Under the pieces are notes generated by a model that saw nothing but the letters and a program-made list of their open reading frames with translations, was not told where the DNA came from and searched no databases. DNA of 64,000 nt from Candidatus Nanoarchaeia archaeon (lineage in GTDB: Archaea; Nanobdellota; Nanobdellia; Woesearchaeales; GW2011-AR4): positions 36,495 through 100,494 of the forward strand of contig DATDOM010000093.1 in assembly GCA_035293285.1 (NCBI GenBank), read 5' to 3'. A program made the position numbers and the translations under genes. Of this stretch, positions 1 to 64,000 are shown piece by piece; the first letter of the stretch is position 1, and each line of letters begins with the position of its first letter.

Positions 1-443
1 TTCTGATTGTCAATTCAAGGTGGTTGTAAAGGTTATGCCTTCCTCTTAATGAACCTGAAAGGTCAGCAGGCTCTACAAGCTCAACACCCTGAGTGTGAAG
101 CACGCTTAGCTCGTTGATTATTTCAGTGTTTTTCAAGTCAGAAAGTTTCTTCACTTCGTCTTTGGCACTCTGCTCGACGTTTTTCTTTACCCTTTCAACA
201 ACTTCTTTTGGAGGGACAGCTATATATTTTATCGGCTTTCCCAATTTCATTATAACAAAACCCTTCTTTTCAAGGGATTCGAGAACATCATAGCTTCTTG
301 ACCTTGGAACATTTGCGATGTCGCTTAATTCCCCTGCGGTAGAAACTCCCCTGCTCAATAGAGCAGTCCATATCTTTACTTCATACAAATTCAGGTTGAA
401 AAACCTTCTCAACTTGCTTAAAAATTCTTCTTTAACTATCATT
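1..443 (-). CDS. TrmB-family transcriptional regulator (partial, C-terminus beyond window start)
   Basis: Reverse-complement translation from ATG at 441-443 is open to position 1. It reads MIVKEEFLSKLRRFFNLNLYEVKIWTALLSRGVSTAGELSDIANVPRSRSYDVLESLEKKGFVI..., a typical TrmB N-terminal wHTH. It is absent from the ORF track only because it runs off the window edge. Confidence 0.6.
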
Positions 444-729
444 TAACTACACCCCCCTTTTATTATTGTACAGGGGATAAAAAACACTACTATTAAAATG
501 TTGTTATTTTTCATCACTCAGCAATAAATTCATTTTAAAATAGTAATGAATTATTATAACTGATGAGTTATTACAGAAAATAGCCAGCTACTATTTAAAT
601 CTTTCTGAGCTATAGGCATTTTTTTGTTATTTTTATAAAAACAAATTTTATGCATTTTTTTTATCAATAACATTTATAAAAGAGCATAGAAACATTTTTT
701 TATCCTAAAAATTTTATTTATTATCTAAA

Positions 730-1464
730 ATGCTAAGTGGAAAAATCGCGCTTGTCACAGGCGCATCAAGGGGAATAGGAAAAGCGATAGCAATAGAGCT
801 TGCAAAACACAACGCCCACGTCATTGTAAATTATAGCAGCAACCAAAAAGATGCCGAAGAGGTGGTTGGTGAAATAAAAAATCTGGGAAAAAATTCTATC
901 TCTATCAAAGCTGATGTCAGTAATCCTGAAGAAGTCAAAAAAATGTTTGGAGAAATACAATCCAGATTCGGAAGACTTGATGTTCTTGTCAACAATGCAG
1001 GAATCACAAAAGACAGGTCACTGTGGAAAATGACTCCGGAAGAATGGAACAGGGTAATAAATGTAAATCTTGACAGCATATACCTTGTAACAAAAAATGC
1101 ACTTTCACTTATGCAAAAAGATTCAAGAATAATAAGCATATCATCAATTGTGGGACTATATGGAAATTTCGGGCAGTGCAATTACGCAGCATCAAAAGCA
1201 GGCATCATAGGCTTTACAAAATCCCTTGCAAAGGAAGTTGCAAAACAGCAGATAACAGTCAACGCAATAGCTCCTGGATTTATCGAAAGTGAAATGACGG
1301 ATAAAATCCCATTTTTGAAGAAGAAAGTGACGCTATGGATGATACCTATGAAGCGCGCAGGACTGCCTGAGGAAATAGCAAATGTAGCTGTATTCCTGGC
1401 ATCAGAAAAATCATCATATATCACTGGACAGACAATAAATGTCAATGGGGGATTTGCTTTTTAG
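730..1464 (+). CDS. fabG: 3-oxoacyl-ACP reductase-like short-chain dehydrogenase (FabG family)
   Basis: Has the TGASRGIG Rossmann motif, NNAG, and the catalytic S...YxxxK (NYAASKAG). About 244 aa, classical SDR. Confidence 0.85.
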   Translation: MLSGKIALVTGASRGIGKAIAIELAKHNAHVIVNYSSNQKDAEEVVGEIKNLGKNSISIKADVSNPEEVKKMFGEIQSRFGRLDVLVNNAGITKDRSLWKMTPEEWNRVINVNLDSIYLVTKNALSLMQKDSRIISISSIVGLYGNFGQCNYAASKAGIIGFTKSLAKEVAKQQITVNAIAPGFIESEMTDKIPFLKKKVTLWMIPMKRAGLPEEIANVAVFLASEKSSYITGQTINVNGGFAF

Positions 1465-1465
1465 A

Positions 1466-3199
1466 ATGAGCCCTGAAACATTATTAAAAAAACCCTGGAA
1501 GCCGACAAGGCCGGTATCCAAAGGAGCATCAGCATATCACGAGGCGGTATGCAACGCTGAATACTACATTGAAATTCTCGACGAACTGGCTAGAATTGCA
1601 ATCCCTGTAATAAAAGACAATGATGTAGTTGTTGATTTTGGAGCGGGCACAGGAGTATCGGCAATGAAGCTAATGTCCAAGATGAAATCAAAAATAAAAC
1701 TTTGCTTGGTTGATAATTCACAGGCGTGGCTTGCAAAGGCATTCGAGATTTTTGAAAACAATCCGGATGTTAGGTGCTTTCTTTTGGAGAAAAAAGGAGA
1801 CACTTACATGACTTTGGCAGAGACTGTAGGTCGGGAAGTTGTTGACCACGTCATATCTGCAAACACACTTCACCTTGTGAGTGACATAGGCTCGGCTTTT
1901 GACGGAATCTACAAAGCACTAAAGCCAAACGGCACTTTCATATTCCAAAGCGGGAACATCACAAGAAGCACAAGGCCTGAAGGTGCATTGATGGTTGATA
2001 ACAGCGTCAAAAGGGTGCATGACATAGCGCTTGACATTGTAAGACGCGACCCTAACTTTGCAAAATACAGAAAAGACCTCGACGAAAAAATAAGGCAGAA
2101 CGAATCTCAGAGAAAATTTGTATTTCCAGAGCCAAGGCCAATAGAGTTCTATGTGGAGTCCCTTGCAAAAGCAGGATTTAAGCATGAGGAAACCCACTTT
2201 AAGCATTTTAAGGTAAAATACAGCGACTGGCTTAATTTCCTAAGAGTAAAAAGGCTTCAGGCAGGAATCCTTCCAGAAATCGGCGGATATGAGCCGTCAC
2301 CAAAGGAAGAAAAAGACAGAGACACGCTTATTACAATTGCAACGAATATGCTTTTTGATGATTTAAAGAAAAACAACAAGCTTTCAGATGATGAAGGTTT
2401 TACAATAGAAATTGCCTATGTCAGCTCAAGAAAATCTGAAAAGCCAGATTATTACAAAGAAAAGCTTGGCCTAAAGGGAAAAATCGCGCTTGTCACAGGC
2501 GCATCAAGGGGAATAGGAAAAGCAATAGCAATAGAGCTTGCAAAAAACGGCGCAAAAGTTATTGTAAATTACAATAAAAACGAAGCTGAGGCAAATGCAG
2601 TGCTTAATGAAGTGAAAAAACTCTCTGACGGCATTTTGATCCAGGCTGACGTTTCTGATTTTGAATCGGCAAAGTCAATGGCATTGAAAATCAAGGAATC
2701 ATTTTCAAAAATAGACATACTTGTCAATAACGCCGGCATAATAACGGACAAGACGATGCAGAACATGTCTTATGAAGAATGGAGAAAAGTAATCCACACA
2801 AACCTTGACAGTGTTTTTAACGTGACAAAGAATATTTTGCCGCTAATCAACGAAAACGGGCGAATAATCAATATAAGCTCCATAGTTGCGCTGGACGGGA
2901 ATTTCGGCCAGTGCAATTACGCAGCATCAAAAGCAGGCATCATAGGCTTTACAAAATCCCTTGCAAAAGAGGTAAGCCGTAAAAAAATAACAGTCAACGC
3001 CGTTGCCCCTGGACTTATAGAAACCGACATACTCGGGCCCATACCTGCAAATGTAAGGCGGGAGTTTAATGCAAGGATTCCAATCGGCAGAAGCGGCGAG
3101 CCACAAGATGTTGCAAATCTCGTAGCATTCCTTTCTTCAGAAATGGCGGGCTATATAACTGCGGAAGTAATTCCAATCAACGGCGGCCTGCATTTTTGA
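1466..3199 (+). CDS. Fusion protein: class I SAM-dependent methyltransferase (N-terminal) + FabG-like SDR (C-terminal)
   Basis: N-terminal half has the VVDFGAGTGVSAMKL SAM-binding motif. C-terminal 240 aa has TGASRGIGKAIAIELAK...NYAASKAGIIGFTKSLAKE, near-identical to the upstream fabG. Likely start is ATG 1466, 2 nt after the fabG stop; ORF-track start 1439 overlaps fabG. Confidence 0.7.
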   Translation: MSPETLLKKPWKPTRPVSKGASAYHEAVCNAEYYIEILDELARIAIPVIKDNDVVVDFGAGTGVSAMKLMSKMKSKIKLCLVDNSQAWLAKAFEIFENNPDVRCFLLEKKGDTYMTLAETVGREVVDHVISANTLHLVSDIGSAFDGIYKALKPNGTFIFQSGNITRSTRPEGALMVDNSVKRVHDIALDIVRRDPNFAKYRKDLDEKIRQNESQRKFVFPEPRPIEFYVESLAKAGFKHEETHFKHFKVKYSDWLNFLRVKRLQAGILPEIGGYEPSPKEEKDRDTLITIATNMLFDDLKKNNKLSDDEGFTIEIAYVSSRKSEKPDYYKEKLGLKGKIALVTGASRGIGKAIAIELAKNGAKVIVNYNKNEAEANAVLNEVKKLSDGILIQADVSDFESAKSMALKIKESFSKIDILVNNAGIITDKTMQNMSYEEWRKVIHTNLDSVFNVTKNILPLINENGRIINISSIVALDGNFGQCNYAASKAGIIGFTKSLAKEVSRKKITVNAVAPGLIETDILGPIPANVRREFNARIPIGRSGEPQDVANLVAFLSSEMAGYITAEVIPINGGLHF

Positions 3200-3228
3200 A
3201 ACAGGTAATTTTAAATACTAAATAAGCC

Positions 3229-3269
3229 TTCTAAGAACTATTGCGCAGTGCGCAAGATTGTTTTTAGAA
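3229..3269. promoter_or_regulatory. Composite palindrome centred on TTGCGCAgTGCGCAA, upstream of the TRAM-domain gene
   Basis: Perfect 7-bp arms TTGCGCA / TGCGCAA (3241-3255), flanked by a second imperfect inverted pair ttctaagaac / gtttttagaa. Sits 45-85 nt upstream of the 3313 start. Confidence 0.35.
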
Positions 3270-3312
3270 TGACGAGTTCTAAAAAGCTTAAATAACATAG
3301 AGGTAAATAAAT

Positions 3313-3699
3313 ATGAGACAAGATAGAGGAGGAAGGCGTGATTTTGGCGCCAGCAGAAGTTTTGCCCCTGTAAAGGTCGGCGACGAGATTGATGTGAAAA
3401 TTGAGGCCGTAGGCGAAAAAGGAGACGGAATCGGAAAAGTAAGCGGTTTTGTCATATTCGTGCCAGGTACTGAAGTAGGGAAAACCTACAAAATAAGGAT
3501 CACAAGAGTGTTACAAAAAGTAGCTTTTGCCGAAGTAATCGGAGAAGGAAGTTCTGATTCAAGCGCAGAGCAGCCGCAGTCAGATGACTCGTCTGAATCG
3601 CAGGAACCTTCAGAAGGTTCACAAGAATCAGACCAGCAAGAACCGTCAGACTCTGACTCAGACAACTTTGGAGAAGAAGGCGAAGAAGAAACACAGTAA
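3313..3699 (+). CDS. TRAM-domain protein with acidic Ser/Glu/Asp-rich C-terminal tail
   Basis: VKVGDEIDVKIEAVGEKGDGIGKVSGFVIFVPGTEVGKTYKIRITRV matches stand-alone archaeal TRAM-domain proteins. It is followed by a low-complexity SDSSAEQPQSDDSSESQE... tail. Confidence 0.7.
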   Translation: MRQDRGGRRDFGASRSFAPVKVGDEIDVKIEAVGEKGDGIGKVSGFVIFVPGTEVGKTYKIRITRVLQKVAFAEVIGEGSSDSSAEQPQSDDSSESQEPSEGSQESDQQEPSDSDSDNFGEEGEEETQ

Positions 3700-3732
3700 T
3701 TATTTTTTTATTTTATAATTTTATTTTTTCTC

Positions 3733-4263
3733 ATGAGGCTTTTCATCGCAATTGACTTTGACAGCATTAATGGCTACTTAAAAGAGATTCAATCGCAGCT
3801 TTTGGAAATCTCAAATCTTTCCCTTGTAACTTCTTTTCACCTAACGCTGAAATTTCTTGGAGAAGTGGAAGAGGAAAATTACAGCTTAATAAAATCAAAG
3901 CTAAAGGAAATAAAATTTGAGAAGTTTAATATTTTTCTTGACAAAGTCGGTGTTTTTGAGACAAGAGGCGAGCCGGGAGTCGTATTTGTCAGCATAAAGC
4001 AGCAAATCAATCTTTTAGAGCTCCAAAAATCCATAGAATCCGCACTAAGCGGTTTTAGCAGTGATTTTGACTTTACGGCCCATGTCACCTTGGCAAGAGC
4101 CAGGAAATTGGACGACAAAAAACAGTTCATCGGAAAAATAATAAAAATACAATTCAAAAATCTATCAGTAACGGTTGACAAATTTGAATTAATGAAAAGC
4201 GAGCTTACAAGAAAAGGACCAGCCTACACAGTAATTGAACCTTTCAAGTGCAGCAATTTATAG
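3733..4263 (+). CDS. thpR: RNA 2',3'-cyclic phosphodiesterase (ThpR/LigT, 2H phosphoesterase)
   Basis: Two H-x-T-x motifs (HLTLKF and HVTLAR) in a ~176-aa protein, typical of the 2H/LigT family. Confidence 0.7.
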   Translation: MRLFIAIDFDSINGYLKEIQSQLLEISNLSLVTSFHLTLKFLGEVEEENYSLIKSKLKEIKFEKFNIFLDKVGVFETRGEPGVVFVSIKQQINLLELQKSIESALSGFSSDFDFTAHVTLARARKLDDKKQFIGKIIKIQFKNLSVTVDKFELMKSELTRKGPAYTVIEPFKCSNL

Positions 4264-4304
4264 GTCACCCAAACATTTTTATTAAATAGTCCTTAAATTA
4301 AGTT

Positions 4305-4952
4305 ATGGTCTACCCTATATGGAACACACTAGTCTGGTCCTGGTATCAGCTTTGGGTCAAGAAAATAGAGGGCATCGAAAACATTCCGCAAAAAGGAGCT
4401 TTTATCGTAGTGCTGAACCATTCAAGCTTTTATGACATAGCACTATCACACGGAATCATAGCAAAAAGGCTTAACAGAAAAATACACCCTTTTGTGAATT
4501 CAAAGTTCTGGAAAAACATAATTGCAAAAAATATTCTTGACTGCGGAGAATGCATTCCTGTTTTTGTCTCAGGAGATAAAAACTCAAGGGACAAAAACGA
4601 AAAATCAATGAAATTGGCGCTAAAATACCTTAAAAAAGGTGACATAATCTCAATATTTCCGGAAGGAAAAAGAAGTCCTGACGGAGTTTTGGGCAAGGCT
4701 TATAACGGCGCTGCCAAACTTTCTATTGCTTCAGGTGCACCTATCTTGCCTGTAGGAATTATAGAATCATATAAAGTGCTCCCAAAAGGCGCACTTTTTC
4801 CAAGATTTTTAAGATGCCGGGTGAAAATAGGAAAACCAGTATACCCTTCAGACTTTAAACTCAAAAGAAAGAAAGAAAAATTAGCTGATGAACTGACGAG
4901 GGTTTTTATGGGAGAAATCGCAAAAATGATAGGACAAAAATACATTTATTGA
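4305..4952 (+). CDS. plsC: Lysophospholipid/1-acyl-sn-glycerol-3-phosphate acyltransferase family protein (PlsC/LPLAT)
   Basis: HxxxxD motif (NHSSFYD) and FPEGKRS motif of the LPLAT superfamily. Confidence 0.7.
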   Translation: MVYPIWNTLVWSWYQLWVKKIEGIENIPQKGAFIVVLNHSSFYDIALSHGIIAKRLNRKIHPFVNSKFWKNIIAKNILDCGECIPVFVSGDKNSRDKNEKSMKLALKYLKKGDIISIFPEGKRSPDGVLGKAYNGAAKLSIASGAPILPVGIIESYKVLPKGALFPRFLRCRVKIGKPVYPSDFKLKRKKEKLADELTRVFMGEIAKMIGQKYIY

Positions 4953-4956
4953 AAAA

Positions 4957-5589
4957 ATGGTATACTTTTTTGCCAAAAAATTCCTGGTTCCGGTATTCCG
5001 GCTATGGATTAAGGACATAACTGGAGTTGAGAATATTTTGGAAAACTCTCAATTGATAATTGCCGCAAACCATTCAAGCTATGTTGACCACCTTTTTCTT
5101 TGCTCAATAGTGATTCCGAAAACCAACAAAAAACTGCATTTTCTTGCAAAAAAAGAGCACTTTGACAGCCTGGCACAGCGGCTTTGGCACAATTACGCCG
5201 GCGCGATACCCCTAGACAGGCAGGCGGGCGGAAAAGAGGCTCTTAAGCAGGCGATAAAGGAGCTAAAACAAAAAAAAATAATTGGTATTTATCCCGAGGG
5301 CACAAGAACACTTGATGGCAAAATGCAGAGAGCAAAGACTGGAGTTGCAAGGCTTGCGCTGCTTTCCAAAGCGCCAGTAGTTCCTGTCGGCCTTATAGGG
5401 ACTTTTGAAATAATGCCGAAAGGAAAATATCTCCCAAGGCTAAAAAGTGCAAAAGTCAATATCGGAAAGCCTATCACATTTGAAAAATATTACGGGAAAC
5501 GAATCACAAAAAAACTTTTACGAGAGGTTACAAACATAATAATGAAAGAGATTGCAAGGCTTTCAAAACAGAAATACAATTTTGACTGA
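4957..5589 (+). CDS. plsC: Second PlsC/LPLAT-family acyltransferase (tandem paralog)
   Basis: NHSSYVDH and YPEGTRT motifs. Same architecture as the upstream gene. Confidence 0.7.
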   Translation: MVYFFAKKFLVPVFRLWIKDITGVENILENSQLIIAANHSSYVDHLFLCSIVIPKTNKKLHFLAKKEHFDSLAQRLWHNYAGAIPLDRQAGGKEALKQAIKELKQKKIIGIYPEGTRTLDGKMQRAKTGVARLALLSKAPVVPVGLIGTFEIMPKGKYLPRLKSAKVNIGKPITFEKYYGKRITKKLLREVTNIIMKEIARLSKQKYNFD

Positions 5590-5635
5590 TATTTTCAAGT
5601 AAAACTTTATATACATTAAATTTTTAATCCAAAAA

Positions 5636-6610
5636 ATGAAAATAGCAATTCTTGGGGCAGGGAGCTGGGGAACTGCGCTTGCGGCAACAGTCTCGCAAAA
5701 CAACGAAGTCAGCCTTTGGGCAAGAAGAAAAGGGCTTTGTGATGAAATAAACAGGACGAGGAAGAACAAGACTTATCTTGACGGAATTACGCTTCCATCC
5801 AATTTTTTTGCAAAAAATTCCATAAAAGACACTGTTGAGGGCTCGCAGATTATAATAAGCGTGATTCCAAGTGAATACTTAAGAAATGTGATGCAGTCGC
5901 TAAAGCCGTTTGTTTCAAATCAAATTATAATCAGCGCAACAAAAGGCATTGAGCATTCCAGCGGCAAGAGGATGTCGCAAGTTATTGAGGATGAGCTTGG
6001 CAAAAGAGTGAAGGTTGCAGCACTTTCAGGCCCAAACCACGCCGAAGAAGTTGCAAGAAAAATGCCGACGGCAAGCGTGATTGCATGCAGGGACAAGAAA
6101 ACTGCACTGGCATGCTCAAAAGCCATCAGCACGGATTCCTTCAAGGTTTACCCTCTTGATGACATTGCAGGAGTTGAAACCTGCGGCGCTTTGAAAAACA
6201 TAACTGCAATAGCAACAGGCGTATGTGACGGCTTTGGATTTGGGGACAATGCGCGCTCGTCAATAATGACAATGGGCCTTGTTGAAATGAACACTTTTGG
6301 AAGGGCTTTTGGGGCAAAAAGAGGCACAGTTTACGGCCTTGCAGGCGTTGGAGACCTAATAGCAACCTGCGTAAGCAAGCATTCAAGAAACAGGTATGTC
6401 GGCGAGCAGCTTGCAAAAGGAAAATCAATTTCCCAAATCAAGACTGAAATGAAGGGGATGGTTGCAGAAGGAATTCCCACAACAAAGGCAGTTTATGAAT
6501 ATGCCAAAAAGCATAACCTTGAAATGCCGCTTGCAAAGCAGGCGTATGAAGTTATTTATAACGGAAAACCGATCAAGACGGCAATAAAGGACCTTCTTGA
6601 CCTGGTTTAA
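5636..6610 (+). CDS. gpsA: NAD(P)H-dependent sn-glycerol-3-phosphate dehydrogenase (bacterial-type GpsA)
   Basis: MKIAILGAGSWGTALA N-terminus, GPNHAEEV, GVGDLIATC; 324 aa. Classic GpsA signature. Confidence 0.85.
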   Translation: MKIAILGAGSWGTALAATVSQNNEVSLWARRKGLCDEINRTRKNKTYLDGITLPSNFFAKNSIKDTVEGSQIIISVIPSEYLRNVMQSLKPFVSNQIIISATKGIEHSSGKRMSQVIEDELGKRVKVAALSGPNHAEEVARKMPTASVIACRDKKTALACSKAISTDSFKVYPLDDIAGVETCGALKNITAIATGVCDGFGFGDNARSSIMTMGLVEMNTFGRAFGAKRGTVYGLAGVGDLIATCVSKHSRNRYVGEQLAKGKSISQIKTEMKGMVAEGIPTTKAVYEYAKKHNLEMPLAKQAYEVIYNGKPIKTAIKDLLDLV

Positions 6611-6622
6611 TCAAAAAGAAAA

Positions 6623-7219
6623 TCACTCTTCTGTGAAGTCTTCAAGCTTGTTTGGCAGTTCTTCGTTGTCCTTTAGAGTGCCTTTAATTTTCATATATTC
6701 CTTTGTAAGGATGAAAAACAACAATCCAAGCGATTTCTTTCCCTTGTTGTTGCAAGGCACTACCAAATCAATATAGTTTGACTGGTTGTTTGTGTCGCAT
6801 AATGCAATTACAGGAATTCCACTTTTTACAGCGTCCATTACTGCATTCCTGTCAGGCCAGGCGTCAACTACCATTACAATCTTTGCTTCTGTGTATTCCT
6901 CAAGCTGAGGGTTTGTAAGCATTCCGGGAGGATATCTTCCTGCAATTATCCTAATCCCCGTCAATTTTCCGAAAAGCTCAACAGGCTTCCAGCCGTTCTC
7001 CCTTCTGCATATTATCAGTATGTCTTTTGGGTCGTACTGCGATAAAAATGATGCCGCGATAGTAATCCTTTCATCAATTTTCTGAAGATTCAGAACACTT
7101 AGGCCGTCAGGCCTTGTCTTGTAGATGAACTGCTCCATGTATTTTGTCCTGAATTTTGTGCCGATGTGTATTCCTGACTTAAGATAAGTATCCCTTGCCA
7201 CCAAAAATTTTTCTTCCAT
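6623..7219 (-). CDS. rps2: 30S ribosomal protein uS2 (archaeal/eukaryal type)
   Basis: ~198 aa. HIGTKFRTKYMEQFIYKTRPDGLSVLNLQK and ALCDTNNQSNYIDLVVPCNNKGKKSLGLLFFIL resemble archaeal S2 / eukaryotic SA-p40, not bacterial uS2. Confidence 0.9.
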   Translation of the reverse strand: MEEKFLVARDTYLKSGIHIGTKFRTKYMEQFIYKTRPDGLSVLNLQKIDERITIAASFLSQYDPKDILIICRRENGWKPVELFGKLTGIRIIAGRYPPGMLTNPQLEEYTEAKIVMVVDAWPDRNAVMDAVKSGIPVIALCDTNNQSNYIDLVVPCNNKGKKSLGLLFFILTKEYMKIKGTLKDNEELPNKLEDFTEE

Positions 7220-7366
7220 TTTAATACCTCATAATGTTTTTGCTTAATCTAATGAGTCCAGAATTCTGAACCGCATTTTATAGCCCCGCAGTAGTTGAAG
7301 CAACGCTTCTAGGCAATACTCTTAGGATAGAATATCTATTTAAAAAGGTTACTACTCCCCGTTATT

Positions 7367-8026
7367 ATGAAAGTAATATGCGTGACAGGAACTCCAGGGA
7401 CAGGAAAAACAACAGTAGCCAAAAAACTGGCATTAAAGATTGGTTTTCTTTATCTTGATATAAACGGCTTTGTTTCCAAAAACAAATTATATTCCGGTTA
7501 CGATAAAAAAAGAAAGTCAAAAATAGTTGACATTAAGAAACTGAACAAGGAGTTAGTTAAAGAAATCAAGTATTTTACAAGAGCCCGGGATTTTTTTAAA
7601 AGCCATAATGTAAAAACGTCAAATGAGCTTGCCAAGCTGGCGGGGCATGACAGCATTAACACACTGCAATTATTAAAAACATTAAACTCCTACTCATTAA
7701 ACGGATATTTCAATTACGGAAAAACATTAAATAACGACTATATCAATAAACTTAAAAAAATAAAAGGAATGATAATAGATTCGCACCTTTCCCATTATCT
7801 TCCTAAAAAATATGTTGACTTATGCATTGTCACTAAATGCGGCATTTCTGAACTCAATAAAAGGCTGAAAAAAAGAAAATACTCAAAGGCAAAAATAAAG
7901 GAGAACCTGCAGGCAGAAATATTTGATGTATGCAGGCAAGAGGCGCTAAAGAATAAACATAAAGTCATAACTGTTGACACTGCAAAAACTATTAATATTA
8001 CTTCAATTGCCAAGAAGTTAAGATGA
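7367..8026 (+). CDS. Fap7/AK6-like adenylate kinase (COG1936-type P-loop kinase) with internal insertion
   Basis: MKVICVTGTPGTGKTTVAKKLA Walker A, IDSHLSHYLP, VDLCIVTKC, ENLQAEIFDV are Fap7 signatures. A ~60-aa extra segment sits between the N-terminal region and the DSHLSH block. Confidence 0.55.
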   Translation: MKVICVTGTPGTGKTTVAKKLALKIGFLYLDINGFVSKNKLYSGYDKKRKSKIVDIKKLNKELVKEIKYFTRARDFFKSHNVKTSNELAKLAGHDSINTLQLLKTLNSYSLNGYFNYGKTLNNDYINKLKKIKGMIIDSHLSHYLPKKYVDLCIVTKCGISELNKRLKKRKYSKAKIKENLQAEIFDVCRQEALKNKHKVITVDTAKTINITSIAKKLR

Positions 8027-9183
8027 CAAACAATTTAACGAAAAGGGTTCTAAACATCGCACCAAGCGCAACTTTGGCAATAGATTCCAAGGCAAAGCAG
8101 CTTAAAAAAGATGGCAAGGATATGGTCATATTTGGCGCAGGCGAGCCAGATTTTAATACGCCGGATAACATAAAGCGGGCTGCGATAAAAGCTGTTGAAA
8201 ACAACATAACAAGATACACTCCCGTTGCAGGAATTCCTGAATTGAAAAAAGCAGTTTCCGACAAGTTCAGGAAATTCAACAAAATAAATTATGACACTTC
8301 TGAAATACTCATAAGCTGCGGCGGCAAGCATTCGCTTTACAACATCTGTATGGCAGTGCTTGAAAAAGGAGACGAGGCGATTTTGCCAGTGCCTTACTGG
8401 GTAAGCTATGACGAGATGATTAAGCTTTGTGATGCAAAGACTGTGTTTTGCAACACTGACGAGAAATTCAAGCTTACTGCAAAAGACGTTGAGGAAAAAA
8501 TAACAAAGCACACAAAACTGCTTTTTCTAAACAGCCCCTCAAACCCAAGCGGCGCTGTTGTTGAGCCTTCAGAAATCAGGAAGATTGCAAAGCTTGCAGT
8601 TGACCATAATTTTTATGTCATCTCTGATGAGGTTTATGAATACCTGATTTACGGAAAAGAGCACCTAAGCATTGCCTCAATAAATGACGAGATTAAAAAC
8701 CTCACAATCACTGCAAATTCTGTCTCAAAGACTTATGCGATGACTGGCTGGAGAATTGGATACCTTGGAGCAAACAGGGAGCTTGTTAATGCAATGACAA
8801 ACTTACAAGGGCACTCGACAAGCAATGCGTCAAACATAGCACAGATGGCTGCTATTGAAGCATTAAACGGGCCGCAGGATTCTGTTGCAAAAATGGTGAA
8901 GGCATTTGACGAAAGAAGAAAATTCATGTGGAAAAGGCTCAATGAAATGGGGCTTGAGTGTGTCGAGCCCGAAGGGGCATTTTATGCATTTCCTTCAATC
9001 AAAAGCACAAAACTGGACTCAACGAAATTCTGCTCAAAGCTTTTGGATGAGGCTTTAGTTGCCGTAGTTCCTGGAAACGCATTCGGTTCTGATGATTTTG
9101 TAAGGCTAAGTTACGCAACTTCAATGCAGGAAATAGAAAAAGGGATGGACAGAATTGAGAAGTGGCTTAAGACAATCAACTAG
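8023..9183 (+). CDS. aspC: Aspartate/aromatic aminotransferase (class I PLP-dependent)
   Basis: SVSKTYAMTGWRIGY lysine motif and NPSGAV; 386 aa. Confidence 0.85.
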   Translation: MTNNLTKRVLNIAPSATLAIDSKAKQLKKDGKDMVIFGAGEPDFNTPDNIKRAAIKAVENNITRYTPVAGIPELKKAVSDKFRKFNKINYDTSEILISCGGKHSLYNICMAVLEKGDEAILPVPYWVSYDEMIKLCDAKTVFCNTDEKFKLTAKDVEEKITKHTKLLFLNSPSNPSGAVVEPSEIRKIAKLAVDHNFYVISDEVYEYLIYGKEHLSIASINDEIKNLTITANSVSKTYAMTGWRIGYLGANRELVNAMTNLQGHSTSNASNIAQMAAIEALNGPQDSVAKMVKAFDERRKFMWKRLNEMGLECVEPEGAFYAFPSIKSTKLDSTKFCSKLLDEALVAVVPGNAFGSDDFVRLSYATSMQEIEKGMDRIEKWLKTIN

Positions 9184-9190
9184 TGTTACA

Positions 9191-9502
9191 ATGGATTCAT
9201 CAGCACTCGAGAAAATAGCGCAGGATTTGCCAGTACTGGACAACACAACAATTCAAATGGGAAGGCTGTCGAAATTCTATTCAGTCCATAGGGCTGAAAT
9301 AACCATTTGTGAAGGAGATCCTGGAAAACCTAAAAGCAGGCTTTTGTATGTTTATGGGGTTGACGATTCGAGAAAATGGATTTTATGCTCAGCAAGTGGT
9401 GTTCCCATTGAGTCAAATATGTATCTGGACCCAGTAGACCATATGCCAATAAGTATGGAGACAATAGTTGAGTACATTATATTGCAACAACAATCTATTT
9501 AA
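9191..9502 (+). CDS. Hypothetical protein
   Basis: ~104-aa ORF downstream of aspC. ORF-track start 9155 overlaps aspC, so the internal ATG at 9191 is preferred. No recognisable motif. Confidence 0.3.
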   Translation: MDSSALEKIAQDLPVLDNTTIQMGRLSKFYSVHRAEITICEGDPGKPKSRLLYVYGVDDSRKWILCSASGVPIESNMYLDPVDHMPISMETIVEYIILQQQSI

Positions 9503-9524
9503 ACCAAAATAAAATCTTATTCTT

Positions 9525-11000
9525 ATGCCTAATCACAATGTCTCAAGGGCGATGTCAACACAGCATCCTGACAACGTCAGCAACCCGTTCTTCACACACA
9601 ATTCTGAAATTGCAGGAGATGACGAGATAAAAGAGGCTTTTTACACTTATTCGCACATGCACTGCAAAGAACAGCTTTGGGACTGTGAGGGAAAGGAAGT
9701 TGACAATTATGTTGTGAAGAAGCTTTTTGCAAATTACGAGCCATATTTTAGAAAACACAAGCTCGGAAAAGACCTATTCTTGACTTTGAGAGTTCCAAAC
9801 CCCGATGTTGAAAAGAATGAAGCCAAAATCTTGCTTGAAACTCTTGAAAGCATTCCGAGAAACTTTGATGCCGCAAAACTTTTCTATGGGGAAGACATCG
9901 CGCCGATTTTTGAAATTGCGCTTCCAATGGCGTCCGATTACAGGCAATTGACAAGGATATCCCAATACTATAAAGAACATGTTGTCGGCAAGCAGCACAG
10001 CAAGCTTGGAAATGACATAAAAATTTCTGAATGGATTGGAAAATTCCAGCCTGAGAGCCTGAGGATGATTCCATTAATTGAGGAAAAAGAATACATCCTA
10101 AATCCTGAAAAAATCGTGGAAAAATATGTTTTGGGAGAGAAAATAAAGGAATATCAGAGGGTGTGGCTTGCAAGAAGCGACCCTGCACTTAACTACGGAA
10201 ATCTTGCAACAGTGCTTATGCTCAAAGTTTCACTTCAGAAAATAAGAAAGCTGCAAAAAAAGCTCTCAATAGACATGCTTCCTATTTTAGGATGCGGCAG
10301 CGCGCCGTTTCGTGGAAACTTCAAGCCGACAAATATAAAAAACTGCATAGCAGGCTATCCAAGCGTGCACACATATACTTTACAGTCAGCTTTCAAGTAT
10401 GACTACAACATAAAGGATGTAAATAATGCAGTTGAAGTGCTCAACAATTCGAGGCCGTCAGAGCCTGTTTCAGTTAACGAAAAACTTTGCATTCCAATAA
10501 TCGAGAAGCTTACAAAAGAATACCAAAAACAAATCAAGATACTTGTACCAATGATCAATGAGATGGTTCCTTATATCCCTTCAAGAAGGAAAAGAAAGCT
10601 GCACATAGGCCTTTTTGGGTATTCGAGAAACATGGGAGGAGTTAAGCTGCCAAGGGCGATAACATTTTGCGCATCACTTTATTCATACGGGCTTCCGCCT
10701 GAACTTATATCACTTGATTGCCTTAACCAAAAAGAACTTGATTTTATCAGGACATTCTATACCAACTTTGATAATGACTTAAGGGATTCGCTTACATTCC
10801 TAAACGAAGATAACCTTGATTTGTTCCCTCTCGAAATTTCAAAAAAAATCAAAAAAATAAGCAAGATGACTGACTTTGAGCCAAACGAGGCGCACAAGAA
10901 AATTACATCAATAATTGCACAGGATTTAAGCAAAAGAGACCACAAGCTGATTTCAGAAAACGTGACAAGGGCAGGATTTGTAAGGGGATTTTTGGGATAA
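9525..11000 (+). CDS. ppcA: Archaeal-type phosphoenolpyruvate carboxylase
   Basis: N-terminal RAMSTQHPDN motif and ~490-aa size are characteristic of atPEPC. Confidence 0.85.
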   Translation: MPNHNVSRAMSTQHPDNVSNPFFTHNSEIAGDDEIKEAFYTYSHMHCKEQLWDCEGKEVDNYVVKKLFANYEPYFRKHKLGKDLFLTLRVPNPDVEKNEAKILLETLESIPRNFDAAKLFYGEDIAPIFEIALPMASDYRQLTRISQYYKEHVVGKQHSKLGNDIKISEWIGKFQPESLRMIPLIEEKEYILNPEKIVEKYVLGEKIKEYQRVWLARSDPALNYGNLATVLMLKVSLQKIRKLQKKLSIDMLPILGCGSAPFRGNFKPTNIKNCIAGYPSVHTYTLQSAFKYDYNIKDVNNAVEVLNNSRPSEPVSVNEKLCIPIIEKLTKEYQKQIKILVPMINEMVPYIPSRRKRKLHIGLFGYSRNMGGVKLPRAITFCASLYSYGLPPELISLDCLNQKELDFIRTFYTNFDNDLRDSLTFLNEDNLDLFPLEISKKIKKISKMTDFEPNEAHKKITSIIAQDLSKRDHKLISENVTRAGFVRGFLG

Positions 11001-11001
11001 A

Positions 11002-12105
11002 ATGAAGCAGCTTTCGTCGCTTGAGATTCATTATTTGTCAAAGGAAATTTCTGATTTAAAGGACTCAAGGATTGACAAGATTTACCAGCCTGAAAAGAAT
11101 TTAATTTACTTCAGCCTTTACAAGTCAGGGCAGGGCAAGAAAATCCTTTCAATAAATGTCGGCAAGTCGCTTTTCATTTCTGAAAGCAAGGATTATGGGG
11201 AAACACTTGGATTTGGGATGCTTTTGAGAAAATACCTTGACGGAAACTTCCTTACTTCAATTGAGCAAGTTAATTCTGAGAGAATTGTAAAGTTTACATT
11301 TAATCTTAAGGATGACAAAAAACACCTTTATGTTGAATTTTTTGGAAAAGGAAATGCAATCCTTTGCAGTTCTGATGACATTATTATCAATGCGCTTGAG
11401 CATCACGAGTTTAAAGACAGGACAATAAAGCCAAAAATAAAGTATGAAAACCCGTCCAAAAAATTTGACATGTTCAAGCTTACTCAAAAAGAACTAAATG
11501 AGATGCTTTCAAGCTCAAAAAAAGACTCAATTGTAACGTGCCTTGCAACTGAGCTTGGGCTTGGGGGGATTTATTCTGAAGAGGCTTGCTTAAATTCGAA
11601 AATTTCAAAGAATTCCGCTCCAAAAGATATTGATGAAAAATTTGCTGCTATCTTGCTTGCATCAGTCAAGAAATTAATTTCCAAAAAAATCAGCGCAAAA
11701 GCAGTTTTTGAAAATGGAAACGTGATTGATGCCGTGCCTTTTGATATGGAGATTTATGCTTTAAAGGAAAAAAAGGATTTTGAGAGCTTTAGCTCGTCCC
11801 TTGAATTTTATTATTCGCAGTTTAAGGAAGTGAAGGAGACAAAGCAGGAGAAGGAGCTAAAATCAATGCAAAAAATGATTGAGATGCAACAAGCCAAAAT
11901 TTCCGAGTTTGAAGCAGAAGAAAAGGAACTCAGGGAGAAAGGAGAGCTTATTTATCAAAAATATTCTCTTGTCAAGAATGTGATGGATGAGCTGAACAAA
12001 ATTTCTTTAAAGCATTCGTGGAAGGAGATTAAAGAGAAGCTCAAAGGGCACAAAGTAATCAAAGAGATTAATGAGAAAGAGAAGAAAATAATTATTGAGG
12101 TTTGA
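11002..12105 (+). CDS. NFACT-family protein (Rqc2/FbpA homolog), N-terminal domain plus coiled coil; apparently truncated
   Basis: NFACT-N-like N-terminus (IHYLSKEISDLKDSRIDKIYQ...FFGKGNAIL) followed by an E/K-rich coiled coil. Only 367 aa, versus ~600+ aa for complete archaeal NFACT proteins. A gene remnant follows immediately. Confidence 0.5.
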   Translation: MKQLSSLEIHYLSKEISDLKDSRIDKIYQPEKNLIYFSLYKSGQGKKILSINVGKSLFISESKDYGETLGFGMLLRKYLDGNFLTSIEQVNSERIVKFTFNLKDDKKHLYVEFFGKGNAILCSSDDIIINALEHHEFKDRTIKPKIKYENPSKKFDMFKLTQKELNEMLSSSKKDSIVTCLATELGLGGIYSEEACLNSKISKNSAPKDIDEKFAAILLASVKKLISKKISAKAVFENGNVIDAVPFDMEIYALKEKKDFESFSSSLEFYYSQFKEVKETKQEKELKSMQKMIEMQQAKISEFEAEEKELREKGELIYQKYSLVKNVMDELNKISLKHSWKEIKEKLKGHKVIKEINEKEKKIIIEV

Positions 12106-12155
12106 TTGAGTAGACATCATTAAATCTTTCTGCTTTATACGTTCCAGCAGGCAAA

Positions 12156-12422
12156 TTGCCCCTTACACATTCTAAAATCAAAATAGAAGTTAGCCTACCT
12201 ATATGGTTTTCCCCGTTAAGCGCTAAAGCTCTGGCTTTGGACGATAAAATCGGAAGTTTTGAGCCTGGAAAAGAAGCTGATTTCCTTGTTATCAGAGATC
12301 CAAACACGCTTGGCAGATTTAATCTGAACAAAAAGCCTGAAGAAATTCTTTTAAGAATTATTTATGGAGCTACAAAAGAGCATATAGAGCAGGTTTATGT
12401 TCAAGGCAATCGGTTAAAATAA
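12156..12422 (+). pseudogene. C-terminal remnant of a metal-dependent amidohydrolase (e.g. deaminase family)
   Basis: 88-aa ORF with ALALDDKIGSFEPGKEADFLVI..., the typical extreme C-terminus of amidohydrolase-superfamily enzymes. No N-terminal part is present upstream. Confidence 0.45.
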
Positions 12423-12440
12423 ATTTCCTTTAATTCAAAC

Positions 12441-13181
12441 CTATTTCAGATTCTTAAAAGACTTGCTTATTTTTTCATTCCAGAATTCAGGAAGGCTGAA
12501 TGACAGCAACCCTTCAAATTCATCATCCCAGACATAAGTGTATTTTTCCTTGTCATCTTTGTTCTTGAACATTTTTGATGCTTTTTCATACATTTCCTTT
12601 ATTGCCTTTCTTTCAAAAGTTGATTGTAATAGGCTTGGCTCTTTAAACATCAAAGTGTCTGCCAGCCTTAATACATTGACGTCAACCAATGCCGAGTTTT
12701 GGGTTATGATGATTAATGTGAGGTTTTTATGCCTCGCAATTGCCATGAACTTGCTTAATTCCTTGTTCGGGCTTTTCATTGAATCTCGTGACGAGAACAA
12801 AATTGCGCCTTCGTCAATCAATGCTATTGAATTGTTTGGCACGCTTTCAATATTTTCTGACTTTTTTATGCTCCACGGAAGCTTTGCCTCTTCAAAACCT
12901 AAGCAATAGCACTTTCTTTTTGATTTTTTCATGAATAACTCAATTAATTTCATCCCAAAGGCAGTCTTTCCTGAGCCTCTTTTGCCTACTATTAGAATTA
13001 TTAGGCTTGTGTTTAGCAGCTTTTTGTAGAATGTTTCATAGTCTCCTTTCTTTGTTTCTTCAACTTCAAAAGGCTGATAATTAGTGTTTTTCTCTGTTTT
13101 TCTGAAAATGTCCAATATTCCCATGAAAATGACTATATCTGATTGGTATAAAAAGGATTTGGTGAATTTGACTTGTGTCAC
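12441..13181 (-). CDS. AAA+-like P-loop ATPase (IstB/DnaC-like minimal ATPase), hypothetical
   Basis: Walker A VGKRGSGKT, Walker B IALIDEGA ~45 aa later, sensor-1-like LIIITQN. No adjacent transposase. Confidence 0.55.
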   Translation of the reverse strand: MTQVKFTKSFLYQSDIVIFMGILDIFRKTEKNTNYQPFEVEETKKGDYETFYKKLLNTSLIILIVGKRGSGKTAFGMKLIELFMKKSKRKCYCLGFEEAKLPWSIKKSENIESVPNNSIALIDEGAILFSSRDSMKSPNKELSKFMAIARHKNLTLIIITQNSALVDVNVLRLADTLMFKEPSLLQSTFERKAIKEMYEKASKMFKNKDDKEKYTYVWDDEFEGLLSFSLPEFWNEKISKSFKNLK

Positions 13182-13227
13182 AAAAATAAGGGAAAGTTTA
13201 TTAAGAAAATATTAAAGTTATGATATA

Positions 13228-13590
13228 GTGGATAACGATACAACTATAGAAGAATTGAAAAATAAAGTAAAAAAATTCTGTGAAGAAAGAGACTGGGATC
13301 AATATCACAATGCAAAAGATTTAGCTATAGGTATTATAACAGAATCTTCTGAATTACTCGAACATTTTAGATTTAAATCAGAAAAAGAGATTGAAGGGTA
13401 TTTTGAAATTCCAGAAAAGAAAAAAGAAATTTCTGAAGAATTATCTGATATATTATATTTTGTTTTGAGACTATCACAAAAATATAATATAGACTTAACA
13501 ACGGAATTGAGTAAAAAAATTCAAAAAAACAAAGAAAAATACCCTGTTGAAAAATCTAGAGGGTCTAATAAAAAATATGATGAGATTTAA
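13228..13590 (+). CDS. MazG-like nucleotide pyrophosphohydrolase (all-alpha NTP-PPase, DCTPP1/YpjD-like)
   Basis: ELKNKVKKFCEERDWDQYHNAKDLAIGIITESSELLEHFRF ... EELSDILYFVLRLSQKYNIDL matches the MazG-like NTP-PPase EExxE...ExxD pattern; 120 aa. Confidence 0.8.
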   Translation: MDNDTTIEELKNKVKKFCEERDWDQYHNAKDLAIGIITESSELLEHFRFKSEKEIEGYFEIPEKKKEISEELSDILYFVLRLSQKYNIDLTTELSKKIQKNKEKYPVEKSRGSNKKYDEI

Positions 13591-13592
13591 AA

Positions 13593-15587
13593 ATGCTGAA
13601 TAGACTAACAATTTATAACGCACCGAAAAAGCAATTTTTTAGTGATGTTTTAGTTAATAAATTTGCAGATATAATGCAAGAAAATTTTTCAAATTCTTAT
13701 GGTCAAAAAGTAGGAGATTCCGAGTTTAATTCTTGGATAGATACTGGAAAAGTAATTAAAAATTTAATTGAGCTTGGCGGTTTAGAAAATATTTATGTTT
13801 CATTTGAATATCAGATTCCTTATAGGCAACAAAGAATTGATTGTTTATTATTTGGAAAAAATAAAAATGGAAAGGGTACAGTCATACATATTGAGATGAA
13901 ACAATGGAAACAAGTAGAAGCATTAGAATGTGAAGGGAATTTTATTGAAACTTATACTGGAAGAGATAAACGAAAGGTCGCACACCCTTCACAACAAGTT
14001 CAAGGATACCATAATTATTTAATTGGATTTGTAGAAATATTTGAAGAAAATGAAACATGTTTATTTGGTTATGCTTATTGTCCAAATTACGATAAAAAAG
14101 AAGGAGAAGGGTTGTTTGACGCAAAATATAGTGAAGTTGTTAATAAGTTTCCTATTTACACAAAAAAGGATATAGAAAAATTGGCAGATAGATTGAAAGA
14201 ATTATTGTGCCAGGAAGACGGTTTCGACATATTTAATAAATTTATGAACTCTCCCATAAGACCTTCGAGAAAACTTTTGGATAGTGCATCAAAAGTTATT
14301 AAACAAGAATCTGATTTTAATTTAATCGATGATCAAATATATGCAAGAAATGTGATTATTGATAAAATAAAAAGAGGAGAAACAAAAAACGAAAAAAATG
14401 TAGTCATCGTAAAGGGTGGACCTGGTACTGGAAAAACAGTAATTGCCTTACATATTTTAGCAGAATTTTCAGGACATAAAGATAAAAAATACAAAATCTT
14501 TTTTTCATCAAGGTCAAAACCATTAATTGAAGCAATAAAATATAAAATGGAAAGGGGGCAAAAAGCTGGAGAAGTTAATGCAAAAATACTTTTTACAAGT
14601 TTGCATCCATATTCCCCAACAAGGATATCTGAATGTGATTTAGACATTTTAATTGTTGATGAAGCACACAGAATTGGGGAAAAATCAGACCATAGATTTA
14701 CTAAAAAAGAGTATAGAACTAATATGCCTCAAGTTGAACAATTAATCAGATGTGCAAAAACATCTATTTTTTTTATTGATGATAAGCAAGTTATTAGGGG
14801 GGCAGAAGTAGGAAATACCCAATTAATCAAAAGAACCGCTGAGAGTCTGGGAAGAAACATTGAAGAATGGGAATTGACTTCGCAGTTTAGATGTAATGGG
14901 TCGGATAATTATTTGGATTGGTTAGAATCTATATTAGGGTACACAACTGAAAAACGAATTCTTAAAAAAGAGGATAATTTTGATTTTCAAATTATAGATT
15001 CTCCAGATAGACTTTACGAAATAATAAAAGGAAAAAATTCCTTGAAGAAAATGAGTGCAAGAATTGTTGCAGGCTATTGTTGGCCTTGGTCTACAAAATT
15101 AAATGCTAACGGGGAGTTAGCAAACGATGTTAAAATTGGAAACTTTGAAATGCCTTGGGAGACTCACGGAGACATTAAGCCTCCAGAAGGTTATGTTAAG
15201 TGGTATGAATGGGCATATAAACCTGAAGGAATTAAACAAGTTGGATGTATTTATACTGCGCAGGGTTTTGAGTTTGATTATATAGGGGTAATTATAGGTT
15301 CTGACCTAAAATATGATAAACTAAGAGATTGTTTAGTTGGAAATATTTTGGGTACAAAAGACCCAATTCTTAAGAGAAGCAAAGATAGATTTGATGAATA
15401 TGTAAGAAATATTTATCGAGTTTTAATGTCTAGGGGAATGAAAGGATGCTTCGTCTATTTTGTTGATAGGGAAGTTGAGAATTATTTTAAGTCAAGAATC
15501 CATTATGTAGACTCTTTTAATGATTATATCTCTCAATCATCTGATAAATTGGTCATAGCAGAAAAACAAAAAGAATACAAAAAATAA
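13593..15587 (+). CDS. PD-(D/E)xK nuclease domain + DUF2075/Schlafen-like SF1 helicase fusion protein
   Basis: N-terminus has IDCLLF...VIHIEMKQW (D...ExK). Then Walker A GGPGTGKT, DEAH-type Walker B LIVDEAHRI, FFIDDKQ, QFRCNGSDNYLDWL and C-terminal YTAQGFEFDYIGVIIG, all DUF2075 hallmarks. Starts 3 nt after the MazG-like gene. Confidence 0.8.
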   Translation: MLNRLTIYNAPKKQFFSDVLVNKFADIMQENFSNSYGQKVGDSEFNSWIDTGKVIKNLIELGGLENIYVSFEYQIPYRQQRIDCLLFGKNKNGKGTVIHIEMKQWKQVEALECEGNFIETYTGRDKRKVAHPSQQVQGYHNYLIGFVEIFEENETCLFGYAYCPNYDKKEGEGLFDAKYSEVVNKFPIYTKKDIEKLADRLKELLCQEDGFDIFNKFMNSPIRPSRKLLDSASKVIKQESDFNLIDDQIYARNVIIDKIKRGETKNEKNVVIVKGGPGTGKTVIALHILAEFSGHKDKKYKIFFSSRSKPLIEAIKYKMERGQKAGEVNAKILFTSLHPYSPTRISECDLDILIVDEAHRIGEKSDHRFTKKEYRTNMPQVEQLIRCAKTSIFFIDDKQVIRGAEVGNTQLIKRTAESLGRNIEEWELTSQFRCNGSDNYLDWLESILGYTTEKRILKKEDNFDFQIIDSPDRLYEIIKGKNSLKKMSARIVAGYCWPWSTKLNANGELANDVKIGNFEMPWETHGDIKPPEGYVKWYEWAYKPEGIKQVGCIYTAQGFEFDYIGVIIGSDLKYDKLRDCLVGNILGTKDPILKRSKDRFDEYVRNIYRVLMSRGMKGCFVYFVDREVENYFKSRIHYVDSFNDYISQSSDKLVIAEKQKEYKK

Positions 15588-15590
15588 ACT

Positions 15591-16040
15591 TCAATTCTTA
15601 TGCTTAATTTCAATTAAAAACATTCTTCCGTCTGTTGAAAGCAGTTTGATATCAACCAAGTCTTCTTTATGCAGATTGTTAGTCAGTTCTTTTGGAAACC
15701 TAAAAAAGAACGTTTTACCATCATAATTCATGTTTCTTTCTACTGTTATTGTATTTTCATTTAGTAATTGTTTAACTATGAGGAATTTTTCAAATTTCTT
15801 GGCCTGTTCAAAATCAACATATTCTTTTTTGCACGTCTTGCACTGCCAAACATCATAAGCAAACTCAATATGACCATAAGATACTTTTTTGCCTGTCAAA
15901 ACAGTCTTTTTCCCATGGCATTGAAAAGGCCCTTTAAACGAGCTTTCTTCTAACTTGATATTGGCTTCTTGCCCCATATCTCTTGTTTTAAGATTATAAA
16001 ACGGCTCTTTTTCAAGTTCTTGCTGATATTTGGATTTCAT
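15591..16040 (-). CDS. YgiT-type zinc-finger protein (antitoxin-like)
   Basis: CHGKK...(n)...CKTCKK C2C2 arrangement. Overlaps the upstream DUF4258-like gene by 4 nt. Confidence 0.45.
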   Translation of the reverse strand: MKSKYQQELEKEPFYNLKTRDMGQEANIKLEESSFKGPFQCHGKKTVLTGKKVSYGHIEFAYDVWQCKTCKKEYVDFEQAKKFEKFLIVKQLLNENTITVERNMNYDGKTFFFRFPKELTNNLHKEDLVDIKLLSTDGRMFLIEIKHKN

Positions 16041-16297
16041 TTTTTATTATACCTGTTTATTTGCGGTTCTGATGATGGATAAGCCGTTATGACATTTGCA
16101 ATTGGCTCATCATATTTGAATATCATAGTTATGTAACGAACATAGTGTGTTATTGATATGTAAATTTTATCTTCTTGCCTGATAATTTTAGGCTTTCCGT
16201 GTTTAATTGCCTCCCAGAGTTCATCTATTCCTATGCCATGTTTGTATAATATTTTCTCCTGAACGTCCGGACTTATATGCAATTTTAAGTTTTTCAT
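16037..16297 (-). CDS. DUF4258-like small protein (toxin-like partner of the YgiT-ZnF protein)
   Basis: 86 aa, HISPDVQEKILYKHGIGIDELWEAIKHGKPKIIRQEDKIYI resembles the DUF4258 consensus. 4-nt overlap with the downstream ZnF gene, as in TA operons. Confidence 0.4.
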   Translation of the reverse strand: MKNLKLHISPDVQEKILYKHGIGIDELWEAIKHGKPKIIRQEDKIYISITHYVRYITMIFKYDEPIANVITAYPSSEPQINRYNKK

Positions 16298-16320
16298 GGC
16301 AATAAATTTTGTACTTCATA

Positions 16321-16351
16321 TAGTACGCTGAATAGTACGTTTATATAAACC
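16321..16351 (-). promoter_or_regulatory. Promoter/operator region of the YgiT-ZnF/DUF4258 operon with TATA-like box and ACGTAC repeats
   Basis: Minus-strand reading tttatataaacgtactattcagcgtacta: a TATA-like box followed by two (A/G)CGTACT units directly upstream of the 16297 start. Confidence 0.35.
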
Positions 16352-17010
16352 TATCTGACAATTAATGAATTATAACTATGGTTTCCAACAATCAAATGAT
16401 CAAGAACTTTTATTCCAATTAAATCTCCAGTTTCAACAAGCACCCTATTAACTCTGTAGTCTTCATCTGAAGGTTCAACATTTCCTGATGGATGATTATG
16501 AACCAATATAATAGAATTAGCAGAGTTCTTTATTGCTTCCTTAAACACCTCCCTAGGATGAACCAATGAAGAATTCAATGTCCCGATTGAAATAACTTCA
16601 TCTTTGATTATTTTGTTTTTGGAATCAAGAAACACTGCAATAAAATGCTCTTTTTTCAAATCCTTGAGCTTTTCAATATAGTATGAAGCGATATCTGAAG
16701 GGTTTTTAATCACTTTCTCGCAGATTTTGCCTGAATTGACTCTTTTGCTTAGCTCAAATGCAGCAATGATTTTAGCCCCTTTGGCTAAGCCTATGCCTTT
16801 TATTTTCATTAGTTCCTGTAAAGACAGGGAATTAAGGTTTTCAAGCCCAAAACTGGAAATTAGCCTGTTTGATAAATCCAGGACATTTTCTCCTTTGGTG
16901 CCTTTTTCAAGAATCAAAGCAAGCAATTCAGGATCACTAAGGAAGCTAGAATTACTGGATTTTAATCTCTCCCTCGGCCTTTGTTCTAAGGCAATATCTT
17001 TCATCAGCAT
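16351..17010 (-). CDS. radC: RadC-like JAB/MPN-domain protein
   Basis: HhH region (LMKIKGIGLAKGAKI) plus the JAMM motif HNHPSG...D. Confidence 0.85.
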   Translation of the reverse strand: MLMKDIALEQRPRERLKSSNSSFLSDPELLALILEKGTKGENVLDLSNRLISSFGLENLNSLSLQELMKIKGIGLAKGAKIIAAFELSKRVNSGKICEKVIKNPSDIASYYIEKLKDLKKEHFIAVFLDSKNKIIKDEVISIGTLNSSLVHPREVFKEAIKNSANSIILVHNHPSGNVEPSDEDYRVNRVLVETGDLIGIKVLDHLIVGNHSYNSLIVR

Positions 17011-17077
17011 TCTAGTAAGAACATCATAAAACTATTAATAATTGACACTTATAAATTGTATAAAAATACAAAATATC

Positions 17078-17500
17078 CTAATAAAATTCCTCCAAAAACT
17101 CCTTTGGGCTTAGAATCCTTACACCTTTATAATTTTTCAAAGAAAGCAAGTGATTATCTCCGGATATTATAATTGATTTAATTGATAAAGCACAATTTAT
17201 GAATTTATTATCTTCTTCATCATTCAAAACTGCATTTTCATCAAAAGAAGATTTGGTCAAAACTGATTTATCAATAAGATTATCCATAATGAATTTTTTG
17301 TAATCAGCACCAATATATTTTTTGAACAACGGCCTTTCTATAACTTTTTTAATTTCATCTAAAATCTCATATGTTACATAGTTGACAATCTCATCTTTTA
17401 ACAATAACTCGAAGATTTTTGCGGGATTGCCATCACTTGAAATGGCAGCAGATATTATGATATTTGTATCTAAAACTACTTTAACCTTTTCTTGACTCAT
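17078..17500 (-). CDS. PIN-domain protein (VapC-like toxin)
   Basis: VVLDTNIIISA N-terminal acidic motif; 140 aa. Overlaps the upstream antitoxin gene. Confidence 0.65.
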   Translation of the reverse strand: MSQEKVKVVLDTNIIISAAISSDGNPAKIFELLLKDEIVNYVTYEILDEIKKVIERPLFKKYIGADYKKFIMDNLIDKSVLTKSSFDENAVLNDEEDNKFINCALSIKSIIISGDNHLLSLKNYKGVRILSPKEFLEEFY

Positions 17501-17726
17501 TTATCTCTTCCCCAATCTTTTCAGGAGACAATTTTTTTGTATTGTCCCTGAATTTTTTGAATTCCTTAACCAACGAAGTTGTATCCACTTTTTTCATAAC
17601 TATTGTGTTTTTATCAAAGGCACTAACTGCGAATATTGTATTTTCAAGAGCTCCTACTTCTTCCCTTATTTCCTTAGGTATTATGATTTGCCCTCTTTGC
17701 GACATTTTAGCTGTTTCTATGTTCAT
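17481..17726 (-). CDS. AbrB/SpoVT/MazE-family antitoxin
   Basis: MSQRGQIIIPKEIREEVG swapped-hairpin motif; 81 aa. Overlaps the PIN gene by ~20 nt. Confidence 0.6.
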   Translation of the reverse strand: MNIETAKMSQRGQIIIPKEIREEVGALENTIFAVSAFDKNTIVMKKVDTTSLVKEFKKFRDNTKKLSPEKIGEEINESRKG

Positions 17727-17742
17727 TTTGAATCACCAGTTA

Positions 17743-17782
17743 AAAGTACGTTTTACGTATTTATAAACTTTACGTAATATTG
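17743..17782 (-). promoter_or_regulatory. Promoter/operator region of the AbrB-PIN operon with TATA-like box flanked by ACGTAAA repeats
   Basis: Minus-strand reading caatattacgtaaagtttataaatacgtaaaacgtacttt: tttataaa flanked by ACGTAAA units, 17-55 nt upstream of the antitoxin start at 17726. Shares the ACGTA(A/C) unit with the other TA promoter. Confidence 0.35.
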
Positions 17783-17849
17783 TAAACTTATCACTATTGG
17801 TAAGCTATTTGATTTAATATTAATACTAAATTCTTATAATTTCTATAAA

Positions 17850-18215
17850 TTAAACATTCTTTGCAGAAACGGCAATACTAGTATTGGCACCAAAATCCTG
17901 TTTATTTTTTATTCCCAAATTTCTTTCAACCTGTTCATCCACCACAGCCCAGTAAAACTCTATAAACTTCTGAACTTTTTTATTTTTTATGTTAAGCCTG
18001 TACATTTGCGCCCTGCCTACTTTTCTTACAAGAGTTATCCACTTATCTTTCAAAAGCTCCTTTTTTAGCTGCTTGACTGAAGGATAGCTTACATTTGAGA
18101 ACTTGGCAATATCTTTAAGTGAATAATCAAAATCCTGAGAAACTATCAGAAAATCAAGTACCTTGTTTTTCGGACTGCTCCCTTCTATTTCCAAAAATGC
18201 GGATTTTTCTGTCAT
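17850..18215 (-). CDS. Winged-helix transcriptional regulator (MarR/ArsR-like)
   Basis: LKDIAKFSNVSYPSVKQ...LVRKVGRAQMYRLN helix-turn-helix plus wing. Confidence 0.45.
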   Translation of the reverse strand: MTEKSAFLEIEGSSPKNKVLDFLIVSQDFDYSLKDIAKFSNVSYPSVKQLKKELLKDKWITLVRKVGRAQMYRLNIKNKKVQKFIEFYWAVVDEQVERNLGIKNKQDFGANTSIAVSAKNV

Positions 18216-18287
18216 AATTTGTGATAAAACTCCTAAATATAAAAAGCTTTCTTTTTATCCTATAAGGGATAAATTTTTATCTCTTAC

Positions 18288-18584
18288 TTATAGCATCAAT
18301 ACCATTGGAATTATGGAGCAGCTTCCTGTTTCTTTAGTAATCTCCTTTATTTTATCAAATCTGTCCATGTTAAGATAATACTTCCATCCATGCTCTTTTT
18401 TCTTTTTTTGGCAGATGTTTTGCTTGACTAATGATTCAAGCACAACTTTTCCTATTTCTTTGCTTGGAAGGCCGGAAAGCACATTTTCCCCATACATTGA
18501 GCCTTTGCCATAGCAAGTTGATTTGTGAAGCTTTCTGACTATGAACCTGCTGTATTTGACATAATCACTTTTGTGAACTTTCAT
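18288..18584 (-). CDS. Hypothetical small protein
   Basis: 98-aa ORF of plausible size with no recognised motif. Confidence 0.3.
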   Translation of the reverse strand: MKVHKSDYVKYSRFIVRKLHKSTCYGKGSMYGENVLSGLPSKEIGKVVLESLVKQNICQKKKKEHGWKYYLNMDRFDKIKEITKETGSCSIIPMVLML

Positions 18585-18696
18585 ATAAAATTACACTAAA
18601 AGAATTATCAATTTATTAAAACTCACTCTATAAAATATAAATTTTTACAGGATTTTTGCTTTAGAAACCTTTTTAAACCCTCCATTCATTCTTGGT

Positions 18697-18813
18697 ATTG
18701 GACGGTCATAGGGGCCTGGTTCACCCGATCCCATTCCGAACTCGGCAGTTAAGAAAGCCTCCGTTTCCAATTGTACTGCACTTACGTGCGGGAACCTGGG
18801 AAAGCTGTCCACC
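18697..18813 (+). rRNA. rrf: 5S ribosomal RNA
   Basis: GGTCATAG...CCGATCCCATTCCGAACTCGGCAGTTAAG...GTACTGC...GGGAA matches the universal 5S loop/helix motifs. Helix I forms between 5' TGGACGG (18699-18705) and 3' CTGTCCA (18805-18811). An oligo-T run follows. Ends are approximate to +/-5 nt. Confidence 0.85.
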
Positions 18814-18820
18814 TTTTTTT
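18814..18820 (+). terminator. Oligo-T tract immediately after the 5S rRNA (archaeal-type terminator)
   Basis: TTTTTTT directly 3' of the 5S helix I. Confidence 0.45.
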
Positions 18821-18870
18821 CAAATTTTTGAAACTCGTTTGAATTGTTCTCTAGCTATCTTATATTCAAT

Positions 18871-18941
18871 TCTCACCCTAATGGGGTGAGTTATGCGGGT
18901 TTTGTGAACAATGTATGCCGAGCTAATGGCGAGGCGTAACC
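18871..18941 (+). repeat. 71-nt conserved intergenic element, family 1, copy 1
   Basis: tctcaccctaatggggtgag...acaatgtatgccgagctaatggcgaggcgtaac. Shares ...ACAATGTATGCCGAGC.A.TGGCGAGGC... with the copies at 20661 and 26991. Confidence 0.6.
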
Positions 18942-18975
18942 AAATAAGGATTTAATATAGAATAACTCCAAACAA

Positions 18976-19737
18976 TCAAATTTTCTTCCCAACAAAAATA
19001 AACCCGCCCGAAAGAACTCTCTTAAGAATTCCCCTGTAATAATCATCCTCTTCCTTGTTCAAAAAAATCTTTTTCACTATTTTTAGCCCTGCATTTTCAA
19101 AAAGCGAGCGAAATTCATCAAAGCTGAACCAGTGCATATATGTTTTATTCAGGATTTTGCTGTGATAAAAATAATAATCTCCAATTTCTAGGTCTTTTTC
19201 CCTAAAAAAATAAGTCTTGAGAAGCCAGGAGTACATGTCAGGCTCTTTTATCCCTGCTAATCTGTTATGAGCATGGACAATAACAAATCCATTTTTTTTT
19301 GCAACCCTGAAAAGCTCGTTCATTGACTTTTGTCTTTTGGCTTTAGTCGGAATGCATCCAAAGCTTGAATACATCGAAATAACATAATCAAATGAATCAC
19401 TTTTTATTTTCGACAAGTCTGAAATGTCATAATTGTAAAGAACTGCCTTTATCCTGTTTTTCTTCAGGGTTTTTGCAGATACTTTAATCATGAATTTATT
19501 ATAGTCATTGCCATAAACCTTAAACCCTTTTTTGGCAAAGTGCACCAAATGCCTGCCTGTTCCCATTGTTGCATCAAAAAGCGATCCCTTTTTTCTTAGC
19601 AAAGAATCAAGAAACCTTGTGTCAAAGTCAAAATGCCCTTTCACATCTTCTTCATAATCAAGGTAGTTTTCTGCGTATTCCTTGCTGTTTTTTTCCCGCC
19701 TGACTGCATTTTCAATCCTCTTACTCAGCTTTGCCAT
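18976..19737 (-). CDS. Class I SAM-dependent methyltransferase
   Basis: LFDATMGTGRHLVHFAKKGFKVYGNDYN motif I/II region. Confidence 0.65.
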   Translation of the reverse strand: MAKLSKRIENAVRREKNSKEYAENYLDYEEDVKGHFDFDTRFLDSLLRKKGSLFDATMGTGRHLVHFAKKGFKVYGNDYNKFMIKVSAKTLKKNRIKAVLYNYDISDLSKIKSDSFDYVISMYSSFGCIPTKAKRQKSMNELFRVAKKNGFVIVHAHNRLAGIKEPDMYSWLLKTYFFREKDLEIGDYYFYHSKILNKTYMHWFSFDEFRSLFENAGLKIVKKIFLNKEEDDYYRGILKRVLSGGFIFVGKKI

Positions 19738-19739
19738 TC

Positions 19740-20537
19740 TTAGAAATTAAGCAAATCCTTTTTTGAATGTATGTGCATTTCCTTTTCAGAGCTTAAGTGC
19801 CCGTTTAGAAACCCTTTCTCTGCAAGTAGTGGAAAAACGTCAAACTCGAGGCTTGCGCCGCTGTAATCAAAGATATGGGGCTCAGTCACAAAAATAGGGG
19901 AAAAGACAAGATAGATGTCTGATTTTTTTGGCTTTTGGGTAAATGCAAGGACTTTTGAGCCTTCAACTTTCACAGTGCCTTTCTCGCTTGGCCTGGACGA
20001 TGTTGTAAGCATTATTGTTGTTATTGCACCCTGCCTGACGTGGTCATTCCAAAGCTGCTCTACATTGATTTTACTGAATATGATGTCTCCATACACTACC
20101 AGAAAATTTGAATTTATTTTTCCTTTCAAAAGCCGTAATGAGTCTGCAGTTCCTTTTGACGACTTTTCCTCAATGTAGTTAATCTTTACGCCGTATTCAT
20201 TGCCTTCTTTTAGCATCTCAAAAATTCTTGTAAGCAGGTTATGCCTGGCAACTATGTAGATTGTCTTAAAGTTAGTCTCGCGCAGTTTTTTTAGGGCAAG
20301 CTCAATCACCGAGGAATTTTTTATTTTTGCTGTGGGCCTGTATTCATCGCCTGAAATCCTCAAGTGGCCTTCGTCGCCTCCAAGCAAAATAACTGCAGTC
20401 TTGTTCTCGCCTAGCGAGTTATTGACAAGATGCTCGATTGCCTGCGAGCGGTTTCTGATGTATATGTTGTCGACAATTGCGTCTATATCCCTTAAAGTGT
20501 TCTCGTTTATTGTTATTGATATTTTTGACTTGACCAT
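19740..20537 (-). CDS. Nucleotidyltransferase (NTP_transferase family) with N-terminal ribbon-helix-helix domain
   Basis: N-terminal RNRSQAIEHLV (CopG/RHH-like), then VILLGGDEG...GTADSLR...VVYGDIIF sugar-phosphate nucleotidyltransferase-like core. Confidence 0.55.
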   Translation of the reverse strand: MVKSKISITINENTLRDIDAIVDNIYIRNRSQAIEHLVNNSLGENKTAVILLGGDEGHLRISGDEYRPTAKIKNSSVIELALKKLRETNFKTIYIVARHNLLTRIFEMLKEGNEYGVKINYIEEKSSKGTADSLRLLKGKINSNFLVVYGDIIFSKINVEQLWNDHVRQGAITTIMLTTSSRPSEKGTVKVEGSKVLAFTQKPKKSDIYLVFSPIFVTEPHIFDYSGASLEFDVFPLLAEKGFLNGHLSSEKEMHIHSKKDLLNF

Positions 20538-20601
20538 TTTATTAATCTTAAATCTTTTGACTTTTTCTTAAACCCTTCGCTTCGCTCTATTATCTTCACT
20601 C

Positions 20602-20631
20602 GGCAAATTTTGACTAGCACTAAAATTTGCC
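20602..20631. promoter_or_regulatory. 30-bp palindromic site (10-bp arms GGCAAATTTT / AAAATTTGCC, 10-bp spacer), candidate operator
   Basis: Perfect inverted repeat 65-95 nt upstream of the RHH-nucleotidyltransferase gene start (minus strand), in the divergent promoter region shared with ugd. Confidence 0.4.
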
Positions 20632-20660
20632 TCGATTTATTACACCAATTTCAATTAACT

Positions 20661-20725
20661 TTCGCTCCAATGAAGGCGAATGTGCGAATTGCTAACAATG
20701 TATGCCGAGCAATTGGCGAGGCCTA
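20661..20725 (+). repeat. Conserved intergenic element, family 1, copy 2 (more diverged)
   Basis: ttcgctccaatgaaggcgaa...acaatgtatgccgagcaattggcgaggc. Hairpin arms differ from the other copies but remain complementary (ttcgc/gcgaa). Confidence 0.5.
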
Positions 20726-20895
20726 TCTAAAAGTCGTCACAAAGACGGCTTATTTAACTCATAATTTGTCCTAACTTAAAAACCCAAATACGACGGATTT
20801 AAACTAATTCTAAACCTACAAATTAAATTTCAAAATTGGTGGCATAAAGTAGGATAATGGTAAGATATTTAAATACATTGTGCATTTTCAGGTGC

Positions 20896-22197
20896 ATGAA
20901 AATAGCAGTGGCGGGGGCAGGGTATGTCGGGCTGGTTACAGCTGCGTGCTTTTCAGAGCTTGGAAACAATGTAATCTGCGTTGACATTGACAAGTCAAAG
21001 ATAGACAAGCTTAACCATAACAAGATTCCTTTCTATGAGCCTGGGCTTGACAAGCTTGTTGCAAAAAACAAGAAGGCAAAGAAACTAAGCTTTTCAACAA
21101 ACTTAAAAGACGCAATAAAAAAATCAGAGGTAATATTCATCTGCGTCGGAACTCCTCCAAAGGACAACGGCGAAGCTGACCTAAGCTATGTCGAGGATGT
21201 TGCAAGGACAGTTGCCGAAGTAATGGATTCATACAAGATAATTGTTGAAAAAAGCACGGTCCCTGTAAAGACAGGCGAAAAAGTTGCAAAATCAATCAAG
21301 GCCTATAATGTTCACAAGGTTGATTTTGACGTCGTGAGCAATCCTGAATTCTTGCGAGAAGGCAGTGCAATCGGGGATTTCATGAACCCTGACAGGGTAG
21401 TCCTGGGATGTGAAAGCGAAAAAGCAAAAAAAATACTTCAAAAGCTTTACAAGCCGCTTAATGCAAAGATTATTTTTACCGATATCAAGAGCGCGGAAAT
21501 CATAAAGCACGCTTCAAACTCGTTTCTTGCAACAAAAATCTCGTTCATCAATGCAATTGCAAACATATGCGAGCTTGCAGGCGCTGACATTGAAAAAGTT
21601 GCAGAGGGAATAGGCTGCGACAAAAGAATAGGAAAGTCATTTTTGAACGCAGGGATAGGATACGGCGGCTTTTGTTTTCCAAAAGATGTCGAGGCGTTTA
21701 TCAGAATTTCTGAAAAGATGGGATACGACTTTAATCTTTTAAAGGCAACACAGGAAATAAACAAGAACCAGGTAAAAAATTTCATCAAAAAGATTGAAAA
21801 GGCACTCTGGATTGTAAAGGGCAAAAAGCTTGCAGTCTTGGGGCTTGCATTCAAGCCGAACACTGATGACATGAGATTTGCACCGTCAATCGATATAATA
21901 AATGAGCTTTCAAAAGAGGGAGCAATAATAACTGCATATGACCCAAAGGCAATGGAGCTTGCAAAAAAAATATTTAAGGGAATAAACTACTCAAAAAACC
22001 CTTATGACGCTTTAAAAGATGCCGACGCAGTTCTTATACTAACGGAATGGGAAGAATTCAAAAAAATGGATCTTTCAAAAGTGAAAAAACTCATGAAGCA
22101 CAACCTGATTGTTGACGGCAGGAATATTTACAATCCGGAAGAAATGAAAAAACTCGGATTTTCTTACATAAGCATAGGAAGAAAGGAAGTGGCCTGA
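20896..22197 (+). CDS. ugd: UDP-glucose 6-dehydrogenase
   Basis: MKIAVAGAGYVGL Rossmann start, GFCFPKD catalytic Cys motif, ~430 aa. ORF-track start 20857 adds 13 unlikely residues. Confidence 0.85.
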   Translation: MKIAVAGAGYVGLVTAACFSELGNNVICVDIDKSKIDKLNHNKIPFYEPGLDKLVAKNKKAKKLSFSTNLKDAIKKSEVIFICVGTPPKDNGEADLSYVEDVARTVAEVMDSYKIIVEKSTVPVKTGEKVAKSIKAYNVHKVDFDVVSNPEFLREGSAIGDFMNPDRVVLGCESEKAKKILQKLYKPLNAKIIFTDIKSAEIIKHASNSFLATKISFINAIANICELAGADIEKVAEGIGCDKRIGKSFLNAGIGYGGFCFPKDVEAFIRISEKMGYDFNLLKATQEINKNQVKNFIKKIEKALWIVKGKKLAVLGLAFKPNTDDMRFAPSIDIINELSKEGAIITAYDPKAMELAKKIFKGINYSKNPYDALKDADAVLILTEWEEFKKMDLSKVKKLMKHNLIVDGRNIYNPEEMKKLGFSYISIGRKEVA

Positions 22198-22928
22198 TGG
22201 AAGCGATAATACTCGCTGCAGGATATGCAACAAGGCTTTATCCACTCACAAGAGACACTCCAAAGCCGCTTTTGAAAGTTGCAGGAAAGCCAATAATTGA
22301 GCACATCATAGGCAAGATTGAACAAATAAAAAACCTGGGCAGAGTCCACATAGTCACAAACGACAAGTTTGAAGGTAATTTCAAAAGCTGGCTTTCATCA
22401 TTTGAAACAAATATCCCAATTTCTATTTATAACGACGGCACAAAGACGAATGAAGACAGGCTTGGGGCAATCGGAGACATACAGTTTGCACTTGACAGCA
22501 ATCAAATTGATGATGACATTCTTGTAATTGCCGGAGACAACCTTTTTGAGCTTTCGCTTGCTGATGCCGCAAATTATTTTAAGAAAAAAAAATCAAACGT
22601 TATAGTGCTTTATGATGTCAAAAGCAGTGAGCTTGCAAAGATGTATGGTGTTGTTGAGACAGAAAACGGAATTGTTGCCAATTTTGAGGAAAAGCCATTG
22701 GCGCCAAAATCAACGCTTGTCTCGACAGGAATCTACTTCTTTACAAAAAAGACAGTGCCTTTAATAAAAAAATACCTTTTGCAGGGAAACAGCGCTGACA
22801 AAAGCGGCAGCTTTGTCGAATGGCTTCACAAAAGGGACAAAATTTATACATTTTCAACCGACAAAAAATGGTTTGACATAGGTGATTTGGAGCAGCTAAA
22901 ACTTGCGGACAGGACTTACAGGCAATGA
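22197..22928 (+). CDS. Sugar-1-phosphate nucleotidyltransferase (RmlA/GalU-like)
   Basis: [14 protein letters not shown]...KPLL N-terminal signature of NDP-sugar pyrophosphorylases. Confidence 0.65.
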
Positions 22929-23860
22929 AAATGAAAAATGTTGTTGTAACCGGCGGCGCAGGATTCATAGGAAGCCACCTTTGCGAATTTCTTCTGGATA
23001 AAGGGCACAAAGTTACTGCTGTTGACAATCTCATAACCGGCTCATTGAAAAACATTGAGCATTTAAGGTCAAACAGGAATTTTAATTACATTCACCATGA
23101 TGTGAGCAAGCACATAGTTATTGACGGGAAAGTTGATTTAATCATGCATTTTGCAAGCCCTGCAAGCCCTATTGACTACCAGAAAATTCCAATCCAGACA
23201 TTAAAAGTAGGGAGCCTTGGAACGCACAATTCGCTTGGACTTGCCCTTGCAAAAAAGGCAAAATTTCTGCTTGCATCAACTTCAGAAGTTTACGGCGACC
23301 CTCTTATCAATCCGCAGGTTGAATCATACTGGGGAAATGTCAACCCTGTCGGATTAAGGGGCTGCTATGATGAGGCAAAAAGATTTTCTGAAGCATTGAC
23401 AATGGCTTATCACAGGATACATAAACTGGACACAAAGATTGTGAGGATTTTCAACACTTACGGCCCAAGGATGAGAAAAGAAGACGGCAGGGTCGTTCCA
23501 AACTTCATAATGCAGGCATTGCAAAACAAGCCTCTTACTGTTTATGGCAAAGGAAAGCAGACAAGAAGCTTTTGCTATGTGAGCGACTTAATTGACGGAA
23601 TTTACAGGCTTGCAAACTCAAGGCTAAACAATCCTGTAAACATTGGAAACCCTGAAGAGCACACAATACTTGAATTTGCGCAAATAATTAAAAAAATGAC
23701 GAAAAGCAAATGCAAAATTAAATTTGAAAAGCTTCCCCAGGACGACCCTCACGTAAGATGCCCTGACATAACCCTTGCAAAAAAAGAGCTCAAGTGGGAG
23801 CCAAAAATAACATTAAACGACGGCATATCAAAAACCATAGAATGGTTCAAAAACAACTAA
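22925..23860 (+). CDS. uxs: UDP-glucuronate decarboxylase (UDP-xylose synthase)
   Basis: [38 protein letters not shown] are UXS hallmarks; 311 aa. Confidence 0.85.
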
Positions 23861-24147
23861 AAGCGGAAAAATCGAAAGCCAGGGCAGTCTCGTCATTTGT
23901 GCTCGGGCTTGGGTTCTGGATACCTCTTCTTAATTTCATACTCGGCGCGCTTGCGGTTTACCACGGAATGAAGGCACTGCGTAACATAAAAAATGAGCCC
24001 AAAAAATATTCAGGAAAGGCTTTTGCAGTAACTGGAATAATTCTTGGCTGCTTGGTTTACTTCCTTTACCTTGTAGGAATTGGAATGTGCCTTTACGGGT
24101 TTAGGGATGTGTGCAGCAACATAGGGCTTGAATTTTTGAATAAATGA
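23842..24147 (+). CDS. Small membrane protein (DUF4190-like); start uncertain
   Basis: [25 protein letters not shown] plus a second TM segment. ORF-track start 23794 overlaps uxs by 66 nt; the alternatives are ATG 23842 or GTG 23899. Confidence 0.35.
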
Positions 24148-24162
24148 GACAAAAGAATTATC

Positions 24163-24813
24163 TTATTTCTTCTTAGGCACTTTTTCCCAGTCTTCGAGGA
24201 ATTTCTTTATTCCTGAATCAGTCAGGGAATGGCTAAAAAGCTGCTCAAACACTGAATAAGGCAAAGTTACAATGTCTGCGCCTATTTTTGCGGATTCAAG
24301 AACGTGGACAGGATTTCTGATTGATGCTACAAGTATCTGTGTAGTGAACTTGTAATTATTGTAAATGAGCCTTATATCCTTTATCAAATCCATCCCGTCA
24401 AATCCCTGGTCATCCAATCTTCCAACAAAAGGGCTTATGATAAAAGCGCCTGACTTTGCTGCAAGGAGAGCCTGGTTTGCAGAAAAGCACAAAGTTACAT
24501 TAACTCTTATGTTTGCCTTTGTGAGCTTTTGGCATGCTTTAAGGCCTTCAACAGTCAACGGGACTTTCACAATTATGTTTTTTGCAATCTTTGCAAATTC
24601 CTTTCCTTCTTTCACCATGCCGTCGCAATCAAGTGCTACAGCTTCTGCGCTCACAGGCCCTTTTACAATTGAGCATATCTCTTTGAGAGCTTCGTTGTAA
24701 TCACGCCCTGCCTTCATAATCAGTGACGGGTTTGTTGTGACGCCGTCCAAAACTCCCCAATCTGCCACTTTTCGAATTTCATCTGTTTTCGCTGAATCAA
24801 TAAAGAGCTGCAT
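24163..24813 (-). CDS. tal: Transaldolase / fructose-6-phosphate aldolase (short TalC/Fsa type)
   Basis: [31 protein letters not shown]; 216 aa. Confidence 0.8.
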
Positions 24814-24828
24814 TTTAACTCACCTTTG

Positions 24829-25851
24829 CTAATTTTCTTTTAAAATACCATTAATACCGTTTTCATTCTTCCTTTCCTTGTAATCATGGTATTTAAGTAA
24901 TCTTTCTCGTCTTTGCTTATTTATCCTATCTTTATTTCTATGATAATAATCCTTGTTTATAATATTTACTTTTTCTTTATTTAAAACCCTTCTTTTCCTC
25001 ATACTTTCTCTGCCACTTTGACGAGATTTTTGAGGATTGTTCCAATAGTAATCAACCCTCTTTTTGTTTATAATAACTCTATGAGACTCCCTATATTTCT
25101 TGGCCCTATTCAATGCTTTATTGTGATTAGTGTAATACCACTCCTTCCTGATGGTTTTGTATCTTTTATCTTCGCTTTCCATTAATTCTTTGTTTTTCTG
25201 TGAGTAATGTCCTAATTTATAAACCATGGATTTCGGAACAAAATTTTTCATTAAATTAAGAAATTTTTCAGTTTCATTTTTATTAAAAGTTAATTTATAA
25301 TAAGTCCTATATTCATTTCGGTATTTCTTGATTTCTTTAATGACTTTTGCACTTATGTTCCATTTCTTCAAAAAATACTCTTTAATTAGTAAATTCTCTT
25401 TTTGAGTAAATCCTAAAGTTGCTATTGAGCAGGATTTATCCCTTACACAATAGGTTCCATCATCACAGTACCAAACAGCGAGACCTAATTTATCCAAGTT
25501 TTCCAAAAAATCAAGATTTATAATTTTTAGCCATTTTCTTCTTGGCAGTTTGGATTTAATATAAATTAGGTTATGCAATTCTGTTAAGATTTCAGAATAA
25601 TTAGTTCGAAGTCTATATATAAAATATTTTTCCCCATTTTTTCTGTAACTGTAATTAACTTTGAAATATTGTTTTAAAATATCGACTTTCCAGAAAAAAT
25701 ATTCTTTTTGTTTTAAATTGTGGCAGCATGAAAAACCTGCATTTTTGGAGCCTTTTTCCAAGCAACCGTCGCCAAGCAAGCTGCCTAATAAAACTTGTTT
25801 TACATCCTCACTAATGCTAAACCATCCTAATTCAATTTTTTGATTGCGCAT
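24829..25851 (-). mobile_element. Free-standing double-motif LAGLIDADG homing endonuclease with basic repetitive C-terminal tail
   Basis: Motif 1 LLGSLLGDGCLEK and motif 2 LAVWYCDDGTY. The C-terminal ~120 aa is K/R-rich with three imperfect (D/E)(W/Y)YY..N..K....R repeats. Confidence 0.7.
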
Positions 25852-25906
25852 TTAAGTCCGAAGCCTAAGAATTAGTTTAAATATTATAGGTGAAGATGTC
25901 CAGTGG

Positions 25907-26266
25907 TTATTTTTTGAGTTTTCTTTTATAATAAATATTTTTACCGAACCAACTTATTTTTTTAATCTCAAATTCTAGTAATTTATCACCCTTTATTGCC
26001 AAAAAGAGTCCTTCGTATAAATCATCGACATATTTTGAATATTGATTATTTGTATAGATTATATAAATTAAAAAAAGGTAAGCTATGATAACTATCCAAG
26101 AGTTTAATGCTTCTGGTTTGATTAAACCTACAGAAAACACGAATACAATTATGCCCCCTATAATTCCCAACCTTTGATAAAAACCGCTTGTAGACCAATT
26201 ATCAAGTGATTCTATGTATTTATGCCTTAATTCCATAATGAGCTTCTCTTTATCTTCTTTTTTCAT
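25907..26266 (-). CDS. Hypothetical small membrane protein
   Basis: Two predicted TM helices (IIGGIIVFVFSVGL; IVIIAYLFLIYIIY). No motif recognised. Confidence 0.3.
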   Translation of the reverse strand: MKKEDKEKLIMELRHKYIESLDNWSTSGFYQRLGIIGGIIVFVFSVGLIKPEALNSWIVIIAYLFLIYIIYTNNQYSKYVDDLYEGLFLAIKGDKLLEFEIKKISWFGKNIYYKRKLKK

Positions 26267-26287
26267 TATTTCACTTAATTCTTTCCA

Positions 26288-26716
26288 TTAAACGCTTACC
26301 AGTACCGCGCCACCGACAATGAGAAGCGCGCCCGAAATCACCCTTATCATCTGGGAAGCGTCAGGAATCTCTTTTAAAAAAATTATGCCAAGAACGACTG
26401 CAACCAGTGTGTTTGTGTTGTAAATCGGTGCAAGCCGCGAGACATCTGCTTTTTGAGATATTGCAATAGCCACAGCCAAAAATCCTATTGCCCAAAGCAT
26501 TCCTGCACCCAAAGCAAGTGAGCTTGATTTCCATTCAAACTCAAAATTCCGGTTAAAGAGCATGAAAACGCCAAATACAATTACAATTCCAAGGCCCATG
26601 AGAAAGCTCCCATAATACGGCGACATATTGCCTTTTTGCTGGGCGAATTTGTAAATTACAGTGTTTATGCCAAAGACAAGTGCGGCAAATAATCCATAAT
26701 AAACCCAGTTTTCCAT
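26288..26716 (-). CDS. EamA/DMT-superfamily small membrane transporter-like protein
   Basis: Four hydrophobic helices, EamA-like half-transporter appearance; 142 aa. Confidence 0.5.
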   Translation of the reverse strand: MENWVYYGLFAALVFGINTVIYKFAQQKGNMSPYYGSFLMGLGIVIVFGVFMLFNRNFEFEWKSSSLALGAGMLWAIGFLAVAIAISQKADVSRLAPIYNTNTLVAVVLGIIFLKEIPDASQMIRVISGALLIVGGAVLVSV

Positions 26717-26990
26717 AACTCTCTAAGATTACTGGTTGGATTTAAAGGTTTTGATAAGTATTTACCTTACTTAGAATTTAATAATCTTAAATACGCTCCG
26801 CGAAAGATAGGCGGCCTGCATTGGGCCGCATATACGGATGAATCAAAGTTACATTGAAATTGTTTGATTCATCCTGACGTTTAGACACATAAAACCTAAC
26901 TGAAGAATAGTGTGTCTAAACGCATTAAGTTGATTCGTTGCATTGCGAAGGTTGCTTCTTGGAATTAGTTAAAATCTGAAAGCAATTTAA

Positions 26991-27061
26991 TCTCGCCCAA
27001 ATGGGGCGAGTTGTGCGGGTTATGCGCACAATGTATGCCGAGCTAAATGGCGAGGCGTAAC
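26991..27061 (+). repeat. 71-nt conserved intergenic element, family 1, copy 3
   Basis: tctcgcccaaatggggcgag...acaatgtatgccgagctaaatggcgaggcgtaac. Hairpin ctcgccc/gggcgag carries compensatory changes relative to copy 1 (ctcaccc/gggtgag). Confidence 0.6.
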
Positions 27062-27152
27062 TATAATCAAAATTATTTTAGTTATTTAATGTAGGTCTTA
27101 AATAAACTCTAGATTATTTAAAGTTGTAATTTCAATATTTTAAAAATAAAAT

Positions 27153-28100
27153 TCAAGCTTTTCTCTTAACCAATTTTTCAGTCTCTTCTGCGATTGAATC
27201 TGCGCTTAAGCCGTATTTTTTGTAAAGTTCAGTTGGATTTCCTGATTCTGCGTATTTGTCCATAACACCAATTCTTTTCATTATGCACGGATAGTTTTCA
27301 CCCAGTACCTCGGCAACCGCGCTTCCAAGCCCTCCTATTATGTTGTGGTCTTCAGCAGTTATCACGCAGTTTGTTTTTTTTGCAAGCTCGATTATAAGTT
27401 CTGAATCAATCGGCTTTATCGTTGAGACGTTTACAATGTAAACATCAAGACTTCTTCCTTTTAAAATATCATAAGCTTTCAATGCCTCGTGAACCATTGT
27501 GCCTGATGCAAAAATGACTGCATCTTTTCCTTTTTTGAGAACTTCAGCTTTTCCTATTTCAAATTTGTAATCATCACCGTGTATTACAGGAACTGCTGTC
27601 CTGTGCACTCTCATGTAAGAAGGGCCGTTGTAATCAGCCAATCCCAAAACCATTTTTTCAGCTTCTACAGCATCAGCAGGCTGAAGCACAATCATATAGG
27701 GAAGGGAGCGGTAAATTGCAACATCTTCAATTGCCTGTGCGCTCTTGCCGTCTTCGCCAGTTGCAATTCCTGAATGGCTTCCGGTTAATTTAACGTTAAT
27801 CTTGTTTCTAGCGACAATGTTTCTGACAAACTCAAAAGCCCTCTCAGAGAACACTGCAAATGTGCTTGCATAAGCTATTTTTCCTGACTGTGCAAGTCCT
27901 GCGGCAACGCCTATCATATTCTGCTCGGCAATTCCCATGTGAAAATACCTGTCAGGAAATTCCTTTCCAAACAATTCTGCCTTTGTTGAGTCTCCCAAAT
28001 CAGCATCTACAACAACGACATTCTTGTTTTTCTTTCCAAGCTCAAGCAGGCCCTTACCGTGCCCGTCCCTTGTTGCAATTTTTTTTATTTCTTCCGGCAT
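27153..28100 (-). CDS. tktB: Transketolase, C-terminal subunit (pyrimidine-binding + C-terminal domains)
   Basis: HMGIAEQNMIGVAAGLA and TGEDGKSAQAIEDVAIYRSLP motifs; 315 aa. Confidence 0.85.
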   Translation of the reverse strand: MPEEIKKIATRDGHGKGLLELGKKNKNVVVVDADLGDSTKAELFGKEFPDRYFHMGIAEQNMIGVAAGLAQSGKIAYASTFAVFSERAFEFVRNIVARNKINVKLTGSHSGIATGEDGKSAQAIEDVAIYRSLPYMIVLQPADAVEAEKMVLGLADYNGPSYMRVHRTAVPVIHGDDYKFEIGKAEVLKKGKDAVIFASGTMVHEALKAYDILKGRSLDVYIVNVSTIKPIDSELIIELAKKTNCVITAEDHNIIGGLGSAVAEVLGENYPCIMKRIGVMDKYAESGNPTELYKKYGLSADSIAEETEKLVKRKA

Positions 28101-28113
28101 TTAAGTTTCCCTA

Positions 28114-28419
28114 TCAGAAAATTTGTTTTACGTGACCTACACTAAATGCAGACACTATTGGTGATGTAGTTTTAAATTTCTCCCTTTCAACCATGTATTT
28201 TAGATTAGAGCCCTGCATGTTTTTAATGAGGTCATCAATTTTTATTATGTGCACCATCTGATTTTCCTTTATAACTATTTGCAAATCAAATTCTTGCTTA
28301 TCCAACTCATTCTCCACCGGGCAAATTTTCTTCACTTTAAATCCCCCGGCTATATGGTTCCGGATATGATATACTGAATTTGATTTGGTTATTGCAAAAA
28401 TGTCATTCATTATTTTCAA
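28114..28419 (-). CDS. Hypothetical protein between the two transketolase subunit genes
   Basis: 101-aa ORF filling the gap between tktA and tktB on the same strand. No recognisable motif. Confidence 0.3.
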   Translation of the reverse strand: MKIMNDIFAITKSNSVYHIRNHIAGGFKVKKICPVENELDKQEFDLQIVIKENQMVHIIKIDDLIKNMQGSNLKYMVEREKFKTTSPIVSAFSVGHVKQIF

Positions 28420-28422
28420 CCC

Positions 28423-29268
28423 CTAATTAAAAGATTTTATGTCGATACTCTCAATTTCTTCAATTGCTTTTTTGTATTCTTCGTCATTCGGGGCTTTGCC
28501 GTGGAATTTGTGGTTTAGCTCCATGAATGAAACTCCTTTTCCTTTTATTGTGTTTGAGATTATCATTGTGGGCTTCCCATTTTTAGTTTCGCTGGCAGTA
28601 TCAAGCGCTTTTACAACTTCATCCATGTCGTGGCCGTTTATGCTTATCACATTCCAGCCAAATGACTTCCATTTTGACTCTGCATCGCCTAAGTCCATAA
28701 CGTCAACTGTTTTTCCCGTTTCCTGAACCTGGTTTTTGTCAAGGATTGCTATTAAATTATCAAGCTTGTAAAACGGAGCTGCCATTGATGCCTCCCACAC
28801 AGAGCCTTCCTGTGCCTCTCCATCTCCAATCATCACATAAACTTTCGAACTTTTTTTATCAAGCCTGTTTGCAAGAGCAACACCGACTGAAAAGCAGATT
28901 CCCTGCCCTAGCGAGCCTCCGGCAAACTCAATTCCCGGAGTGTTTAGTTCAGGATGTCCCTGGAGCATTCGGTTGATTTTTCTGAAACCGTCAAGCTCCG
29001 ATTTTGGAAAATATCCCTTGTTTGCCAATACAACATATAATCCCGGGCTTGCGTGGCCCTTGCTCAAAATGAACCTGTCCCTGTTTTCTGACTTCGGATT
29101 TTTCGGGTCTACATTTAATTTATAGAAGTAAAGCGCAGTAAGCATGTCAATTTCGCTTAACGAGCCTCCTGGATGGCCGGACTGGGCCTTGTAAATCACG
29201 TCAATAATCTCTTTTCTAAATGATTTTGCTTTTTCTTTTAATTTGAGTATTAGTTCCCTGTCTGCCAT
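28423..29268 (-). CDS. tktA: Transketolase, N-terminal subunit (ThDP-binding)
   Basis: SGHPGGSLS, GSLGQG, MIGDGEAQEG ThDP-binding motifs; 281 aa. Confidence 0.85.
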   Translation of the reverse strand: MADRELILKLKEKAKSFRKEIIDVIYKAQSGHPGGSLSEIDMLTALYFYKLNVDPKNPKSENRDRFILSKGHASPGLYVVLANKGYFPKSELDGFRKINRMLQGHPELNTPGIEFAGGSLGQGICFSVGVALANRLDKKSSKVYVMIGDGEAQEGSVWEASMAAPFYKLDNLIAILDKNQVQETGKTVDVMDLGDAESKWKSFGWNVISINGHDMDEVVKALDTASETKNGKPTMIISNTIKGKGVSFMELNHKFHGKAPNDEEYKKAIEEIESIDIKSFN

Positions 29269-29310
29269 TGGTTTTGGATGTTTTACTGCTTATTTATACT
29301 TTTTGTTTAG

Positions 29311-29470
29311 TGCGTTGGCAGCGTTCAAAATCTCGCTCTGCTCGGGTTATTGCCAAGCTCGGCTCCTTCATCTCAAATTACGGGCTGACATTGCCCGGAT
29401 GGCGCATCCCCTTTGTCAGCATTCCATCCGTTCAAATTACGGCCTCGCAAAAAGGTAATAACCTACATTT
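29311..29470 (+). repeat. ~120-nt conserved structured element, family G, copy A (with extra outer stem)
   Basis: Inner terminal stem gggttattgcc (29336-29346) / ggtaataacc (29446-29455). Core CTCGGCT...TCAAAT...GGCTGACATTGCCCGGATGGCGCATCCCCTTTGTCAGC...TCCGT.CAAAT...GGCCTCGCAAAA. Outer 13-bp stem cagcgttcaaaat / attttgaacgctg. Ends 48 nt before the wzx start. Confidence 0.65.
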
Positions 29471-29517
29471 TGAACGCTGCCATTTAGTGCGTCATAACCT
29501 TTTTATAGGCAGGGATT

Positions 29518-30975
29518 TTGATTTATGGAATGGGTGCTACCAGGACAATATACAGGAACACTGCGTTTCTCGGAGCCGCTGAAATCATATCCAAAGGCCT
29601 GCAGTTTCTGATAATGCTTTATGCCGCGAGGCTCCTTAGCAAGGAGAGTTTTGGAAAATTCAATTTTGCCCTTGCAATAACGTTCATTGCAGTAATCCTT
29701 GCAGATTTTGGAATATACACATATCTTGTAAGGGAAATATCAAGAAACAGGAAAAAAGAGGCTGCAAGCAGGTTATTCTGGAATTCATTTTTTGTAAAAG
29801 TTTTCCTTTCACTAATATCCTTTCTGGTAATTTTTGCTTCACTTAACATTTTGGGATACCCAGAAGACACAAAAACAGTTGTATACATTATGTGGGCTTT
29901 CACAATCATACTCACATTTACTGAGCTTTTCTATTCTGTATTCAGGGGATTTGAGATGATGAAATATGACTCCTCAAACAAAATAGTGAAAATGATAGTG
30001 CTTGCGGCAATTTCTGTTTATTTCCTGTCTAACGGCTTTGGCGTTTTTTTCCTTGCAATTTCATTTGTTTTATCCGAACTTGCAGGCCTTGCGGCTGCAG
30101 CTCTCATTGCCTTTAGAAAGCTGATTTCCTTTAAACCTGAAATCAGCACAAAGATTATGGCTAATATCCTTAAGGAGGCAATACCAATAGGATTTTCCAA
30201 TATATTCGGAATGGTTTATTTTTTTATCGGCACGGTGATGCTTTCAAAGATGAAGGGAGACTCTGAAGTTGCAGCATTTAGCGCAGCATACAACATAGTT
30301 CTTGCCCTTATTTTTATACCCACAGTCTATACAAATGCAATTTATCCAGTATTTTCAAGATATAAAAAAACATCAGAGCAATTCAGGACTTTATACGAAA
30401 AGTCGTTCAAATACCTCTACATGGCAGGCCTGCCCATCTCTGCAGGAATTTTTCTGCTTTCTGACAGGATAATCTATCTTCTTTACAAAAGCAGCTATGA
30501 ATCGTCAATACCAATACTAAAAATCATCTCCTTTTTCATTGTACTTAAATTTTTGAATTTTCTGCTTGGGACAATACTAGTGTCCCTTGACAACCAGTAC
30601 AAGAGGATGCTTGGGCAGGGGCTGACTGCGGTGCTTAACATAATACTTAACCTGATTTTCATCCCAAAATACGGATTCATAGGGGTTGCATATGCCACAA
30701 TAATCACAGAGGTTTTCCTTTTCGTGGTATACTACTATTATGTATGCAAAAACCTCTACTTTTACAATTTTTTCAAAATATTGATAAAGCCGGCACTTGC
30801 CTGCATCGTAATGGCGCTTGCAATGAAATTCATGCCTTTTGGGCTTGTTCTTACAATAATACTCTCAGCCATGGTATATCTTGCATCAATAACACTGCTA
30901 AAAACTTTTGACAAAAGGGATTTTCAGCTAATATCAGACATATTCAAAAATGACAAGCTACAGAATAATAAGTGA
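29518..30975 (+). CDS. Wzx-like oligosaccharide flippase (MOP superfamily polysaccharide biosynthesis protein)
   Basis: 485 aa, ~12-14 hydrophobic helices. N-terminal ...LLSKESFGKFNFALAITFIAVILADFG... is typical of Wzx/RfbX. Confidence 0.65.
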   Translation: MIYGMGATRTIYRNTAFLGAAEIISKGLQFLIMLYAARLLSKESFGKFNFALAITFIAVILADFGIYTYLVREISRNRKKEAASRLFWNSFFVKVFLSLISFLVIFASLNILGYPEDTKTVVYIMWAFTIILTFTELFYSVFRGFEMMKYDSSNKIVKMIVLAAISVYFLSNGFGVFFLAISFVLSELAGLAAAALIAFRKLISFKPEISTKIMANILKEAIPIGFSNIFGMVYFFIGTVMLSKMKGDSEVAAFSAAYNIVLALIFIPTVYTNAIYPVFSRYKKTSEQFRTLYEKSFKYLYMAGLPISAGIFLLSDRIIYLLYKSSYESSIPILKIISFFIVLKFLNFLLGTILVSLDNQYKRMLGQGLTAVLNIILNLIFIPKYGFIGVAYATIITEVFLFVVYYYYVCKNLYFYNFFKILIKPALACIVMALAMKFMPFGLVLTIILSAMVYLASITLLKTFDKRDFQLISDIFKNDKLQNNK

Positions 30976-32257
30976 TTTTTATCTTGATGATGACGACTTA
31001 AATCACGTCAAGGACCTGCTTCCTGAGAGTTACATTGCCTCAAAAGATGCACTGATTGATGACCATTTTCTTGTCAGGAGCCTGCAAAACCTGCTTAACG
31101 AGACGCTTAATTCCTACCTTAACGGAGGATTTTCAAATGCCGGCTATGTTTTTTATCCCCTAATCAAGGGCACTTCAAAAAGCAACAGGGAGAACTTAAA
31201 AAGCCTCAAAACGATAACTGAGCTTCTTTCAAAAGAAGGACATGACTTTTCCAAATCAATTTCAATGTTAAAAAAAGGCAATAGCGAAGGGCTTATTGCG
31301 GAAATACTCTCTTCTTCATACACGGAATTCAAAGAAGCGCTTAAAAAAATACAGGTTAAGACAAAACCTTCTATGAAAGAAAAATGCAGGGAGCTTGACT
31401 TGTCAGCTTACAATGAAAAAGATTTTTCCTACATAAGGCCGCTTTCAGAAATCAAGGATTATTCTGATGAAAAGCTAAGGCCATACCTTCTGGGATTTTA
31501 CCTTCACGGCAGCCTTGCAACAAGGGACTACATAAAGGGATGGTCTGATGCTGATACCCTTGCAATAGTCTCAAAAGAATCAACTGAAGACCCGCATTCA
31601 CTCAAAGAACTCAGGAAAAACATCTATCTGTTGAGAAAATACTTTTACAAAATTGATCCCTTGCAGCATCACGGCAGCATAATAATAAGCGAGCACGACA
31701 TGGAAAGCTACTGCCAGGCTTACTTTCCGGTTCCTGCCCTCAACTATGCAGTCTCATTTTTTGATTCTGACAAAAAAATGCAGTTTAATGCACGCGAATA
31801 CAGAAGCGAGGCGCTAAAAGACCTGTTCTGGTTTGTGAGCTATTTCAGAAAATTAAAATCAATGGAGCTGTACAAATTAAGCAGCTACGATACAAAAGTT
31901 CTTTTGCACAGCATAACTCTTTTTCCTTCGCTTTATCTTCAGTCAAAAGGAATACTCATGTACAAAAAATTCTCATTTGAAATGGCAAGAAAGGACTTTG
32001 GAAGTGAAGAATGGAAGATAATTGAGAATATCAGCGGACTGAGGAGCAAGTGGAAAGCCAAATCATTTACAAACTTTGCATTCCCTGTTTCACTTTTCAA
32101 CCCACTTCTTTCACACCAAATCAGCTCAAGGGCAAACGACATTTTCGGAACAATTGCCTCAGCAAACAGGATAGACATCAAAAAAACAGTTGAGGAAATG
32201 CACTCACTTTCTGAAAAAGCCTGGCAGAATGCAAAGGACAATGACAAAAACAAGTGA
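30950..32257 (+). CDS. Hypothetical protein with nucleotidyltransferase-fold motif
   Basis: YLHGSLATRDYIKGWSDADTLAIV matches the minimal NTase hG[GS]x(9-13)DxD pattern; 435 aa. Confidence 0.4.
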   Translation: MTSYRIISDFYLDDDDLNHVKDLLPESYIASKDALIDDHFLVRSLQNLLNETLNSYLNGGFSNAGYVFYPLIKGTSKSNRENLKSLKTITELLSKEGHDFSKSISMLKKGNSEGLIAEILSSSYTEFKEALKKIQVKTKPSMKEKCRELDLSAYNEKDFSYIRPLSEIKDYSDEKLRPYLLGFYLHGSLATRDYIKGWSDADTLAIVSKESTEDPHSLKELRKNIYLLRKYFYKIDPLQHHGSIIISEHDMESYCQAYFPVPALNYAVSFFDSDKKMQFNAREYRSEALKDLFWFVSYFRKLKSMELYKLSSYDTKVLLHSITLFPSLYLQSKGILMYKKFSFEMARKDFGSEEWKIIENISGLRSKWKAKSFTNFAFPVSLFNPLLSHQISSRANDIFGTIASANRIDIKKTVEEMHSLSEKAWQNAKDNDKNK

Positions 32258-33359
32258 ATACAGGTTTTTCAACTTGCCGAGGAAATATACTGATGAGGAC
32301 TATGAAACTGCGTTAAATAAAATTACCACTAGTTATTCCAAAATAAATAACGTCCTGGCAATTTACAGCTTTGCAGGAAAGTTTGTTCCTGGAATTTCTG
32401 ACATGGATTTGATATTTGTTCACAAAAAAAATCCGAAAAAGCTTCCACTATTAAAGCGCGGATTTTATTTTCTTGACAAAAAGACAAGATACCTTGCAAG
32501 GCACCCGTTTTTCCACATTTACGAGGATGACTTTGAAAAGCTAAACTACATCTATCCAAAATCACAGTATGAAAAGCTTTTTGGAAAAGAGCTTAAAATC
32601 CGGAACATAAGCGCTAGTGAAGAGAACCTTGTGAGAATCTCGCTTTTCAATGACATTATAATAAGGCACTATCCAAGGGACTTTTTGCAGCAGCACATAA
32701 AAAAAAAGATTAATGTGCGAGACACGCTTTTAAGGCTTAATTCGCTGAAGTACAGTGCAAAATTCATTACAGAAATAACAAAGACAAGAATATCAGGAAT
32801 TGAAAGCCTGCTTAAGAGGGTTGGCGGGCTCAGGGAAAACTGGTTTGAACTTGAGGACTATGAGGAACTTGCCGACTTGCACGAAAGCGCGCTTAATATT
32901 ACCATGGAATTCATAAGGGTCTTTGATGAATTTTTACTTTCAGAAGAGCTTGTTAATATCGAGAGTGAAGAAAGCATTAACTATCTTGGCCAAAAAAACC
33001 AGTCGGAATTCTGCAAAGACTGGGAATCAAACAAATCCCTGAAGGAAATGGGGGCTCTTGCAAGGAATGGAAAACTTACTTCGATTCTTCCATTGTCGCT
33101 TGCACCGCAGATTATCGGCTACTCCAGAAACAAAGGATTAATCAGCAGCTATATTAAAAAAAATCTTGAGGGTGAAATCAATTACAAAAGCAAATTAACA
33201 GAAATTGCCGCAAAAAGGATATCTATTCTAAATGGGCAGGCAGAACTTGCACAAAGAACTTTACACTCCGATTTTGCGGCTTTCTTTGACTTTGGATACA
33301 GCAGCAATTTCGGGGTAAACAACAGGACGATAAACCTGATAAAGGGCATAACCCGCTGA
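32241..33359 (+). CDS. Paralogous hypothetical protein with nucleotidyltransferase-fold motif
   Basis: [17 protein letters not shown] NTase-like motif. ORF-track start 32190 overlaps the upstream gene, so the internal ATG at 32241 is preferred. Confidence 0.4.
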
Positions 33360-33397
33360 CGCATTATCCATATATTTTTAAACATAAATATATTTTT

Positions 33398-34102
33398 TTG
33401 CCCATGCAAAAACTTTCAATAATAATACCAGTTTACAACGAGAAAAAAAGCATTCTGCAAGTAATAGAAAAAGTGTCAAGGGAAAAAATACCAAATACTT
33501 TTAAGGAAATAATAGTTGTTGATGATTTCTCCACTGACGGCACAAGAGAACTACTTCAAAAACTAAAAAGAGATTCCGTGAAAGTTTGCTTTCACAAAAA
33601 AAACATGGGGAAGGGAGCTGCTATAAGGACCGGCATTTCAGAATCATCCGGCGACATACTTATCATACAGGATGCAGACCTGGAATACGACCCAAAGGAA
33701 TACCCTAAGCTCCTAAAGCCGATTTTTGAGGAAAAAGCGCTTGTTGTCTACGGCTCACGGCTTAAATCCATCAAAAGCAATATTGAGCGCATGTACAAGC
33801 TGCATTACTTTGGAAATTATTTTCTTACATTCCTGACAAATATCCTTTATGGCTCAAAAATCACTGATATGGAAACTGGATACAAGGTTTTCAAAAAAGA
33901 AATCCTGAAAAACATCAGCCTGAAAGCAAACAGATTTGAGTTTGAGCCGGAAATTACCGCAAAAATCCTCAAAAGCGGCCATAAAATACACGAAGTTGCT
34001 ATAGGCTTTAACGCAAGAAAGTTTGAAGAAGGGAAAAAAATAACCTGGCTTGACGGAATTGCAGCAGCATATTACCTTCTGAAATATAGGATATTTGACT
34101 GA
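33398..34102 (+). CDS. GT2 glycosyltransferase (dolichyl-phosphate mannose synthase/AglD-like)
   Basis: [10 protein letters not shown]...[10 protein letters not shown]...[10 protein letters not shown]. Confidence 0.8.
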
Positions 34103-36646
34103 TTAATCATATTCTTTGCTTTTTTCAAATTCTTTTGCAAAATAGAAAAGAGCAGCTATGAAAAAAAAGTGTGCAAAAAGAGACGCATAGCCGAATACTT
34201 TTTCCTTTGCAAGCACAACATACTTTAGAGTTATCTCACTTCCCTTTATTGTCTTAATCAGCACTTTTTCGTGAAGCGTTGATAATACAGGCACTTCCTT
34301 TCCGTCCATATATGCCTTCCATCTTGGGAAATAATGCTCCTTAAATACGACATAATCATTTTCATCAAAATCTCCAAGAATCCTCACTTCAGAAAAAGAA
34401 ACCCTTTCAAAATTAAGGCCCTGCGGGAATTTTGGGTTCTGAACATAGTCAATTTTTTCATTAAAATCATAATGTGGGCTGACAGAAATGAACCTATAAG
34501 CATCTTTTTCCTTGTAAATTTCTTCACTGAGATTTTTCACAAGGTCGACTTTTTCGGCATAGTTTGTATTATTGACAACCAAAAACAAAAAGCAGCCGTT
34601 CTGATAAATTGGATAAGTGTAGTTTGGATAAAGAACGGAAACCACATAATTCCCAATTGGATGGCAGCCGTTGATGAACAAATACTTGTAACCTCCCATT
34701 ATGAGGTAATTTGACAATTCCGTTCCTGACTTTGTCATGACTATATCAGGCTCGCCAAATGAATTCTGGCCGTGCACGCGCTCAAAAATTCTCCTTTCAA
34801 TATTCATCAGGTCACGCTCATCACGCGAGAAATATTTTCCCGTGAGATAATTTCCTCCAAAGTCTATTGCGTTGTTAAAAACCCCGTAATCCATAATCCT
34901 CGCATCAGCCGGCAGCGCCCTTATCAAATCAAGCTCCTGCTTATAGATATCTCCTCCGGCAAAAGCCTCTTCGTGTATTGCCCTTATGGTCTTTTGGGAA
35001 TAAGGCAAATAATACAAAAACAATGCGAATGCGAGCGCAATAAAAGCGTATTTTGCCTTTTTATTATTCCATCTTGAAACAAAAACCGCTATAGACGCCC
35101 CTGCGAGTATCAGGAGCATCTGGATATTTGTCCTGAAAAACCCGCCGACAGATGCAGTGATTTTTGAATAAAAAAGCCCGGAAACTGCAAGCGCAATAAC
35201 AAATCCAAGCAAAAGCGCCCGGAATTTCTTCACATCTTCTGACTTGTAAGAAACAACAAGCATTAAAACTGACAGCGCTCCTAAAATAGTGAAGAAAAAT
35301 CCCACCCTGTGGTCATCTATCCTCTGTATTTCAGGAATCTTCAGGGAAAATATTGCTGCCATGTCGCTTTTTATTGCGGAAAATGTCGAAATAAAATCAG
35401 TCTTCATGCTTTGCGGAGTTATCTTTATTGTAGTTGCCTTCAAAAAATCCTTGTAAATCAATCCTGCAGACAGGTAATAAAGAGGCATGATGAAAACGAC
35501 CAAAAACACTGCCAATATTACAATCTTTTTTTTCAGCGGGATATTCAAAACAGATTTTAGCTCAGACCTGTCCTTAATCCAATAAAATTTTGTGAGCAAG
35601 AGGGCACAAAAACCTATTACAATTATGCCGCTTCCGTAAGGAAGGTGCGTTGTCGTAAAAATCATGGCTATATATCCAAGAACCATAAAATCAAGAAGTT
35701 TTCTTGGATTGTCAAGAATTATAAGCAGGAAAAGATATGCTATTGGATAGATGTAATATGCCTTATAGCTTTCAAGCCCCTTTAAAAAATAAAAATTGAG
35801 CCCTGTCATCAGAGCTATTGCTATTACAAGAAAGAAATTTTCATTAAGCTCATAGTTTTTGACGATAGACCCAAAAAGCAGCCCGAGGCCAAGAACAGAC
35901 AAAAAGAGCGTAAACACCATCTGGGCGTTAAAAAATAGTATGTTGGTTTTTGTATTGTTAAGGTATGCAACAAGCGCGGCGCCTACTTTAAATGAAGGAG
36001 TGTTCCAAAGATAAGTGGATTCGCCGTCAGCAATGCCTGGATTGTAAATCGGCACCATGCCTTCATTTCTGAGGCCTTCAAGGGCAACGTTTACCCTTGA
36101 GAATATCCTTATGCCGTTAACCATAAAGAGGCTCTTGTTGTCAATAATGCTTACTGCAACCAGGGACGTGAACATCAGGATAATTACAAAGAAAATAGCC
36201 TCCCTGTTTTTTACCTCAAAAAATGAAACTGCTTTTTTCTTCAGAAAAACTGCGGCAACAACCGGCATGAAGTAGCATATCGCCAAAATCAGCGGATAAT
36301 TGAGAGATACCTGAGTATAAGTTGTAATCAGGTACACAAGATTTACAGGAATGAAGAAAAGCGCAAATGCAAGGATGTAATTTTTTGCAAAGCTCCTTTT
36401 TGAAATCAGGAAACCAAAAACACAGAATGGAAGAAACACGAGAAAAATACCGAGCATCTGGGGTATATAAGAAAATGCGCTGATAATATATACTAAGTTT
36501 TTAGTTCCTTCGTTCATCCTCGAAAAATAATCCACTAATACGGCAATTCCCAGTGCAAGGACGGCAATATAATTGAAATGTTTTGTTACAATTCCGAGAG
36601 AAACAAAAAAAACAGCTATTAGCAGCGGCAATGCCCTGATTTTCAT
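34103..36646 (-). CDS. Large polytopic membrane protein with C-terminal soluble domain (putative glycan polymerase/transferase), hypothetical
   Basis: 847 aa with more than 15 hydrophobic helices and a ~300-aa C-terminal hydrophilic region. No WWDYG-type AglB motif. Confidence 0.45.
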   Translation of the reverse strand: MKIRALPLLIAVFFVSLGIVTKHFNYIAVLALGIAVLVDYFSRMNEGTKNLVYIISAFSYIPQMLGIFLVFLPFCVFGFLISKRSFAKNYILAFALFFIPVNLVYLITTYTQVSLNYPLILAICYFMPVVAAVFLKKKAVSFFEVKNREAIFFVIILMFTSLVAVSIIDNKSLFMVNGIRIFSRVNVALEGLRNEGMVPIYNPGIADGESTYLWNTPSFKVGAALVAYLNNTKTNILFFNAQMVFTLFLSVLGLGLLFGSIVKNYELNENFFLVIAIALMTGLNFYFLKGLESYKAYYIYPIAYLFLLIILDNPRKLLDFMVLGYIAMIFTTTHLPYGSGIIVIGFCALLLTKFYWIKDRSELKSVLNIPLKKKIVILAVFLVVFIMPLYYLSAGLIYKDFLKATTIKITPQSMKTDFISTFSAIKSDMAAIFSLKIPEIQRIDDHRVGFFFTILGALSVLMLVVSYKSEDVKKFRALLLGFVIALAVSGLFYSKITASVGGFFRTNIQMLLILAGASIAVFVSRWNNKKAKYAFIALAFALFLYYLPYSQKTIRAIHEEAFAGGDIYKQELDLIRALPADARIMDYGVFNNAIDFGGNYLTGKYFSRDERDLMNIERRIFERVHGQNSFGEPDIVMTKSGTELSNYLIMGGYKYLFINGCHPIGNYVVSVLYPNYTYPIYQNGCFLFLVVNNTNYAEKVDLVKNLSEEIYKEKDAYRFISVSPHYDFNEKIDYVQNPKFPQGLNFERVSFSEVRILGDFDENDYVVFKEHYFPRWKAYMDGKEVPVLSTLHEKVLIKTIKGSEITLKYVVLAKEKVFGYASLFAHFFFIAALFYFAKEFEKSKEYD

Positions 36647-37332
36647 CTTGACCTGCCTTTTTTTGAGAACCTTTCTGCAAATATTTTCCTTGTTATCAAA
36701 AACCCGTCGGAAATCTTGACTTTTGACTTGCCGCGCCCGTCGTCTTTTGACCTGTCATTGTACGGGAGCATTATCTCTTTTATCCTGTAATTATTTTTGA
36801 GCGCAATGATTATGGTCTCAACTGTTGAATCCGCGCCCGAGCCTTTTATCTTTTTTTCATAGCTCTCTATCTTAAACAGCTTCATTCCTGAATTGACATC
36901 CCTAATCCACGTGAAATAGAGGATATTGACAAGCATTGTATGAAACAAATTTGGAAAGCGGTTTACGAAATTTATGTCGCCAAGCCTTCTGCCGCCGTTG
37001 ACAAGGTCATAGCCTTTTTTTGCACTGTTGAAAAGCGTCCTGATGCCGTTTATCGAGTAAGTCCTGTCACAGTCAATGACTAGCATGTGGGTGTGGCCCC
37101 TTTTTCTTGCATTTATCAGCGATTCCTTCAGGCCTTCCCCATAGCCGTGCTTTTTCCTTAAGAAAACGTCAACTCCAAGCGATTTTGCAATTTCCCTTGT
37201 CTTGTCTGGAGAATGGTCGTCGCTTACTATAATGTCGAAGTCATATTTCTGCCGTATTTCTTTAATCATGTACCTGATATTCTGCTCCTCATTTCTTGTC
37301 GGCAGCAAAACACAGAGGCTTATGCCCTTCAT
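36643..37332 (-). CDS. GT2 glycosyltransferase (Dpm1-like)
   Basis: LCVLLPTRNEEQNI...IVSDDHSPDKT. Confidence 0.75.
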   Translation of the reverse strand: MKGISLCVLLPTRNEEQNIRYMIKEIRQKYDFDIIVSDDHSPDKTREIAKSLGVDVFLRKKHGYGEGLKESLINARKRGHTHMLVIDCDRTYSINGIRTLFNSAKKGYDLVNGGRRLGDINFVNRFPNLFHTMLVNILYFTWIRDVNSGMKLFKIESYEKKIKGSGADSTVETIIIALKNNYRIKEIMLPYNDRSKDDGRGKSKVKISDGFLITRKIFAERFSKKGRSR

Positions 37333-37859
37333 TTATTCAGTTCCTCGTATTTTTTTAGTGTCTCTTTCATGAAATCCCCGAGGTGCTTGTAGTGCGGTGA
37401 TGTTATGATGTTTTTGTCAACAACTGCAGGGCCGTCCACATAAGTTGCGCCGGCATTGTTAATGTCGTCCTTGATGCTGTAATACCCTGAAATTTTTCTT
37501 CCCTTGACAACTTTGGCTGAAATCAGGAGCTGCGAGCCGTGGCAGACTGACGCTATCACTTTTCCGGCCTTGTTAAAATCAGCGATGAAATCAAGCACTT
37601 CCTTGTCCTGCCTGATATATTCAAGTGCCTTTGCGCCGCCAGGAATCATCAATAAGTCATAGTCTTTTTCCTTTATGCCTGCAATGTCGCGCGTCGGGAC
37701 TATTTTTGTCCCTAAATCTCCCTGTACAGTCTCCATTCCCCTTATTGCAACGTCAACCTTAAACCCAGCTTCCTGAAGCCTGTAAAACGGGTAAATAAAT
37801 TCGTGGTCCTGCACCCTTTTTCCTGTAATTATCAATGCCTTTTTCATTTTATCCTCCAA
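37329..37859 (-). CDS. pfpI: DJ-1/PfpI-family intracellular protease/amidase
   Basis: ASVCHGSQLL nucleophile elbow; 176 aa. Confidence 0.8.
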   Translation of the reverse strand: MEDKMKKALIITGKRVQDHEFIYPFYRLQEAGFKVDVAIRGMETVQGDLGTKIVPTRDIAGIKEKDYDLLMIPGGAKALEYIRQDKEVLDFIADFNKAGKVIASVCHGSQLLISAKVVKGRKISGYYSIKDDINNAGATYVDGPAVVDKNIITSPHYKHLGDFMKETLKKYEELNK

Positions 37860-37907
37860 ATTATTTTTAGATTTTTTATTTCAACTTTAATTTAATAGTT
37901 TTAATTT

Positions 37908-39722
37908 TCAAAGCTCTTCATCCAAAATCGGAATCATCATGTTTTCCTTTAATTCTTTCCTGTCCAAAAACGGCCACATGTCTTCAAGAGGGCTTTGGGA
38001 CATCGAGCCGTCTTTTTTCATTATTGTCTTTAGCCTCGGGCTCAAAATCTCATTATTACCCAATACAACCTCGCAAAAAACAGGCCCGTCTGATTCTATT
38101 ACTTCCAGAATTTTGTGGAGCTCCGAATGGTTATTTATCCTTTCGGTTTTTATTTTAAATGATTTTGCAACTGAAACCATGTCAGGAAAAGTCAGGCCGC
38201 TTTCCCTGTCAGAGCCGACGTGAAACCCTCCGAAGTTTGCATCCTGCATTGCCTTTATCGAAAGGTATGAATTGTTGTTGAACAAGAATATTTTTATCGG
38301 CAGGCTGTGATGCACAACAGTCTGAAGCTCCTGGATATTGAACATGAAGCTTCCTTCTCCTGCAATGCATATGGTTCTTTTTTTATCGTTTGCAAAGCAC
38401 GCGCCTATTGCACCGGGCAACCCAAAACCCATTGAAGCAAGACCGCTTGAAGTAAAAAATTTCTGCCCTTTTTTTACCTTAAAAGTCTGGAATGTTGTCG
38501 TAAAACTTGTTCCCATGTCTGTGACAATCACATCATCTTTTGAAAGGCTGTCTGATAACTTATCAATAAAAACATAGGAGCTTACAACTTTTTTTTCCTT
38601 AAGGTAAGCTGGCAGCACAACAGGATATTTCAAAACCCATTTTTTGCAGGTTTGCACCCACTCTTTGTAATTATTTTCATTTTTATCTTTTAGTGAAGAC
38701 AGCTGTAAATTCATCTCTGACAGGAATTCTTTTGCATCAGAATTTATTGCGGTGTCTGCCTTGAATGGCTTGTCATTAAGCTCTGACTTGTCAATATCAA
38801 CAAAAACTTTTTTTGAGCCCCTTCCAAAAGCGCTGAAGTTAAACCCTGTCTGGGGAATTGAAAGCCTGTTTCCGACAGCTATTATCAGGTCTGAATTCTG
38901 GACAGAAAAATTAGCGCCCCTCTGGCCGAACAGGCCAGGCCTTCCTATGTAAAACTCATTTTCATTGTCAACCAAGTCTGCGCCGTTCCATGTTGTTAAT
39001 ACAGGAATCTTCAATCTTGAAATCAATGAATCCATTTCTTTTTCTGCTTTTGCAAGCTTTATTCCATTGCCGACCCACAAGACAGGCCGCTTTGATTTTT
39101 TGAGAAGGCTTATGCACTTTGAAACATTTTCTTTTAGTTTTTCTTTTGAATCAAAAATAGGGGCTTCTTCCTTGGAAGGCCTGAATTCCTTTAACTTGTC
39201 CGGCTCAATGGAACCTGACTGGACGTTTAATGGAATATCGAGCCACACAGGGCCGCTTCTTCCGCTTTTTGCAATGTGCACTGCTTTTTGAAGCTCGTAT
39301 TTTATCTCGCCAGGGTCTTTTACCATCACTGCGTATTTTGTAATTGGCTTTACTATGCTTATTATGTCTATTTCCTGAACTCCCCTCTGCCTTAGATTTG
39401 TCCCAAGTATTGTGTCTTTTAGTGATATCTGGCCTGAAAGATAAATGCAGGGTGTTGAATCAATCCACGCACCGGCAACTCCAGTTACTGCATTAGTTCC
39501 GCCAGGGCCTGTTGTAACCATTCCAACTCCAAATCCATTGACCCTTGCATATGACTCAACTGCCATTGAAAGGGCCTGCTCGTGGTGCGTTGAAACAGGC
39601 CTTACAGACTTGCTTTTACCAAGGGCATCGTTCATATACATTGAGCCCCCTCCGGGAATCGAGAATATGTGCTTTACCCCAAGGGACGAGACAAAATCAA
39701 TGATGTAATCTGCCACTCTCAT
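37908..39722 (-). CDS. AHAS-like thiamine-diphosphate-dependent enzyme (YerE-like candidate)
   Basis: Three-domain ThDP enzyme: SIPGGGSMYMNDAL...TGPGGTNAVTG (Pyr domain), central domain, ...CIAGEGSFMFNIQEL (PP domain GDGx motif variant); 604 aa. Confidence 0.75.
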   Translation of the reverse strand: MRVADYIIDFVSSLGVKHIFSIPGGGSMYMNDALGKSKSVRPVSTHHEQALSMAVESYARVNGFGVGMVTTGPGGTNAVTGVAGAWIDSTPCIYLSGQISLKDTILGTNLRQRGVQEIDIISIVKPITKYAVMVKDPGEIKYELQKAVHIAKSGRSGPVWLDIPLNVQSGSIEPDKLKEFRPSKEEAPIFDSKEKLKENVSKCISLLKKSKRPVLWVGNGIKLAKAEKEMDSLISRLKIPVLTTWNGADLVDNENEFYIGRPGLFGQRGANFSVQNSDLIIAVGNRLSIPQTGFNFSAFGRGSKKVFVDIDKSELNDKPFKADTAINSDAKEFLSEMNLQLSSLKDKNENNYKEWVQTCKKWVLKYPVVLPAYLKEKKVVSSYVFIDKLSDSLSKDDVIVTDMGTSFTTTFQTFKVKKGQKFFTSSGLASMGFGLPGAIGACFANDKKRTICIAGEGSFMFNIQELQTVVHHSLPIKIFLFNNNSYLSIKAMQDANFGGFHVGSDRESGLTFPDMVSVAKSFKIKTERINNHSELHKILEVIESDGPVFCEVVLGNNEILSPRLKTIMKKDGSMSQSPLEDMWPFLDRKELKENMMIPILDEEL

Positions 39723-39751
39723 ATTATCACAGGACCAATATTTGAAAAAAA

Positions 39752-42304
39752 TTAATTTTCATCCGAGCTCTTGTTAATCATATTTTCTTTAAATTCCTTT
39801 CTATTGAGGAAAGGGTACATGTCCTCAAGCGGCTTTGCTATCCAGTTCCCGTCCTGCTTTACTTCAAGGATTATCCTCGGAATTATTTCCTGCTCCGGGT
39901 CAATATTCAGCTCGCAGACTGCCGGCCCTTTTATTTTCAGAAAATCAGCGAGAGATTTTTCAAGGTTTTTGCTTTCAGAAACACTGCAATATTCAATCCC
40001 GTAAGCTTTGCAAATGCCGCTTATGTAGCCTGAGCTTAGCTTATTTGTCCTAAACGAAGCAGTGTAACGCTGGCCAAAGTATTCTTTTTGGATTTTCCTG
40101 AGATATGAGTGGCCGCCGCTGTTCAAGACAAATATCTTGATTGGCATTTTTGCATAAGAAATTGTTTCAAGCTCCTGGGCCTGCCTCAAAAACCCGTGGT
40201 CCTCGCAAATACACACGATTCCTGAATTTGGCGAAGACGCAACTGCACCTATTGCCGCCGGGAGGGAAAAGCTTGGATTGTCAAGGCCTGTTGAGGCAAT
40301 TACTCTCTGGCCGCTTTTGAACTTGAACATCTGGATAAAATAAATCAATGGAGAGCCGCCGTCTACTGCAATCACGGAATTTTCTTTTAGCTCAGAAGAC
40401 AGCGATTTTATGAAAAAATAAGGATTCACAAAGCCTTTCTTTTTGTCAATTGGAGATTCAGAGTATTTTGACTTGTAGTAATCACATTTTTTAATCCAGC
40501 CCGAAAATTGCGTGTTTACTTTTTTTGTTGACTTTACGAGTTCGCATATGAATTCCTTTGCGTCAGCATTTATTGCAATTGCGGGCTTTATTGTCTTTTT
40601 TCTGAGCTCATTACTGTCAATGTCTACAACAATTTTTTTTGCGTGCATTGCAAAGGCTCCAAAATTCCTCCCAAGATGAAGAATTGAAAGCCTGGCGCCA
40701 ATGCTTATGACAAGGTCTGCATTTTGAATAATGAAATTTGCGCTTCTCTGCCCGTAAGCGCCGGCCCTCCCATAATTAAAAGGATTTTTTTCAGTGAGGA
40801 GGTCAGAGCCTTTTCTTGTGGTGAGAACGGGAATTTTGAGGGCCTTAATCAATTCAACAAAATCATCTTTTGCTCCCGAAATCCTTGTGCCGCTTCCTGC
40901 AAAAATCACCGGCCTTTTTGAGGAATTGAGGAGAGAAATAACTTCTTTTATCTGCGACTGCATTATCCTGAGATTTTTGGATTCACTTTCATTAAACGAG
41001 TCCATTTTTTTCTCATCAATGTTGCTTCCAAGAACATCAATCGGAATATCAAGCCACACAGGGCCTTTTCTTTTGTTGTTTGCAATGTAAAGGGCTTTTT
41101 CAAGATGATATTTTATTTTATGAGGGTCATTTATTCTTACGCAATATTTTGTAATCGGCTTTACTATGCTTATTATGTCTATTTCCTGAACTCCAAGCTG
41201 CCTTAAGCCATCATTAGCAATCTGGTCTGACTGGCACTGGCCCGATATTGCCAAAACAGGAGTGGAGTCCACCCATGAATCTGCTATTCCGATAAGGGAA
41301 TTTGCACACGCTGCGCCTGATGAAACAATTGCAACCCCGACATTTCCTGTAAGCTTTGCAAATGATTCTGCTGCCATAATTGCCGCCTGCTCTGTCTGGG
41401 TTGATATGTACTTCATTTCAGTATTCTTCCCTATGGAATCTATGAGGTGCATGTTTGTGTTGCCGGGAACCAAAAAAATATTTTTTAGCGAGTTTTTCTC
41501 AAGAAAAGAAGCTATGAAATCAGACACCTTCACCATTGAATCATTTTTCTTTACAAGTATTGCCTCAACTTGTCCCTCAATGAAATGCGGCCTGAGACTT
41601 ATTATTTTTTTTGCATCAAGGGTGTCTCCAAAATCAATTATGCCTTTTCTTGATTTGTCCATTACTTTTCCTTTAAGCAGGATTATGACATCCTCAGGAT
41701 TTTTTTCAAGGGAACTGACAAAATCATCACAGCCCGAAAATTTCTGCAAAGATATGCTGCACTTTTCGAACTTTTTTTTGACATTGTAGTAAATGCTTGA
41801 GTTAATCATGCTTATATAATTGTAGTTCTTTAAGTCAAATGAAATGCTTTCTATTGTCTCATAGCCAAGGCCTGCCCTGCCGTAATTGTCCTCTATCCTG
41901 ACAAGGTCCCTTTTGTTCGTGGAATTTTCAACTTCCATGATGAAAATGCCACCATCAGAATCTGACTTTGTTGAATGGAAAACTGCCTTTGGAATCAAAA
42001 GGCCGTCGCCCGGAGACATTTTTGTTTTTTCAGAAAGAGTTGAGCAGACTGCATTTCCATAAAGCACAATGAGTGAAGTCTTTTTGCTTGGGTGGCAGTG
42101 CATTGAGGTTGTGTGGCCTTTTTTTATGTAAAGAATCCAGACAGCAACCCTGTCGTTTTGGTAAATGAGATATTCATAGCCCCAGGGCTTTTTCACAATT
42201 GCCTTTGAATAATCAAAAAAATCATCCCTGATTTTTGAGGAATCTATATTAATCCTGCCAAGCCTGTCCTTGTCAACACCTTTAAATGCAAGAGACTTAA
42301 TCAT
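39752..42304 (-). CDS. Fusion of N-terminal cupin domain with AHAS-like ThDP-dependent enzyme (paralog of the upstream gene)
   Basis: First ~150 aa KPWGYEYLIYQND...MHCHP...GDGLLIP is a cupin_2 pattern. The rest is a full three-domain ThDP enzyme sharing the exact segment GVQEIDIISIVKPITKY with the 604-aa neighbour. Confidence 0.7.
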   Translation of the reverse strand: MIKSLAFKGVDKDRLGRINIDSSKIRDDFFDYSKAIVKKPWGYEYLIYQNDRVAVWILYIKKGHTTSMHCHPSKKTSLIVLYGNAVCSTLSEKTKMSPGDGLLIPKAVFHSTKSDSDGGIFIMEVENSTNKRDLVRIEDNYGRAGLGYETIESISFDLKNYNYISMINSSIYYNVKKKFEKCSISLQKFSGCDDFVSSLEKNPEDVIILLKGKVMDKSRKGIIDFGDTLDAKKIISLRPHFIEGQVEAILVKKNDSMVKVSDFIASFLEKNSLKNIFLVPGNTNMHLIDSIGKNTEMKYISTQTEQAAIMAAESFAKLTGNVGVAIVSSGAACANSLIGIADSWVDSTPVLAISGQCQSDQIANDGLRQLGVQEIDIISIVKPITKYCVRINDPHKIKYHLEKALYIANNKRKGPVWLDIPIDVLGSNIDEKKMDSFNESESKNLRIMQSQIKEVISLLNSSKRPVIFAGSGTRISGAKDDFVELIKALKIPVLTTRKGSDLLTEKNPFNYGRAGAYGQRSANFIIQNADLVISIGARLSILHLGRNFGAFAMHAKKIVVDIDSNELRKKTIKPAIAINADAKEFICELVKSTKKVNTQFSGWIKKCDYYKSKYSESPIDKKKGFVNPYFFIKSLSSELKENSVIAVDGGSPLIYFIQMFKFKSGQRVIASTGLDNPSFSLPAAIGAVASSPNSGIVCICEDHGFLRQAQELETISYAKMPIKIFVLNSGGHSYLRKIQKEYFGQRYTASFRTNKLSSGYISGICKAYGIEYCSVSESKNLEKSLADFLKIKGPAVCELNIDPEQEIIPRIILEVKQDGNWIAKPLEDMYPFLNRKEFKENMINKSSDEN

Positions 42305-42356
42305 TTTGTATTTTCAAACAAAAAACTTTAAATATTTATGGGTGAAATTTTTAAAG

Positions 42357-43313
42357 ATGGGAAAAACTAGAATTCTTATAAGCGGCGCAACAGGATTTGT
42401 CGGCTCAAACCTTGCAAGAAGGCTGTGTAAAACAAGCGAAGTCCACATAATATCAAGAAAAGGCTCAAACCATTGGAGGCTTAAGGACATCGCATCAGAT
42501 TTAACAATACACGAGGCAAGCCTAACTGACGAAAATGCGCTAAATGAAATTGCAAAAAGCGCAAAGCCTGACATAGTCTACCACCTTGCAACAACAGGCT
42601 TATACGGCGGAAAGCACCCTGATGACAGAGAGGTCATAAACACAAGCTTTCTTGGCTCAGTCAAACTGATAAATGCGTGCTCAAAAGCAGGATTCAAATG
42701 CTTTGTAAACACAGGCAGCTCATCTGAATACGGCATCAAGGAAAGCCCAATGAAGGAGACAGACTCCTGCAGCCCAATCAACACTTACGGAGTTGCAAAG
42801 CTTGCGTCAACACTTTATGCATCAAACTTTGTAAAAAAAAATGACCTGCCGATAGTTAACGTGCGGCTTTTCTCGCCTTTCGGGCCTTACGACCACCCTT
42901 TAAGGCTGATATCATATGCATCGCTTAATGCTGCAAAGGGAAAAGACCTGGAGCTTTCCGACCCAAACTCAGTTCGGGACTATATTCACGTTGACGACGT
43001 TGTTGACTTTTATACAAGGCTTGCAAGGCTTGGTGAGGAGCTTAAAGGAGAAACATTAAATCTTGGTTCCGGGCAGGAGATGAAAATTTCCTATGTAGTC
43101 AAAAAAATAATTGAGTTTTCGGATTCAAAAAGCAAAGTGCTTTGGCAAAAGGCACTAAAGCGCGATTTTGACACGGAGCACTGGCAGTCTGACATGACAA
43201 AATCAAAAAAACTTGTCAAAGGATTCAAGATAACTCCTTTTGATGATTCTCTTAAGAAAGCAGTTGAATGGTTTAAGGAAAATCACGGGCTTTATGATAA
43301 TTTGAATATTTAA
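42357..43313 (+). CDS. NAD-dependent epimerase/dehydratase (extended SDR; CDP-sugar reductase/epimerase candidate)
   Basis: ISGATGFVGSNLARRL Rossmann start and YxxxK. ORF-track start 42270 overlaps the upstream gene, so ATG 42357 (MGKTRILISGATG) is preferred. Confidence 0.7.
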   Translation: MGKTRILISGATGFVGSNLARRLCKTSEVHIISRKGSNHWRLKDIASDLTIHEASLTDENALNEIAKSAKPDIVYHLATTGLYGGKHPDDREVINTSFLGSVKLINACSKAGFKCFVNTGSSSEYGIKESPMKETDSCSPINTYGVAKLASTLYASNFVKKNDLPIVNVRLFSPFGPYDHPLRLISYASLNAAKGKDLELSDPNSVRDYIHVDDVVDFYTRLARLGEELKGETLNLGSGQEMKISYVVKKIIEFSDSKSKVLWQKALKRDFDTEHWQSDMTKSKKLVKGFKITPFDDSLKKAVEWFKENHGLYDNLNI

Positions 43314-43386
43314 TTCGTTAATAATTATTCTAACTAAATTAAATTAATCATTTTAAACTTTATTTGGCTTCGGTAAAAATCTATTT

Positions 43387-43507
43387 AGGGCTGCCATCGA
43401 ACTCGGCTACGCATATCAAATCGTGGGATGACATTCCCCGTAAGGGACGTCCCCCTTGTCATCTTTTCGTCCGTATAATCAGAGCCTCGTAAATTGATGG
43501 CAGCCCT
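43387..43507 (+). repeat. ~120-nt conserved structured element, family G, copy C
   Basis: Terminal stem agggctgccatc / gatggcagccct, core ...CTCGGCT..ATCAAATCGTGGGATGACATTCCCCGTAAGGGACGTCCCCCTTGTCATC...TCCGT..AAT...GCCTCGTAAA. Ends 77 nt before ddhA. Confidence 0.65.
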
Positions 43508-43583
43508 ATAGTATACTGATGGTTTTTTGTTGCCTGTGTGGCAATCTCTTTGAAAAGATTTAAAAACGAAGTGGACAAACTGA

Positions 43584-44366
43584 TTGTCAATGCAGGCAGT
43601 AATATTGTGCGGGGGCAGGGGAACCAGGCTTAGGGAGGAAACTGAGTTCAGGCCAAAGCCATTGGTCGAGATAGGGGGAATGCCAATACTATGGCATATA
43701 ATGAAAATATACTCTCATTATGGGGTCAAGGACTTTATTCTCTGCCTTGGCTACAAGGGCCACATGATAAAAGAATTCTTCATGGACCTCGAAATTTATG
43801 GAAAAGACATAACCTACAATCCAAAGACAAAAAAAATAATACATCACAACGGCAGCGACGGCGAGGACTGGAACATCACTTTTGCAGAAACGGGCCTTGA
43901 CACTTATACCGGGGCAAGAATCAAAAGAATTGAAAAATACATCACAGGGGATGACTTCTTCCTTACTTATGGCGACGGGGTTGCAGACATAAACATAAAA
44001 GAGCTTTATGAATTCCACAAAAAGCACGGAAAGATTGCAACTGTAACTGCAGTCCAGCCCTTTGCAAGGTTTGGAGTTTTAAACATTGACAATGAGCTCA
44101 TATCAGATTTTACAAAAAAACATGTCGTGCACACAAACAGGATTGACGGCGGATTTTTTGTCTTTACCAAAAAAGTCTTTGATTACCTAAGCAATGACAG
44201 AAAATGCGCGCTTGAAGACCAGCCACTCAAAAACCTTGTCAAGGACAACCAGTTCGTGGCATTCAGGCACGACGGGTTTTGGCAGTGCATGGACATACAG
44301 CAGCATGCAGAAGGCTTAAATGAACTCTGGAATTCAGGCGAGGCTCCCTGGAAAATCTGGCAATGA
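43584..44366 (+). CDS. ddhA: Glucose-1-phosphate cytidylyltransferase
   Basis: MQAVILCGGRGTRLREETEFRPKPLVEIGGMPILWHIM... is the canonical RfbF/DdhA N-terminus; 260 aa. Confidence 0.85.
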   Translation: MSMQAVILCGGRGTRLREETEFRPKPLVEIGGMPILWHIMKIYSHYGVKDFILCLGYKGHMIKEFFMDLEIYGKDITYNPKTKKIIHHNGSDGEDWNITFAETGLDTYTGARIKRIEKYITGDDFFLTYGDGVADINIKELYEFHKKHGKIATVTAVQPFARFGVLNIDNELISDFTKKHVVHTNRIDGGFFVFTKKVFDYLSNDRKCALEDQPLKNLVKDNQFVAFRHDGFWQCMDIQQHAEGLNELWNSGEAPWKIWQ

Positions 44367-45355
44367 ATCAAAAAACAAATTCTGATTACTGGAGGGGAAA
44401 AAATGCCCTTGTTACAGGCGCTACAGGAATACTTGGAAGCTGGCTTGTAAAAACGCTTGTTGAAAAAAAGTCAAATGTTGTAATAATCAAAAGAGACCAT
44501 TTTCCGAATTCAGAGCTTGAGCTTTCAGGCGCATTAAAAAAAGTAAGCATAGTTCACGGGAGCCTTGAAGATTATTGGACTATTGAGCGGGCGCTTAATG
44601 AATATGAAATTGACACTTGCTTTCATTTAGGCGCACAGGCGCTTGTGCAGACGGCGAACAGGAGCCCGCTTTCCACTTTTGAGGCAAACCTGAAAGGCAC
44701 GTGGAATGTTCTTGAAGCGTGCAGGCACCTTAAGCTTGTAAAGCGAATTGTTGTTGCATCAAGCGACAAGGCTTATGGCGAGCACGAAAAGCTGCCTTAT
44801 GATGAAGACTCAAAATTAAACGGATTGAACCCTTATGACGCGTCAAAAAGCTGCTGCGACATAATTGCGCAGTCTTACGCACACTCATTTAAAATGCCGA
44901 TTGGAATTGCAAGATGCGGAAATATTTATGGCGGAGGAGACCTGAATTTTAGCAGGATAATTCCAGGAACAATAAAATCCCTTCTTGAAAAACAGGCGCC
45001 TGTAATAAGAAGCGACGGCACATTAGTAAGGGATTATTTTTATGTCGAGGACGCAGTTGATGCATTTTTGATGCTTGCAAAAAGCCAAGATGATGAAGAA
45101 ATGCATGGACACGTATTTAACTTCAGCCCGGAGAGCCCAATTTCAGTAATTGATCTGGTCCGAAAAATATCCAAAATTGCAAATTCAAATCTTAAGCCAA
45201 AAATCCTTTCAGAGGCTTTTAACGAAATCCAGAAACAATACCTTGACTGCTCAAAAGCAAGAAAACTGCTCAACTGGCAGGCAAACACCAAACTTGACGA
45301 CGGCCTTAAAAAAACATTTGAGTGGTACCAAAAATTCTTTGACAGCGCTGGCTGA
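44363..45355 (+). CDS. ddhB: CDP-glucose 4,6-dehydratase
   Basis: ALVTGATGILGSWL, YDASK, extended SDR of RfbG type. ATGA overlap with ddhA. Confidence 0.8.
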   Translation: MNQKTNSDYWRGKNALVTGATGILGSWLVKTLVEKKSNVVIIKRDHFPNSELELSGALKKVSIVHGSLEDYWTIERALNEYEIDTCFHLGAQALVQTANRSPLSTFEANLKGTWNVLEACRHLKLVKRIVVASSDKAYGEHEKLPYDEDSKLNGLNPYDASKSCCDIIAQSYAHSFKMPIGIARCGNIYGGGDLNFSRIIPGTIKSLLEKQAPVIRSDGTLVRDYFYVEDAVDAFLMLAKSQDDEEMHGHVFNFSPESPISVIDLVRKISKIANSNLKPKILSEAFNEIQKQYLDCSKARKLLNWQANTKLDDGLKKTFEWYQKFFDSAG

Positions 45356-45428
45356 TTATCCTGACTGATTGAAGCCTTAACTTTGCAATGTTCACTTTTA
45401 TTGGCATCAAAAAGCTCTCATTTCATTC

Positions 45429-45579
45429 GGGCTGCCATCAGCTCGCACTCTTTTATTGTTCTTTTAAGGGAAAAATTCCGGGACTTGCAAGAGCTCGCCT
45501 CTTGCTCGCTCACGTCCCTGCAATTTCCTTTTTCCATAAACCATTTCATTAAAAGTGCTCGCAAAGTTAGATGGCAGCC
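45429..45579 (+). repeat. Family G-related structured element, copy E (same terminal stem as copy C, divergent core with four GCTCGC units)
   Basis: Terminal stem gggctgccatc / gatggcagcc. 5' AGCTCGCAC and 3' GTGCTCGCAAAG flanks match the family. The interior carries gagctcgcc/tgctcgctc repeats instead of the TGACATT...TGTCA core. Confidence 0.5.
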
Positions 45580-45643
45580 TTCAGCTTTTCAATGCCCCCT
45601 TTTATCACAAGATTTATAATAATTATTTGATAATCCGATAAAA

Positions 45644-46960
45644 ATGGAAGGGGACGAGGAATTGATAAGGCAGCAGATAAAAATTCTTGTTGAAAAATTG
45701 TACGAGTTGAAATTCAGGGACAGGAGTTTTAATGCGGGCACTGACAAGCTTAACTATGCCGGGCGCGTTTTTGATGAAAAAGAAATGACAAGCGCAGTCG
45801 ATTCGCTTCTTGATTTTACGCTTACCCACGGAAACAACTGCGTCAAGTTTGAGCGGGAATTCGCTAAATCACTCAATTCAAAGTTTTCTGTCCTTACAAA
45901 TTCAGGCTCTTCTGCAAACCTCATTGCAGTCACATCGATGAAGTCAAAGAAGCTAAAACACAGGCTCAAATCCGGCGACAGGGTAGTCACGCCAGCAGTA
46001 ACATTCCCCACAACTCTTGCGCCAATAATTCAAAACGGCCTAAAGCCGGTCTTTGTGGACGCAGAAATAGGGACTTACAATGCAGATGAAGAATCACTAA
46101 AGGGAGCTGTGAACAGCGGCATCAGCGCAATTATAATTCCGCACACTCTTGGAAATCCGAACAACATGGACCTTTTGATGGATTTAAAGAAAGATTACAA
46201 CCTTTTGCTTTTGGAAGACACGTGCGACGCAATCGGCGGCACTTTTGGCTCAAAAAATCTTGGAACTTTCGGCGAGCTTGGAACTGTGAGCTTTTATCCT
46301 GCGCATCACATGACAATGGGCGAAGGCGGCGCGATAATGACTCAGGATGCAGTAACGCTAAAAATCCTTAAATCAATAAGGGAGTGGGGAAGGGACTGCT
46401 GGTGCCTGCCAGGAATGTCAAACACCTGCGGTAAAAGATTCGGATGGGAGCTTGGAGACCTGCCAGAGGGATATGACCACAAATATATCTATTCTGAGAT
46501 AGGATACAACTTAAAAGTCCTTGACTTACAGGGAGCAATCGGGCTTGAGCAGCTAAAAAAACTTCCTATGTTTATTGAAAAAAGACGGGAAAATTTTACA
46601 GCACTTTTTAATCACTTAAAAAAATATGAAGATAAAATAACACTTCCAAAATGGCACAAAAAAGCAAATCCTTCGTGGTTTGCATTTCCAATAACATTAA
46701 AGGATGGATGCGGATTTTCAAGAAAAGAAATAACTTCATTTCTTGAAGAGAAAAAAATAGAGACCCGGATGGTTTTTGCAGGTAACATATTAAAACAGCC
46801 TGCATACATTGACATAGAAAGGGAAATCCACGGAACACTCAAAAACACAGACAAGATAATGAACGACACTTTTTTTGTCGGAGTCTATCCAGGCATAGAT
46901 TCACAAAGAATGGAATTTTTGCTTAAGTCATTTGATGATTTTTTCTCGGGATTAAGCTGA
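45644..46960 (+). CDS. ddhC: CDP-4-keto-6-deoxy-D-glucose 3-dehydrase (E1; PMP-dependent, [2Fe-2S])
   Basis: DegT/DnrJ/EryC1-family fold of RfbH size (438 aa). PAHHMTMGEGG has His at the usual Schiff-base Lys position, and the CWC-x7-C iron-sulfur motif (DCWCLPGMSNTC) is diagnostic of E1. Confidence 0.8.
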   Translation: MEGDEELIRQQIKILVEKLYELKFRDRSFNAGTDKLNYAGRVFDEKEMTSAVDSLLDFTLTHGNNCVKFEREFAKSLNSKFSVLTNSGSSANLIAVTSMKSKKLKHRLKSGDRVVTPAVTFPTTLAPIIQNGLKPVFVDAEIGTYNADEESLKGAVNSGISAIIIPHTLGNPNNMDLLMDLKKDYNLLLLEDTCDAIGGTFGSKNLGTFGELGTVSFYPAHHMTMGEGGAIMTQDAVTLKILKSIREWGRDCWCLPGMSNTCGKRFGWELGDLPEGYDHKYIYSEIGYNLKVLDLQGAIGLEQLKKLPMFIEKRRENFTALFNHLKKYEDKITLPKWHKKANPSWFAFPITLKDGCGFSRKEITSFLEEKKIETRMVFAGNILKQPAYIDIEREIHGTLKNTDKIMNDTFFVGVYPGIDSQRMEFLLKSFDDFFSGLS

Positions 46961-46974
46961 GCTTTATAATTACA

Positions 46975-49269
46975 TTAAGAACCTGATTTTAAATCACTTT
47001 TTCTGAATCTGCCAAAAAATGCAAGAGAAAGAAGCACTAAAATCGTTGCAACTGTTATAATTGCGCCATACATAAATGATTTTGGCTTATAGTCAAATTC
47101 CACAATGCTGTCATTTCCGCTGACATAAACTGCGCTGAAAATTCCGTTTGCCCTGTAAATTCTCTTTTCTTTTCCGCTTATGTATGATTTCCAGCCGGGA
47201 TAAATTGAATACTGCTCGCTCATTATTATAAACCCACTTTCCTTTGATTTTACAAAAAGCCTGTCATTTGATTCATATCTGATGTCAAGCGGCCCGGCAT
47301 CTGTTTTTTCTTGCTTAAGGGAGGAAACTGCCTTGGCAAATTTTTCCTCTGATATTTGGCCTTCATTTGCAAATATGTCTGGCAGAATTTTTTTGCCTTT
47401 GTCTTTCATTATTTTAAGCACAGAAATATCAGCCTCGCTTGGTTGTTTTGCAATAACAAAAATATCCATTGCGTTTAGGGCATCCTGCTCCAAATTGGCA
47501 ATGTTATTTTCCATTATTACTATTGTGTTTTTTTCGTCAAAATTTTCATTTAACATCAAAAAATAAGCAATATTCAGTGCATTTTCGTCTCCTAAAACTA
47601 AAATTGCATTTTGGGCCATTCTTGCCCTTGGCAAAAACTTCTCGTTTTTGTAAAGATACGGCCCGTCTGATTTTCTTGGCTGGCAGACTGGATAATCCTT
47701 GTCATAATCTCCGCACTTCTCAAATTTTTTGACAAGTGAAAACCCTGAAATATTAACTGGAGCCTGGGAGGTAAGGTATTTTAAATTGAGAATTCCAAGC
47801 ATCTTGTCGGGCTCGCTTTGAGCAGCGCTCAGGTAAACCGGCATATAGTTGAAATTCCAGACATTGTCATAGCCGTATACCTCTTCAAGACCCAATGGAA
47901 CGGAATACATGTCAGTCCCCCAGTCAATCCCGTTTGTCTCAACCTGGTTAAACCTGAAAATTTCCTTGTCGTTAGCCATATAATTCATTACCTGGTTTTT
48001 TGAAAGAGGATTTCTTACGTCATCAAACATCATTTTTTCAGGGCCGAAAAACATTGCATTTGCCAAAGCAGCCAATGCAAGCAATAAAACCGCAAAATTG
48101 AGGAAATGCTCGCGCCTGAACTTGAATCTTGATTCCACTGCTTTTGACAAGTTTGAAACTCCAATGCCAATGAGGACTGAGAATGGGAAAATGAAAAGCA
48201 CGAGCACCTTGTATGCCCCCCTTATTTTATTTATGAACGGGAAGTATTGCCACAAAATCTGCATGAGGAAGGACTTTGACAAAAGCAAAATCCCAAACAA
48301 CAGGAGCGAAAAAACCAGCAGTATTTTTTTCTTTTTTGCGCTCTGAAATGCAAATAGGAGAAAAACAAATGAAATGCCGAATGTCGCGAAAAGAAGCGGC
48401 ACAGCGTTCATAAGATTGATTGTGCCGTCACCGACAAGGGCTTCGTAGGAAAGCCCTTCTGCCCTGACATTCAGGGTTTTCACCAAATCTATTGAAGGAA
48501 GCAGCTTTATTGCCGACAGCCCAAAAAAAACAAGCGCAAATACAAGCCCGACAAGCACAACCTTGAAAATTCTTTTGAAAATATTTTTCCCGAAAATATT
48601 CGCAGCCATCAGGAGAAAAATGAAAATTCCGGTAAAAATCAGCTCCTGAGCGCTGCCTCCAAGAAGCAAAAGAGAAAATCCAATCCCTGCAAAAACGGAA
48701 TTTGAAGCCCATTTTTTTGAGCTTAATGCAAGAAGCAAAAACAGCAAAATAAAAGGCAAGAATGCGTACACATTTATCACATTCATGTGACCGCTCCACA
48801 CTTCGCTTACAAGATTTCTGTTGAGCATGTACACTAAAGCAGTAATGAACGAGACCTTTGCGTCCTCTTTCATGTAAAAATACATGAAAAGGTACATTCC
48901 AATTCCTGCGAGGATAAAATGGAACATGTAAGCGAGCTTTAATCCCTGCCACGCTGTAGGCGAAAGCATCAGAATTAGCCAGGAGAAATTAAATGCAGGA
49001 AGCTGGGGCTTTGCAAAAAAAGGCATCCCGCCTAATGTATAAGGGCTCCAAAGAGGAATGTGAAACTTTGAAAGCGACTCTTTGAGAACATAAAAGTTTG
49101 AGGCGTGGTACGCAAAATCAGTGCCTGTTTTTGGAATTCCAACATCCCCCCTCATCTGCACCCAATAATTGCCTGAAAAGTAATCACTGAACACAATAAA
49201 CACAGAAATGAATAAAAGAGCAATGAAGAAAATATGAATCTTGTTTTCCCTGATTTTTTGAAGAATCAT
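46975..49269 (-). CDS. Large polytopic membrane protein (YfhO-like / glycan-processing candidate), hypothetical
   Basis: 764 aa, more than 12 hydrophobic helices plus a C-terminal soluble region. Confidence 0.4.
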   Translation of the reverse strand: MILQKIRENKIHIFFIALLFISVFIVFSDYFSGNYWVQMRGDVGIPKTGTDFAYHASNFYVLKESLSKFHIPLWSPYTLGGMPFFAKPQLPAFNFSWLILMLSPTAWQGLKLAYMFHFILAGIGMYLFMYFYMKEDAKVSFITALVYMLNRNLVSEVWSGHMNVINVYAFLPFILLFLLLALSSKKWASNSVFAGIGFSLLLLGGSAQELIFTGIFIFLLMAANIFGKNIFKRIFKVVLVGLVFALVFFGLSAIKLLPSIDLVKTLNVRAEGLSYEALVGDGTINLMNAVPLLFATFGISFVFLLFAFQSAKKKKILLVFSLLLFGILLLSKSFLMQILWQYFPFINKIRGAYKVLVLFIFPFSVLIGIGVSNLSKAVESRFKFRREHFLNFAVLLLALAALANAMFFGPEKMMFDDVRNPLSKNQVMNYMANDKEIFRFNQVETNGIDWGTDMYSVPLGLEEVYGYDNVWNFNYMPVYLSAAQSEPDKMLGILNLKYLTSQAPVNISGFSLVKKFEKCGDYDKDYPVCQPRKSDGPYLYKNEKFLPRARMAQNAILVLGDENALNIAYFLMLNENFDEKNTIVIMENNIANLEQDALNAMDIFVIAKQPSEADISVLKIMKDKGKKILPDIFANEGQISEEKFAKAVSSLKQEKTDAGPLDIRYESNDRLFVKSKESGFIIMSEQYSIYPGWKSYISGKEKRIYRANGIFSAVYVSGNDSIVEFDYKPKSFMYGAIITVATILVLLSLAFFGRFRKSDLKSGS

Positions 49270-49282
49270 TTGAAATTATCGG

Positions 49283-49840
49283 TTATATTTTCTCAAGGTG
49301 GTAAATCGTGTTTATGTGCCAGTAATCTATCACTTTTTTTATTTTGAAAAGGCCTGTCTTTTTGATAATCTTAAGCCATTTCTCTTTCCTGTATTCTGTA
49401 AGGTGGGTGCAGTGCCATTCTCTTCCAAATGTTTTTTCCCAGAAAAACCAGAATAACTTGAAAAATGTAATGTTATTTGGAGTGCTCATCACAAAAGTTC
49501 CGCCTGGCTTAAGCACCCTGTGCACTTCTTTTAGAGCTTTTACGGGATTGCTTACGTGCTCAATGACTTCTATTGCAGTCACAACTTGGAATTTCTTGCC
49601 GGGAAATGGCATTTTCATCATGTCACCTATAGTGAACTTGAACTTAACCTTTCTTGGCTCGATGTCCATTCCCTGCCCGTATCCCAAAAATGTGAGAAAA
49701 CTTCCTTCCTTCATGCAATTGGCAGGCGAGCCGCAGCCGATGTCCAAAAGATTTTTTCCTTTTTCTTTCACAATGACTTTTACTATTGTGTACCTTCCGT
49801 AGTGGTGCTTTTTTCTCAGCCAATTAACAGGGTTATCCAT
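49283..49840 (-). CDS. Class I SAM-dependent methyltransferase
   Basis: LLDIGCGSPANCMKEG motif I, ...VVTAIEVIEHV motif, Methyltransf_11-like. Confidence 0.65.
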   Translation of the reverse strand: MDNPVNWLRKKHHYGRYTIVKVIVKEKGKNLLDIGCGSPANCMKEGSFLTFLGYGQGMDIEPRKVKFKFTIGDMMKMPFPGKKFQVVTAIEVIEHVSNPVKALKEVHRVLKPGGTFVMSTPNNITFFKLFWFFWEKTFGREWHCTHLTEYRKEKWLKIIKKTGLFKIKKVIDYWHINTIYHLEKI

Positions 49841-49910
49841 TTACAGCAGCATCTTATGATTTATTTAAATAATTTACCATTGGGCTTCACCCAAAAATTC
49901 GCTCCGCTCA

Positions 49911-50031
49911 GGTTAGCGGCTTCAAAGTTCACACAACTATTCTTCAAGGGCTGACATTCCCCGGATGGGGCAACCCCCTTGTCATCTTTTTTGTTGTTCG
50001 TTTTTGGAACTTTGACCTGATGCCGCTAACC
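49911..50031 (+). repeat. ~120-nt conserved structured element, family G, copy D
   Basis: Terminal stem ggttagcggc / gccgctaacc, core GGGCTGACATTCCCCGGATGGGGCAACCCCCTTGTCATC. The 3' stem half contains the ATG at 50020 that the ORF track used as a start. Confidence 0.6.
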
Positions 50032-50094
50032 CTTTTTTTGGATGAATCCTCATCATTGCAAAAATATATAAACAATTTAATTCGTAGACCACTA

Positions 50095-52059
50095 ATGCCA
50101 AAATTAAGAAAAATACTGCTTATTGCGCTTACACTAGGAGTTCTTTTTTTCCAGATTGGGCAGATTGACTGGAATTCAGCCTACAGGTCTGACTGGGATG
50201 TGTGCCTTGACTACGTAAAACAGGGAACTCTTTTTTCAGGCCAGCCCCACTGCGCAAGCGGGATAGTCTTGTTTTACACTGCATTCATCTTCAAGTCAAT
50301 ATTCGGCAGCTTTTACCAGACGGCGCTCAGAGTTTTTGTCCTGGCAGTGCTTGCAATAGTGATATATCTTATTTACAGGATAGCCAAGATAGAATCCGGA
50401 AAAGACGATTTTTGGTTCATACTTCTTGTTTCTTTACTGCTTTTGTTTCCGCAGTCAAACACAACCAACCTTGAAAAAATATGGTCGATGCAGTATTTGC
50501 TCATAGGATTTTACTTCCTTTATTACTCAAGACTGAAATTCAGCTGGGCTTTTAGCGGGATTTTTTTTGCCGCAGCAATATTCTCGTCCATGCAGTCTGT
50601 CATAATCCTTGCAATACTTGCTTTTTATTATCCTTTCCACTCGGAGGCCATAAAAATAGTCCTCGGGGAAAAAGCGAAAATGTCCATAAGCCCAAAAAAA
50701 TTTTACCCTCTTCTTAAGGCAATAGCCCTCATACTTCTGGTTTTTGTCATTATATGGATAAGATATCCAAAAATTCTTGACTACAGCCTTCTTGCGCACA
50801 GCACAGACCCGCTTTACGGGTTTTTCGAGGCTGCAGTTCACCTGCTCCCCTCAAAATACCTTGACTCAAGGCTTTTTGTATTATACATAGCAATTTTGTT
50901 TTCAGCCTATGAATTCTTCAAAGGCAAAAAAGTGTTTGCGCTTGCAGGCGGGCTTGGGCTTCTTACAATATTTTATGTAATACACAAGGGGCCCGGAGGC
51001 ATGGGCTTTGGCAAATACACTTTTCCGGCAATTCCTTTTTTCATCATAACACTCGCTTTGGCAAAAAGCAGGCTGAAAAAACACGGCTACAAAAATGCCT
51101 TTTTTTACGCAATCCTGTTTTTTGTGCTTGTTTTTCCGTCAATAGAAGAGCATAAAGTTTCGACTCTTTTGTATGATGACCTTGCAATCACGCTAAAAGA
51201 TTTTCAAAAAGAAGTGGGATACGGAATCCACTTTATCCCAAAGCAGGATAAAAACATACTTTTAGACAGCGCAAACCTGCTTTTGGACTATGATTATCAG
51301 GCAGACCCTTCAAAGATAACTGTTGCAGGAGACACTATTGAGCAGCCTACAATTGATGAATGGTCAGGCCCAAGGCTGCAAAAACTCGGGATAACTGATC
51401 TTTCAAAATGGAAACCTTCAGCCGAGGTTGCTGCGGCTACTGCCCAAAAGCAGGAGGAGGAAATAAACAAAATCAGGTCTGAAATTGAAGAGGGCAAGTA
51501 CAGCCTGATACTTTACGGGCCAAGAGGCAGCTCAACTATGATAGCGCAGGCAATGATGAGGCTTAATTCGAGCGTAACTGCCAAGTACTGCACAATTGTA
51601 TTTCCAAACCTTGAGCATACTCCCCAGACAGGAATGCACATTGCTTATGCCCTGATGTCGAAATCTCAGGATTGCCAGCAGACTGCGCAGAAAATGTTTG
51701 GCTACTACAATAATGCATTTGAGCACATATGCAAAAAAAGCAGGTTTGCCGCAAATAACGTCGTTGCATTCGTTTTTGGCAATTTTTACGGGGTCAATAT
51801 GGGAAAAACGTGCCAGAAAGGCGGAAATTTCATTGAAAATTTCAATCACCATCCATTGTTTCCCCATCACTGGATGCTGGTATTGGGGGTTGTCATACTC
51901 TCGCTTATCGCCTCTTTATACTATGCCCATAAGGACGAAACTGCAACAAATAATTTTAAGAAATGGTGCTGCATTATTATTGCAGTTCTTGTCATAATTT
52001 TTATCTACCTGTTCATAACCGCAAAATCAGACCTTGGATATTTCATGAATTTTGCCTGA
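50095..52059 (+). CDS. Polytopic membrane protein, hypothetical (glycan-cluster associated)
   Basis: More than 12 hydrophobic helices plus a soluble ~200-aa region. Start moved to ATG 50095 (MPKLRKILLIALTLG) because 50020 lies inside the structured element. Confidence 0.4.
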   Translation: MPKLRKILLIALTLGVLFFQIGQIDWNSAYRSDWDVCLDYVKQGTLFSGQPHCASGIVLFYTAFIFKSIFGSFYQTALRVFVLAVLAIVIYLIYRIAKIESGKDDFWFILLVSLLLLFPQSNTTNLEKIWSMQYLLIGFYFLYYSRLKFSWAFSGIFFAAAIFSSMQSVIILAILAFYYPFHSEAIKIVLGEKAKMSISPKKFYPLLKAIALILLVFVIIWIRYPKILDYSLLAHSTDPLYGFFEAAVHLLPSKYLDSRLFVLYIAILFSAYEFFKGKKVFALAGGLGLLTIFYVIHKGPGGMGFGKYTFPAIPFFIITLALAKSRLKKHGYKNAFFYAILFFVLVFPSIEEHKVSTLLYDDLAITLKDFQKEVGYGIHFIPKQDKNILLDSANLLLDYDYQADPSKITVAGDTIEQPTIDEWSGPRLQKLGITDLSKWKPSAEVAAATAQKQEEEINKIRSEIEEGKYSLILYGPRGSSTMIAQAMMRLNSSVTAKYCTIVFPNLEHTPQTGMHIAYALMSKSQDCQQTAQKMFGYYNNAFEHICKKSRFAANNVVAFVFGNFYGVNMGKTCQKGGNFIENFNHHPLFPHHWMLVLGVVILSLIASLYYAHKDETATNNFKKWCCIIIAVLVIIFIYLFITAKSDLGYFMNFA

Positions 52060-52945
52060 TTTTTGCTACTGCCTCACTAAGCCCTTCGTCAATGCTGATT
52101 TTCGGCGCCCACCTGAAATCCTTTTTCATTTTTCCCATATCGGCGCAGCTTCTCTTTATTTCTGCGCCCGTGTTTTTATCTGTTTCATGGACAGTTATTT
52201 TTTTCTTTAGGATAGCCCCGAGCTTTTCGGCAATGTCTTTTATGCTTGTTTCAACTCCCGATCCAAGATTGTAAGTGCCGCTTTTGCTTTCTGAAAAATT
52301 CAAAAACGCGTCAGTGACGTCTTTTGCGTGGATATAGTCCCTTGTTACCGAACAATTTCTTACTTTAATCTCATTTGAATTCAGCGCAGATTTTACAAGA
52401 TGCGGTATTATCCTGTTAGTCTGCGAAGGCCCATAGAGGTTGAATATCCTGAAAACCAGAAAATCAATGCCGTAAAGCTTCGAATATGATTCAATGAATT
52501 TTTCGGCTGCTATTTTTGAGGCTGAAAAAGGCTCAAGAGGCGACAGGGCAGATTCTTCATCTGTCGGCACAACTTTTGCGTTGCCGTAAACTGAGCAGGA
52601 ACTTGCAAAAACAAATTTTTTTATTTCTGATTCCTTGCAAAGCTCGAGAAGATTGACAGTTCCAGTGACATTTGAATCCAGGCACTTCTGGATGTCTGCA
52701 ATGCAGTCATAAATATTTGCAACGGCAGCAAGATGAAACATGCAGGAGGCGCCTTTGACATCATCCTTGAATTCAAGAAGGCTTTTTGAAATATCGGCCT
52801 GCATAATACTGACTGAGCTGTTTTTTATTTCCGGCTGGCGCTTGGCAAAAGCCTTCACTTCCATCCCTTTCTCCAAGAGCCCGCTTACAAGAAACTTTCC
52901 AAGAAATCCCCCAGCTCCGCTAACAACACAGCTCCCTTTGCCCAA
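52043..52945 (-). CDS. NAD-dependent epimerase/dehydratase (extended SDR)
   Basis: VSGAGGFLGKFLVSGLLEKG Rossmann motif, YxxxK; 300 aa. Confidence 0.7.
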   Translation of the reverse strand: MGKGSCVVSGAGGFLGKFLVSGLLEKGMEVKAFAKRQPEIKNSSVSIMQADISKSLLEFKDDVKGASCMFHLAAVANIYDCIADIQKCLDSNVTGTVNLLELCKESEIKKFVFASSCSVYGNAKVVPTDEESALSPLEPFSASKIAAEKFIESYSKLYGIDFLVFRIFNLYGPSQTNRIIPHLVKSALNSNEIKVRNCSVTRDYIHAKDVTDAFLNFSESKSGTYNLGSGVETSIKDIAEKLGAILKKKITVHETDKNTGAEIKRSCADMGKMKKDFRWAPKISIDEGLSEAVAKIRQNS

Positions 52946-53009
52946 ATTTAATCATTTCCAAAAAAATCAAAAACCTTTAAATATGTTTCTACTTTGCAGA
53001 AAACAATCA

Positions 53010-54455
53010 ATGGAAAGTGTAGTTGTACTTGGTGCAGGCCCTGCCGGGATGATGGCAGGATATGAGTTAAGCAAGCATAAAAAAAAATGCGTGGTTTTTG
53101 ACAAGCAGCCTTTTGTCGGAGGGCTTGCAAGAACTTTAAAATTTGACGATTTTCTGACTGACATTGGCCCTCACAGGTTTTACAGCAAAAAGCCGTACCT
53201 TTACCAGATAATCGAAGAGCTTTTGGGTGACGACTGGATTAAAGTAAACCGCCTTTCAAGATTTTATGTAAACGGAAAATTCTACAAATACCCTGTTGAG
53301 CTCATACCAACCTTAATCGGAGTCGGGCCATACAAGGCATTCAGGATGGTTTTTGACTATTATTTTTCGAGGACAAAGTCCATGATAATCAAGAAAAAAC
53401 TAAAGTCCTTTGAGGATTACGCGATAAACAACTTCGGCTGGACTCTTGCAAAATTCAACATGCTGGATTACACTGAAAAAATATGGGGAATACCCTGCAA
53501 TAAAATGTCGCCTGACTGGGCGCTTCAGAGAATCGGCGGCCTGTCTGTTTATGTTGCAATAAAAAATGCGGTAATGAAAGGAATGCAAGGCAGCAAAAAA
53601 GGCCCGGCAACTCTTGTCGACACTTTCTATTACCCGAAATACGGAGCAGGATTCCTTTACCAGAAAATGAAGGAAAAAATAGAATCGGACGGAAACAAAA
53701 TAATGCTTGATTCTGAGATAGTGAGGGTAAACCACAGGAAAGGAAAGGTAACATCAATCGAGGCAAAGACAAAAGACGGGATAAAAACATTTGAATGCTC
53801 CCACTGCATTTCATCAATTCCAATCACACTGCTTGCAAGAATAATGAATCCTGCGCCCCCAAAGCATGTAATCGAGGCTGCAAAAAAGCTAAAGCACAGG
53901 TCCCAGATATACATCTTCATTGAGCTAAACAAAAAAAGCGTGACAAAGGACAACTGGGTATATTTTCCTGACAAGAACATACCTTTTGGAAGATTCTATG
54001 AGCCAAGAAACTTCAGCAAGGCAATGTCTCCAAAAGGAAAAACTTCTTTGATGGTGGAATACTTCTGCTTTGAAGATGATGAGCTTTGGAAAATGGAAGA
54101 CGAAAAGCTCTTTGACTTTACAATCAAGGAACTTGAAAAACTTGGTTTCATCAAGAGGAAGGAAGTGATAAAGTGCTATTCGCACAAGGAGAGATTCGTC
54201 TATCCGCTCTATACACTTGACTATAAAAAATACGACATAACAATAAAAAAATACCTCAAGTCATTCAAGAATCTTTATTACATAGGGCGGGCTGGCAGGT
54301 TCAAGTACCACGCCCAGGACATAGCGCTTGACACAGGAATATTTGCGGCAAAAAGCATAATTGAAAAAAGAAAATACAACATAGACAATATCGGAGAGGA
54401 GAACGAATACGCGGAAAAAGGCATGATAAAAAACAAAAGGCAGAACCTTGACTGA
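53010..54455 (+). CDS. FAD/NAD(P)-binding oxidoreductase (amine-oxidase/protoporphyrinogen-oxidase-like fold)
   Basis: MESVVVLGAGPAGMMAGYEL...VFDKQPFVGGLART dinucleotide-binding motif. ORF-track start 52740 overlaps the convergent gene. Confidence 0.55.
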   Translation: MESVVVLGAGPAGMMAGYELSKHKKKCVVFDKQPFVGGLARTLKFDDFLTDIGPHRFYSKKPYLYQIIEELLGDDWIKVNRLSRFYVNGKFYKYPVELIPTLIGVGPYKAFRMVFDYYFSRTKSMIIKKKLKSFEDYAINNFGWTLAKFNMLDYTEKIWGIPCNKMSPDWALQRIGGLSVYVAIKNAVMKGMQGSKKGPATLVDTFYYPKYGAGFLYQKMKEKIESDGNKIMLDSEIVRVNHRKGKVTSIEAKTKDGIKTFECSHCISSIPITLLARIMNPAPPKHVIEAAKKLKHRSQIYIFIELNKKSVTKDNWVYFPDKNIPFGRFYEPRNFSKAMSPKGKTSLMVEYFCFEDDELWKMEDEKLFDFTIKELEKLGFIKRKEVIKCYSHKERFVYPLYTLDYKKYDITIKKYLKSFKNLYYIGRAGRFKYHAQDIALDTGIFAAKSIIEKRKYNIDNIGEENEYAEKGMIKNKRQNLD

Positions 54456-54469
54456 GACTTTTAGGCAAA

Positions 54470-56104
54470 ATGAAACTTGACACGGAAAAATTCATCCTTG
54501 TATTTTTCTTCGGGCTGCTCCTTTTTATCGGGCCAGGCACATTATTTGACCACAGAATCCTGCACCCGTTTCCCTATGGCTATTTTTCATCTGATGCCTT
54601 TCAGCACCAGACAAGGGCAGACTGGATAAAGGATGCGGGGAATTTCAGGCACGAGGCAGATTACATATCAAGGGGGCTTCCAAATGCAGCGGCAAGATAT
54701 CCTCCGGTAATTTACCATCTGGCTGTAATGCTTTCTTACAGTTCAGGCATGGAAACTTACGATTCCATTTATTTTGTTGTGATGTTCTTCATGGCGCTTT
54801 CGCCGATTGCAGCATATTTCCTGATAAGAATTCTCAATAAGCAGGTTGCACTGCTCTCACTTCCTTTATCGATATTGATTTTCACCCAGCCCGCGCTTGT
54901 AGGGGTCCTGAACGGACACTGGCCTTCCTTGCTTGCGCAGTCATTTCTTATAGTGTTTGCCTGGTCTGCTGCGAGAATTGAGCTTAGAAACTCCTGGTTA
55001 TTTATGTCCATAATATTCAGCGCAATTTTTCTGACTCACGCATCAGAAGCTGTATTTGGGGGAGTCTTTACAGTATTTTTCTTCACACCTTTGCTTTTAG
55101 CAAGACATGACAAAAATATTTTGAAGAGCCTGTTGGTTTTTGCCGCGCTTACCTTTGCAGTCTGTGCATATTATATTGAGATATTCCTCAATACCTGGAG
55201 AATAACACAGCCCTATGTTTTTGGAATAGAGCCGCTTTGGGACGGCGGATTAGGGATTTACCTGGGCAGTTTTGGATTGCTGCTTGTAATCATTGGAATA
55301 GGATTTTTTCTTTCACTGACAAAATTAAAAGAAATTCATCCGTCTTTTATTTTTGGATATTCAATGCTTTTGGCCGGCTTTATGAATTATGCCGGTTTCG
55401 GCTTCAGGTCGTTTCAGCTAAGGCTGTTCTGGCCGATTTATTTTGCAGTATTTTTTGGTTTTGGAGCATACTTAGCCATCAGATTTTTTTACAAAAATTC
55501 CAGCTTTTACCATTTTTTCGGGCTTTTTGCAGTTTTAACAATAATAATTGCAGGCGTAATCCCGATACCAGGCATTTTGCACTACACTCCATTTCACGAC
55601 AACGGCATAATGAACCCTTACCACTGGAATGCATTAAAATGGATCAGCGAAAAAACAGAGAAAAACGCAAGCATATACTTTTTTTACGGGGTAATCTATT
55701 CACAGGACGCGCTTTTAAGGAACTCAAAAAGAATACACACCCAGGTTGATACGGAAGGCATGCAGAAATCGCTAGACAAAAAAACTATAGAAAGATATTA
55801 CGTTTCTGAAATTCCCGGAGACAACGGAGGCGGAATCAGGCAGAGGCTTGGATTTTTTAATTACATTGACCTTGAAAAAATCCAGCCAAGCGGACATTTT
55901 TTTGGGCCAATGGACATCTGCTCATTTGATTACTTAGTCATAGACAAGCTTCCCCAGCAAGTTCCCCTCATAAATTATAATTTGCTAATCGCATCAGAAC
56001 TTTTAAAAAATGACTTCGTGTCAAAAGTTTTTGAGAATGAAGTAGTGATGGTGTTAAAAAATGGGAAACCTAAAAGCAGCTGCATCAGGGAAACAACTTT
56101 TTGA
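54470..56104 (+). CDS. Polytopic membrane protein, hypothetical
   Basis: 544 aa, ~12 hydrophobic helices. Confidence 0.4.
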   Translation: MKLDTEKFILVFFFGLLLFIGPGTLFDHRILHPFPYGYFSSDAFQHQTRADWIKDAGNFRHEADYISRGLPNAAARYPPVIYHLAVMLSYSSGMETYDSIYFVVMFFMALSPIAAYFLIRILNKQVALLSLPLSILIFTQPALVGVLNGHWPSLLAQSFLIVFAWSAARIELRNSWLFMSIIFSAIFLTHASEAVFGGVFTVFFFTPLLLARHDKNILKSLLVFAALTFAVCAYYIEIFLNTWRITQPYVFGIEPLWDGGLGIYLGSFGLLLVIIGIGFFLSLTKLKEIHPSFIFGYSMLLAGFMNYAGFGFRSFQLRLFWPIYFAVFFGFGAYLAIRFFYKNSSFYHFFGLFAVLTIIIAGVIPIPGILHYTPFHDNGIMNPYHWNALKWISEKTEKNASIYFFYGVIYSQDALLRNSKRIHTQVDTEGMQKSLDKKTIERYYVSEIPGDNGGGIRQRLGFFNYIDLEKIQPSGHFFGPMDICSFDYLVIDKLPQQVPLINYNLLIASELLKNDFVSKVFENEVVMVLKNGKPKSSCIRETTF

Positions 56105-56453
56105 ACTATTAAAAAGAGAATTGCTTTATCTGGCAGCCTGCGCACTAATAATTATTGCCCTGTTCAAAATCGCCTTTTTTAACGAGAGCTTAATCTCAAC
56201 AATAAAAACTGCAATTTCAGTTTTTTGGCTTTTTATGATTCCTGGTTACTTTATCATGCTTTATTGGAACCAAAAACTTGGCTTTACAGAGAGACTTGTC
56301 ATAGGCACAATAATGGGGGCAGCCCTTATTGGAGTGATGAGTTACTATTTTGGGCTGCTCGGAGTTAACATCAAGTTTCATTCACTATTTCTCCCAATAG
56401 CCGTGATTTTGATTTCCCTGGCTTTGAATCTATTGGGCATAAGAAAAGTTTAA
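56061..56453 (+). CDS. Small membrane protein, hypothetical
   Basis: 130 aa with four hydrophobic helices. Overlaps the upstream gene by 44 nt, so the true start may be later. Confidence 0.3.
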   Translation: MGNLKAAASGKQLFELLKRELLYLAACALIIIALFKIAFFNESLISTIKTAISVFWLFMIPGYFIMLYWNQKLGFTERLVIGTIMGAALIGVMSYYFGLLGVNIKFHSLFLPIAVILISLALNLLGIRKV

Positions 56454-56477
56454 ATTTAGGCAATGTGAACTTAACCT

Positions 56478-57494
56478 ATGGATATTCTCATAATCAAGCT
56501 GGGTGCAATCGGCGATGTAATAAGGACAACCTGCATATTGCAGGGCCTAAGGGAAAAATATCGGAATTGTAAAATCCACTGGGTGACTGGAAAGGCATCG
56601 CTTGACACAATACTGACAAACTCTCAGATTGATTTAGTTTCCTTAATAGACAAGCCTGCTGATAAAATAAAGAAATCAAGTTATGATTTAGTCATAAGCC
56701 TTGATGATGAGACTGATGCCTGCAGGCTTGCAACCAGAGTGAAATCAAAAAAAATAATCGGGGCTTATATTGAGGACGGAAAGCAGGCTTATACTGATGA
56801 CTCATCCCTTTGGTTTGACATGGGGCTGATTTCACGGCTTGGAAAAGAAAAAGCAGATTTTCTCAAAAGAAAAAACAAACTGACTTATCAGGAGATTATG
56901 TACAAAATACTCAGGCTTAATTACAAAAAACAGCTTCCTTCACTTCATCTTGTCAAAAAAAATCTCGATTTTGCAAAGAAATTTTCAGATTCAAAAAATA
57001 TTTCAAGAAAACACCCCGTGATAGGCATAAACACAGGCGCCGGCGGCAGATGGGAAGGCAAAAAACTTAGCGAGGAAAAGACTGCAAAGCTAATTGACAT
57101 ACTTAAGATAAAATTCCCTTCCTCATCCATAATACTTTTCGGGGGGCCTGAAGAGAAACAAAGAAACAAAAAAATCATTGGACTTACGAGAGCAAAAGTG
57201 ATAGATGCAGGATGCGGTAACCAGCTAATGGATTTTGCGGCACTTGTAAATTTATGCGATTTGATTGTGACAAGCGACAGCCTTGCGCTCCATATTGGCG
57301 TTGCTCTTGGGAAAAAAATTGTCGTATTTTTTGGTCCCACGAGTTCAAGTGAAATCGAATTATATTCTAGAGGATACAAAATAATACCAAAAGTCGGATG
57401 CCTATGCTGTTATAAGTCAAAATGTGACATTCCCCCTGATTATAATGTTGATGAAATAGTAAGTGCGGTAAAAAGATTAGTAAAAGGTGCATAG
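56478..57494 (+). CDS. GT9-family glycosyltransferase (heptosyltransferase-like)
   Basis: MDILIIKLGAIGDVIRTTCILQGLREKY N-terminus typical of RfaC/RfaF-type GT9; 338 aa. Confidence 0.65.
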   Translation: MDILIIKLGAIGDVIRTTCILQGLREKYRNCKIHWVTGKASLDTILTNSQIDLVSLIDKPADKIKKSSYDLVISLDDETDACRLATRVKSKKIIGAYIEDGKQAYTDDSSLWFDMGLISRLGKEKADFLKRKNKLTYQEIMYKILRLNYKKQLPSLHLVKKNLDFAKKFSDSKNISRKHPVIGINTGAGGRWEGKKLSEEKTAKLIDILKIKFPSSSIILFGGPEEKQRNKKIIGLTRAKVIDAGCGNQLMDFAALVNLCDLIVTSDSLALHIGVALGKKIVVFFGPTSSSEIELYSRGYKIIPKVGCLCCYKSKCDIPPDYNVDEIVSAVKRLVKGA

Positions 57495-57689
57495 ACCACT
57501 GGACATTTCCCGACATCAAGTATTTAAATTAAATCTTTCTAATTTAGGAAAAAAGAAACACGCAAAACTGCTAAATAGTGATTTTTGGTCTTTGACACAA
57601 AAATCAATTATGCAGTTTAGCATAACGTTCCATTTTTTCCTTTTATTCCAAAGTTTTGCAAGACTAGAAAACTTTGGAGGTTAATTAAA

Positions 57690-58877
57690 ATGATTAACGA
57701 AAAACATGTTGAGTTAAGAAATAAAATTGAAAGTATGTCAAATGACGGCTTATCGATGCAAGATATTTCTTTAAAATTAGGCATAAGAATTGGTCATCAA
57801 AGAGACAGGAATTCTATTAAATGGTTTTTGAAGTGTATAAACTCCAAAAAGCATATGGACATTATACATAAAAAATATTCTGAAATATTTACAAGAAAAA
57901 GACTGAATTTGGACGAAGAGTGGATAAAAGAATTGTATTTGGTGAAAGAGTTGCCTCCGTACAAAATTGCTAAGATTATGAAATGTGACACGGTTACAAT
58001 TTTTAACCGTTTAAAAAATATGAATGTCAAGATTAGGAGTTATAGTGAATCCCATAAGCTAAAAACTTATGCCAGTCTAAAACAAATAAAAGTTACTGGA
58101 CTTACACAAGAAAAAGCATACATTCTAGGTGTTTTATGTGGAGACGCTTGGATTTCGATAAGAAGCTACAGGATTGGTTTAATGGCTATAGACTTAGATT
58201 TTGTTCGTGAATTTCAGAAAAACATGAAAAAAGCTTATGGTCTTTCTAGTAAAATAAGAAATATAAAACCGAGAAAAGGGAATTGGAGTGTTCAGTATTT
58301 ATTTGGAATTAGCTCAAAATTATTATGTGAAGATATTCTGTCTTATGGAAATTTTAACACTCATAATTGGAGGATTCCTAAGGAAATTTTTGAGTCTACC
58401 AATATAAAAATTACTGGTAGTTTTCTCAGGGGTTTTTATGACAGCGAAGGTCATGTAAATCCGGAAAGATACACACTTAAAGCTACTTCTTCAAACAAAG
58501 AAGGATTTTTAGATATACTCAATTTGTTGAGCAAATTAGGAATACATTATATAACAATTTTAAAAAAACACAAAAATCCCTATTATAAATTGGGCTATGA
58601 AGTTCTCATCACTGGTTCTGATTCATATAAGAAATTCAAAGAAATTGTTGGCTTTTCAATAAAAAGAAAGTGGGAAGCTTTGTTAAAATTACAAAATGTA
58701 AGAAAACAAAACAGATACACTAAAAACGATTTTGAAAAAGCAATTAAGTTAAGAGAAGAAGGATTCTATCAAGCAGAAATTTCTAGAAAAACTGGGGTTG
58801 AACGTGGCACAATAAATAGATGGTTTAGAAATAAAGAGTATTATGTCAATACTAATTGGATAGTCAAAAAAATTTAG
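57690..58877 (+). mobile_element. Free-standing LAGLIDADG-type homing endonuclease with N- and C-terminal HTH modules
   Basis: Two LAGLIDADG-like motifs (ILGVLCGDAWISI and LRGFYDSEGHV). C-terminal HTH ISRKTGVERGTINRWF. GGAGGT Shine-Dalgarno-like sequence 8 nt upstream. Confidence 0.65.
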
Positions 58878-59265
58878 GTGGTTTTGTCATTGTCCATCCA
58901 AATGAGTTATTATATTTTAGTTTTTTTTTCTTTGATTTATTTTTAGTTTGCCTCTTATCTTCAATCTTGAATGCCATCTTTTTTTGAATATAAGTTAAAT
59001 TCTTACTACCCTTCATACTATTGCAGTCTTTATGTGCCAAATTCATTTTTTTGCCACCTTGAGAATAAGGGATTTTATGATCTAACTCTAATTCTGACAT
59101 TTTTGTTATTCTCTGGCTACATATATGGCAAGTTCTACCATATAGCTTTGGATGCTCCCAGACATATAGTCTTTCTTTAGGAGTTAGTTTAATTTTCTTC
59201 TTTTTTTGCTGATAAGCGGAACCCAAAATATTTTTAATATTAAATTGAAAAAGGTCTTTTACCAT
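58864..59265 (-). mobile_element. HNH endonuclease
   Basis: CHICSQRI...LELDHKIPYSQGG...LAHKDCN HNH motif; 133 aa, basic. Confidence 0.7.
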
Positions 59266-59346
59266 AACGTTCTATTTTTAAGGTAACATATTTAAACTTT
59301 TCCAAGAAATCATATTTATAAACTATAGCTTATACTATCAATCAAA

Positions 59347-60066
59347 ATGAAAACATTTGTAATGATTCCGACATACAATGAAAACGAGAACATTAAAAAC
59401 CTTATAGCGGCATTACTAAAACTTAAAATCAAAGACCTCGAAATTGTTGTTGTGGATGATAATTCTCCTGACGGCACGTGGAAATCTGTTAAAAAAATCT
59501 CATCAAAAAACAGGAATGTTCATCTTCTTTTAAGAAAAAAAGACAAGGGACGCGGAGCAGCAGGAAAGGCAGGATTCATTTATTCCCTAGAGCACGGCGC
59601 AGACATTGTGATAGAGATGGATGCTGATTTTTCACACGACCCTAAAAATATTCCGACAATGATAAAAGAGCTGCAAAATGCGGACCTGGTGCTTGGCTCA
59701 AGAAGAGTGAAGGGAAGCCGAGAAGTCGGGAGGGGAATGGGCAGGAGGATTCTTACACACCTTGCAAATTTTTACATCAGGATTCTTCTTGGGCTAAATG
59801 TAAGGGACTGCAATTCAGGCTTTAGGTGCTTTAAGCGAAAAGTGCTTGAAAAAATCAATGTTTACTCTCTTCAGTCAAAAGGCCCCGCGATTGTGCAGGA
59901 AGTGCTTTTTTTGGCAAAAATCAAGGGCTTTAAGGTAAAGGAAGTTCCCATAGTTTTTGTAAACCGGGTCAAAGGCGAATCAAAGCTTGGGCTAAAGCAG
60001 ATAATATCAGGGTATTTTGCTGTACTGAAATTCAGGATTCTTTACATTTTGGGCGAGGTTAAATGA
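59347..60066 (+). CDS. GT2 glycosyltransferase (Dpm1/AglD-like)
   Basis: FVMIPTYNENENI...VVDDNSPDGT...EMDADFSHDP. Confidence 0.8.
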   Translation: MKTFVMIPTYNENENIKNLIAALLKLKIKDLEIVVVDDNSPDGTWKSVKKISSKNRNVHLLLRKKDKGRGAAGKAGFIYSLEHGADIVIEMDADFSHDPKNIPTMIKELQNADLVLGSRRVKGSREVGRGMGRRILTHLANFYIRILLGLNVRDCNSGFRCFKRKVLEKINVYSLQSKGPAIVQEVLFLAKIKGFKVKEVPIVFVNRVKGESKLGLKQIISGYFAVLKFRILYILGEVK

Positions 60067-61073
60067 AAGTTGCAATACTTGTCCCGACATTTTCGCATTT
60101 CAGCGGCCCTGACAGGGTTGCAGAGCAGCAGGCCATAGAATATTCAAAAAAAGGCCACAAGGTAACAGTCTTTTGCCTTGAAGGTGACATACTTCCAAAG
60201 AAATACTCTGTTGATATTCTCGGAATGCCAAAATCATTGTTTTTGCAAAGAATCTACAGGCTGCTATTCTTTCTTGACATCAATAAAATCAACAAGACAG
60301 CAAAAAAATTCAGGGATTATGACTTGACAATATCCCATCTTTACCCAATGAACCTTATTGCATCAAAAGCAAAGAAAAAATATGGTATCAAATATGTGTA
60401 TTACAATCACGGCGTTGGCTATCCAGAGCTTTTCACAAGCTTTCATGAAAAAATCTACATGAATCTTTTTGACTTTTTCAACAAAATTTCATTAAAAAGT
60501 GCCGATGAAGCAGTTTCAATAAGCAAGTTCATGCAAAAGGAGCTTGAGCGCGAGACCGGGCTTAAGAGCAAAGTAATTTACAACAAAATTGACACAAAAA
60601 AATTCAGGAAAAACCTTGACGGACTAAGCATAAGAAAAAAACTCAAGCTAGATTCCAAAGACAAAGTACTGCTTTTTGTAGGGAGATTATCACCTCACAA
60701 GAACGTTCACTCACTAATTGATATCTTTAATGATGCAGGCAAAAAAATACCCAACTTGAAACTGATAATTGTCGGAAAGCACACTTTTTCGGATTATTTT
60801 GAAAAACTGAAAATGAAGTCGAATAAAAACGTCATATTTGTCGAGTCTGCAGATGATGACGAACTGCCGTATTATTACGCTGCGTGTGATTTATATGTTA
60901 CTGCGTCCCTATGGGAGGGATTTAACCTGCCTATTGCGGAAGCGCAGGCATGCGGCAAAAAAGTCGTTGCTTTTGATGTATGCTCTCACCCAGAGATTGT
61001 AAAGCACGGCATGCTTGTCAGGGAAAATGACAATTCAGGGTTTGCTTCTGCTATCGTGAAAATGCTGAAATAA
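60063..61073 (+). CDS. GT4 glycosyltransferase
   Basis: C-terminal EGFNLPIAEAQACGKKVVAF motif of the GT4 (glycos_transf_1) family. Confidence 0.7.
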   Translation: MKVAILVPTFSHFSGPDRVAEQQAIEYSKKGHKVTVFCLEGDILPKKYSVDILGMPKSLFLQRIYRLLFFLDINKINKTAKKFRDYDLTISHLYPMNLIASKAKKKYGIKYVYYNHGVGYPELFTSFHEKIYMNLFDFFNKISLKSADEAVSISKFMQKELERETGLKSKVIYNKIDTKKFRKNLDGLSIRKKLKLDSKDKVLLFVGRLSPHKNVHSLIDIFNDAGKKIPNLKLIIVGKHTFSDYFEKLKMKSNKNVIFVESADDDELPYYYAACDLYVTASLWEGFNLPIAEAQACGKKVVAFDVCSHPEIVKHGMLVRENDNSGFASAIVKMLK

Positions 61074-61096
61074 TATGGCTAATTAACTTTAGTTTT

Positions 61097-61591
61097 TTAT
61101 TTAACTCCGTTCTTTTTCCTGAATAGTGTTCTTATCTCCTTTGCAGGAAAAACACGAAGCGGTGTATTTTCATAGAAGAGCGGGAACTTCCGCGCAAAAA
61201 TCTCCATGAATTTGTATTTTGGGGTAAAAACCAGTTTTATCTCCTTTATTTCAAAATCGTTGCTGAGATGGTTCATTGACTTATAGCTGTAATAAGTCCT
61301 GTGCTGGGGGTCAAAAGCCATAATGTTTGTGCAGTGCGGGACTATTATTTCAAGAACTCCGTCTTTTTTCAAAATTCTCTTTATTTCATCCATAAAGCGA
61401 AACGGATTTTCAAGATGCTCTACAATGTGCGATGCAAGTATGTGGTCAAACTCCTCTTTTTTGAACGGATAAGGATATTTGTCTATGTTAAAATACAGGT
61501 CTGCCTTCTTTTTCCTGTCGTTATCGACATTAATCCAGTCCTTCCTGTAATCATAACCGCATCCGAGGTTTAGCCTTTTTTTGTTTTCCAT
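61097..61591 (-). CDS. Class I SAM-dependent methyltransferase
   Basis: LNLGCGYDYR...VEHLENP Methyltransf_11-type motifs; 164 aa. Confidence 0.6.
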   Translation of the reverse strand: MENKKRLNLGCGYDYRKDWINVDNDRKKKADLYFNIDKYPYPFKKEEFDHILASHIVEHLENPFRFMDEIKRILKKDGVLEIIVPHCTNIMAFDPQHRTYYSYKSMNHLSNDFEIKEIKLVFTPKYKFMEIFARKFPLFYENTPLRVFPAKEIRTLFRKKNGVK

Positions 61592-61610
61592 TGAACTCAG
61601 TTGAGTAAAA

Positions 61611-62333
61611 TCACTCTATCTGGTATTTTTTCCATCTTTTTGTTGAAAGGCTCATGTCAACAGTAAGACTTGGCCCTTCATACTCTTTTAGCGTCATTTT
61701 TCTGACATTTTTTGAGCCTGCCAAAACTGCCAAATCATAAATGCTCATTCTTTTGCTGCCGACAATGTGGATAATTCCTTTTTCTTTTGCATGCACGAGT
61801 TCAATAATTGCCTTTGCAACATTGTCGCTAAAAAGATAAGTTCCGAACCTGTCAGTAAAAGCTTTTGGATATTTCCATTCCTGCTTTGGAGCAAAATTTG
61901 TCCTTATTACACACGAATTTTCATGCTGCCTTGACACAATCTCGCCGCAGACTTTTGTCAGTGAATAAAAGTTTTTTGGAGAAGGAATATCATCTTCAGT
62001 ATAGTACTTTTCGTTCTCCCCTTCAAATACGCATGCTGTTGAGATATAAACAAAATGGCAGTTATTTTTCAGCTCCTTTAGCGCGCTTACTATGTTTTGA
62101 GTTCCTTCCACATTTGTAATCCATGCCCTCTTCTTGTCTTTTTCACATGCCCTTATATCGACAAGCGCTGCTGTGTGGATAACGACATCAGGATTGTAAT
62201 CAAGTATAACCTTTCTTGTTTTTTTGGAATCTGTAATGTCCATCTCAGAATGGCTTGGAAAATATGCATCCTTTAGCAATTTTCTGAGTGATTTTCCAAG
62301 AGAGCCGGTTCCTCCAGTCACAAGTATTTTCAT
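61611..62333 (-). CDS. RmlD-like NAD(P)H sugar-nucleotide reductase/epimerase (SDR)
   Basis: MKILVTGGTGSLGKSL Rossmann start (ORF-track start 62393 adds 20 residues), YxxxK; ~240 aa. Confidence 0.55.
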   Translation of the reverse strand: MKILVTGGTGSLGKSLRKLLKDAYFPSHSEMDITDSKKTRKVILDYNPDVVIHTAALVDIRACEKDKKRAWITNVEGTQNIVSALKELKNNCHFVYISTACVFEGENEKYYTEDDIPSPKNFYSLTKVCGEIVSRQHENSCVIRTNFAPKQEWKYPKAFTDRFGTYLFSDNVAKAIIELVHAKEKGIIHIVGSKRMSIYDLAVLAGSKNVRKMTLKEYEGPSLTVDMSLSTKRWKKYQIE

Positions 62334-62398
62334 AAGCTCAAGATACTGGCTTTTATATTTAAAGCTTATTAGGCTCCATCCTAAATCTCGCATCGGCT

Positions 62399-62517
62399 CG
62401 GGTTATTGCCAAGCTCAGTCCTCTCTTCTCAAATCGTAGGCTGACATTTCCCGTATGGAGTATCCCCTTTGTTAGCTTTTCATCCGTACAAATCAGGGCC
62501 TCGCAAAAGGCAATAAC
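62399..62517 (+). repeat. ~120-nt conserved structured element, family G, copy B
   Basis: Terminal stem gggttattgcc / ggcaataacc (perfect). Core ...CTCAGTC..TCAAATCGTAGGCTGACATTTCCCGTATGGAGTATCCCCTTTGTTAGC...TCCGTACAAAT..GGGCCTCGCAAAA. Ends 65 nt before the wecC-like gene. Confidence 0.65.
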
Positions 62518-62581
62518 CTTCATTTTCTACAGCACCCGCTTATTAGAAAATTTTATAAACCAATTTGGACATCTTTCGTAG

Positions 62582-63865
62582 ATGAATACAGTAACAATAA
62601 TAGGCCTTGGATATGTCGGTCTTCCTCTTGCGTGCCTCTGCGCAGAAAAGGGCAAAAAGGTCTATGGGTTTGATGTCGATGAACACAAGACCAAAAGCGT
62701 TAATTCAGGCGTAAGCCCGATTGATGATCCTGCAATTTCTGCAAAGCTAAAAGCCCTAAAGGGAAAAATTACCGCAACTACAAATCCGGCCGACTGCATC
62801 CCTAATTCTGATGTCGTCATTGTATGTGTTCCAACACCAATAGACAAAAACAATAAACCCGACCTGACAGCACTCAAAAGCGCGAGCGGGACTGTGTCAA
62901 GCCACATAAAGAAAAACACGCTTTTTGTCATAGAATCAACAATATATCCCGGGACAATTGAAGAAATTGTTGTTCCCATTCTTCAGGAAAAAGGGCTTAA
63001 TCCATTTACCGATGAAGTATTTGTAGCGCATTGCCCTGAAAGAATAGACCCGGGAAACACCAAATGGACTATTGACAGGCTGCCGAGGGTTGTTGGCGGA
63101 ATAACAAAAAAAGCCTCAAAAAAAGCCTCAGACTTTTATAAAAGCATAGTCGATGCGGAGATAATGGAGCTTACAAGCGTCAAGGCTGCCGAAGCCACAA
63201 AAATAATGGAAAACACTTTCAGGGATGTCAACATCGCTTTTGTGAACGAAATGGCCCAGAGTTTTGACAAGGCTGGCATTGACATAACTGAAGTCATAAA
63301 AGGCGCGTCAACAAAGCCTTTTGCTTTCATGCCGCATTACCCTGGAGCCGGCGTAGGAGGCCACTGCATAAGCGTTGACCCTTATTACCTTATAGAAAAA
63401 GCAAAAAGGCTTGGATTCAACCATAGGTTCCTGATTCTTGCAAGGGAGATAAACAATCACATGCCGCATTACACTGTAGAACTTCTTGAAAACGAGCTTA
63501 AGAAACTGAACAAGCAATTAAGCGGCGCAAAAGTCGGAGTTTTAGGGCTTGCTTACAAGGCAAATGTTGACGACGTGAGGGAAAGCCCTGCATATGAAGT
63601 GATACATCTTTTAAAATCAATGGGCGCCGAAGTTTTTGTTTTTGACCCTTATGTTCCAAAAGAGAGCAATGTGAAAAACACCAATGAACTGCTTGAAAAA
63701 AGCGATTACATCATCCTTGTCACAAACCATGAAGAATTCAAAAACCTGGACCTAGAGAAGTTAAAAACAAATTCAATAAAAATTGTCATTGATGGAAGAA
63801 ACTGCCTTGACAAGGAAAAAATAAAATCAATGGGAATCCTGTATCACGGCATAGGGCGGGCGTAA
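62582..63865 (+). CDS. Nucleotide-sugar dehydrogenase (UDP-N-acetyl-D-mannosamine/glucosamine dehydrogenase, WecC/WbpA-like)
   Basis: MNTVTIIGLGYVGLPLA Rossmann start and GGHCISVDP catalytic Cys motif; 427 aa. Confidence 0.75.
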   Translation: MNTVTIIGLGYVGLPLACLCAEKGKKVYGFDVDEHKTKSVNSGVSPIDDPAISAKLKALKGKITATTNPADCIPNSDVVIVCVPTPIDKNNKPDLTALKSASGTVSSHIKKNTLFVIESTIYPGTIEEIVVPILQEKGLNPFTDEVFVAHCPERIDPGNTKWTIDRLPRVVGGITKKASKKASDFYKSIVDAEIMELTSVKAAEATKIMENTFRDVNIAFVNEMAQSFDKAGIDITEVIKGASTKPFAFMPHYPGAGVGGHCISVDPYYLIEKAKRLGFNHRFLILAREINNHMPHYTVELLENELKKLNKQLSGAKVGVLGLAYKANVDDVRESPAYEVIHLLKSMGAEVFVFDPYVPKESNVKNTNELLEKSDYIILVTNHEEFKNLDLEKLKTNSIKIVIDGRNCLDKEKIKSMGILYHGIGRA

Positions 63866-63923
63866 ATCATAAGCTCGGCTTTGGAACAGCAAGATTTAAA
63901 ATCGGGCATGGTATTTTGGCTGT

Positions 63924-64000
63924 ATGAAAATCGTGCACGTTACAGGCTACTTTGTTCCTGAACTTGGATACCAGGAATACTATCTTGCGAAAAAGCACGC
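63924..64000 (+). CDS. GT4-family glycosyltransferase, N-terminal fragment (runs off window)
   Basis: MKIVHVTGYFVPELGYQEYYLAKKH is the typical GT4 N-terminal-domain start. Confidence 0.35.
   Translation, partial: MKIVHVTGYFVPELGYQEYYLAKKH

Follow-up and report, generated by a model that had tools for sequence, protein, structure and literature searches.

A three-part module of cupin, ThDP enzyme and DJ-1/PfpI protein beside ddh genes in an archaeal glycan locus

Known sugar-branching systems and the ddh genes of the archaeal locus

Yersiniose A is produced in Yersinia pseudotuberculosis by a pathway comprising DdhA–D, YerE, and YerF. The other known class of ThDP-dependent sugar-branching enzymes is the E1αβ type (αKADH2), exemplified by KbDH-α/β in kibdelomycin biosynthesis; known E1αβ branching enzymes come from actinomycete antibiotic pathways, and we know of no cupin or DJ-1 partner reported there. 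To our knowledge, no DJ-1 protein is a fixed part of a nucleotide-sugar or ThDP pathway. Cupins such as RmlC, AscE, and FdtA, which act as epimerases or ketoisomerases, are standard in deoxysugar pathways. JanthE of Janthinobacterium sp. HH01 (PDB 8rph) is encoded in the gene order ddhA–ddhB–ddhC–JanthE–SDR–acetaldehyde dehydrogenase–aldolase, and the genes for JanthE and for its orthologue in P. extremaustralis both come immediately after ddhA–ddhB–ddhC. In the JanthE/ErwE loci, the donor is derived from the aldolase and the acetaldehyde dehydrogenase, a YerF-like SDR is present (together with E3 in P. extremaustralis), and both cupin and PfpI are absent. JanthE is a characterized YerE-like enzyme that accepts ketones and has CDG as a variant cofactor motif (PMC12247030, PMC12188165), and enzymes of this type accept longer 2-oxo acids as well (PMC12247030).

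We analyzed a 64-kb stretch of DNA from a DPANN archaeon (the window). As a preliminary description had stated, it carries genes for DdhA, a DdhB-like protein, an E1-type 3-dehydrase, an SDR, and ThDP proteins of 604 and 850 residues, all of which proved to be present. That description had proposed a C-branched 3,6-dideoxyhexose for a surface glycan; this is still the best reading, although the module described below is not restricted to 3,6-dideoxy sugars. We consider it fairly probable that the locus directs the formation of a yersiniose/erwiniose-like, C-acyl-branched 3,6-dideoxyhexose that is attached to a surface glycan. The logic would be shared with the yersiniose A pathway, in which DdhA/B/C generate CDP-4-keto-3,6-dideoxyglucose before a ThDP-dependent acyl addition at C4, but DdhD and YerF are absent from the window. 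The adjacency of the JanthE gene to ddhA–ddhB–ddhC is a further likeness. Unlike the JanthE/ErwE loci, however, the window has no aldolase, YerF orthologue, or E3, and contains a cupin-fused degenerate paralogue and PfpI.

The glucose-1-phosphate cytidylyltransferase RfbF/DdhA (43584–44366, plus strand) scored 325.6 bits against TIGR02623 (cutoff, 300) and was 48% identical to Janthinobacterium RfbF; it would form CDP-glucose. The following gene (44363–45355, plus strand) encodes a divergent DdhB-like 4,6-dehydratase, whose top NCBIfam match, TIGR02622 (CDP-glucose 4,6-dehydratase), reached 208 bits, below the cutoff of 278, and this score counts against our main reading. Its sequence contains the SSDKAYG and YDASK motifs, and orthologues with 40–58% identity are placed between RfbF and RfbH in six related loci (L015, L038, L041, L048, L063, and L069). 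Judging from family membership and motifs, this SDR may produce CDP-4-keto-6-deoxyglucose. The E1-type 3-dehydrase DdhC/RfbH (45644–46960, plus strand) scored 592 bits against NF011936 (cutoff, 423). Alignment revealed the [2Fe-2S] Cys motif C194-x57-C252-x-C254-x7-C262 and the replacement of the PLP Lys by His (YPAHH), confirming both features previously ascribed to this enzyme, and the ddh genes as a set carried the expected catalytic motifs. This Fe-S/PMP enzyme is predicted to remove the 3-OH, with an electron donor that would be encoded elsewhere or be of a non-DdhD type. In agreement with the preliminary description, a tblastn search of the 64-kb window with the P. extremaustralis E3 query (E ≤ 1e-3) returned no E3/DdhD match, and the gene was also absent from all 83 related loci, suggesting that E1 function depends on another reductant; this absence, too, weighs against our main reading.

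An extended SDR of the NAD-dependent epimerase/dehydratase family (SDR347; ORF 42270–43313, plus strand) is divergent from the cupin–ThDP fusion gene. Translation probably begins at the ATG at 42357, from which the protein reads MGKTRILISGATGFVG, giving a gene at 42357–43313 (plus strand). SDR347 could act as a ketoreductase, at C4 or on the branch, or as an epimerase. Comparison of loci and sequences indicated that the YerF-like SDRs of JanthE loci are not its orthologues, and no YerF-like branch reductase was found in the window.

Two unequal ThDP proteins related to JanthE

The 604-aa protein (37908–39722, minus strand) contains the Pfam domains TPP_enzyme_N/M/C, a catalytic Glu in HHEQ, and a GEG…NN cofactor motif. 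Its top PDB match was JanthE (472 bits, 38% identity), which was likewise the closest solved relative of the 850-aa protein (339 bits, 30% identity), whereas AHAS structures scored about 250 bits against the window ThDP proteins. In a neighbor-joining tree, both window proteins grouped with JanthE in one clade that excluded AHAS I of E. coli, and JanthE itself was nested within the clade of cupin-associated ThDP enzymes. The window proteins share the DC-superfamily three-domain ThDP fold of JanthE, whose GDG motif is also non-canonical, being CDG as against GEG in the 604-aa enzyme. The earlier link of these proteins to YerE-type branching enzymes was upheld by the JanthE clade and scores and by the AHAS models; the YerE homologue PpYerE (5ahk), through which YerE was compared, matched no better than AHAS (266 vs 254 bits) and belonged to a different clade.

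Since AHAS large-subunit models were the top NCBIfam matches (369–379 bits) and homologues are often annotated publicly as "acetolactate synthase large subunit," we considered whether both proteins could be ordinary acetolactate synthases for branched-chain amino acids or acetoin. The AHAS large subunit (IlvB/IlvI/IlvG) does share the fold, domain order, and catalytic Glu, and the motif of the 604-aa enzyme is near-canonical. This explanation is nevertheless highly improbable, because every AHAS NCBIfam model remained below its cutoff for the window proteins, and far below in cases such as 379 vs 538; JanthE scored about 220 bits above any AHAS structure; a regulatory subunit and ilvN/ilvC/ilvD are absent nearby, the context consisting of glycan genes throughout; and the 850-aa copy lacks the GDG…NN cofactor motif. 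Judged by their sequences, the window ThDP proteins are not acetolactate synthases, and the 604-aa protein is presumably a JanthE/YerE-like ThDP carboligase that serves as the catalytic subunit. Phylogeny and locus comparison suggest that it would decarboxylate a 2-oxo acid, which need not be pyruvate as in YerE, and add the acyl anion equivalent at C4 of CDP-4-keto-3,6-dideoxyhexose.

The 850-aa protein (39752–42304, minus strand) is a fusion in which a Cupin_2/MannoseP_isomer match (aa 36–139) precedes TPP_enzyme_N/M/C (aa 259–798). Its cupin region (aa 1–256; 41537–42304, minus strand), the signature domain of the module, comprises a cupin barrel and a second beta subdomain in the AF2 model (pLDDT 86.6), and the C-terminal remainder is an AHAS-fold three-domain ThDP-like module. 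The cupin contains the motifs KKPWGYEYL and SMHCHPSKK, and its invariant residues are W41, G42, E44, Y45, H69, H71, K74, H110, E124, E126, K131, R132, R136, Y141-G142-R143, Y148-E149, and N160-Y161-N162. S. aureus CapF (SDR plus cupin, PDB 2zkl) was only 19% identical to this cupin and has another set of motifs; unlike CapF, the window cupin has an extra beta subdomain of ~85 aa and continues into a ThDP module in the same protein.

The two ThDP proteins had been described as duplicates, but they are not equivalent. With the motif register set against JanthE, E. coli AHAS I, and PpYerE, and conservation assessed over 120 homologues, E701-D702-H703 was found to replace GDG and N728-S729 to replace NN in the 850-aa fusion, which retains the catalytic Glu305. 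The GDG…NN motif is degenerate throughout one monophyletic clade of fusions (Glu retained in 25/28), and wherever the sequence downstream of a degenerate fusion was long enough, the locus also encoded a separate canonical ~600-aa enzyme, mostly as the next gene. The D-to-E change in the short enzyme (GEG) tracked the presence of a degenerate partner (17/26 vs 2/20), and the PP domain was the most diverged region between the two window paralogues. These sequence comparisons make the 850-aa protein a probable, though non-canonical, partner for the 604-aa enzyme. Since active motif variants exist, such as CDG in JanthE, its degenerate motif need not abolish cofactor binding. We infer that this diverged paralogue, with an apparently degenerate diphosphate/Mg site and a retained PYR-domain Glu, would most likely pair with the 604-aa enzyme as an asymmetric dimer in which one site is competent, an arrangement that would place the cupin domain beside that site.

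The cupin, ThDP enzyme and PfpI module in other genomes

The gene downstream of that for the 604-aa enzyme, which the preliminary description had passed over, encodes a 176-aa DJ-1/PfpI protein (37329–37859, minus strand) that scored 158 bits against TIGR01382 (cutoff, 139). Conservation analysis indicated that its Cys-His pair (SVCHG) is conserved, and its top PDB match was Arabidopsis DJ-1D (132 bits); it shares the fold and the nucleophile-elbow Cys-His with the glyoxalase III enzymes DJ-1D and PH1704. This gene is part of the ThDP unit and is its third constant member. Among related loci, 47 had complete flanks; a ThDP enzyme (AHAS-like or E1αβ-type) accompanied the cupin in all 47 and PfpI did so in 46, a synteny that sets PfpI proteins of this type apart from known DJ-1 proteins, as does their one fusion to E1β (L040). 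In 15 of the 47 loci, an E1α/E1β pair replaces the AHAS-like enzyme beside the cupin and PfpI; no module-tied pair of this kind occurs in the window. The cupin–ThDP fusion, which had been called atypical, turned out to belong to a large family, with no fewer than 120 clusters of full-length proteins, at least 180 species genomes, and at least 418 representative clusters that passed E ≤ 1e-30. The fusion partners of the cupin are AHAS-like ThDP enzymes, E1α, HAD_2, and an Fcl-like SDR, and the loci that carry the module, in hundreds of uncultured bacteria and archaea, are devoted to surface glycans. The cupin, ThDP enzyme, and DJ-1/PfpI protein constitute a widespread, previously undescribed three-part module.

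RfbF and RfbH occurred together in just 12 of the 47 full-flank loci, indicating a module portable from one sugar pathway to another. The nearest relatives of the window ThDP pair (57–58% identity) have no ddh genes among their neighbors, which include HAD, NUDIX, Zn-ADH, PfkB, and SIS instead, so that the acceptor may vary by locus and the adjacency of ddh genes here could be partly fortuitous. These ddh-free relatives, the lack of RfbF plus RfbH in 35 loci, and the location of the ddh and ThDP sets on opposite strands in the window would fit two separate cassettes that happen to be neighbors within one large glycan island. The ThDP/cupin/PfpI set would then act on a different compound, such as a sugar built at the level of sugar phosphates, and the ddh genes would lead to a 3,6-dideoxyhexose of the ordinary, unbranched kind. 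Its reductase would be SDR347, which could be a 4-reductase of the paratose/abequose-synthase type. We regard such independence as unlikely, because in CPR and Verrucomicrobia, as well as in one gammaproteobacterial and one Micrarchaeota MAG, the ddh genes are interspersed with those of the module. RfbF, RfbG, and RfbH share one operon with PfpI, the cupin, and the ThDP enzyme in five CPR or gammaproteobacterial loci (L038, L041, L048, L063, and L069), and all three are also present in a Micrarchaeota locus (L015). Moreover, JanthE-clade enzymes directly follow ddhC in cultured bacteria, and co-occurrence in 12 of 47 loci, drawn from at least five phyla, greatly exceeds what chance would give for one rare pathway.

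Possible roles of the cupin and PfpI, and the flanking genes

For the branched-sugar pathway that we favor, the cupin and DJ-1/PfpI would be constant accessories of ThDP branching systems of this sort, most likely preparing the 2-oxo-acid donor or tailoring the keto-sugar or acyl branch, and their chemistry would have to be O2-independent (enediol/isomerase and Cys-His hydratase type). We tentatively consider that the cupin, PfpI, and, elsewhere, HAD_2 and a 2-hydroxyacid dehydrogenase make a special 2-oxo-acid donor for the ThDP enzyme. HAD would dephosphorylate a sugar or triose phosphate, the PMI-like cupin would form a 2-oxoaldehyde via an enediol, the glyoxalase-III-like PfpI would convert this into a 2-hydroxy acid, and Ldh_2, D-2HADH, or an SDR would yield the 2-oxo acid. 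This set would replace the aldolase and acetaldehyde dehydrogenase of erwiniose/JanthE clusters and is compatible with the branched-sugar model, altering the role of the cupin. Consistent with it, cupin–HAD_2 fusion proteins exist, a glyoxalase (DJ-1D) is the closest solved relative of PfpI, and a 2-hydroxyacid dehydrogenase recurs by non-homologous replacement (Ldh_2 in 12/47 loci, D-2HADH-like proteins in L048 and L063). An HpaI-like aldolase encoded in L052 and a galactarate/altronate-dehydratase-like protein that occurs in the loci of E1αβ type point in the same direction, and the cupin is 50–64% identical across phyla regardless of the sugar pathway, which fits an invariant small substrate. 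JanthE loci have the aldolase and acetaldehyde dehydrogenase without cupin or PfpI, and module loci nearly always lack these two enzymes (one exception being L033). However, the window has neither HAD nor 2-hydroxyacid dehydrogenase, which accompany the module elsewhere, leaving the chain incomplete here, and we know of no direct precedent for the proposed cupin reaction.

A further fusion joins the cupin to a GDP-fucose-synthase-like SDR, an architecture that argues against donor supply in that it is shared with CapF, which acts on an NDP-4-keto sugar. Such Fcl-like SDR–cupin fusions (about 576 aa) are common in E1αβ-type loci and suggest another possible but equally uncertain role, in which the cupin is an NDP-4-keto-sugar epimerase or ketoisomerase (AscE/RmlC/FdtA/CapF-like) that sets the configuration before or after ThDP addition, and PfpI is a detoxifying or housekeeping accessory. 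This role is a standard one for cupins in deoxysugar pathways and accords with the invariant His/Lys/Tyr residues, and the window pathway would be complete without HAD or a dehydrogenase. Conversely, the same conserved cupin lies beside CDP-dideoxy, heptose-type, and UDP-aminosugar-type sets, which is hard to square with one nucleotide-sugar substrate; cupin–HAD fusions are ill-suited to a nucleotide-sugar enzyme; and the near-obligatory PfpI (46/47 loci) is left without explanation.

The unit had been delimited at 37908–46960; the genes within it were located as described, but the minus-strand unit runs on through PfpI, a GT2, and an 847-aa TM protein, with successive gaps after 37908 of 48, −4, and −4 nt. 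The GT2 (229 aa; 36643–37332, minus strand), of the AglJ/dolichyl-phosphate hexose transferase type according to Pfam/NCBIfam, overlaps the PfpI stop by 4 nt, which places both in the same operon. The last gene of this operon encodes the 847-aa polytopic membrane protein (34103–36646, minus strand), which had no match in Pfam or NCBIfam; a hydropathy scan predicted 13–14 TM helices, and a soluble C-terminal domain precedes the final helix in a GT-C-like architecture. In the branched-sugar pathway, the co-operonic GT2 would pass the sugar to polyprenyl/dolichyl phosphate, and the GT-C-like membrane protein would then carry it to the final acceptor. At the other end of the locus, a gene convergent with rfbH encodes a 764-aa YfhO-like polytopic membrane protein (46975–49269, minus strand; weak YfhO match, 9 predicted TM helices in a hydropathy scan), a candidate GT-C transferase. 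Elsewhere in the window, a split transketolase (27153–29268) adjoins a transaldolase and looks like pentose-phosphate metabolism.

The ddh genes and the two ThDP proteins

ORF listing and family scans recovered all genes named in the preliminary description. On the minus strand, a tight five-gene operon encodes the 850-aa cupin–ThDP protein (39752–42304), the 604-aa ThDP protein (37908–39722), a DJ-1/PfpI protein (37329–37859), a GT2 protein resembling AglJ and dolichyl-phosphate-hexose transferases (36643–37332), and an 847-aa protein with 13–14 predicted TM helices in a GT-C-like layout (34103–36646). The ddhA, ddhB, and ddhC genes, located 1.3–4.7 kb from the ThDP genes, are divergently transcribed on the plus strand, where they follow an extended SDR gene (42270–43313) whose coding sequence probably begins with the ATG at 42357. 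RfbF/DdhA, the glucose-1-phosphate cytidylyltransferase (43584–44366), and RfbH/DdhC, the E1 3-dehydrase (45644–46960), exceeded their family cutoffs (TIGR02623, 325.6 bits versus 300; NF011936, 592 bits versus 423). The DdhB-like 4,6-dehydratase (44363–45355) scored below the cutoff of its best family (TIGR02622, 208 bits versus 278) and is 29% identical to proteobacterial DdhB; its Asp-Lys and YxxxK motifs are present, and the placement of its gene between ddhA and ddhC is kept in six other loci. E1 carries the pattern C194-x57-C252-x-C254-x7-C262 and a YPAHH motif in which His replaces Lys, which we take to be the [2Fe-2S] motif and the replacement described for the Yersinia E1. The ddh genes, from which a CDP-3,6-dideoxyhexose pathway had been proposed, thus retain the E1 Cys/His and the DdhB-like Asp-Lys and YxxxK motifs. 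No gene for the E1 reductase, E3/DdhD, had been seen in the window; likewise, E3/DdhD found no match within the 64 kb by tblastn or in any of 83 related loci by blastp. The window also encodes an archaeal-type PEP carboxylase, consistent with the Nanoarchaeia assignment.

Both ThDP proteins contain the TPP_enzyme_N, M, and C domains (PYR-TH3-PP architecture), and their top PDB match was the YerE-like enzyme JanthE (8rph), with 472 bits for the 604-aa and 339 bits for the 850-aa protein. AHAS entries reached at most 254 bits; the YerE homologue PpYerE (5ahk), at 266 bits, does not share the advantage of JanthE over AHAS. All AHAS NCBIfam models were far under their cutoffs (best, 379 versus 538). 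In a neighbor-joining (NJ) tree with JanthE and PpYerE as YerE-like references and E. coli AHAS I as the root, all cupin-associated ThDP enzymes, the two window proteins among them, formed a clade that also contained JanthE, with PpYerE outside it. The firm clustering with acetolactate synthases that had been considered as the alternative was not seen, since AHAS scores are sub-cutoff, 8rph is the best match, and JanthE shares the NJ clade. In addition, neither an ACT-domain (regulatory subunit) gene nor ilv genes were found in the window. On family cutoffs, PDB ranking, tree, and gene context we reject an ordinary AHAS, and by sequence the two proteins are YerE/JanthE-like. JanthE is an enzyme of Janthinobacterium sp. 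HH01 that joins ketones to 2-oxo acids of differing chain length; its motif, CDG, is unusual (PMC12188165, PMC12247030).

The two copies are not equivalent at the cofactor motif. The 604-aa protein has the catalytic Glu and GEG…NN, in which Glu replaces the Asp of GDG; in JanthE, a CDG variant is compatible with activity. In the 850-aa protein, Glu305 is retained and EDH…NS stands in place of the GDG-x(24-27)-NN feature. With the motif register checked against JanthE, AHAS I, and PpYerE, a set of 120 homologues that match the 850-aa protein over its full length displayed E-D(72%)-R/K/H at the GDG position and Ser for the Mg-binding Asn in 80%, often with Lys or Arg alongside. The PYR-domain catalytic Glu was retained in 119 of them. 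These degenerate cupin–ThDP fusions form one clade in the NJ tree, and every locus of sufficient contig reach that carries one also has a separate canonical enzyme of ~600 aa, mostly encoded by the very next gene. A second class of cupin–ThDP fusions retains GDG…NN and is the sole AHAS-like ThDP gene of its locus, except in L015 and L045. GEG for GDG occurred in 17 of the 26 short enzymes that accompany degenerate fusions versus 2 of 20 elsewhere (Fisher p 2e-4, uncorrected for phylogeny).

Because a ThDP site is shared by two subunits, one contributing its PYR domain and the other its PP domain, we infer that the 604-aa and 850-aa proteins may assemble into an asymmetric dimer with one competent site. 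The 850-aa protein, a natural ThDP paralogue with a dismantled cofactor motif that is nevertheless fused and syntenic, would be a candidate pseudo-enzyme partner. The paralogues are 41% identical and have diverged most in the PP domain. A stretch of ~60 codons is 73% identical in amino acids, and the adjacent genes share a 163-nt stretch with 80% identity (39232–39394 and 41043–41205). The high third-position identity in the ~60-codon stretch (67% versus 39% overall) suggests gene conversion or, alternatively, a strongly co-constrained segment (LRQxGVQEIDIISIVKPITKY).

The cupin–ThDP–PfpI module

The main interest of the locus is a conserved cupin–ThDP–PfpI module together with the cofactor-motif-degenerate fused paralogue, neither of which was described in the literature searched; a literature search on PfpI, cupin, and thiamine likewise returned nothing relevant. 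The cupin region (N-terminal 256 aa) is predicted to fold into a cupin barrel with a beta subdomain (pLDDT 86.6), and the neighbors found for it were generic cupins only. Searching 1.84 billion proteins with its profile retrieved 418 representative clusters at E<=1e-30, and a pattern scan located it in 180 species genomes, including those of DPANN archaea, CPR bacteria, Elusimicrobia, Omnitrophota, Verrucomicrobia, Ca. Brocadia pituitae, Nitrospira, SAR202, SAR324, and marine Alphaproteobacteria. Among the 47 loci flanked on each side by 4 kb or more, all had a ThDP enzyme (AHAS-like in 37, E1α/β in 15), 46 had PfpI, 31 had a HAD_2 protein of the beta-PGM family, and 12 had both RfbF and RfbH. 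The module is large, conserved, and unannotated.

Fusions link its parts. The cupin occurs alone (~255 aa) or as a fusion with AHAS-like ThDP, E1α (488 aa), HAD_2 (~467 aa), a GDP-fucose-synthase-like SDR, or ATP-grasp (666 aa), and an E1β–PfpI fusion has 486 aa. Proteins joining module parts include one encoded at 8276–9736 of locus L040, where PfpI is fused to E1β, and the proteins P0399, P0428, P0461, P0488, and P0410. The PfpI of the window scored 158 bits against a TIGR01382 cutoff of 139, its nearest solved relative is the glyoxalase DJ-1D, and among 63 homologues linked to the module at least 90% keep the nucleophile-elbow Cys-His. The locus reveals a module (cupin and PfpI, with or without HAD) tied to ThDP sugar-branching enzymes, which would place a DJ-1/PfpI protein in a defined pathway context, something we believe to be unusual for that family.

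Acyl-branched sugars and ThDP branching enzymes are known from a few Gram-negative bacteria, mycobacteria, and antibiotic producers, and the enzymes are sought as biocatalysts for chiral tertiary alcohols. To our knowledge, the surface glycans of DPANN archaea and CPR bacteria are essentially unknown. Gene content suggests that acyl-branched sugar chemistry may extend to both groups. B12-binding radical SAM proteins were present in 19 of the 47 loci, often several per locus, and HemN-like radical SAM proteins were also common; further genes of the module loci encode a conserved methyltransferase of 228 aa and a protein of ~290 aa without a Pfam match. This gene complement suggests CPR/DPANN glycans with heavily C-methylated or otherwise tailored sugars. 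A split transketolase in the window (27153–29268) clusters with E1β-like proteins and was considered as a module part; however, it scores as a genuine transketolase beside a transaldolase and probably serves pentose-phosphate metabolism.

Proposed acceptor and donor, and possible roles of cupin and PfpI

In its native locus (L084, AMWD01000002.1), JanthE lies in the order RfbF-RfbG-RfbH-JanthE-SDR-acetaldehyde dehydrogenase-4-hydroxy-2-oxovalerate aldolase-SDR-GT, an erwiniose-type layout that has been described (PMC9306805). In P. extremaustralis (L085), E3-RfbF-RfbG-RfbH precede tandem ThDP genes, a PpYerE-like one (572 aa) and then a JanthE-like one (610 aa). The physiological substrates of JanthE are not identified in the published JanthE papers; the neighboring ddhABC and aldolase genes suggest that its acceptor is CDP-4-keto-3,6-dideoxyglucose and its donor 4-hydroxy-2-oxovalerate.

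In five module loci (L038, L041, L048, L063, and L069), one operon reads RfbF-RfbG-(second cytidylyltransferase-like gene)-PfpI-cupin-ThDP-…-RfbH, and this set of genes is also present in the Micrarchaeota locus L015. In loci with ddh genes, the window included, the ThDP enzyme would add onto CDP-4-keto-3,6-dideoxyhexose, as supported by this recurrent interleaving of ddh and module genes and by the JanthE loci. The C-branched 3,6-dideoxyhexose route put forward in the preliminary description is partly supported and fits best among the models considered, given ThDP enzymes of the JanthE type, and we regard it as moderately probable. The nearest relatives of the window ThDP pair (57–58% identity) speak against it: they have HAD, NUDIX, Zn-ADH, PfkB, and SIS neighbors and lack ddh genes, which makes the module portable from one sugar pathway to another. 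A literature search on archaeal branched or 3,6-dideoxy sugars returned nothing relevant. A second RfbF paralogue (~263 aa; TIGR02623, 248 bits, under the cutoff) lies directly beside PfpI-cupin in ddh-containing loci (L038, L041, L063, L069, L052, and those of Lacunisphaera), which hints at a second CDP-activated intermediate.

Two readings may be considered for the cupin and PfpI proteins. On the donor side, HAD, cupin, PfpI, and a 2-hydroxyacid dehydrogenase might produce the 2-oxo-acid donor, a tentative reading that accords with the cupin–HAD fusions, with the recurrence of non-homologous 2-hydroxyacid dehydrogenases and a sugar-acid dehydratase in module loci, with the near mutual exclusion between the module and the aldolase/acetaldehyde dehydrogenase pair of JanthE loci, and with conservation of the cupin irrespective of the accompanying sugar pathway. 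The window is without the HAD, Ldh_2, and NUDIX genes known from other module loci. It would be complete without HAD or dehydrogenase if the cupin acted on the acceptor as an NDP-4-keto-sugar epimerase or isomerase; this role, for which the existence of CapF-like SDR–cupin fusions also speaks, is possible at a similarly low probability.

A 3-His pattern and a top match to cysteine dioxygenase suggested a dioxygenase, but the cupin family is common in lineages that we take to be anaerobic. Since many of its host lineages are presumably anaerobic, an O2-dependent role is unlikely. HAD_2 is unlikely to be GmhB, the heptose bisphosphate phosphatase, because several loci have a ~180-aa protein beside SIS in addition to HAD_2, which is moreover found both in loci of the ddh type and as a fusion with the cupin.

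A more novel but tentative reading is that the distinctive 250-aa cupin, the DJ-1/PfpI Cys-His enzyme, and often the HAD_2 phosphatase might constitute an undescribed O2-independent set with an obligatory link, often by fusion, to ThDP sugar-branching enzymes from two superfamilies. Such a set might make the branch donor by a new route from 2-oxoaldehyde via 2-hydroxy acid to 2-oxo acid, or perform a new tailoring step on acyl-branched sugars, with the 850-aa protein as the pseudo-ThDP subunit of an asymmetric heterodimer whose catalytic partner is the 604-aa enzyme.

Other elements of the window

A second nucleotide-sugar set (19740–23860) comprises an NTP transferase, a UDP-glucose/GDP-mannose dehydrogenase, another NTP transferase, and an extended SDR (22925–23860). 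This SDR shares 35% identity with the one encoded after the P. extremaustralis JanthE orthologue, a closer match than the extended SDR beside the ThDP genes (42357–43313).

GC-rich structured elements lie in AT-rich intergenic DNA at 43385–43510, 45426–45584, and 49948–49990, upstream of rfbF, rfbH, and a 679-aa ORF, respectively. Two of them share the closing inverted repeat GGGCTGCCATC…GATGGCAGCC (fold z-scores −5.4 and −5.0), and their 43-nt inner hairpin, which ends in a T-run (GGGATGACATTCCCC…CCCCCTTGTCATCTTTT), is found again at 49948. An Rfam search gave no match for these elements, which may represent terminators, a MITE-like repeat, or regulatory RNA.

Bacterial-type lipid genes are present in this archaeal MAG at 730–6610, encoding a FabG-like SDR (730–1464), a methyltransferase–FabG fusion (1439–3199), two PlsC-like acyltransferases (4305–5589), and a GpsA-type NAD-dependent glycerol-3-phosphate dehydrogenase (5636–6610). 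A low-GC island at 12000–18000 (GC 0.31 versus about 0.40), followed by a 5S rRNA gene (18698–18813), encodes a STAND/Zot-like NTPase (12441–13181), a Schlafen-group-3-like helicase (13593–15587), and a RadC-like JAB protein (16351–17010), and is possibly a defence or mobile island. Finally, two free-standing LAGLIDADG endonuclease-like ORFs were found, one on the minus strand (24829–25851) and one on the plus strand (57690–58877), the latter with HTH domains and located in a low-GC stretch (56–60 kb) of the glycosyltransferase region.
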